Assembly (NCBI GenBank): GCA_046153645.1
Contig: JBJXGI010000028.1
Span: forward strand, 1 to 35,025
DNA: 35,025 bases
Reading direction: 5' to 3'
DNA from: Elusimicrobiota bacterium
GTDB taxonomy: Bacteria > Elusimicrobiota > Elusimicrobia > F11
Shown here: piece by piece, positions 1 through 35,025 of the stretch
Layout of the letters: every line of letters starts with the position of its first letter
Numbering within the stretch: position 1 is the stretch's first letter
Position numbers and translations under genes: made by a program
Notes under the pieces: generated by a model
What the model was told of the DNA's origin: nothing
What the model saw: the letters and a program-made list of their open reading frames with translations, nothing else
Databases searched by the model: none

Positions 1-690
1 GATGAGGGGCCCTTGATTGGAATTTCATTTTGAGCGCCGCCATTTCCATCCTCTTTGGTATCGTTGAGGTGCAAAATACCTTCTCTTGAATTTATTGCTT
101 CCCGAATTTTTTTTTCATTCCAAAGGAGGTGCCCAAGTTTTGCTCTGATTTCTTGTGAAGGTTCTTTCTTAAATTCTAAACCTTTCCATGTCCCGGTATG
201 AGAAACAGATTCAATTTCCTTATCGGACCATTCTTGATCAGGGCATAGTTCCTCTAAGACAAGACGATTATTGTAAAGACATAATTCCCAATCTGTTGGC
301 TTTCGATTCAAATTATGTGCCAGAAAAAAACGTAACCTACTGATTTTGTTGTAGCGATCAGTAACATACGAAGGGATCTCGACATCGTTATTTTTACGGT
401 TAAAATTTATAATAGCTTGTCTTAACCACCAAGTAGCATAAGTAGAAAAACGGGTGTTTTCTTTTATCTTAAACTGTGGGACAGCTTTAGTAAACATAGC
501 TAAACATGCTTCTTGGAATGCATCCGAAACATTGTTGGGAGACGAAATTTTATCAGCTGCGTCTCTAGCTAAACCGTAGTTAAGAATAACAAGCAAATGA
601 GTCAAAAAATCGCGTTGATTTTCAGTGATTCCTTTCGAGAAAATAGCTTGCATGACTATAGTTTCCTCGTCTTTGGAAAGGAAATATTGG
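1..690 (-). other. Sigma-70 family domain (regions 1.2, 2 and 3) within the large ORF
   Basis: FLSKDEE (region 1.2-like); LVILNYGLARDAA (2.1); SDAFQEACLAMFTKAVPQF (2.2); TRFSTYATWWLRQAI (2.3/2.4, F-to-I at 449-411); VEIPSYVTDRYNKI...LNRKPTDWEL (3.0/3.1); EKKIREAINSREGILHLNDTKEDG (3.2-like). Confidence 0.9.
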
Positions 691-3242
691 TAATGACTAT
701 CTTTTTGATTTTTTCTTAAATTCTTAAGAATGCTGGTTATGGTTTGGATTAATTTTGTTTTATCTTCCTTTGTTAGCTCAAGGGTTACGCGTCCTTGCCA
801 TTCACTACGGTTACCTGAGAAGCGAGCCAATTCGCTGTTCCCCCAGTCAATTATGCGTAAATCTTTATTCCATTCTTTAGTCCAATCTTTTCTATTTTTA
901 TCTAGAGAATTCCAAAGTGCTCCATATCGACGTTCTAATTCGAAATAAGGACTAACAACCGGGAAATTTACATCCATTTCTTTTGACTTTCCCCCCCTCG
1001 CTTTTGATTTTGTCAATCGCGCCTCAGGGAAAAGAGCCATCTGAACCCAGTGAGAAATAATATGAGCAACACGTTTGTCAAAATCTTTAATTCGAAAAAG
1101 AAAGAAGAGTAAACTGCACCAAGTGGCTCCAGATAACAGAGCAAGACCAACAAGAATTGGCAAAATAAGCAGTCCTGCCCGCGTCATATAAACCATTACT
1201 CGCAGCCCCAACAAACGCATTAATGTAATGTTCAAATTTTCTGATTGAGGATGATCCATCACAAATTTAAGAGGATCTATTTTCCCTAACGCAATCGCGA
1301 AGGTTTCCTTGAATTCCCTAAAGGGCGTCCAAAAGAATGATGTTTCTTGTTTGATGGAATTAATTTTTTGTTCGGTCTGCTGAACAATAATGCGAATCCC
1401 TTTATCATTCATCACCGCGGTGCCATTTTTAATGGAAAAAGAGACTTGATCGGCCGGCTGACCTGTTAACAGAGACAACTGCTCTTTGATGGATTTATCA
1501 TCAGTCGAACCAAGCCTCAGCCATAGAGTGCGCAGAATCGTCAATACACCAGATAAGTACCGAACTTTAAGAGGCATGACCTCTTGAGATAAAAAAAGTT
1601 TTTGGCCTTCGAATAATTTATCGAGTGGCGTTTTTTCTTGGGTAAACGCACTTAAATAGGAAGAACCGTTTTCCGTGTCGACTTTTGTCATTTTAGGAAC
1701 ATAGGAAACCGTCGTAAGGCCCGAGAGGCGAGATTGATCACTGATCCCTGATGCATGAAACCCACCCGTTACCAAAACCGCTACTTTGGCCTTATGTTGA
1801 TTCATGGCCTTTATAAGGTTACTCGACATGGCTTGGTCACGAGCTTGGGCTTCTTCGTAAAAATTTTCAAAAGGTTTTAAATTTATCCCCGCCAACAACA
1901 TGAGAGAACGGTCATGTTTATATTGTTCCCATTCATCTTTGGTTAAAGAAAAGTCAATCAGCTTATGGGTGAGAAAAAACCGCTTTGATTCTGAGATTAA
2001 TGTTTTCTCTGTTTCTGTTTTTACTAAAGACGAATAAATCTGCCCTTCAACTTTATTCAAGTCGCTTAAAAGTTTTTCTGCCTCTATCCTCTCAGACAAA
2101 AGAATATATTTAAGGTAAGAATTCATCTCAGGGAATTGACTTAATATAATTCCATTTTTTTGACAAAGATCTTTTAAATAAACATAAAAATCAGTGTGCC
2201 CTAGATTACCCGTTCGATAAGCGATACTGACATTGATGAGATTGGATGTTTCGTCTTTTCTTAAAACAGGCAACAGTTTATTAAGAAGGGCCGCCCGCTC
2301 ACGTTCTACCAAAGAAAACTGAAGGCGAGACTCCAAATGAAGCGCCTCTAAAAATGACGCTATCTCTGCGGCTGGGTTATCGATTTTCTTGGACAAAAGT
2401 TGCGCGTAAGCTCCTATTGATACTGTCCCTTGGTGGTAAGCATGAACTTCTTGATCAAAAGAAATTAATTCAGAATTAAAATTTTTGGACTTCTTCATAT
2501 TTAAATCGTCCTGCCACTTTTTTAATTTCTCCTTGGCCGATAAAACCAGCGACGTCGACTCACGATAAGCGTCAACATTGGCATGATAATGAATCTCATC
2601 ATCAACACCAACAATTGGTGGAATTCCATTTTTGCTGGTAAAAGCGGCATGAAGGGGTCCTGAAATTTTATTTTCCTTTAGGAGATAATCAGCGACGTCA
2701 CGAACAACCTCCTGGTGAGGAAATGTTCGAAACGAAGTAAGGTCAATGGGCGCGAAGGCACCCTCTAAAGCAATGAGGCCAACTTGTTTGGAGTCAATCA
2801 AACTTTGAACAGCACCGGCTATATTGTTTTGGGCTTCTGAATTGAGATGAATATCTTGGATATGAATGACAATTTTTCCCTCACCCTGACCCTCTCCCCA
2901 ATGGGGAGAGGGGAGGACGACTTTTCGAATTGTTCCATATTTGGGTGGCAGATTTTGAAATAAAGAGGAGAGTTGTGGTGCTAAATAACTTGGCACTGAC
3001 TTTTGAATTTGTTCCGGGAAAAAGGGCTTGGCGCGGGGGAGCTGGTTCAATATTTGAGCTGAATTAACGAGTTGATTTTTGGGTAACTGTGCCAATTTAA
3101 AATCGGGTTTTTTAACTGTTGAGGCGCGGCGCCGCTCTTCCCACAAATTTACCTCAGGTTGGGAGGCAAAAACACAATTCGTGGCCAAATAAATGATGGC
3201 CAATGTTGTGGATAAAAATCGAAAGAAAGGTCTCTTTTTCAT
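1..3242 (-). CDS. Large multidomain protein, 3'-truncated by the window edge (>=1080 aa): signal-like N-terminus, conserved EreA/ChaN/TraB-like domain, membrane module, sigma-70-like domain
   Basis: Manual translation: ATG at 3242-3240 (MKKRPFFRFLSTTLAIIYLATNCVFASQPEVNLWEERR), open with no stop to the window edge. Motifs VIHIQDIH, IALEG, IVGVDD, RDQAMSSN, AVLVTGGFH and FTQEKTPLDKLF all match the 2345-aa ORF. Absent from the ORF track, presumably because no stop lies in the window. Confidence 0.93.
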   Translation of the reverse strand, partial: MKKRPFFRFLSTTLAIIYLATNCVFASQPEVNLWEERRRASTVKKPDFKLAQLPKNQLVNSAQILNQLPRAKPFFPEQIQKSVPSYLAPQLSSLFQNLPPKYGTIRKVVLPSPHWGEGQGEGKIVIHIQDIHLNSEAQNNIAGAVQSLIDSKQVGLIALEGAFAPIDLTSFRTFPHQEVVRDVADYLLKENKISGPLHAAFTSKNGIPPIVGVDDEIHYHANVDAYRESTSLVLSAKEKLKKWQDDLNMKKSKNFNSELISFDQEVHAYHQGTVSIGAYAQLLSKKIDNPAAEIASFLEALHLESRLQFSLVERERAALLNKLLPVLRKDETSNLINVSIAYRTGNLGHTDFYVYLKDLCQKNGIILSQFPEMNSYLKYILLSERIEAEKLLSDLNKVEGQIYSSLVKTETEKTLISESKRFFLTHKLIDFSLTKDEWEQYKHDRSLMLLAGINLKPFENFYEEAQARDQAMSSNLIKAMNQHKAKVAVLVTGGFHASGISDQSRLSGLTTVSYVPKMTKVDTENGSSYLSAFTQEKTPLDKLFEGQKLFLSQEVMPLKVRYLSGVLTILRTLWLRLGSTDDKSIKEQLSLLTGQPADQVSFSIKNGTAVMNDKGIRIIVQQTEQKINSIKQETSFFWTPFREFKETFAIALGKIDPLKFVMDHPQSENLNITLMRLLGLRVMVYMTRAGLLILPILVGLALLSGATWCSLLFFLFRIKDFDKRVAHIISHWVQMALFPEARLTKSKARGGKSKEMDVNFPVVSPYFELERRYGALWNSLDKNRKDWTKEWNKDLRIIDWGNSELARFSGNRSEWQGRVTLELTKEDKTKLIQTITSILKNLRKNQKDSHYQYFLSKDEETIVMQAIFSKGITENQRDFLTHLLVILNYGLARDAADKISSPNNVSDAFQEACLAMFTKAVPQFKIKENTRFSTYATWWLRQAIINFNRKNNDVEIPSYVTDRYNKISRLRFFLAHNLNRKPTDWELCLYNNRLVLEELCPDQEWSDKEIESVSHTGTWKGLEFKKEPSQEIRAKLGHLLWNEKKIREAINSREGILHLNDTKEDGNGGAQNEIPIKGPS
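2878..2913. repeat. boxC/REP-like palindromic element inserted in frame (encodes PSPHWGEGQGEG)
   Basis: CCCTCACCCTGACCCTCTCCCCAATGGGGAGAGGGG with a 10-bp stem CCCTCTCCCC/GGGGAGAGGG; a second copy lies at 32184-32219. Confidence 0.8.
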
Positions 3243-3327
3243 ACTTAAGAGAGTGTAACCAAATCACATTAAAATTCTGTGTATTTTTGATTAAATTTCT
3301 CGACGATCTTGTAAACGATTTGTTACG
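3243..3327 (-). promoter_or_regulatory. Putative promoter and operator of the large ORF (-10-like TACACT at 3257-3252; imperfect palindrome at 3308-3326)
   Basis: Same motifs at the same spacing as upstream of the paralog (18851-18932); no Shine-Dalgarno before the ATG. Confidence 0.55.
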
Positions 3328-3447
3328 AGTTTTAGAGCTAGCCGAAAAACCTCTTCCCGTTTTGAAAAATCCAAGCTATTCTTTGGTTATTAAAAACCGG
3401 AAACACATGAGAATGATTAGTATTTAAGATAAACGTTGTGTAAGCTA

Positions 3448-3604
3448 GAGGAAGCTAAACCACGCATCGAACAAGGCGACTTTTTCCTAAAGGATATTTT
3501 TCAGTATGGGCGAATCCTCTATCAAAGGCAATCGAAAGGAAGCACAACGAGCCATTAAGATTATGGAGGAAGCAAGAAAATTCATTCGTGAAAGAATTTC
3601 TTAA
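3448..3604 (+). pseudogene. Remnants of an MNT (nucleotidyltransferase)-HEPN toxin-antitoxin pair
   Basis: One frame reads EEAKPRIEQGDFFLKDIFQYGRILYQ (MNT C-terminus-like). An overlapping frame reads RKEAQRAIKIMEEARKFIRERIS* (HEPN last-helix-like). No intact N-termini. Confidence 0.5.
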
Positions 3605-3614
3605 GCAATTTAAC

Positions 3615-3655
3615 GCCGAGGTAGCTCAGTTGGGAGAGCAACGGTTTCGTAAACC
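3615..3655 (+). pseudogene. Truncated tRNA-Thr(CGT), 5' half only
   Basis: GCCGAGG TA GCTC AGTTGGGA GAGC A ACGGT TTCGTAA ACC: acceptor 5' strand, D arm and CGT anticodon loop present; no T arm (no TTCG loop) follows. Confidence 0.75.
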
Positions 3656-3778
3656 AATGTTCTCGGGCAAAGCAAACAGTTTGAACGTCTTTTCCTCTGA
3701 AATAATGGGGAAATTACCAGAATGCTCGGAGGAAAACAGGGTTTAAAGAAATCACTGGGAACAGGAGGAAAAATTCGA

Positions 3779-3967
3779 ATGTCTAAACGATCAAACGCAA
3801 AACGTGAGGCAAAGAAACTGCTCGATAAGTTGCCCGAGAAAGCAAGTTGGGACGACATCATGTATCAGCTTTATGTGCGGCAGAAATATGAACTCGGTAT
3901 CGAAGCGGCAGACCGAGGCGAAGGCCGACTCCATGAGCACGTGAAGAGGATGTTTGGATCGAAATGA
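3779..3967 (+). CDS. Putative antitoxin of a RelE/ParE-type TA module (62 aa)
   Basis: AGGAGG before ATG 3779; MSKRSNAKREAKKLLDKLPEKASWDDIMYQLYVRQK...; ATGA overlap with the toxin. The ORF-track start at 3722 is probably too early. Confidence 0.8.
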   Translation: MSKRSNAKREAKKLLDKLPEKASWDDIMYQLYVRQKYELGIEAADRGEGRLHEHVKRMFGSK

Positions 3968-4272
3968 TTCTGCTTTGGTCAAATCCTGCGATTGACGACC
4001 TAAAAAGCATTCGAGACCATATCGCACAAGGCTCCCAATACTATGCTTCTCAATTCATTGAAAGAATCTTAGAAACTGTGGAGAAACTTGAGGAATTCCC
4101 GGAACTTGGCCGAGCCATTCCCGAAATTCAAGACCTAGCAGCCCGCGAACTTATTTTTCAGAATTACCGAATCCTTTACCGCTTGAAGCGGGATCGCATT
4201 GACATCGCCGCCGTAATTCATGGCCGCCGCGATATACGCCGTAAAATCGCGGAACGTTGGGAAGTCATCTGA
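3964..4272 (+). CDS. RelE/ParE family toxin
   Basis: WSNPAIDDLKSIRDHIA, LEEFPELGR, RELIFQNYRILY, AVIHGRRD: typical ParE/RelE pattern. Confidence 0.9.
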   Translation: MILLWSNPAIDDLKSIRDHIAQGSQYYASQFIERILETVEKLEEFPELGRAIPEIQDLAARELIFQNYRILYRLKRDRIDIAAVIHGRRDIRRKIAERWEVI

Positions 4273-4278
4273 AATTTT

Positions 4279-4351
4279 GCCGAGATAGCTCAGCTGGTAG
4301 AGCACCTGCTTCGTAAGCAGGGGGTCGGGAGTTCGATCCTCCCTCTCGGCT
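4279..4351 (+). tRNA. tRNA-Thr(CGT)
   Basis: Full cloverleaf: GCCGAGA/TCTCGGC acceptor, CCTGC-TTCGTAA-GCAGG anticodon arm, GGGAG-TTCGATC-CTCCC T arm; CCA not encoded. Confidence 0.97.
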
Positions 4352-4373
4352 ATATATTTTTTCCGTCGAAATA

Positions 4374-5753
4374 ATGAACAAGAACAAAACACTTGAAGAA
4401 ATTAAAAGGACAGCCGAAGAGAATAACGGAATACCGTTAGGCATTCGCATATTCTTCAAGGAAACGGGAACTAAAAAATCGGATTGGAAAGGAAAGTCTT
4501 GGATTTTGACTGTTATTTTCATTTTGATTACTTCCTGTGTTCGAAATCCCGCCACTCGCAAAGTTCATGCCCGTCTTTTATCTCAAGAAGCAGAGAGAAA
4601 AATTGGCGAATCAACCAAAGAAAAAATTCTAGAGCAATATGAAGTATTTCAAAGCACACCCATTAGTCAATATGTAAATCGTATAGGGCAAAAAATTTCC
4701 GAAATTTCCGATCGCCCTACAGTTGATTATAGCTTCACCATTCTTGATAGTGACTTGGTTAATGCTTTTGCCGCACCTGGGGGGTTTATTTTTATCACTC
4801 GGGGATTATTAGAATCCATTGATGACGAAGCGGAATTGGCCATGGTTTTAGGCCACGAAATTGCTCACGTCACCGCGCTTCATGGTGTCCAAATGATTCA
4901 AAAAGAAATGGGACAAAATGCGCTTTATATTCTTGGGACAATTGGAGCCGCTGTTGTTTTAGGGCCTGATGCCATTTTACTTGTGGCCAATACAGCTAAT
5001 TTATTTTCTTCACTCTATTTATTGGGTTATAGTCGCGAAAAAGAATTGGAGGCCGATCACTTGGGAGTGCGTTATGTTTTAAGAGCCGGTTATGACCCCA
5101 TGGCTTCTGTCAGATTTTTAAAACAATTACAAAAAAATGAAACCGAAGAGGAAAAAGGATGGGACCTTTATTTTAGAACCCATCCCACCACCAAAGAACG
5201 AATCGACATTATCCAAAATATGATTGGAAGATCCCCAGAAGATCTTGATAAATCAAACCGGGAAGAATTCCAGAAAATGAAAAACCTTATACCCAAAGTT
5301 TCTATTGAAGAAAAAGGGGTCATTTCTAACAATTCATACTCAAACCCCAGCAGAAACTTGGTTTTATATGTTCCAGAAAATTGGACTTTGGGTCACTATT
5401 CCACACAAGCGCTGATTTCTTTCCAGACAAAAAATAAAGAAGGTGAAGGGCGCCTTCAAGAGGTAGATTTAAGCTCCATGACTGTTAAAGCAGACCTATT
5501 AGCCGAACAATACGCGAAAGTAAATGGGTTTCAACTACATTCTGGCCGACAAGTTTTATATCCAAGCGGGTATGGTTACTTGGGTCGATATATGGGAGTT
5601 TCTGCTTCAGGAAATTTACTAGAAATGCGCTTGTTTTCGACGATTCGAAAACACAAAGGTTATATTTTGCTTTGTGGCGTTCCACCCGAAAAAGCGGACC
5701 GGTATTCGTTGGATTTTGAGAAGATCTTAAGAAGTTTTCAATTTAATCATTAA
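4374..5753 (+). CDS. M48 family zinc metallopeptidase (BepA/YfgC-like), probable lipoprotein with an atypical N-terminal extension
   Basis: VNAFAAPGG, HEIAH (HExxH), YSREKELEAD, FRTHP; lipobox-like ILTVIFILITS-C at about residue 55. Start codon uncertain. Confidence 0.9.
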   Translation: MNKNKTLEEIKRTAEENNGIPLGIRIFFKETGTKKSDWKGKSWILTVIFILITSCVRNPATRKVHARLLSQEAERKIGESTKEKILEQYEVFQSTPISQYVNRIGQKISEISDRPTVDYSFTILDSDLVNAFAAPGGFIFITRGLLESIDDEAELAMVLGHEIAHVTALHGVQMIQKEMGQNALYILGTIGAAVVLGPDAILLVANTANLFSSLYLLGYSREKELEADHLGVRYVLRAGYDPMASVRFLKQLQKNETEEEKGWDLYFRTHPTTKERIDIIQNMIGRSPEDLDKSNREEFQKMKNLIPKVSIEEKGVISNNSYSNPSRNLVLYVPENWTLGHYSTQALISFQTKNKEGEGRLQEVDLSSMTVKADLLAEQYAKVNGFQLHSGRQVLYPSGYGYLGRYMGVSASGNLLEMRLFSTIRKHKGYILLCGVPPEKADRYSLDFEKILRSFQFNH

Positions 5754-5754
5754 A

Positions 5755-5826
5755 TGGGCATGACAGGATTTGAACCTGTAACCCCTCGCATGTAAAGCGA
5801 GTGCTCCACCATTGAGCTACATGCCC
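5755..5826 (-). tRNA. tRNA-Val(TAC)
   Basis: Reverse complement GGGCATG...CTCGC-TTTACAT-GCGAG...ACAGG-TTCAAAT-CCTGT-CATGCCC-A; CCA not encoded. Confidence 0.96.
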
Positions 5827-5852
5827 TAGGAGAAGTATTCTACTTCATTCAG

Positions 5853-8021
5853 TTATTTTTTTCTTTTTTTCTTTTTCTTGACTGTCTTGTTATAAAGGGA
5901 TGAAACATCGTAATTTCCATAATCGCTCAACGAAAATATGGGTTGCCAAAACCATCCACCCCGGTCATAAGCCTGCGCAAAAGAATAACGTTTAATAATA
6001 TTCTGCGCTGATTCGTCCATCTTTTTTCGATAGGCTTTTGAAGCTTCGATGAGCCCCTTGTTATCACTCAAATTGGCTAACCCCGAATAGGCCATCACAC
6101 GAATAAACTCAGCTGTGCCCATGTGATAAAGTGCCCAATACTTTCTGTAAATGGGTTCAATATCTTTAATGGTCACACCTCCTCGTCCCATGAGAGGAAA
6201 TTTATCTTTGGTTTGACCAGCAACACTATTTTGAATTTGCGCAATTTGAATCCAATCTGGATGTTCTGAACTCATTTGATCTAAAATTTGAAGCGCTTTT
6301 TTCCAACGCAATTCTTCATTAGCAGCATGTTTTTGAGCCAAATTCACTTGCCGCCAGGCCTCATTAACAAAATCTTCCGCTTCAGTAAAAACGCCACCGT
6401 TTGATTTATCAGGAATTCTAGGGTTTACATTTACTTTTGGCATTTTCAGAGGAAGTGTTACTGCAAATGCTCCCCCTTCGGGTTGATAAGGGTCAAAACG
6501 AAGCAAACCCAACAACCGCGCCTGACCACCAATAATGGATTGTGAAGTCAACTGAGTATTCCAACCAAAACCAACAGGTTTATTTAACGAATAGGGAATG
6601 GGATGAGCATAAGGAAACATAAAAGTATCAGAAACTTTTAATGCACTTTTAGATGCTTCTTCAACAGCATTTGCATAATAACGCAAAAGAGCTTCTGTCA
6701 TCTTTTCAGTTTGGCCCAACTTCTTGTAATCAGAGGCATAGCGCAAATCAACCAAGGCCACCCAAGTGGACCACTCATCACTGAGTAAAGGCTCTCTTCC
6801 AACACCACGAACAAATTTCTTATTGGTAGAACGACCACCTTCTTCATAGAGAATAATCTTTCTGCGATCATCATTACCCACAAAATCATATCCAGAAACA
6901 ATCTGTTTTTCTCCTTGTGGTGTTTTATAAGAAACGGTAACAGAAAATTCTTTTTCGATAGTGGCCCTAGATTTTTCTGCCGTGCCAGCTCCAAATTTTT
7001 CCATTCCTTCAACACCATAAGAAATTAATTTTAAAGCCGTGGTATCGAGTGGGTAAACAGGAATAATACCAGGTGTTATTCTTTCTCCAATATTTTCGTC
7101 AAAATATTCTTTTTCAGTGGTCCCCTCATAAAATAAATTATTTTCAGGATTAAAAATTTGCTGATCCCAAATTTCAATCAAACGCGCCCCTTCCTCATAT
7201 TTGTTTTTATTAACGGGGTCAATCCAAGCCATAAGACCACAAAATGCTTTATACCCTGCGGCATGTTCTCCGTTATAAAAATTATAAAAGGAAGGATAAT
7301 CTTTTTTAAAAGCAACTTGCTGATCAATGGGATTATTAGGGTTTCCCAAAGGGCTCATTCGAATTCCCCCATAATTGGGATCTAAAGGGTCATCGTTTTG
7401 AACGTCTCTGGCCAGCTGCCATCTTTCTTTGGCAAAATTGAGATATCTTCTTAAGCCTGTTTTTTTATAGAGATGAACCGCGGCAATTCCTAAATAAACG
7501 TTGGGCCCCACATGGGCAATGTATTCAATCCCTCGTCCACTTGCTCTTCGCTCGGCGGCATCGACAATATTAATAATCCATCCATCACGAGATCGAAGTT
7601 TTCCTTCTTTATAAAACCAGCCAATTTTTCGGATGGCTTTATTTTTAATGAAATAGTCCATCGCTTTTTTGGCTTTATTAATTTGTCTGGTCTGTATATG
7701 CCCCATGATGCGAATAGTATTGTCATAGGTAACACTCCAATTAGATAACCGCTTATCATTTGGAAAACTATAACCAAGGTTGGTATAGGAATCCACATTA
7801 TTATTGATTCCTTTTGCGATTCCTAAAACAAAATTTGATGTTTCGGGATCTAACTTTTTTTCAAGGATGGGTTTGACTTTAAAATCATAGGAATTCAAAT
7901 CTTGCCCCCATGACAAAGGAGACAAAGATGAAAGAAAATAAAACGAAGCAATAATAACTCGAAAAGAAAGAATTGTTTTCAATGAGAAACCCTCATGTTT
8001 ATATTCCACAAATCCTAGCAT
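5853..8021 (-). CDS. Exported glycoside-hydrolase-like protein (probable six-hairpin fold) with a C-terminal TPR-like module; paralog of 8069-10348
   Basis: 722-aa ORF with a signal-like segment; shares YDN, HVGPNxYxGIAA, NYGGIRM, YNGEH, LDT, GYDFV, SDEWS and AQAYDxxGWxWQP with its neighbour. The gene is secure; the function is inferred. Confidence 0.65.
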   Translation of the reverse strand: MLGFVEYKHEGFSLKTILSFRVIIASFYFLSSLSPLSWGQDLNSYDFKVKPILEKKLDPETSNFVLGIAKGINNNVDSYTNLGYSFPNDKRLSNWSVTYDNTIRIMGHIQTRQINKAKKAMDYFIKNKAIRKIGWFYKEGKLRSRDGWIINIVDAAERRASGRGIEYIAHVGPNVYLGIAAVHLYKKTGLRRYLNFAKERWQLARDVQNDDPLDPNYGGIRMSPLGNPNNPIDQQVAFKKDYPSFYNFYNGEHAAGYKAFCGLMAWIDPVNKNKYEEGARLIEIWDQQIFNPENNLFYEGTTEKEYFDENIGERITPGIIPVYPLDTTALKLISYGVEGMEKFGAGTAEKSRATIEKEFSVTVSYKTPQGEKQIVSGYDFVGNDDRRKIILYEEGGRSTNKKFVRGVGREPLLSDEWSTWVALVDLRYASDYKKLGQTEKMTEALLRYYANAVEEASKSALKVSDTFMFPYAHPIPYSLNKPVGFGWNTQLTSQSIIGGQARLLGLLRFDPYQPEGGAFAVTLPLKMPKVNVNPRIPDKSNGGVFTEAEDFVNEAWRQVNLAQKHAANEELRWKKALQILDQMSSEHPDWIQIAQIQNSVAGQTKDKFPLMGRGGVTIKDIEPIYRKYWALYHMGTAEFIRVMAYSGLANLSDNKGLIEASKAYRKKMDESAQNIIKRYSFAQAYDRGGWFWQPIFSLSDYGNYDVSSLYNKTVKKKKKRKK

Positions 8022-8068
8022 AAACCATGTGACTGATAGATTAAGGAAAGATTAAAAAGAGATGAAGT

Positions 8069-10348
8069 TCAAGGCTTGTTTTGAGAAAAAGACATGCTGC
8101 GAAAGCTCTCACGAGCAGAGGTAGGAGGAATATCGAAATCTCCATATTCTCTTAATGATAATACTGGTTGCCATAACCATCCGCTATTATCATAGGTTTG
8201 AGAAAAAGTATATTTTTGAATTACATTATTAGCAGATTCCCTTATTTTAATGGTGTATAACTTTATTTTTTCTTTATCTTTCTTCTCAACAGCTATATGT
8301 AGCAAAGCCGCATAAGACATAACACGAATGAATTCTGCAGTTCCCAAATGATAAAGAGCCCAGTATTTTCTGTAAACAGGCTCTAAATCTCTGACTGTCA
8401 AATTACTCATTCCCATAAGCGGGAATTTTTCCTTGGAACGACGCGCCATTTTATTTTGTGATTCGGCAATACTAACCCAATCAGGATGATCGGAAAACAT
8501 TTTATCTATGATATAGATAGCCCTTAACCACCGTTTTTCAGTTTGAACACCACCCATGTTTGCGGAATTGACATGGCGCCAAGCTTCCTGAACATATTCT
8601 TCAGCTTCGGTTGGAATACCACCTGTGGGTTTTTGAACACTACTCATTGATAACTTTTCATCTGGAATATCCACAAGTGATAAGACAGAAAAGTCTCCTC
8701 CATCTATACGAAAAGGATCAAAACGTAACATTCCCAAAACTCTGGCTTGACCGCCTATTACTGAATAAGGGATATGATGAGTATTCCAACCAAATCCAAC
8801 GGGTTTATTCAGTGAGTATGGGATGGGATGCGCATAGGGATAAACATATCCCAAATCATCAGATTTAACGGCACTTTTTGTTGCTTCTTCAAGAGCATTT
8901 TTTTTATAGAGAAATAAATGTTTATAGGCATTTTTATTTTGACCCAATGCTTTATAATCATCAGCCATTCGAAGATCAGCAAGGGCAACCCAATTTGACC
9001 ACTCATCGCTCATAAGCGGTTCTCTTCCTACTCCTTGTTTATATTTAATGTCGCCTTTCAGTCCCCCTTCAATATACAAGATCAATTTTTTTCGGTCATC
9101 ATGACTTACAAAATCGTAACCGGTAATGGACTCTTTATTTCCATCAGGAGTCGTGTAAGTAACAGTGACCTTAAAGTTGTCATCGATCGCTTGACGAATT
9201 TTATCTGCGCCATTTTCTCCAAATTGTTCCAGACCTTTTACCCCATAAGCGGAAATTTTTAAAGCCGAGGTATCCAACGGATGCATGGGAATAACTCCGG
9301 GTTTTATGGTTTGACCAATATTTTCATCGTAATAGGTTTTTTCCGTCGTCCCTATGAAAAAGAGGTTCTTACCAGGGTCAAAAATTTTATGGTCCCACAC
9401 GTGAATTAATTGGGAAGCTTCTTCATAGCGACTTTTATTTGTTATATCGACTTGGGCCAACAAATCACAAAGCGCTTTATAATCAGCTGCGTGTTCGCCA
9501 TTGTAAAAGTGATAAAAAGAAGGATTGTTTATTTTAAAACTCAATTGTTGTTCCTGAGGATTATCCGGGTTTCCATAGGGCCCCATTCGAATTCCGCCAT
9601 AATTAGGGTCATTCGGATTATCATTTTGAAGGTCTCTTAAAATGCTCCATCGTTCACGAGCAAAATTAAGATATTGCATTTCTCCTGTGGTCCGGTAGAG
9701 ATGCAAGGCCGCAATTCCAACATAAGCATTCGGCCCAACATGTGCAATATGTTCAATTCCTCTCCCACCGGAGCGGCCTTCTGCAGCATCAATAATATTG
9801 ACGATCCAGCCGTCTCTGGGCATCCACTTACCTTTTCGCTTGAACCACCCAACTTTTCGAATAGCTTTATTTGTCATTAAATAATTCATGGTGCTTTTTG
9901 CTTTTTCAATTTGACCAACTCGAATGTGAACCATAACTCTAATGGCATTATCATAAACAACACTCCAATAGCGGAGTCGCGGATCACCAGGCAAGCTATA
10001 AGCCATAGAAGTATTGGTATTAATATTTTGGTGAATGTAACGCAAAATCTGAGAAATAAACAATGAAAGTTCTGGTTGAATTTGTTTATTCCATATTGGC
10101 TGAACAGACTCTCTAACCATGAGATCATGGACTTGTTCTTGCGTAAGTGAAGAACGACCATGTTCGCTGAAAAGAACCGGGTTCGAAAAACGTGCACTCC
10201 AAAACCATAGGGCGCCCATTAATGTGGTGTTAACCACGAAAACAAGAAATAAACCCTTCAAAAGTAAATGAAAAGCCCTTGGCTGACGACGAAACGGATA
10301 TCGCCATAACGACTCAGGGGAAGCTTGAATATCAAATAATATTTCCAT
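8069..10348 (-). CDS. Membrane-anchored glycoside-hydrolase-like protein with a C-terminal TPR-like module; paralog of 5853-8021
   Basis: 759-aa ORF with one N-terminal TM segment; collinear similarity to the neighbour across nearly the whole length. Confidence 0.65.
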   Translation of the reverse strand: MEILFDIQASPESLWRYPFRRQPRAFHLLLKGLFLVFVVNTTLMGALWFWSARFSNPVLFSEHGRSSLTQEQVHDLMVRESVQPIWNKQIQPELSLFISQILRYIHQNINTNTSMAYSLPGDPRLRYWSVVYDNAIRVMVHIRVGQIEKAKSTMNYLMTNKAIRKVGWFKRKGKWMPRDGWIVNIIDAAEGRSGGRGIEHIAHVGPNAYVGIAALHLYRTTGEMQYLNFARERWSILRDLQNDNPNDPNYGGIRMGPYGNPDNPQEQQLSFKINNPSFYHFYNGEHAADYKALCDLLAQVDITNKSRYEEASQLIHVWDHKIFDPGKNLFFIGTTEKTYYDENIGQTIKPGVIPMHPLDTSALKISAYGVKGLEQFGENGADKIRQAIDDNFKVTVTYTTPDGNKESITGYDFVSHDDRKKLILYIEGGLKGDIKYKQGVGREPLMSDEWSNWVALADLRMADDYKALGQNKNAYKHLFLYKKNALEEATKSAVKSDDLGYVYPYAHPIPYSLNKPVGFGWNTHHIPYSVIGGQARVLGMLRFDPFRIDGGDFSVLSLVDIPDEKLSMSSVQKPTGGIPTEAEEYVQEAWRHVNSANMGGVQTEKRWLRAIYIIDKMFSDHPDWVSIAESQNKMARRSKEKFPLMGMSNLTVRDLEPVYRKYWALYHLGTAEFIRVMSYAALLHIAVEKKDKEKIKLYTIKIRESANNVIQKYTFSQTYDNSGWLWQPVLSLREYGDFDIPPTSARESFRSMSFSQNKP

Positions 10349-10479
10349 TATTGCCTAATTTAGGGGACATCATCCATTTGAATTGATTCTCTACGCTGAC
10401 GTGATTGAAACGAGAGGTATTATATGACTAAAAATTAAAACGAAAGTGACAGTGAGATTTAATTGAAGTTAATTCTAAA

Positions 10480-10980
10480 TTACAGTGAACTCTTTCTGTT
10501 AGCTGTTAAAAAAGTGAACTTAAAAAAAGGTTGTAAATCAGACTGGTTTTCGCTTGTTTCGATAATTTCAAAATCTCTGGTGAAGTCTATTTTTGGGAAA
10601 AAAGCGTCTCCTTTAAAAGGATGGTGAATAATGGTGAGGAAAAGTTTCTGTATCTGTGGAAGTGCTAACTTATAAATTTCGGCGCCACCAATGATAAATT
10701 GATCTTCAGAGTCTTGGTGTGATTTTTTTAGCGCTTGTTCCAAACTGCTAACAACCACGACCCCTTCTTTAGAATAATAGGGGTCCCTTGTAATAACAAT
10801 GTTTTGACGTCCTGGGAGCGGTTTACCGATAGATTCAAATGTTTTTCGTCCCATAATAATAGGGTGTCCCATGGTGAGAGTTTTAAATCTTTTTAAATCT
10901 TCACTTAATTTCCAAGGAAGCTGATTGTTTTTTCCAATCACACCTTCATCTGTCATAGCGGCAATGAGGCACAAACTCAT
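10480..10980 (-). CDS. folA: Dihydrofolate reductase
   Basis: [51 protein letters not shown]. Confidence 0.98.
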
Positions 10981-11777
10981 ACAGAAATGGGCGCTTTAAT
11001 CGTGGGATCTGGATCGTAATTAAGTAGTTCAAAATCATCAAATTTGAAAGAAAAAATTGATTTTACATTGGGGTTTATTTTCATCGTCGGCAATGTTTTG
11101 GGATGGCGCGTTAACTGTAATTGAGCTTGCTCTAGATGGTTTAAATAAAGATGCGCATCACCGAAAGTGTGAATAAAATGTCCTGGTTTTAAGTTGCAAA
11201 CTTGAGCGATCATCATGGTGAATAACGCATAACTCGCGATATTAAAAGGAACTCCCAAAAAAACATCGGCACTCCGTTGATAAAGTTGGCAGGAAAGCCG
11301 ACCATCTTCATGAACATAAAATTGAAACATCGTATGACATGGGGGAAGCGCCATTTTGGGAATATCAGAGACATTCCATGCACTAATAATATGCCGTCTT
11401 GATTGAGGATTTTTTTTAATCGATTCAATCAGTTGTGAAAGTTGGTCTATTCCTTCTTTTCCCTCTTGAGCCCCCCAATGGCGCCATTGAAACCCATAAA
11501 CAGGCCCCAAATTGCCGTTGGAATCTGCCCACTCATCCCAAATAGTAACATTGTTATCTTTGAGATATTTGATATTCGTATCCCCCTGAATAAACCACAA
11601 CAATTCATGGATAATAGACCGAAGATGAAGCTTTTTGGTTGTTAAAAGAGGAAACCCGTCCGCCAAATCAAAACGCATTTGGTAACCAAATAAACTTAAG
11701 GTTCCCGTTCCCGTTCGATCAGAACGTTTTTCCCCTTTTTCGAGGATGTCTTTGAGAAGTTGTTGATAAGCTTTCAT
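10977..11777 (-). CDS. thyA: Thymidylate synthase
   Basis: [42 protein letters not shown]; 4-bp overlap with folA. Confidence 0.99.
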
Positions 11778-11812
11778 AAACCGAATGTGAATTTACAAAA
11801 TTTAAGAGCGAT

Positions 11813-14800
11813 TTATGCTGCCTGTCGCCTATGTTGTTCATGAAGAGATCTCGTCCCTAAACAAGGTTTCAAATCTTGTGGGTGTGCCCCAAACAAATCT
11901 ACAGAAGCGTCCATACTTTTACTTGGAATGGGTTCCGGAGAAATAGGTTGAATTAATTCTTTTGCCAAAACTTTCTGACCGAATAAAAATACAATAGTTA
12001 TCAATATAATCGTTTTAAATTTTTCAATATATTGCCTTAGCCTAGTGACTCCTTTTACTTTAATATTAAGATTTACTTTTGTCTCATATTCAATGAGACG
12101 ACTTAAATAATTCAATCGCCCTTCAATTTCTTTGATTAAAGATTTTAAAAATGATTTAGAAGCAACAGAAGGACTTAGGTAAGTACCCTTATCTTTTCTT
12201 TGAATGATGGGATTTGGTACCAAAGAAATGTTTCCCTTATCTTGAACAAAAGCATACGGGTGTATTCCATGAGCAGATAACTCCACATACCCCCCCAAAT
12301 CATCTTTTGCGCCGAAATCCGAAAAAACTATTCCCCTTAAACCACTCATGGGATCACGATTAAAATATCCTTCTATTAATTTGCCTTGCCCCCCAGAGAG
12401 TTCTGGAAAAAATTTGTCGATGGGTGTATGACCTAAAAAAAGCCGATTAAGGCCGTTTCGCCTCAGGAGCGAGTGAATACCAAATTTGGCAATGGCCTCA
12501 ACCACATTCTCTTCATGTGAAACCGGGTTTTCCTTAGAGTACCAAGAGAGCAACAATTCAATAGCTTCAAAAACGTCACCGGGCTGATTTGAGTCTCGAA
12601 TATCTTTTGCAATAAGATCAAGACCCTCATATATTGAAGGATAGAGTATCCCCTTCTCCATCGCCTCAGTTTTTAATGTGGCTCGGATTTTCGCGAGTTT
12701 TTTAGGATCTTCCAATGAGTAATAGGGATGGACCCCATTGCCTCGGTAGTTTATGCCTTTATAGGTGAAATTAAATTGTCCATTTTCATCGAGAGGTAAA
12801 AAAGCATGCAAATAAGTACCGAATACGTCTGAGCGAACCAAATAGAAATTTTCTTTAATGAATTGAAACATTTTTTCCAATGATTTATTTTTAAAATAGT
12901 TTTTGGCTTTTGATTTTTTACTCTTTCCCGCTTTTAATACTTCTAATATTGATTTCCCCTTTTTCCCATCAAATGCCCAATGGAATACTTTTTTCTGGGT
13001 ATCATTTTCCGCGCCAGAATGATGAAGATAATGAATGGCTTCTAAAACCCGAATAGCCATTTTTTCTAATTTATTTTTTTCAATTTTTTCACTCGCACCC
13101 ATTTCCCCTTCATGGTCATCATCATCCACTTCCGCAGAAAGGCCTTCGATGTCTCCTTCTGCGTTTAATTGCTTATCAAGTTTTCCTTCTAAATATTGAA
13201 CTATTTTTTCAATATTTTTTTGACCTTCTTCCCATGCAGAAGAAATTTTCGGCGTGTATTTCACCTGTTCTTTAACCTCATCTTTCGCCTTTATAAAGTC
13301 TTCTAATAAACGTCTCCACCAATGAAGCGACATACCTTCTACCCACCAAAGCCCTGACCTTTCTCTATTTTTACTATTCCCAATAAAACGCAACCAAACA
13401 GATTCCTGGTTGCTACCGGGAATTAATGATTCTTTTATTATTTTTCTATATAATCCTTTTTTTCTTGTGATCGATTGAGCCAATTCATCCCAAGAATTTC
13501 TATACATTCTTATTCCATTTTCTCTTTTTTCACCTTTCTGTTTATTATTGATATGCTTTTGATATTGAGCGATAAACTTAGCCCAATTAAAACTTTTTTC
13601 ACTTAGTGTCGTTAGATTATCTGAAACTGCTCCCCACTGTTGTTCATAGCCATCTTTATAGGAATCAAAAGAATACCGCCCTTCAATTGGAAAATGGTAT
13701 TTCCAAAAATTCAAGAAAAACTCTAATTCATGATTACCAACGATAAAATCAGCCAACCCTTCTTCTACCAACTCCTGGACTCTCTCAACCACTAATAAAC
13801 TGTTATCTCCAAAATGAATTAAATCTCCATTGATATGAAATAATAATTTTCTTTTTAATCTCTTGGTTTCAAACCCCATTTTTTTTAACTGTTTAAAAAG
13901 AGGCTGATCCGGTGTCAACTTAGCCTCTCGAGAGAGCTTTACATCTGGTTGCGCAGATTTCATAACATTTAAAATAATTTCATCGAATCTTTCTATCTGG
14001 CCATGAATATCTGATATAACAATAACCTTCGGAATTTGAGATTTATTTTGATCTTTTAGGCCTTCTAAAATTTTTGATAATCGTATTTTTTCTTTATTCA
14101 AATCCGGAGAAGAAGGCTCTAAAAATACACTTAAGGGATCTTCTCTCAAGCGATTTTCAGAAATTTTAAGCATTCCAAATAGGAATACCAAGACAAGAGT
14201 GAACTTAACAACAAGAGGAAAAGGAATAATAAAACAAAAATACAAGAAAAATAAAATGTTTATTTTTGTTGTTATCTGAACAGAAGAATCATTCGCATGA
14301 GGAAAGTCAAATCCTTTTTCTAACAAGTGCGTCTGGAAAGGGGCGAATCGATTTTTCTTTTTTGAAGAAATGTCAATCTTGTACAGAAGAAACATAATAC
14401 AAGCAACCAGAACAATATAAATATTTTCACCCCCAATACCCGCAGGAAGCATTAAAAACGGTAAAGCTGATGATGGCATGGACTGCTGTAATATTCGGAC
14501 ATTAAATGTTCCTGGGTTATTGCTTTTATCAAAAAATATAATTCTAGATTTATATTCCTCCCGACTAGATAGAGAAATAAGTTCAGATAAACTTAATTCT
14601 TTTTCTTCAACAATAAATTTAAAATTTTCAGGAAATCCATAAGTTTGAACAAGCGCGGAAAAATCACTTAATGTGACAGATTGATGACCCCACCCCACAT
14701 TGACCATTCCTTCAACCAAATCTTGAACTTTCTTTTTTGTGTCGGGATCATTAAGTATTCGAGAAAATTTTCTTGTAGACCTTTGATTGCCATCAAATTC

Positions 14801-17800
14801 GTCGGGAAAATTCTGCAACCAAAATGGTTCAACAAACATAGAAGTTTTTTCAAGTTCAATAGAATCAACTTGTGCGAGAAGCTTATAAACGTGCTCCTTT
14901 ATTCCCGGAGCGATAAATGGATGCAAAAGAAGCTTTATCAGAGGTTCGGCCAAGCGCTTTTCACTCAAGAATAATTTTGCTTGCTTAGATGGGTCTTCAT
15001 AAAGTTCTAATAATTTTTTAACGACAAAAAGTGATTCCAGATCATAAGGGGTTACTTCCTTTTGACTGTATATTTTCTGGTCAATTTTATTTTTTTCCCC
15101 TAACATTATTTCTCGCGCATATTCATCTTTCTCTTCTATTTGTTTTTCCAATGCATGGAAGACGACTTTGATGTGAGTCAACCGTAAAAGGAGTGGAATA
15201 ACAACCGGCTTATAAGAAGGATCTGTGGAAAGCTTTATCAAATCATTAATCATATGCAAACGACGGGAAGAAATTTCTCGTTTTTTAAATAATCGGCGTG
15301 CCAACTCTTCAGGACTCCATACATCCATATTTCGCAATGATTCTTTATTTTTCAGAACGTCTAATATAAGTCTATATTCACTATGATCAAGCAATATTTT
15401 CCCTGCAAGTTCTTTCCATGGGAAAGGATAAGTATCCGACATTAGAATTTGCCTTAACTGTTCTAAATGCCCAGCACGACCTTCTGTTTCGATGAGATTT
15501 AAAGCCGCTTCATTCGGTATATTTTTTCCAAGCTGATTGGTTAACTCATCTGGTTCGTTTTTATATATCGCTGCTAATATGACTTCAAGTGAAACCACTG
15601 ATTCCCGAGTGGCTTTTCCAGATTGAACGGGCAATGGGCGATTCAAATCTAAAAGTAGAGAGAGTGCCGTCTTTTTTATCCGCTCCCGAACCTCTATTGG
15701 TAATTTTTCAAAATGCCCTAAAAATAAGTCGAAGTTAACATAATTTTTTCTTCCAATTTCAATCAGTCCTTCTATAAAAAGTTTAAACTTTTCATCAGAC
15801 ATATCTGTATTTTTTCCAAGCAATTCAAAAAGAATCTTGGCTTTATCATCAAACGAAGGCAATTTGGGCAATGATTTAAGGCGTGTTAAAAGATCTTCTC
15901 GAGCAGGAGAATTTTCCATAAGTAAAATTTCATCAAAAGCAAAAGAAAATAAAGCCGTGGCAGTGATAATAGAACTATCTTCAAAATGAGAAATTTCACT
16001 CATTAAGTTTATTCCACCTAAATTTTTCTCACGCAAGTCATTCCAAAGGTTAAAACCAATACCTACTTTCATCTCTCCTATCTGATGCATAATAGGCAGC
16101 GACATATACCATTGCTTTGTCTTTTTTTGATCAAGATGAGCATATGGATCTAAATCAATAACATACTTAGCTAACACTCCCCTTTGCTGAAGAAACGATC
16201 TCAACTCATTTGTTGAATCAAGAAAGACTTTAACAATAAACAAATAAAGATCTTTTTTTCCTTTCTTCCTGGCGTGATCAGCTAGGTAAGTTAACATTTG
16301 TAAAAAACTAATTAGAGGAGGTAATATTTCATTCTCTTTGCCTTCTTCTGTTTTATTAAAAAGTTCTCTTAGTTTTTGAACGGTACTTAAATTATTGGAA
16401 TCTCCGGATAGACGGCTTAAAGTAAATATAATCATCTTAAAGTCGTCGGATAAATGTTGGAATTTTTTTCCCTCTAACTCTAACAATGCCTTGAATTCTC
16501 TGGAAAGGACCCATCTTTTCACAAAGGATCTAGAAGGTATCGGTCGAATTCTCTGTTGATCAGGATCGAAACGAGCATCCAAATTATTAATCACATAATC
16601 ATAGAGTCTTTCTTTTTCTGATACTGAGCTAGCACCCAACTCGCCATTAGGCCCCCAGCGAAGCCACTTCACATGATTGTTAATGAAATGGGATACAATT
16701 CCAAAAATTTGAGCACTAATAAAAGAAATAAAAGTTAACCCGATCAAAAACCATGACAACGAAAGATGTGCTGATAGAACAGAATATTGAACTAAACCCC
16801 ATATATAAGTAGTCGTAAAACCAAATATGGTAAAAAATGTAAAAACCACATGGCGTTGACCTAAATAACGCTCTAAATAATCTTTTTGGTTTTTCAGATT
16901 ATTTTTGAACAAATAGTCATATTTATTATCATTGATGACATCTCGATGGCCCCACTGAAATGAAGAAAATAATTTAAAAGAAATAAAAAAGGTGATCGGA
17001 ACAAATACAATCAAACCAAATCCCAAAGCCGCAAGGGGATTAGATAAAAATAATAAAGGTGAAAGGCCTAAAAGGACTAATGGTAAACTCGACATTAAAT
17101 AAAATCTTTGTTCTTTTATAGTAGTGGGAAGACTGCGGAAAACAACTTTAAACCTTTCAAAATAGTTCATTACCTTTAGATGGGCCCAGTTAATCTTTTT
17201 TTCGCCCACCATGTTTCGAAATCGTCTCACCATATCAGGATTTAAAGGATCTCTTAAGTTCCCGATAGGTTTTGTTACTAAAGTATCAACCAAAGAAATC
17301 TGAGAAGTTGTAAACAATCGTTCTAATGGGGTACGGTCTTGTGTAAAAACATGGAAATAATCATCCGAAGAAAAAAACTCTTTGATTAACTTAGGCGTCA
17401 GAGGAACAACTGTAAAATTTTTACTTAAGAGAAATCGGTCAATGCCATGAGAATGAAAACCACCAGTAACCAATACTGAAATTGTTTTGTGAAAATCTTT
17501 TTTTTCTCTAATCTCTTTCACAAAATTTTCTGCCATTGTTTTATTTCGGTATTCGGCAAAAGAGTAAAACTCTTCAAAAGAAGAAACTGATCCCCCACGT
17601 TTTATCTTTAGAAGTTGATAAGTTTTCCATTCATCTGGAGACATTTTTAGTAAAACCATTTTTTGAACAAGATTAAGAGAAAACAATTCTAACCACAGCT
17701 GACGTTGTTCGTCATTCAAACAGAGATGGCGCCAAATCTCATTTTCATATGCACTTAACTCTGATAAAAATAATGCAGGGTCAATATCATCCGCCAATAA

Positions 17801-18850
17801 AACATATCGACTATATTTATCGAATTCTGGTGTTTGGTGAAGAGAGATTTTATATTTGTGGCTTAACTCTCTTAATATTTCATGAAATCGTGGATAAGAC
17901 AGACGTCCTAATTTTAATTCTGTGCTCAGTTTTTTTAAATGTGCCAATTCCTCTTCAGGGACATGCGAAGCCAGGGAATTTAAAAAAATCAGTTGTTCGC
18001 GTTGCGCTAAATTAAAATCGAGGTTTTTCTCTAACGCCCAAGTTTTCAAGAAAAGATTCGCGGTGGGGAATCCTGGAGAAGAACTCGAAAGAGGTAAATA
18101 TTTATTTAGCTCATTTAAATAATCACCTACTTTTATTTTTTCATCACGATACAAATCTGAAGTTTTTTCTAATGCTAATAACAAAGGGGAAAAATATTTC
18201 AACTTTCGTCGATCTAATTGTTCTTTCTCATTGGCAATTTCTTTTAATACATTTACCTGAGAACGGAGAGACTTTTTTAACGCTTTAAAATTATTTATAT
18301 ACAACTCAGGATCTTCAACCCCAAAAAATCGAGGCGCTCTTGAAGAAAAAAAACCAGCGGCTTCTGCTCCCGTGATAATTTTATTCTCTAATAAATATTT
18401 TCCTACTTGAGCGTTAACATCTGGCTTTTCTCCTCGAAATTGATCCATCAAAATAGACCCAGTTGCTCCTTCCAAACCAACTCCTGCTTGAGGATAGGTA
18501 TTTATTATTTTTTCAATCAATATTGAGATATTGGTTTGTGCCTCTGAAAAACCATGAATATCTTGAATATGAAAAACAATTCCTACTGACTTATTATTAG
18601 GAGTAAGGACTTTTTGAATATTTGCGAAGGGAGAAAGAAAAGAAAATCCACTTTCAATAGTATCCACTTTACCGAAAGCGTTTAAGTTCTCAGACTGCGG
18701 AGGGAACAACTTCCTTTCATTTACAACTGAGGAAAACTGCCGTTGTTTCCAGAAATTTGTTTCTGTCGCATGAACTCCGATACATTGCGTTACTAAATAA
18801 GTAAGCGTTAAAACTGAAGCGGTCAGTTGATGAAAAAATAATACTTTCAT
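11813..18850 (-). CDS. Giant multidomain membrane protein (2345 aa): conserved N-terminal domain, membrane module, helical region, TM segments, metallophosphoesterase (class III FBPase-like)
   Basis: N-terminal motifs HIQDIH, GLEG, FGVED, RNKTMAEN, VTGGFH; C-terminal motifs SDIHG, GDLIHFG, GNHE, HAFLP, GHTP. Confidence 0.9.
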   Translation of the reverse strand: MKVLFFHQLTASVLTLTYLVTQCIGVHATETNFWKQRQFSSVVNERKLFPPQSENLNAFGKVDTIESGFSFLSPFANIQKVLTPNNKSVGIVFHIQDIHGFSEAQTNISILIEKIINTYPQAGVGLEGATGSILMDQFRGEKPDVNAQVGKYLLENKIITGAEAAGFFSSRAPRFFGVEDPELYINNFKALKKSLRSQVNVLKEIANEKEQLDRRKLKYFSPLLLALEKTSDLYRDEKIKVGDYLNELNKYLPLSSSSPGFPTANLFLKTWALEKNLDFNLAQREQLIFLNSLASHVPEEELAHLKKLSTELKLGRLSYPRFHEILRELSHKYKISLHQTPEFDKYSRYVLLADDIDPALFLSELSAYENEIWRHLCLNDEQRQLWLELFSLNLVQKMVLLKMSPDEWKTYQLLKIKRGGSVSSFEEFYSFAEYRNKTMAENFVKEIREKKDFHKTISVLVTGGFHSHGIDRFLLSKNFTVVPLTPKLIKEFFSSDDYFHVFTQDRTPLERLFTTSQISLVDTLVTKPIGNLRDPLNPDMVRRFRNMVGEKKINWAHLKVMNYFERFKVVFRSLPTTIKEQRFYLMSSLPLVLLGLSPLLFLSNPLAALGFGLIVFVPITFFISFKLFSSFQWGHRDVINDNKYDYLFKNNLKNQKDYLERYLGQRHVVFTFFTIFGFTTTYIWGLVQYSVLSAHLSLSWFLIGLTFISFISAQIFGIVSHFINNHVKWLRWGPNGELGASSVSEKERLYDYVINNLDARFDPDQQRIRPIPSRSFVKRWVLSREFKALLELEGKKFQHLSDDFKMIIFTLSRLSGDSNNLSTVQKLRELFNKTEEGKENEILPPLISFLQMLTYLADHARKKGKKDLYLFIVKVFLDSTNELRSFLQQRGVLAKYVIDLDPYAHLDQKKTKQWYMSLPIMHQIGEMKVGIGFNLWNDLREKNLGGINLMSEISHFEDSSIITATALFSFAFDEILLMENSPAREDLLTRLKSLPKLPSFDDKAKILFELLGKNTDMSDEKFKLFIEGLIEIGRKNYVNFDLFLGHFEKLPIEVRERIKKTALSLLLDLNRPLPVQSGKATRESVVSLEVILAAIYKNEPDELTNQLGKNIPNEAALNLIETEGRAGHLEQLRQILMSDTYPFPWKELAGKILLDHSEYRLILDVLKNKESLRNMDVWSPEELARRLFKKREISSRRLHMINDLIKLSTDPSYKPVVIPLLLRLTHIKVVFHALEKQIEEKDEYAREIMLGEKNKIDQKIYSQKEVTPYDLESLFVVKKLLELYEDPSKQAKLFLSEKRLAEPLIKLLLHPFIAPGIKEHVYKLLAQVDSIELEKTSMFVEPFWLQNFPDEFDGNQRSTRKFSRILNDPDTKKKVQDLVEGMVNVGWGHQSVTLSDFSALVQTYGFPENFKFIVEEKELSLSELISLSSREEYKSRIIFFDKSNNPGTFNVRILQQSMPSSALPFLMLPAGIGGENIYIVLVACIMFLLYKIDISSKKKNRFAPFQTHLLEKGFDFPHANDSSVQITTKINILFFLYFCFIIPFPLVVKFTLVLVFLFGMLKISENRLREDPLSVFLEPSSPDLNKEKIRLSKILEGLKDQNKSQIPKVIVISDIHGQIERFDEIILNVMKSAQPDVKLSREAKLTPDQPLFKQLKKMGFETKRLKRKLLFHINGDLIHFGDNSLLVVERVQELVEEGLADFIVGNHELEFFLNFWKYHFPIEGRYSFDSYKDGYEQQWGAVSDNLTTLSEKSFNWAKFIAQYQKHINNKQKGEKRENGIRMYRNSWDELAQSITRKKGLYRKIIKESLIPGSNQESVWLRFIGNSKNRERSGLWWVEGMSLHWWRRLLEDFIKAKDEVKEQVKYTPKISSAWEEGQKNIEKIVQYLEGKLDKQLNAEGDIEGLSAEVDDDDHEGEMGASEKIEKNKLEKMAIRVLEAIHYLHHSGAENDTQKKVFHWAFDGKKGKSILEVLKAGKSKKSKAKNYFKNKSLEKMFQFIKENFYLVRSDVFGTYLHAFLPLDENGQFNFTYKGINYRGNGVHPYYSLEDPKKLAKIRATLKTEAMEKGILYPSIYEGLDLIAKDIRDSNQPGDVFEAIELLLSWYSKENPVSHEENVVEAIAKFGIHSLLRRNGLNRLFLGHTPIDKFFPELSGGQGKLIEGYFNRDPMSGLRGIVFSDFGAKDDLGGYVELSAHGIHPYAFVQDKGNISLVPNPIIQRKDKGTYLSPSVASKSFLKSLIKEIEGRLNYLSRLIEYETKVNLNIKVKGVTRLRQYIEKFKTIILITIVFLFGQKVLAKELIQPISPEPIPSKSMDASVDLFGAHPQDLKPCLGTRSLHEQHRRQAA

Positions 18851-18932
18851 ACCAAAATGCTACATAAGTCACATGACAGGCATTTTTTAAAACTATTAAT
18901 AAATGCCGTACACTTGTAACAATTTTGTTACA
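18851..18932 (-). promoter_or_regulatory. Putative promoter and operator of the giant gene (-10-like TAGCAT at 18862-18857; palindrome TGTAACAA-TT-TTGTTACA at 18915-18932)
   Basis: Perfect 8-bp inverted repeat; motif set and spacing shared with 3243-3327. Confidence 0.55.
18879..18907 (-). terminator. Possible hairpin or terminator after the Mrp-DUF971 genes
   Basis: GGCATTTTTTAA-AACTA-TTAATAAATGCC (11/12-bp stem); no strong U-tract, so it could be a protein-binding site instead. Confidence 0.3.
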
Positions 18933-18937
18933 TCACT

Positions 18938-19228
18938 TTAATTCAATAGATTTCTCAACGAATGAAAAGTATAAATTCCAGTTGAATGACCATCACTAAA
19001 ATGAAGACCCAACGCATAATTACCCATGAGTTCCACTTTAATGAGAGTCATGTGGGGAGGAAGGGATTTTATATCTAAGAGTTGTTCTCCCGTCAGTTCA
19101 TGTCGACAGGCGGCACAATGGCAATTTTGACGTAACAATAAAGCAGAAAATTCTTTTTCAACTTGGTCCGGCCAAGAAATTTTAAGACCAGCACCTTCCT
19201 TTAATTTTTTAACTTCCGATGGGATCAC
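18938..19228 (-). CDS. DUF971 / gamma-butyrobetaine hydroxylase N-terminal-like protein
   Basis: LRQNCHCAAC, GNYAL, FSDGHSTGIYTF; overlaps the Mrp stop, a common association. Confidence 0.9.
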   Translation of the reverse strand: MIPSEVKKLKEGAGLKISWPDQVEKEFSALLLRQNCHCAACRHELTGEQLLDIKSLPPHMTLIKVELMGNYALGLHFSDGHSTGIYTFHSLRNLLN

Positions 19229-20292
19229 TCACTCACCAAAGCGACTTTGGGTTGATTAAAACTAGCGACACTGATTTGAGCGGCTAATTTTTGAATGATG
19301 TCGCGGTAGATGAGGGCCGAAGGAGAATTATCAATTAACACAATCGGCATTCCTCGATCAGACTGTTCTCGAATTCGCTTTTCTAATGGAATAGCGCCTA
19401 AAAATGGAATTCCCAATTTTTTAGCGACATCTTGAGCTCCCCCCTGACCAAAAATATCGTCTTTTTGTCCACAGTGAGAACAGAGATAAGAACTCATGTT
19501 TTCAATAAGACCTATGGTTTTAATATTCGTGGTTTCAAACATTCGATATGTTTTAAGTGAAATGGTAAGCCCTACATCTTGCGGAGTTGAAACCAAAACG
19601 GCCCCTGTGATATTTATTGACTGCGCCAAGGTCAAATGAACATCTCCTGTTCCCGGAGGTAAATCAATAAATAAATAATCGAGTTCTCCCCATTGAACTT
19701 GAAAAAGAGATTGTTGAAGCGCATGATGCGCCATCGGACCTCGCCAAATAAGCGGTTTATCTCCGGGTGCCATAAAACCCATCGACATAAATTTAACCCC
19801 ATGCGCCAGCGCAGGAATAATTTCTTGATTGGGCGCCAATTCAATTTCTGCCTCTGGGCCCATCATCAAGGGAACAGTAGGCCCATAAATATCTGCATCT
19901 AAAAGCCCCACTTTAGCTCCCGTTTGCGCCATTCCCACCGCTAAATTTACGGCAACGGTAGACTTTCCAACTCCCCCTTTCCCACTGGCCACCGCAATAA
20001 TATTTCTCACATTTTTCATGGCCGCTTTATCCAAATCAACACTTCGCCGTACTTCGGCCGTCATGTTGATTGTCACTTTTTTAACACCAGGCAATTTTTC
20101 AACAACAGTCTTGGCTTGATCTTTTATTTGATCTTTAACAGGGCAGGCGGGCGTTGTCAAATTAATGTCAAACTTTACGTCTCCATTGGTTATAGTCAAG
20201 TTTTTAATAAACCCAAGTGAGACAATATCTCGGTGTAAATCTGGATCTTCAACTTGAGCCAATGCTTTTAAAATCTCATTTTCTGTTGTCAT
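19225..20292 (-). CDS. apbC: Mrp/ApbC (NBP35) Fe-S cluster carrier ATPase
   Basis: LTTPACP, SGKGGVGKST, DADIYGP, WRGPM, DLPPGTGD, ENMS-CxxC. Confidence 0.96.
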   Translation of the reverse strand: MTTENEILKALAQVEDPDLHRDIVSLGFIKNLTITNGDVKFDINLTTPACPVKDQIKDQAKTVVEKLPGVKKVTINMTAEVRRSVDLDKAAMKNVRNIIAVASGKGGVGKSTVAVNLAVGMAQTGAKVGLLDADIYGPTVPLMMGPEAEIELAPNQEIIPALAHGVKFMSMGFMAPGDKPLIWRGPMAHHALQQSLFQVQWGELDYLFIDLPPGTGDVHLTLAQSINITGAVLVSTPQDVGLTISLKTYRMFETTNIKTIGLIENMSSYLCSHCGQKDDIFGQGGAQDVAKKLGIPFLGAIPLEKRIREQSDRGMPIVLIDNSPSALIYRDIIQKLAAQISVASFNQPKVALVSE

Positions 20293-20312
20293 TTTAATCC
20301 TTTATTTCGAAA

Positions 20313-22253
20313 TTAATTATGTTCTAAATGATTTGATTCTTCTAATAACACTTCTTGATCTAAGCGTAAAAATTCTGACATGGACCAAGCTTGAAAAGGA
20401 CACCCTCGAGGTGTGTGTGGAAAGTCGCCGTCTACAATTTCGGAAATATGGCCCAACCCCGCTTCTTGAAAATGGGTAATCATAGGAGATAAGAAATTCT
20501 TTCTGGCTTCTATTTTCACTTCTTTACCGCTCCCTCTAACTCTGACCCATGCTTCAACAAAAGGCCCCAATAGCCAGGGCCAAGCAGTCCCTTGGTGGTA
20601 AGAGCTGTCACGCTCAATAACACCTCCTTCATACTTACCCACATAATGAGGATCTTCCGGAGAAAGAGAGCGAATTCCCAAAGGAACCCATAATTTTTTC
20701 TCTATGAGATCAACAATCTGTCTTGCCTGAGTGGGACTAACCAAAACCAAAGGAAGCCCACCAACAGCAAATAATTGATTCGGACGAAGGGACGAATCAG
20801 CTTTTCCAACTTCATGATCAACATCAATCACATCATGCAAAAACCCCAATTCATGGCTAAAAAACTTTTTCTCAAAACTTTCGCGGCCTTTTTTCAACAA
20901 ATCCGTCCATTCAGAAGAATAGGAACCAGCAAACCACAAAGAATTAAGCCACAAAGCTTGAATTTCGACGGGTTTTCCTATTCGGGGGGTAATAACCCAT
21001 TCTCCTAATTTCGCGTCCATCCAAGTTAACTGATGACCTTTTTCTCCGCACATCAACAACCCATCGGTATCTAAAACAATTCCATGACGAGTCCCTTTTT
21101 TATAGGCCTGTAAAATTTCCAAAACCGTTGCTTTTAATTTTGTTATGACATCGTAGAGTTCGTACCCTTCTTTTTTTGATTTTTTAAAAAAATCATGAAC
21201 CGCCATAATAAACCATAACGACGCATCAACAGAATTATAAACCGCACTTTTATCACGCTCAGGAATGTAATTTGGCATGAGACCATCTCGAATGTGATCT
21301 GCCCAATTCATAAGAATTTTAGCAGCCTCTTCAAAACGGCCTGTTGACAGACATAACCCTCTTAAAGAAATAAATGTATCTCTCCCCCATGCTGTAAACC
21401 AAGGGTATCCTGCAATAATCGTCGTATTATTTTCACAACGAATGAGATAATCATCCGCCGATTGGAAGACCGGAGATTTAAATCCGACGCGTCTTTTGAT
21501 TTCAACAGATTTCAAGGATTCATATATTTTTTCAGGATTTTTTTGGTTGATCAAATAAGGTTCAATTTCCTTCGTAGAAAAAATAAGGACAGCCCTTTTC
21601 TTCAATAAGTCAAATTTGTAATAACCCGGTGTGGCGAGATCTTCTTCTGAATCTAAACCCCGACTTCTTTCCTGTGCATATGAAAATTGTCGATACCAAT
21701 CTGGCTGATGAATATAAGTTCCATTAGAAAAAGAGAGGAAGGGCAAAACGCCATCGTATAAATTCCACTCATGAAATCCGTTTTCTGTTTTTGGCGTGAA
21801 TTGAAAAAACGAATTTTTCTTATGAAGAGAATGATAATCTCTTCCTGAAAAAAAAGGTCTCACTGTGAGAGAAAGGTTTTTACTGGGAGTTAATACATTC
21901 CAACTTAAAACCACACAGGGCAAAGCTTTGGGCATAAAAACTTCAAATTCTATTTTATGCTCTCCTATTTTATAGACCCACTTGGGCCACGGCCGGAAGG
22001 TAAACTCGCTTAAGTATTTTTGCCCATCAGGAGAAAATACATCTGGGTAATAATGTTGAGTGGAAAGCGCAACAGATTCCTGACCAATATTAACCCAAGC
22101 ATCAACCCCATTAACCAACATGACTCTTTGGAGTTGCGGTGGAACCGCGGGGCAAAAAAGGCCATGATAACGACGTGTACGAACACCAGACGAAGTGCCC
22201 ATGGCAAAACCGCCGAGACCGTCAGTTTCAAGCCATTCAGAAAGGTGATTCAT
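20313..22253 (-). CDS. Glycogen debranching enzyme (amylo-alpha-1,6-glucosidase)
   Basis: EWLETDGLGGFA, TRRYHGL, IAGYPWF..WGRDTFI, LTWMDAK, RPNQ, YHQGTAWPWL, GCPFQAWS. Confidence 0.95.
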   Translation of the reverse strand: MNHLSEWLETDGLGGFAMGTSSGVRTRRYHGLFCPAVPPQLQRVMLVNGVDAWVNIGQESVALSTQHYYPDVFSPDGQKYLSEFTFRPWPKWVYKIGEHKIEFEVFMPKALPCVVLSWNVLTPSKNLSLTVRPFFSGRDYHSLHKKNSFFQFTPKTENGFHEWNLYDGVLPFLSFSNGTYIHQPDWYRQFSYAQERSRGLDSEEDLATPGYYKFDLLKKRAVLIFSTKEIEPYLINQKNPEKIYESLKSVEIKRRVGFKSPVFQSADDYLIRCENNTTIIAGYPWFTAWGRDTFISLRGLCLSTGRFEEAAKILMNWADHIRDGLMPNYIPERDKSAVYNSVDASLWFIMAVHDFFKKSKKEGYELYDVITKLKATVLEILQAYKKGTRHGIVLDTDGLLMCGEKGHQLTWMDAKLGEWVITPRIGKPVEIQALWLNSLWFAGSYSSEWTDLLKKGRESFEKKFFSHELGFLHDVIDVDHEVGKADSSLRPNQLFAVGGLPLVLVSPTQARQIVDLIEKKLWVPLGIRSLSPEDPHYVGKYEGGVIERDSSYHQGTAWPWLLGPFVEAWVRVRGSGKEVKIEARKNFLSPMITHFQEAGLGHISEIVDGDFPHTPRGCPFQAWSMSEFLRLDQEVLLEESNHLEHN

Positions 22254-22265
22254 GAATCAAAGAAA

Positions 22266-23441
22266 TTAAACGTAGGCGAATTGAGTTCCGCGGACGCCAT
22301 AAGAAGAACACATTTGACCCCATTCGGAGATGGACTCCTGCAGTCTCTTTTTTGAAATCTCAATATCAATCTTCAACTTTTCAATTCGTTCATTAATGGC
22401 GTCGACTTGATGTGAAAGCGCCGCCATTCTTTCTTGTTTGAGTCTCTTATATTCAGTTTTTAGGTACCTAAACTGAACGTAAGTCTGTTCGATTTTGGCT
22501 CTTGTTGAAAGAATAAATTCTTTTTTAATTTTAAGTGTCGGAACTTTTTCTAGAGCTAAAACCAACCGTTTTTCATCCATTTTAAGACGCGCTCTTAAAA
22601 TTGTTTCATTGGGAATTTGTCTTAAATTATAAGTTTGACCAAATTTTTCCATTGTTTTAATGATCCACTTTGTTGGATCCCAATGATAGGCGCGAATGCC
22701 ATTTCGATAATCCGTGGGGAATTTATGGTGGTAATTATGATACCCCTCTCCATAAGTGACCAACGCTAAAAACCAGGAATCTCTTGAGGTATTTTGATCT
22801 GAGTAAGGCCTTTTTCCAATCATGTGCGCGAATGAATTAATTGAGAAAGTAAAATGGTGATTCATCACCGTTCTTAAAAATCCCGCAATGAAAAACCCAC
22901 CCAACGGATCTCCCCAAATTGAAGCAAGCAGTGTTGGAAAAACAAACCCCACAATAATTCCAATCTTCACATAGTGCCGATTTTGCCATTGCACAAGCTT
23001 ATCTTCTTCTAAGTCAGAAACGTTATTATACTGATGACTTCCATCGTATCTAAGCATCACCCAACCCATATGGGCAAACCAAAAACCGCGTTTAATATTG
23101 TAAGGGTCTAAATTAGTGTCGACATATTTATGATGCTTCCGATGATCTGAGGACCAATGAAGGGCCGAGTTTTCAAACGCGGCAGCCCCAAACAACAACA
23201 TAAAAAGCTTATAAAGAGATCTGGCCTCATAACCACGATGAGAAAAAAGTCGATGATAACCACCTGTAATACCAACTCCAGTCGCGATTGCCATAAAAAT
23301 GGCAAGCACAATTGTTTCCCATTGAATTGAATGGGTAAAAGCTAAATAAGCCGTCCCAGTAAATGCAATGATGGGGGTGAGAACGAGAAAACTCGCATTG
23401 ATTAAATCAATTTTTGCTAAAAAATTTTTTATGTAACTCAA
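22266..23441 (-). CDS. Delta-9 acyl-CoA (fatty acid) desaturase with a C-terminal coiled coil
   Basis: His boxes HRLFSH, HRKHH and GEGYHNYHH; WDPTKW. Confidence 0.95.
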   Translation of the reverse strand: MSYIKNFLAKIDLINASFLVLTPIIAFTGTAYLAFTHSIQWETIVLAIFMAIATGVGITGGYHRLFSHRGYEARSLYKLFMLLFGAAAFENSALHWSSDHRKHHKYVDTNLDPYNIKRGFWFAHMGWVMLRYDGSHQYNNVSDLEEDKLVQWQNRHYVKIGIIVGFVFPTLLASIWGDPLGGFFIAGFLRTVMNHHFTFSINSFAHMIGKRPYSDQNTSRDSWFLALVTYGEGYHNYHHKFPTDYRNGIRAYHWDPTKWIIKTMEKFGQTYNLRQIPNETILRARLKMDEKRLVLALEKVPTLKIKKEFILSTRAKIEQTYVQFRYLKTEYKRLKQERMAALSHQVDAINERIEKLKIDIEISKKRLQESISEWGQMCSSYGVRGTQFAYV

Positions 23442-23532
23442 AATAATTCTCCTTTAAACGTGTATAAGTGATTCTATAATTGATTGTAATGAAAAGCATT
23501 GAAAATTCAATCAATTAGATAATTTGTTAATA

Positions 23533-23569
23533 CCATGAAAATTCGAATATTGACTTCGAATTTTCATGG
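23533..23569. promoter_or_regulatory. Perfect 15-bp inverted repeat (terminator or operator)
   Basis: CCATGAAAATTCGAA-TATTGAC-TTCGAATTTTCATGG, 12 nt past the ABM gene stop and upstream of the desaturase. Confidence 0.5.
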
Positions 23570-23581
23570 ATATCTAAACCG

Positions 23582-23899
23582 TCAAATAAGCTCTTTTTCC
23601 GATTGCCCTATATTCTGTGGTTCCAATGAAAGAATATCAATTGATTCAATTAGTTCTTCTTTTCTCGCAAAGGCTCGAGCAATGTGGGGTGCGCTTAAAT
23701 GAGACTTCAAAGCAGAAACATCTTTCCACTTTTCAATAAAAACAAACTTTTTAGGATCAGCTGGTACCTTATGAAACGCATAAAGAACACAACCAGGCTC
23801 TTTATGTGTTTCAACAATAACCTCATGAAGAACTTTTTCTAATTCTTTTTCTTTTGCCTCTTTGGCTTTTATGACAGCAACAACGCGATGTTCTGACAT
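23582..23899 (-). CDS. Antibiotic-biosynthesis-monooxygenase (ABM) family protein, putative quinol monooxygenase
   Basis: THKEPGCVLY, FVFIEKW, ALKSHLSAPH. Confidence 0.9.
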   Translation of the reverse strand: MSEHRVVAVIKAKEAKEKELEKVLHEVIVETHKEPGCVLYAFHKVPADPKKFVFIEKWKDVSALKSHLSAPHIARAFARKEELIESIDILSLEPQNIGQSEKELI

Positions 23900-23931
23900 A
23901 GAAAAAACTCCTTTTTTGTTAATATTCTTAA

Positions 23932-24279
23932 ATGTATTTAATTATTGAAGAAAATCCCAACTGTGAGCCAGATGAGCGGGTCTTTTCTGAATCTGGCGAC
24001 AAAAAAAGTGTCCTACAAATTCAACTTAATATTCAAGGGCACGAACCCCTCTGGTACGATATTATTTCCGTCGATAAAAACAATCAGTTTTCACCCGCAC
24101 ACGCCTATCGAATTGAAGATTCTAGTGACGGGACCGCATGGCTTATCTTCGGTGGCGCTTGGGGAATTCGACTTAAAAACCAAGAACATAATGACGAGTG
24201 GTCATTAACGAATAAAAATCAATTTGGATATCCGTTCCTTGTCTTAGAAAGTTCAGGAAAGGCCATTCGTTTCAGTTAG
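23932..24279 (+). CDS. Hypothetical protein (115 aa)
   Basis: Fills the gap between the ABM and GH genes; protein-like composition (IEDSSDG, GGAWGIRL); no family recognised. Confidence 0.65.
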   Translation: MYLIIEENPNCEPDERVFSESGDKKSVLQIQLNIQGHEPLWYDIISVDKNNQFSPAHAYRIEDSSDGTAWLIFGGAWGIRLKNQEHNDEWSLTNKNQFGYPFLVLESSGKAIRFS

Positions 24280-26200
24280 TTTTTTTCCAAAGTTTATCTT
24301 TATAAATCTTATAGGCTAAACGAGGTTGACGAATCAGTGGATCTGACCCATTGCCTCGAGAAACGACACCAAACCATTCTTCTGAAGACCATCCATCAGG
24401 AAATGCCATAGGCGAATCTTTCGTTCCCTCTTGAGCCTGTTCCCCTCCTTGCCGACTTTTCCACCATTCATCGATAAATTCAAATATAACTCCACCGATA
24501 GAATTACCCAATGTCGGTTGCCCCGCCTGATATCGTGCTATATTATCCCAATTCCCTTGATGATACTCAGCCTGAGCTTTTTCATTTTCTTTATCAGTTC
24601 TTGAATCAAAGGCGTCGCATCCAAATTCAGTGATCATTACCGGACGATCAAACATTTCGTTCACATTTTTCCAAGTACTTCCAAATCCATCTCTACCCAA
24701 ATATAAATTAGCGCCGAATATATCCACATTTCCGGCATATAACGCATGTTCTTCTAAACTGGATAATCCGAGATTTCCCACTGCCACCGGGTGATCAGGG
24801 TCCAACTTATGAATCATATCAGCCATTTCGTTGACAAAAGTTAAATAAGCGCGGGTTTGTTGAGAGGCTTTGGTTCGAGTGGCATTAACGCCAGAATAAT
24901 CAGACGGCATGAGATTTTCATTCCCCAGAAGCCACATTAAAACATAAGGTTCTCGGCGATGATCAAGCACATAATTTTTGAGCGCAAGACGCATGTTCTC
25001 CAATTGAACTGGATCGGTGTAATCAGTTCCCTCTTCCCAACTGGCCCCAGAGCCAATAGTATAAGCTCCTAAAAAATCCCCCATGATAACGTAGACACCA
25101 TATTTTGATTGGAGTTCACGTAACGTTTTTTTATTAAATTCGTTGGGGTTGTATTCGAGTTTCCGTCCTGGTCGATAAAGGCGAATCGCATTAGCACCCA
25201 TGTCTTTTAATAATTGAAAATCGCCAACAACGGGGTCATTAGAATCTTTCCGGTTATTCCCATTCAAATCAACCCAACTTTGATAGGGAGCATCTGGCTC
25301 ACCATCCATATCATGATCTTCTTTCATCCAATCAAGACCATAATTCCCCAAATGTTGCCCAGGAGGCGTTGGTGAATAAGTGACTCCTTTAACAAAAAAA
25401 GGATTCCCCTCTAAGCGCAATTGCCACTGTTTATTTTCGAATTGAACCAACTGAACTTTTCCAAGACCTCTTTGATTAACAATTTTCAGTTTTGATAAAT
25501 CAACTTTCGTGCCACCTTTATAAGAAACCCATCGACCCGGATCCAGCTGAAATACATCGTTATTTAAATCAGTATCGTTGCCATTTTTAATCTTAAAAAT
25601 GGCCCCCTCAAGCTGATGGCCCACTTGTGGGTATCGCTCGGTTAAATTTTGAATTTTATTCATTGCCTCTTGCCCCACGTACCAAACAAAAGATTGATCC
25701 GCCGACCAACAAGCTTCACGAGGGAAAAAAACCAAAATTGAATAATAAGCTTTGAGGGCTTGTTGAATGTGCCCTGTTTCAACCAACGCATTTCCTGTAA
25801 ACAATAATTTTGTTCCAGGTCCAACTTCTCGTGCCGTGGCCCAAACATAAAAATCTGCTTGAGGGTTTTCAGTTTGAACATGTTCCCAATGGGACGCCGG
25901 CTTAGGATTTTTCTTTTTCCATTTCATAAAACCGGGATCATTAAATACTGATGATACATTGGGGAAAACGCCAGTTCCCATGGCCTTGGCCAAGCCCATC
26001 CGATCTTTTATGATGAACTTATAGTCATTGGTTCCACGCTTCGTAAAATCTCCAAATTTTTCAAAGTTAACAGGGAAGGCAACTCCTTTATCTACAATAG
26101 AAAATTTGGGAGAAGGCAAAGAGGTTTGATCAACTCCTCCAACAAGAAAAGGAATAACTCCAAAAAAACCAAGAAAAATCAAAGAAATGTTTTTTTTCAT
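24272..26200 (-). CDS. Exported clan GH-A (GH2-like TIM barrel) glycoside hydrolase
   Basis: Signal peptide; VKGVTYSP, DFQLLKDMGANAIRLY, WLLGNEN (acid/base), MITEFGCD (nucleophile), FEFIDEWWK. Confidence 0.88.
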   Translation of the reverse strand: MKKNISLIFLGFFGVIPFLVGGVDQTSLPSPKFSIVDKGVAFPVNFEKFGDFTKRGTNDYKFIIKDRMGLAKAMGTGVFPNVSSVFNDPGFMKWKKKNPKPASHWEHVQTENPQADFYVWATAREVGPGTKLLFTGNALVETGHIQQALKAYYSILVFFPREACWSADQSFVWYVGQEAMNKIQNLTERYPQVGHQLEGAIFKIKNGNDTDLNNDVFQLDPGRWVSYKGGTKVDLSKLKIVNQRGLGKVQLVQFENKQWQLRLEGNPFFVKGVTYSPTPPGQHLGNYGLDWMKEDHDMDGEPDAPYQSWVDLNGNNRKDSNDPVVGDFQLLKDMGANAIRLYRPGRKLEYNPNEFNKKTLRELQSKYGVYVIMGDFLGAYTIGSGASWEEGTDYTDPVQLENMRLALKNYVLDHRREPYVLMWLLGNENLMPSDYSGVNATRTKASQQTRAYLTFVNEMADMIHKLDPDHPVAVGNLGLSSLEEHALYAGNVDIFGANLYLGRDGFGSTWKNVNEMFDRPVMITEFGCDAFDSRTDKENEKAQAEYHQGNWDNIARYQAGQPTLGNSIGGVIFEFIDEWWKSRQGGEQAQEGTKDSPMAFPDGWSSEEWFGVVSRGNGSDPLIRQPRLAYKIYKDKLWKKTN

Positions 26201-26212
26201 TAGAACCTCAAA

Positions 26213-27262
26213 TTACTTCCTAAAACCGCAAGAAGCGCGAATCACCAACTCTGGTTTTGGAAGATCCTCGAAAACAATTTTACTCGGGCCTGAATTTTGA
26301 ACAAAACGCAAAACTTGACGAGCTGCAAGCCCCGCCAGCGAGCGGATATCATATTTTACTGTTGATAAAGATGGATTTGTCCATTTAGAAAACTCTAAAT
26401 CGTCCATTCCCATAACAGCTATCTCACCCGGAACTTTAATACCCAGCACTTCTAATCCTTTAAGGATTCCATAGGCCATGGTATCGGAACCAGCAAAGAA
26501 AGCAGTTACGCCTTTATCAACTAATTCTTTTGTTAAAAGTTCGGCTTTTTCAGAATCGAAATGCGCTGTCTTAATAAAAGCTGGATCCACTTCAAGTGAA
26601 TTTTTAGCTAAAGCATTTCGATACCCCAATTCACGATCCCGGCCATTTGAAATTTCAGAGGAACCTGCAATATGGGCGATTTTTTTATGCCCGAGAGAAA
26701 TCAAATGTTGGACAGCAATCTCCGCCCCTCCCACATCATCGGCTTTCGCGCATGGCAAATCCGCACCATCAACCGATCCTCCCACCAAAACAAAAGGGTA
26801 AGGCTCTTTTTCCATTTCCCGTAAGAAAGTATCATTAATAGTGGCGGCCAAATAAACCATCCCATCCACACTCTGTTCTTTTAAAACTCGCAGGTAATAT
26901 CGACGAGAAAGAAAATTTTTCCCTGCTACCTCCACGTGCATTTTATATCCGGCAGGCTGAGTTTCAGCGTGTATTCCTTCCAATGCTTGTTGATAAAAAG
27001 CTCTCGCAATACCAAAAGCTCTTTCAGGTAAAACAACACCAATGTTTCTAGAAACTCTTCTGGCTAAACTCCGCGCCACCACACTCGGACGGTATTCCAT
27101 GGCTTTAACCGTTTCTAGTACTCGACGAGTGGTATCTTCAGGAATTCGAGAATCTCCAGATAAAACCAAAGACACTGTTGAAATAGAAACACCGCAACGA
27201 TTAGCAACATCGCGCATACGAACTCGATTTTTTCCGCTATTAAAAGGAAGGGGAAGCGTCAT
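26213..27262 (-). CDS. LacI family transcriptional regulator
   Basis: MRDVANRCGVSISTVSLVL HTH, YRPSVVARSL hinge, LISLGHKKIA, GMDD, PSLSTV, LVIRASC. Confidence 0.96.
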   Translation of the reverse strand: MTLPLPFNSGKNRVRMRDVANRCGVSISTVSLVLSGDSRIPEDTTRRVLETVKAMEYRPSVVARSLARRVSRNIGVVLPERAFGIARAFYQQALEGIHAETQPAGYKMHVEVAGKNFLSRRYYLRVLKEQSVDGMVYLAATINDTFLREMEKEPYPFVLVGGSVDGADLPCAKADDVGGAEIAVQHLISLGHKKIAHIAGSSEISNGRDRELGYRNALAKNSLEVDPAFIKTAHFDSEKAELLTKELVDKGVTAFFAGSDTMAYGILKGLEVLGIKVPGEIAVMGMDDLEFSKWTNPSLSTVKYDIRSLAGLAARQVLRFVQNSGPSKIVFEDLPKPELVIRASCGFRK

Positions 27263-27264
27263 AA

Positions 27265-27906
27265 TTAATAAGCCGTTACAAAGATAGGAATGTCGCTTCT
27301 ATTCTGTCGGCTTAAACGGCATTTTTCAGATCGAATAATGGCACGTACATTTTGAATGGCTGTCTCTAAATCATCATTGATGATTAAATATTCATAATGC
27401 GAAACATAAGATAACTCTTTTTGAGCGTTAGCAATTCTTGCCTGTAAAATCTCCTCACTATCAGTACCTCTTTTTCTCAGACGCGATTTTAAAACCTCCC
27501 AACTCGGAGGAACCACGAAAACATAAACTCCTTGTGGGTAAATGCGCTTGACTGCCATCGCCCCTTGAGGATCGATTGTGAGAATAATATTCTTATTCGC
27601 CTCTAATTGCTTTTCCAAAAAATCAACAGGTGTGCCGTAATAATTTCCATGCACAACAGCCCATTCTAAAAATTCACCTTTTTCAATTTTTTGTTTAAAT
27701 TGATCAACTGTCATAAAAAAGTAATCAACACCTTCTTTTTCACCAGAACGAGGAGGTCGCGTTGTGCAAGAAATAGACAAAACTTCATCTTGACTCTCTT
27801 TTACAATACGTGTGGCAATGGTTGATTTTCCCGCTCCTGAAGGAGCAGAAATAACAATCGGGATTCCCCGAAATTTCTTTTTATCTTCAGATCTTTTAAT
27901 CGCCAT
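27265..27906 (-). CDS. gmk: Guanylate kinase
   Basis: SAPSGAGKST, SCTTRPPRSGE..GVDYFF, VHGNYYGT. Confidence 0.97.
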   Translation of the reverse strand: MAIKRSEDKKKFRGIPIVISAPSGAGKSTIATRIVKESQDEVLSISCTTRPPRSGEKEGVDYFFMTVDQFKQKIEKGEFLEWAVVHGNYYGTPVDFLEKQLEANKNIILTIDPQGAMAVKRIYPQGVYVFVVPPSWEVLKSRLRKRGTDSEEILQARIANAQKELSYVSHYEYLIINDDLETAIQNVRAIIRSEKCRLSRQNRSDIPIFVTAY

Positions 27907-28840
27907 GGCTCAATCGTAATAATTTTATACCTTCTTGGAAATCTTCTGGCAGAGGCGCTTCCAATGAAAGGGCTTTCCCCGTCAAGGGATGAATGAACTC
28001 AATTTTTCGGGCATGCAGCATTTGCCGAGTAAACTGTTTGAAGTCGCGTTCTGGAATCCCATAAACGTGATCTCCTAAAATAAAATGCCCATAGCCGGCG
28101 AGCTGAACTCTTAATTGGTGAGTCCTTCCCGTTAAAGGATAAAGCTCAATGGTACTGGCAATATCACCAAACTTTTCAATGATTTTAAACTTCGTACTGG
28201 CCCACCGACCTGAAGAAGCAATAGCAAAACGTTGACGTTTGCCTGGATCTCTTTCAATAAAACACTCAATGGTTCCTAAATTGGATTTCATCACGCCATG
28301 AATAAGGGCAAGATAAGTTTTTTTGACCGTTCTCTTCGCGAATTGTTTTGATAAATGTGCGTGACTTTCAGGATTTCTAGCAATAATAATAACACCCGAG
28401 GTATCTCGGTCTAAGCGGTGTACCAAACCAGGGCGAGAATCATCTGGCCAATTTCCATCGGAGATTTTAGGGGCAATAAGCTCAACCAAACTATTTCCAT
28501 CCCGATGCCCTGCGGAAGGATGCACAACCATTCCCACAGGTTTATTCACGACCAGCAATTCATCATCTTCAAAAACAATATCAAATGGGAAAGTGAGGTT
28601 TTTTGAAACAGGTTTTTTTTCTGGTTTTTTAGGCCACTCAACAGAAACCATTTGTCCGATTTTCAACATATGATTGGGTGAAGCGGGGTGATTATCCACC
28701 AGAACAAAACGGCTGTTAATTAATTTTTGCAAACGCGTCCGAGACCATTTTGGATAGGTAACAGAGAGATACTTATCAAGCCGTCCTACTTCATCAAAAT
28801 TTATTTTGTGCTTTTCAATTGTCGCTTTTTCTTTGGACAT
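27896..28840 (-). CDS. rluD: RluA family 23S rRNA pseudouridine synthase with an S4 domain (RluD-like)
   Basis: RLDKYL (S4), NKPVGMVVHP, RPGLVHRLDRDTSG, TGRTHQLRV. Confidence 0.9.
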   Translation of the reverse strand: MSKEKATIEKHKINFDEVGRLDKYLSVTYPKWSRTRLQKLINSRFVLVDNHPASPNHMLKIGQMVSVEWPKKPEKKPVSKNLTFPFDIVFEDDELLVVNKPVGMVVHPSAGHRDGNSLVELIAPKISDGNWPDDSRPGLVHRLDRDTSGVIIIARNPESHAHLSKQFAKRTVKKTYLALIHGVMKSNLGTIECFIERDPGKRQRFAIASSGRWASTKFKIIEKFGDIASTIELYPLTGRTHQLRVQLAGYGHFILGDHVYGIPERDFKQFTRQMLHARKIEFIHPLTGKALSLEAPLPEDFQEGIKLLRLSHGD

Positions 28841-29579
28841 AAATAAACATTCCCATTCCGAATATAATCATCAACATGCTGAGTATTTGAGAAGGTGAAA
28901 AACCGAAGAAAAAATGGCCTCGATCGTCACCTCTGAAAATTTCTACCGTAAACCGAACCAAGGCATATCCCAATAAGTAAAAAACGGACAAAAGCCCCGT
29001 TTTTTTAAGTCGACGAGAGAGAACCGCCGCCAACGCGAAAAAAATGAGATTCAAAAAAAACTCGTATAGTTGGGTAGGGTGTAGTCTGACAAATGATGGA
29101 GCTAAAGCCTCTATATTTTTGAACATGACTGCCCACGGAAGTTCACTGGGCTTCCCATAACAGCAACCCGAACCAAAACACCCCAAACGTCCCAGTGCAT
29201 GCCCTAAAAAAAGACCAGGAACAAAAGCATCAGCAATTTTTAAAAATGGAAGTTTTTTTAGTCGAGAAAAGATCGCTAGAAATAATAAAACAAAAATGAA
29301 ACCGCCATAAAAAACCAAGCCCCCTTCCCAAATTTTAAAAAAAGAAAGTGGATCCGTTTTGAGTTCTAAATGGCCGGTGGTCAAATAATAAAAAACTCTA
29401 GCGCCCAATAACCCGAAAGCAACAATTCCAACCAAGAGTGTTTCAAGAAGAGATAAGGGTAAAGATCTTAAATGAAATTCTTTTTGTGTCCAAAAAAAAC
29501 CCAAATAAAAACCCATCGCAACAAGAAGCCCATAGGTGTGTAATTTAAGCGGACCAAGATGAAATAAAACAGGCAACAT
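28815..29579 (-). CDS. lgt: Prolipoprotein diacylglyceryl transferase
   Basis: IWEGGLVFYGG, GRLGCF..GCCYG, HPTQLYE, EIFRGD. Start placed at ATG 29579 (MLPVLF). Confidence 0.96.
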   Translation of the reverse strand: MLPVLFHLGPLKLHTYGLLVAMGFYLGFFWTQKEFHLRSLPLSLLETLLVGIVAFGLLGARVFYYLTTGHLELKTDPLSFFKIWEGGLVFYGGFIFVLLFLAIFSRLKKLPFLKIADAFVPGLFLGHALGRLGCFGSGCCYGKPSELPWAVMFKNIEALAPSFVRLHPTQLYEFFLNLIFFALAAVLSRRLKKTGLLSVFYLLGYALVRFTVEIFRGDDRGHFFFGFSPSQILSMLMIIFGMGMFIYVQRKSDN

Positions 29580-29596
29580 ACTCAATAAACCCGGGC

Positions 29597-30067
29597 TTAG
29601 GCATCTCTCGAAGAATTGTTTTTAGGTATATGAAAAAAATGACGAATTAAAATTAAAATAGAACCCGTACAAATGGCTGCGTCAGCCACATTAAAATCGG
29701 GCCATGACCAAGATCCGACAAAAAAATGTAAAAAATCAGTTACTCTTCCATACATCACTCGATCGAGTAAATTCCCCATCGCGCCCCCCAAAACCATTCC
29801 GAGAAAATAAGTTGTTATTCGATCTTCCTGGTAGGTTTTATAAGCGAACCAGAACATAAAACCAGCAATCAAAAACCCTGAAAACAAAAAGATATGGTTA
29901 TACCCCTGAAAAAAACCAAAAGCGACGCCCGTATTTTCGACATGTGTTAGTGAGAAAAAAGAAGTGAGTGGAATTTCCGAACCAAGCGCTAATTTTGACC
30001 GGACAAAAAACTTAGTAACCCAATCAAGAAAAAATACACTGGTAAAAATAAGGCCAAAAAGAATCAT
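29597..30067 (-). CDS. lspA: Lipoprotein signal peptidase II
   Basis: NTGVAFG, GGAMGNLLDR, VTDF, FNVADAAI. Likely start ATG 30067, overlapping the ileS stop (ATGA), rather than 30172. Confidence 0.96.
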   Translation of the reverse strand: MILFGLIFTSVFFLDWVTKFFVRSKLALGSEIPLTSFFSLTHVENTGVAFGFFQGYNHIFLFSGFLIAGFMFWFAYKTYQEDRITTYFLGMVLGGAMGNLLDRVMYGRVTDFLHFFVGSWSWPDFNVADAAICTGSILILIRHFFHIPKNNSSRDA

Positions 30068-32868
30068 GCCGCTGTAACATGCTTCGAAACCGAAGTCACA
30101 CATCGCCCACACAAGGTTGGATGAACGCTTTGGGAGCCTACATCTGATCGATAACGCCAGCATCTCTCGCATTTTCCAAACTCGGTTGCTTGTAACGAAA
30201 CCATTCCTTCTTGGGGGGAACCAGCGATCATATGAACATCAGCCATTTGCAAAACAAAAGGCCAATCAATCAAGGGCATCAAATTCTTCTGCTCTTCATT
30301 TAATTTCGAGATATTAAATTTTAGCAGGGCTTCTTGGGACGATTTTAATACCCCTTCTTTTCTTAGGCGATCAAGTTCATCGTTAACAAGCGATCTGATT
30401 TTTAGAATTTCATCCCAATTTTTATTGAGACTTTGAATTTGTTTACTAGAAAATGGAAAGCCAACTTTGATGTTTTTAATTTCATCAAGAAACACGCTTT
30501 CGGGAAGCTCTTTCCAACTTGTGTTTCTAAATTCAAGATAAGCTTCTTCTGAAGTAAAAGAAAGGATTGGCGCCAACAAAACAAACAACGATCTGGCGAT
30601 ATAACTGAGCGCCGTTTGAGCGCTTCTTCTTCGAGGAGAATTTATTTCTTCGCAATACAGAATGTCTTTAATAAGGTCTAAATAAAAACCAGACAATGTC
30701 ACCGAAACAAAACGATTCAGTTCGCTTAACACCAAATGAAATTCATTGGCCTCATAAGCTTTTTCAACTTGCTCCTGAACTTGAGCCAAATGACACAAAA
30801 TCCACTGGTCAACTTCTTCGCACTGCTCTAAAGGAATTTTATTTTGTTCAACCACAAAATCAGAAGTATTTTGCAGTAAGAATCGAAATACATTTCTAAA
30901 TCTTCTATAAACATCAACCATGTGTTTAACAATGTCTTGTGACATGCGAACATCTTCACGGTAATCGCTCATGGCCACCCACAAACGCAACACATCAGCG
31001 CCAAATTTTTGATTGATCTCTTGTGGTGAAACAACATTTCCAACCGACTTAGACATCTTATGCCCTTTCCCATCAACAACAAAACCATGAGTCAAAACAA
31101 TATCATAAGGGGCTTTTTTCTGAAGCGCCACAGAGGGAATGAGGGAAGTTTGAAACCAACCCCGATGCTGATCCGAGCCTTCTAGGTACATGACTTTTGT
31201 AGGAGCGGGATTACTAAAATAGTGCTGAACCACGGTATACCATGAAACACCCGAATCAAACCACACATCTAAAATATCCATTTCTTTTTCAAATACTGTT
31301 CCTTGGCAAGACGCGCATTGAGCAGAAATACCCGCCAACTTAAACAACTCTTCTTCGGAAAAATCGTAATAGGCTTTGGCCCCTTTGGTTCTAATAAGCT
31401 CAACAATCGTTTTATTCAGAGTTTTGTTTTCAAATACTTCGTGGCAACCCTTACAATAAAACACAGCGATGGGCGCGCCCCAATGCCTTTGACGAGACAA
31501 ACACCAATCGGGGCGAACTTGAATCATTCCTTTAATGCGGTGAATTCCATACGAAGGTTCCCATGTCACGGCTTCGATTTCTTTTAATAAAGTTTGGCGA
31601 AAAGAATCACTCACTTCCATGAACCATTGTTTCGTGGCTCTAAAAATAATGGGGTTTTTGCAACGCCAACAATGAGGATAAGAATGTTTGAAGGTTTGAT
31701 GAAAAACAAGATCCGGCCCTAACAATTCCATAACAGCTTTATTGGCTTCTTTGAGGACATGTTTCCCAATCAATTCATCTCGTCCGACAGTTTTATCATA
31801 ACAACCGCGCTCATCGACTGGAGAAGCCACTTCTAAATTCCATTGTTGTCCCACTTGAAAATCTTCAACCCCATGTCCGGGCGCAATGTGGACAATTCCG
31901 GTTCCATCTTCCATTGTGACATAACCGGCCGTAACAACTTGAGACGTCCCTCGCGTTAAAGGGTTGGTCGCCATTAAACCCACAATATCTTTTCCTTTAA
32001 AAGTGACAACGGGACCATCTGTTGCATCAATTTTCTTTTTAACAGTTTCTTTTAACTTCTCAGCGACAATATAAAACGCGTTATCTTTCTGGATAACCGT
32101 GTATTTTTCATCGGGGTGAAAAGCCAGCCCTCGATTGGCGGGTAAAGTCCAAGGCGTTGTTGTCCAAATTAAAATATATTTTTCCCCCTCTCCCAGTTGG
32201 GAGAGAGTTGGGGTGAGGGCATTAAGTTTAAATCGAACAAAAACGGAGTCGGATTGCTTATCGGCGTATTCAACTTCTGCTTCAGCCAACGCGGTTTCAT
32301 CATAAGCGCACCAGTAGCCAGGTTTGAGCCCCTTATAAACAAAACCAGCTTCTTTTAACTGGTAAAAAACATCAACAATCCCTGCTTCATAATCGTTGTT
32401 CAATGTTAAATAAGGATCATCCCATTGACCTAAAATACCAAGGCGCTTAAAATCAAGCTTCTGTTTTTCCACAAATTCTTTTGCATAAACCGTTGCTTTT
32501 TCACGAAGTTCATTGCGCGTTATTTGATGTTTATTTTTCCCCAGTTGTTTAAAAAGCGCATGTTCAATCGGAAGACCATGACAATCCCATCCCGGTTTAT
32601 ATGGAGACCTAAAACCGGCAGCAGATTTATATTTAACCACAATATCTTTGAGCACTTTATTGAGGGCATGCCCCATGTGAATATCACCATTGGCATAAGG
32701 AGGGCCATCATGAAGTAAAAAGACAGGACGATTTTTACGATTGTTTTGGATTTTTTCGTAGAGCTTTGTTTTTTCCCATTCTTCAACCATTTTTGGCTCT
32801 CGGATGGGAAGATCGGCTTTCATAGGAAAGTTGGTTTGAAGCAAATTGACTGTTTTTGAATAATCCAT
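30064..32868 (-). CDS. ileS: Isoleucyl-tRNA synthetase (type 1)
   Basis: HDGPPYANG-HMGH, GWDCHGLPIE, WTTTPWTLP, EGSDQHRGWF, KMSKS, C-terminal CERC..CGRC zinc motif. Likely start ATG 32868 (MDYSKT). Confidence 0.99.
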   Translation of the reverse strand: MDYSKTVNLLQTNFPMKADLPIREPKMVEEWEKTKLYEKIQNNRKNRPVFLLHDGPPYANGDIHMGHALNKVLKDIVVKYKSAAGFRSPYKPGWDCHGLPIEHALFKQLGKNKHQITRNELREKATVYAKEFVEKQKLDFKRLGILGQWDDPYLTLNNDYEAGIVDVFYQLKEAGFVYKGLKPGYWCAYDETALAEAEVEYADKQSDSVFVRFKLNALTPTLSQLGEGEKYILIWTTTPWTLPANRGLAFHPDEKYTVIQKDNAFYIVAEKLKETVKKKIDATDGPVVTFKGKDIVGLMATNPLTRGTSQVVTAGYVTMEDGTGIVHIAPGHGVEDFQVGQQWNLEVASPVDERGCYDKTVGRDELIGKHVLKEANKAVMELLGPDLVFHQTFKHSYPHCWRCKNPIIFRATKQWFMEVSDSFRQTLLKEIEAVTWEPSYGIHRIKGMIQVRPDWCLSRQRHWGAPIAVFYCKGCHEVFENKTLNKTIVELIRTKGAKAYYDFSEEELFKLAGISAQCASCQGTVFEKEMDILDVWFDSGVSWYTVVQHYFSNPAPTKVMYLEGSDQHRGWFQTSLIPSVALQKKAPYDIVLTHGFVVDGKGHKMSKSVGNVVSPQEINQKFGADVLRLWVAMSDYREDVRMSQDIVKHMVDVYRRFRNVFRFLLQNTSDFVVEQNKIPLEQCEEVDQWILCHLAQVQEQVEKAYEANEFHLVLSELNRFVSVTLSGFYLDLIKDILYCEEINSPRRRSAQTALSYIARSLFVLLAPILSFTSEEAYLEFRNTSWKELPESVFLDEIKNIKVGFPFSSKQIQSLNKNWDEILKIRSLVNDELDRLRKEGVLKSSQEALLKFNISKLNEEQKNLMPLIDWPFVLQMADVHMIAGSPQEGMVSLQATEFGKCERCWRYRSDVGSQSVHPTLCGRCVTSVSKHVTAA
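32184..32219. repeat. boxC/REP-like palindromic element in frame within ileS (encodes LTPTLSQLGEG)
   Basis: Reverse complement CCCTCACCCCAACTCTCTCCCAACTGGGAGAGGGGG, similar to 2878-2913. Confidence 0.75.
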
Positions 32869-32876
32869 TGTATAAG

Positions 32877-33420
32877 TTCCAAATCCCAAGCATCAAATAA
32901 CAAACAAAAAATTAAATATTTTTAGAAATTATAGAAGAAAAAATACTAATTAGTTGTGTAGATTCATTAATTAATTTATTTCGTTCTGACTCTAATTCTT
33001 GAGAGTCCATATTTATTTTTAACAACTGAAGCCAATAACGACTCTCTTTTGCTTCTTTTCTAGAAATCTTCAACCTCATTAAAAAATCTTTCTTTCCCAA
33101 AGATTCATTTGCTTCAATATAGTTCGCGCCAACAGAACCAGAAGACCGAATTAATTGCTTTCCATCTTCTAATAAAAATAAGGATCGAGAACACTTCTTG
33201 ATAAAAACTCGAACGTCATATGCAAAGCATAATGTTCTTTGTTCGAGATCATAAATTGGTTTCTTAAAATTATTTTGAGTTTGTTTGAGATTTGGGATTT
33301 GGCAATTCTGGGTTTCCATCTTACTCCTCCTGTTTTTATGATTTTAGGAGGAGATAAAGGTTCCAAACCTCAAGAATCAAATCCAATTTGTTTGGAATTT
33401 GAAATTTGAGGTTTGGAATT
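32877..33420. repeat. Degenerate heptamer (TYYCAAA-like) arrays in inverted orientation around the four-helix-bundle gene, plus an empty upstream copy
   Basis: 32877-32908 TTCCAAA TCCCAAG CATCAAA TAACAAA CAAA versus 33279-33303 TTTG TTTGAGA TTTGGGA TTTGGCA; 13-bp inverted repeat TTCCAAACCTCAA (33361-33373) / TTGAGGTTTGGAA (33406-33418). Confidence 0.7.
32912..33319 (-). CDS. Four-helix-bundle protein (23S rRNA IVS protein family)
   Basis: YDLEQRT, QLIRSSGSVGANYIEAN, DFLMRLKISRKEAKESRYWL; SD AGGAGG upstream. Confidence 0.92.
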   Translation of the reverse strand: METQNCQIPNLKQTQNNFKKPIYDLEQRTLCFAYDVRVFIKKCSRSLFLLEDGKQLIRSSGSVGANYIEANESLGKKDFLMRLKISRKEAKESRYWLQLLKINMDSQELESERNKLINESTQLISIFSSIISKNI

Positions 33421-33427
33421 TAATCGT

Positions 33428-33694
33428 TTATGGAATTGATTCCATTATTTCTTCGAGTTCTTCTTCTGGGCGACCTTCAATTTCGACGGTCTTTTCTTTG
33501 CCTTTTTCTCCGCGGAGAATTTTGACGTTCTGATCGGAAACTTCAAAGAACTCAGAAAGAAACTCAACCAACTCTTGATTGGCTGGGCCATCAATTTCTG
33601 GAGAGGCCAATTTAACACGAACGGTAGAACCAATTCGGCCGGCAATCTCAGTCCAGGTTGAAGCTTTGGGAATAACGCGCACTCGGATGATCAT
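33428..33694 (-). CDS. DUF167 (YggU/UPF0235) family protein
   Basis: IRVRVIPKA, VKLASPEIDGPANQELVEFL, VKILRGEKGKEKTVEI. Confidence 0.9.
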   Translation of the reverse strand: MIIRVRVIPKASTWTEIAGRIGSTVRVKLASPEIDGPANQELVEFLSEFFEVSDQNVKILRGEKGKEKTVEIEGRPEEELEEIMESIP

Positions 33695-33727
33695 AGGTAC
33701 TCCTTATTTGTTTGGGGACAAAAAAAT

Positions 33728-34840
33728 TTACTTAATGACGGCTTCGGTTTCTGCGTCAAAAAACTGAGCGTTTTCCAAATGAAGAACCACGTCAATATTT
33801 TGGTTCACATAAGCCTGATTATCAGGGCTCACCCTTGCCACAATTTGATTCTCTAAAGCTGATAAATATAAATACTTTTCAGCGCCCATGGGTTCAATCA
33901 CTTCAACGGTACTTCGAATGGTTCGCCCCACACCACTTCCTTGATAATAAACTTTGTCATAAATATCTTCGGGCCGAATACCCATAAAAATCTTTTTTCC
34001 TGCATAGGAAGATAATCCTTTAGGACCATCAACCGGCACATCAAAAATTCCCGCAGCCCCATTTTTACCCAAATGCAGTTGGATTTTGTTTCCTTCTTTG
34101 TGAACCATCACCTCAACAAAATTCATGGGTGGATTTCCAATAAAACCGGCAACGAATTTATTGGCAGGCGCATTATAAATATCCAACGGCGGGGCCACTT
34201 GTTGAACTGTTCCATCTTTCATTAAAGCAACCGAAGTGGCCAATGTCATTGCTTCTAGTTGATCATGGGTAACGTATATGATTGTTGTTTGAAGCTTTTT
34301 ATGTAACTTGGCTAATTCAACGCGCATCTTAACGCGCATTTTCGCATCTAAATTTGAAAGCGGTTCATCAAATAAAAATACTGATGGTTTTCTAACAATA
34401 GCGCGTCCAACAGCGACTCGCTGCCGTTGCCCACCTGACAAAGCCTTGGGGCGACGATCTAACAAATGAGAAATTCCTAAAATCTCCGCGGCTTCTTTCA
34501 CTCTTTCATCAATTTCTTTTTTAGAAAAATTTCGCAGCTTCAAACCAAAAGCCATGTTTTCATAAACCGTCATATGCGGGTATAACGCGTAATTCTGGAA
34601 AACCATGGCAATATCGCGGTTTTTTGGCGGAACACCATTAACCAGCCGATCATCTATGTAAATTTCACCCTCAGAAATGTCTTCGAGCCCTGCAATCATT
34701 CGAAGCGTGGTTGATTTACCACAGCCCGAGGGCCCAACAAGCACATAAAATGCCTTATCAGGGATGGTTAGGCTGACGTCTTTAACGACAGCTAAATCAC
34801 CGTATTTCTTCCAAATATTTTTTAAAGTAACTTGGGCCAT
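33728..34840 (-). CDS. Sugar ABC transporter ATP-binding protein (MalK/MsmX/UgpC family)
   Basis: GPSGCGKST, MVFQNYALYPHM, LSGGQRQRVA, FDEPLSNLD, YVTHDQ, GIRPED, TOBE-like tail. Confidence 0.97.
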   Translation of the reverse strand: MAQVTLKNIWKKYGDLAVVKDVSLTIPDKAFYVLVGPSGCGKSTTLRMIAGLEDISEGEIYIDDRLVNGVPPKNRDIAMVFQNYALYPHMTVYENMAFGLKLRNFSKKEIDERVKEAAEILGISHLLDRRPKALSGGQRQRVAVGRAIVRKPSVFLFDEPLSNLDAKMRVKMRVELAKLHKKLQTTIIYVTHDQLEAMTLATSVALMKDGTVQQVAPPLDIYNAPANKFVAGFIGNPPMNFVEVMVHKEGNKIQLHLGKNGAAGIFDVPVDGPKGLSSYAGKKIFMGIRPEDIYDKVYYQGSGVGRTIRSTVEVIEPMGAEKYLYLSALENQIVARVSPDNQAYVNQNIDVVLHLENAQFFDAETEAVIK

Positions 34841-34907
34841 GGTTGGGAATATTGGTTAAGGGCCTGGATATTATCATATTTCAGAAAAAAGGAAAGAGAA
34901 AGTCTTA

Positions 34908-34964
34908 TCCAATACAAGATGAGCCCCAAAATAAGTGTGATTCCAATGCAAGATGAGCCCCAAA
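34908..34964. repeat. Tandem 23-bp direct repeat (period 34), probable subterminal repeats of an IS end
   Basis: TCCAATACAAGATGAGCCCCAAA (34908-34930) and TCCAATGCAAGATGAGCCCCAAA (34942-34964), 22/23 identical. Confidence 0.65.
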
Positions 34965-34997
34965 TAGGGGACATTCCGTGCGTCATAATAGGAGGCT

Positions 34998-35025
34998 ATG
35001 ACAATCGACATGGACGACTCAAATA
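34998..35025 (+). CDS. Start of a gene running off the window (MTIDMDDSN...), possibly a DDE/rve transposase
   Basis: AGGAGG at 34990-34995, with ATGs at 34998 and 35010; the N-terminus recalls MxIxMDDS-type integrase-core transposases. Only 9 codons are visible. Confidence 0.35.

Follow-up and report, generated by a model that had tools for sequence, protein, structure and literature searches.

The window analysed here is a stretch of 35,025 nt of an Elusimicrobiota genome (contig JBJXGI010000028.1). At its left end, an open reading frame running from 3242 to 3 on the minus strand encodes 1080 aa without a stop and stays open at the contig end. The final 127 nt of another contig of the genome, C74, are identical to window positions 1-127, a sequence unique within the genome, and joining the two contigs gives a chain of ~3,779 aa, to which C74 adds sigma region 4 and ~2,600 further residues in frame. 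The features at this locus are as follows:

3253..3327, minus strand: upstream DNA element common to the gene family, a GTAACAA-N4-TTTACAA-type repeat plus a -10-like hexamer located 9 nt ahead of the start codon ATG
3..3242, minus strand: 5' part (aa 1-1080) of the ~3,779-aa giant membrane protein, continuing in contig C74 (L001 19998->11776)
3130..3242, minus strand: signal-peptide-like N-terminus, then the family motif ExxxWxERR, as read from the sequence alone
1578..2885, minus strand: head domain (aa 120-555), conserved and weakly similar to ChaN/Tiki; D, H, E, R and GGFH are invariant
1011..1334, minus strand: membrane module preceding the sigma (aa 637-744), 7 copies compared
783..1010, minus strand: basic stretch and linker of unassigned fold (aa 745-820), where the cargo is exchanged in the comparison with paralogue C80
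276..782, minus strand: sigma-70 regions 1.2, 2 and 3.0-3.1 (aa 821-989), with the Pfam region 2 match at nt 387-542
129..278, minus strand: helical insertion of ~50 aa in region 3, common to the relative P0002
1..127, no strand: exact 127-nt overlap with the end of C74, coding for the last part of region 3 and the stretch that links it to region 4

The earlier note on this DNA described an ORF that passes in frame from 3242 through a hydrophobic segment into a non-ECF sigma-70 domain fused behind a membrane module. This description is borne out: the segment lies at aa 688-717, all motifs quoted in the note are found in the translation, and the four sigma regions are intact and in normal order over the two contigs. 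Pfam Sigma70_r2 (PF04542) matches aa 901-952 (33.6 bits vs. a cut-off of 24, E = 3e-8) and Sigma70_r4 (PF04545) matches aa 58-112 of the C74 piece (31 bits vs. 24.1). Of the profiles that the note had named as a check, those for r1_2 and r3 gave no score on this sigma; regions 1.2 and 3 are supported by alignments to RpoD/SigA running through region 3, which indicate a non-ECF sigma. The top PDB sequence matches are RpoD, SigA, SigB and RpoS chains, and an AlphaFold2 model of aa 821-1080 (mean pLDDT 83.8) finds sigma chains in transcription complexes as its top Foldseek matches. The sigma scores far under every equivalog cut-off (best 48.9 bits vs. 354), and its identity to the RpoD and the alternative sigma of this genome is 22-23%. 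In region 3, the ~50-aa insertion noticed earlier is located at ~aa 989-1038 and aligns gap-free to P0002, the closest relative (34% identity over 201 aa). Base composition of the sigma part (GC 0.34, GC3 0.31) is not clearly foreign. Atlas neighbours of this sigma include phage clusters, which we record as a lead. Extension past the contig end, which the note had proposed, shows that the sigma is an internal domain, with further membrane modules and cargo downstream over ~2,600 aa. As for the chimera it had cautioned against, positions 177-1322 are tiled by contigs from 4 runs of one study (possibly the source sample) with no joints and at most 2 differences per piece; among the listed tiling pieces, a 31-nt bridge is absent at ~850-856 and ~1029-1054.

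The note also held that the -10 melting and recognition residues are retained, and this is true in part. The equivalents of F427, Y430, W433, W434, R436 and Q437 are kept, but those of R385, K418, Y425, R441 and R451 are changed and that of T440 is Ile. Eight substitutions (R385G, K392D, K418Q, R423E, Y425T, R441N, R448N and R451E equivalents) each occur in 0-11% of 47 free sigmas. The core-binding equivalents D403, Q406 and E407 are kept, as are those of E585, R586, R588 and Q589 and the recognition helix of region 4.2. A modelled complex of the sigma with the beta' clamp of its own genome scored 0.65 against 0.00 for the best control, for a textbook pair whose prediction may reflect memory; the mark used for this score is reached by 116 of 157 solved pairs and 2 of 215 mismatched pairs. 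The runs have at least 43% of contacts in common, and the partner pLDDT is 71. By alignment, core-binding and melting residues are retained and several DNA-contacting basic residues lost. These observations suggest that the sigma could bind core RNA polymerase at the clamp helices of beta', and that its promoter preference may be shifted or weakened.

The head domain occurs in 48 ORF pieces (~47 genes) of this genome. It scores 21.7 bits against PF04187, under the cut-off of 27.7, and across 24 heads H, E, R and GGFH are invariant, which may correspond to the catalytic His/Glu/Arg/His active-site set of the Tiki/ChaN/TraB superfamily. The upstream repeat is found before 21 of 38 family genes vs. 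13 of 882 other ORFs, and the -10-like hexamer before 26 of 38 vs. 149 of 882, both enrichments being inflated by patterns defined post hoc; the start may be leaderless. A C-terminal Ala ends 31 of the 33 complete members of this genome's family, compared with 64 of 936 other ORFs. The protein studied here has the head, the upstream element, the membrane modules and the C-terminal Ala of the family. Sigma cargo is carried by 3 of the ~47 giant paralogues sharing the head, and the other cargos seen in the family are signalling domains of ordinary kinds (receiver, HATPase, cNMP-binding and GGDEF). Paralogue C80 is 55% identical to this gene in the head and 67% in the module, and 18% in the cargo after the module. 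In paralogue C31, modules of 94% identity surround sigma units of 31-45% identity, and the first module shares 51-52% identity with the modules between the sigma units. Beyond what the note had foreseen, sigma cargo recurs within a family of paralogues and is not a one-off.

Similarly, giant ORFs with sigma cargo are found in 7 of 15 relatives checked (4 of 11 from the same family and 3 of 4 from a second family); the 7 same-family genomes without a cargo sigma include several fragmented ones. Sigma cargo is also carried by four of the 176 distinct head-bearing ORFs collected at other loci, of which 75 are 3'-complete. This sigma belongs to a clade specialised as giant-protein cargo, with six located members, all within giant proteins. 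Cargo sigmas are scattered over several tree positions, which suggests repeated capture; support values were computed on 31 self-chosen rows out of 81, and a FastTree run with the full set reached only 0.856. A search of 401 genomes of the phylum returned generic sigmas alone (best 63 bits) and no orthologue. Fused relatives of >1,890 aa with a sigma region numbered 0 among 1,285 candidates, which is weak evidence, and no close relative was confirmed among 84 pattern matches in metagenome contigs. Searches for the context of P0002 found nothing in GTDB or viral contigs and no close phage match.

We tentatively favor the explanation that the sigma is a swappable effector cargo acting on the RNA polymerase of another cell. 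The modular polyprotein would place cargos between small membrane modules, behind a signal-like N-terminus and the head and ahead of the Ala-ended tail, and the family would form an arsenal under common regulation, its cargos reaching the cytoplasm of another, presumed target bacterium by a putative export route. Proteolytic release would probably take place at a protease-like module of the chain, and the freed sigma would rival the resident sigma for core enzyme, redirecting or dampening transcription. This explanation draws on the constant head and tail around a variable middle, on the shared upstream element, and on the C80 twin with the same head and module but an unrelated cargo. It also draws on the sporadic occurrence and apparent repeated capture of sigma cargo, on C31 modules that are more alike than the sigmas they surround, and on the retained core-binding residues together with the beta' clamp model. 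Moreover, C31 has no additional hydrophobic segment separating head and first module, and this protein has two segments or one hairpin between head and sigma. Both arrangements would leave the sigma and the signal-bearing head facing the same side. The genome also encodes 11 PilB/PilT/GspE-type ATPases (T2SS/T4P-type). An analogy is offered by the predator Velamenicoccus, whose giant protein is reported to show a 3-fold rise in attached cells (PMC10066038). Several observations weigh against an effector. The sigma has basic flanks (9 K/R vs. 5 D/E upstream, 11 vs. 3 downstream), a pattern that a loop in the cytoplasm of the producer itself would be expected to show. Among 111 family members, neither hydropathy parity is preferred (58 even, 53 odd). 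To our knowledge, polytopic membrane proteins have no route into another cell; a search of this 99.7%-complete genome gave no T6SS VipA, and no immunity-like neighbour is evident within the window. Furthermore, the head family also occurs in a relative described as magnetotactic and respiring, other cargos of the family are ordinary signalling domains, and the modules next to the sigma lack an expected Asn. Membrane-tethered sigmas that act at home are also known (PMC8999054). A wider version, that Elusimicrobiota giants are self-processing delivery cassettes and that this dedicated sigma-70 clade is an inter-bacterial effector seizing or jamming the RNA polymerase of prey or host, is possible but more speculative.

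A close rival, only somewhat less likely, is that the chain is a polyprotein of the producer's own inner membrane holding a pro-sigma that faces the cytoplasm. On a signal, a CPBP-like module located later in the chain, or another protease altogether, would cut the sigma free to transcribe the cell's own regulon. The positive-inside flanks, the retained F427, Y430, W433, W434, Q437, E585, R586, R588 and Q589 equivalents, and the complex modelled with the genome's own beta' all fit such a pro-sigma, and precedents are described for IutY (ECF243), ECF48/52/53 and ECF36 (PMC8999054). The modules bear directly on its release. HxxxN after a hydrophobic helix is enriched over the whole family (165 vs. 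38-60 in 20 shuffles), and two giant ORFs and one stand-alone ORF of this genome have Rce1-like matches above cut-off. In the upstream module (invariant E643, H664, R676, H731, P739 and L743; modelled from 7 sequences as short helices plus a helical hairpin, pLDDT 68), FxxxH is present as FVMDH with His in 7/7 copies; in place of EExxxR there is one invariant Glu, in R-E-F-K-E-T, and in place of HxxxN there is HWVQM, with Asn in 3/7 copies. The downstream module has HLVSS, also without the Asn of the CPBP HxxxN motif, so self-release by the flanking modules is at most a possibility. A protein database search with the upstream module returned the query alone, Pfam and ESM Atlas gave nothing for it, and Foldseek with its model gave no match at E<=0.001; the best hits in a fold search (Z up to 6.0) are unrelated helical proteins, with no CPBP chain among the matches listed. 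A module profile built from 8 strict seeds recognised neither flanking module, and a broader profile scored the downstream one at 18.1 bits (shuffles up to 9.4) and the upstream one at 2.2 bits, that is, unrecognised. Pro-sigmaK, with its short pro-sequence, is a further precedent for a pro-sigma. What speaks against it, besides the missing Asn, is that the input is constant while the output is swapped, that the search of 401 genomes of the phylum gave no orthologue and 7 of 11 same-family genomes (several fragmented) show no cargo sigma, and that sigma and signal-bearing head would share one side in the C31 layout. Of the two mechanisms named in the earlier note, a tethered sigma and an effector both remain viable, but simple one-component signalling fits poorly with a constant head, a variable output and Asn-less modules.

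It is unlikely that the sigma is a promoter-blind decoy or decaying passenger, in which the fold and perhaps core binding remain, initiation is lost, and the protein tethers or sequesters RNA polymerase or simply drifts. The eight substitutions, rare among free sigmas, would fit such a loss, and R441 and R451 substitutions weaken duplex promoter binding in E. coli (PMC2613000). So would the retention of Q437 in just 1 of 21 cargo sigmas, a count confounded by mixed sigma types, and the crude dN/dS of ~0.3-0.5 for C31 sigma-2 units, which is near saturation. However, Y430 and Q437 are retained here together with the W-dyad and the recognition helix of region 4.2, the four regions are complete in order over two contigs, and the clade keeps its fold despite 18-36% pairwise identity. 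Far less probable still is an artefact, be it a mis-assembled fusion or join of C74 to the window contig (C15), or translation of the sigma from an internal start: the contig end falls within the sigma, one run contig departs from the window sequence beyond position 127, in-frame candidate starts with weak ribosome-binding matches exist (M756, L805 (TTG) and M864), and P0002 is annotated as a separate protein of 260 aa, but 177-1322 runs without stop or joints, the overlap is unique and in frame with region 4 where expected, the C74 piece has the family tail and no head, in-frame sigma cargo recurs in two further genes here and in other genomes, and the 12 genomes of the order yielded no stand-alone clade member.

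Returning to the effector explanation, we know of no sigma factor that one bacterium uses to attack or manipulate another, and a literature search by title or abstract start gave none; nor was a sigma-cargo giant architecture described in the literature searched. If true, the wider version of this explanation would amount to a phage-style takeover of transcription by a bacterium. Compared with known systems, this sigma resembles group 1/2-like sigma-70 factors (RpoD, SigA/SigB, RpoS) in having regions 1.2, 2, 3 and 4 in order and FSTYATWW-RQ, and these are its best PDB, NCBIfam and Foldseek matches; unlike them, it is internal to a 3,779-aa membrane protein, carries a 50-aa region 3 insertion and has lost basic DNA contacts. 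Membrane-fused ECF sigmas (IutY/ECF243, ECF48/52/53 and ECF36) likewise combine sigma and membrane segments in one chain, and by analogy with them release by cleavage is plausible; those described (PMC8999054) are two-domain and terminal, with extensions up to ~400 aa, whereas this sigma is four-region, internal, double-tethered and exchangeable for unrelated cargo. Archaeovorin-type giant multi-TM proteins of Omnitrophota and Elusimicrobiota likewise begin with a signal-like N-terminus, have many TM segments and divergent enzymes as cargo, and are proposed to be cleaved into pieces (bioRxiv 10.1101/2023.11.21.568195, main text, in which the word "sigma" has 0 occurrences), but the present protein is smaller and is one of 47 paralogues whose head is ChaN/Tiki-like. 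PrsW-type polymorphic toxins also have a membrane protease-like module ahead of variable cargo (PMC3482391); here the cargo is a transcription factor rather than a nuclease or deaminase, and one chain carries several. The family modules follow the E...FxxxH...HxxxN pattern of CPBP/Rce1 intramembrane glutamic proteases (PMC11980579), from which the modules adjoining this sigma differ in having one Glu and no Asn. Against this background, a swappable internal four-region sigma is the first easily assayed handle on Elusimicrobiota/Omnitrophota giants, and a 330-aa fragment would suffice for core binding, promoter choice and cleavage assays, in vitro or using a laboratory strain, without culturing the organism.

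The giant gene, its paralogs and its neighbours in the window are laid out as follows.

Window 3242 to 3, minus strand: 1080-aa ORF, stop-free on translation and open at the contig end
Window 1 to 127: exact copy of the 127 nt that end contig C74, with no second match in the genome
C74 (L001) 19998 to 11776, minus strand: continuation of this frame for 2,740 aa, giving a joined protein of 3,779 aa
C31 (L002) 1198 to 8610, minus strand: paralogous giant ORF, three sigma units alternating with CPBP-like modules
C71 (L003) 803 to 6289, minus strand: paralogous giant ORF with one region 2 and six region 4, that is one sigma, then five extra region-4 helix-turn-helix repeats
Window 3616 to 4351, plus strand: toxin-antitoxin islet directly upstream of the giant gene, with, in this order, a tRNA-Thr(CGT)-like 5' half, a short ORF resembling antitoxins, the gene for a ParE toxin (3964 to 4272) and a complete tRNA-Thr(CGT)
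Window 5853 to 10348, minus strand: two big ORFs (722 and 759 aa) lacking a Pfam match, close to glycoside hydrolase, LacI and ABC genes
Window 11813 to 18850, minus strand: second head-family member, 2,345 aa, C-terminal AA, metallophosphoesterase cargo at aa 1608-1767

The window ORF has a signal-peptide-like N-terminus and a hydrophobic segment (aa 688-717), behind which a sigma domain is fused. The earlier note had read this domain as sigma-70, and Pfam Sigma70_r2 indeed matches at aa 901-952 (33.6 bits, cut-off 24); the insertion of about 50 aa that it described in region 3 is real. The closest solved structures by sequence are RpoD, SigA, SigB and RpoS. Modelled with AlphaFold2 from a 94-row alignment (pLDDT 83.8), aa 821-1080 match sigma chains of transcription complexes, with low TM-scores because domain placement differs. 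The domain is a member of the sigma-70 family, neither an RpoD/RpoS equivalog nor a fused ECF sigma. On the question of a chimera, which the note had raised, contigs from four runs of one study, possibly of the source sample, tile 177-1322 with no joints. Leftward extension, where region 4 had been expected, completes the sigma: Sigma70_r4 matches at aa 58-112 of the C74 piece (31 bits), and the join is accepted because the overlap is unique and in frame and region 4 lies where it is due. No join-spanning read or contig was found among the sequences inspected, and one run contig goes 65 nt past position 1, diverging from the window after position 127, so a branch exists at the window end. Region 4 is followed by a basic stretch, then by membrane modules alternating with soluble domains, including an APH-kinase-like one (17.5 bits, below cut-off); the C74 piece lacks the head, the conserved N-terminal part of the family, and has the tail of complete family members. 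Also among the cargos in this part (L001 19998 to 11776, minus strand) are a second kinase-looking stretch and a FAEAFARY stretch reminiscent of zinc-peptidase motifs, and a membrane unit of ~170 aa is present twice in nearly identical copies.

In E. coli numbering, assigned by alignment to solved relatives and motif anchors, the window sigma keeps N383, D403, Q406, E407, F419, F427-Y430, W433, W434, R436, Q437 and P453, and in region 4 E585, R586, R588 and Q589. Changed are R385G, K392D, K418Q, R423E, Y425T, T440I, R441N, R448N, R451E and R584K, and the state of K414 varies with the alignment. D403, Q406 and E407 have a core-binding role, and their equivalents contact the genome's own beta' clamp helices in a complex model (score 0.65, best control 0.00; at least 43% of contacts shared between runs; partner pLDDT 71). 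Solved pairs attain this mark in 116 of 157 cases and mismatched pairs in 2 of 215; since sigma-beta' is a textbook pair, the score shows likeness only. The model is consistent with the window sigma binding core RNA polymerase. According to sections of PMC10911233 and PMC2613000, F427, Y430, W433 and W434 serve flipping of -11A, Q437 and T440 serve position -12 (T440I suppressing a -12 T-to-C change), R436, R441 and R451 contact the backbone, and R584, E585 and R588 serve the -35 box. The note's claim that -10 melting and recognition residues are retained thus holds for F427, Y430, W433, W434, R436 and Q437 and fails at R385G, K418Q, Y425T, T440I, R441N and R451E. Because several DNA-contact residues are changed and melting residues kept, the affinity for duplex DNA has probably shifted along with the specificity, and we infer an altered promoter specificity.

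Sigma cargo recurs. Five of the ten region-2 matches in the genome lie within three giant ORFs (the window ORF, C31 and C71). Modules 3 and 4 of C31 are 94% identical (dS 0.21) and its sigma units 31-45% identical, which suggests cassette exchange or gene conversion via the modules. Elsewhere, 4 of 11 same-family and 3 of 4 second-family genomes also have region 2 within long ORFs (1,971-13,760 aa), 2 of the 10 matches in these genomes scoring below cut-off; of these nine ORFs, six have both region 2 and region 4 (Pfam) and four have the head. A whole sigma is found in 4 of 176 distinct head ORFs (159 other loci), only 75 of which are 3'-complete, and one of the four is apparently a G011 duplicate. 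An Omnitrophota fragment of 2,571 aa, automatically named a sigma factor by NCBI, has three sigma units. The second-family giants L029 and L030 (both of genome G030) carry an MFS transporter and ATP-grasp, a Rce1-like module ahead of a sigma, and M50, M48 and C39 peptidases behind one.

The window sigma forms one clade with P0002, C71 and homologs from G011, G006, L139 and L141 (31-row tree; SH-aLRT 98.6, UFBoot 100), recovered on all 81 rows (FastTree 0.856), although long-branch attraction is possible. The clade has a common region-1.2 signature, its six located members all lie inside head-bearing giants, and no stand-alone sigma of this clade was found in 12 genomes of the order. P0002, the sole close relative of the window sigma among 1.84 billion representatives (E 1e-29), is a 260-aa protein encoded on a 429-kb contig, with the same region-3 insertion and no region 4. 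Because other cargo sigmas fall elsewhere in the tree, scattered and mostly with unsupported placements, their distribution suggests that sigmas were captured several times.

The first 555 aa are common to 48 ORF pieces (~47 genes) of the 2.6-Mb genome. The head pattern has 269 relatives in GTDB; among the matches listed, 80 of 80 loci are titled Elusimicrobia/Elusimicrobiota or Ca. Obscuribacterium, which a preprint assigns to phylum Elusimicrobiota. Common to the family are an N-terminal motif, an upstream repeat element (21 of 38 family genes vs 13 of 882 others, with patterns composed with the family already in view) and an Ala at the C-terminus (31 of 33 vs 64 of 936; 45 of 60 in other genomes). 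In the majority of head-family genes, a -10-like hexamer sits no more than ~16 nt from the ATG, a spacing like that of leaderless transcripts. Identity between C80, another paralogous giant, and the window protein is 55% in the head and 67% in the membrane module upstream of the sigma and falls to 18% directly behind it, so the cargo is swapped behind the module. Among 20 further giant ORFs or parts, 12 have no Pfam match at E<=1e-4; the remainder include cNMP-binding, HATPase, methyltransferase and Rce1-like domains.

Where the sigma acts is speculative. We tentatively favour an effector acting in another cell, because the input is constant and the output swapped, sigmas occur sporadically among the cargos and were apparently captured more than once, the promoter layout is common to family genes, and 11 ATPases of pilus/T2SS type (PilB/PilT/GspE) are encoded in 2.6 Mb. 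Possible, and close behind in rank, is a membrane-tethered pro-sigma working in the producer, which has precedents and requires no unknown export route. Basic flanks suggest a cytoplasmic sigma loop. From a modelled hairpin and the layout of C31, the sigma would share its side of the membrane with the head, an arrangement that conflicts with export of the head should the protein remain in the inner membrane of the producer. Hydropathy parity splits 111 family members into 58 even and 53 odd. That the sigma is a decoy or in decay is unlikely, and an artefact or an internal start, for which weak in-frame starts are present, is very improbable.

The architecture of a sigma within a giant protein is real, recurrent and apparently undescribed: a literature search found no description of it. 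In the parts of the main texts covered, "sigma" is absent from bioRxiv 10.1101/2023.11.21.568195 and from PMC11573180 and PMC12057145; it occurs once, as a supplier name only, in the main text of PMC10066038. As for the modules, HxxxN behind a hydrophobic helix occurs 165 times family-wide vs 38-60 in shuffles, and two giants of the genome have Rce1-like matches above cut-off. The module upstream of the window sigma is one of seven copies of a subtype in which E, H, R, H, P and L are invariant; it carries HWVQM and a single Glu, and HLVSS stands in the downstream module. Both therefore differ from CPBP proteases, which are defined by EExxxR and HxxxN (PMC11980579). Precedents, as far as the cited sections go, are membrane-fused ECF sigmas (PMC8999054), PrsW-processed toxins (PMC3482391) and giant proteins transferred between bacteria (bioRxiv 10.64898/2026.03.19.712371); a sigma acting as an effector in another cell would be categorically new.
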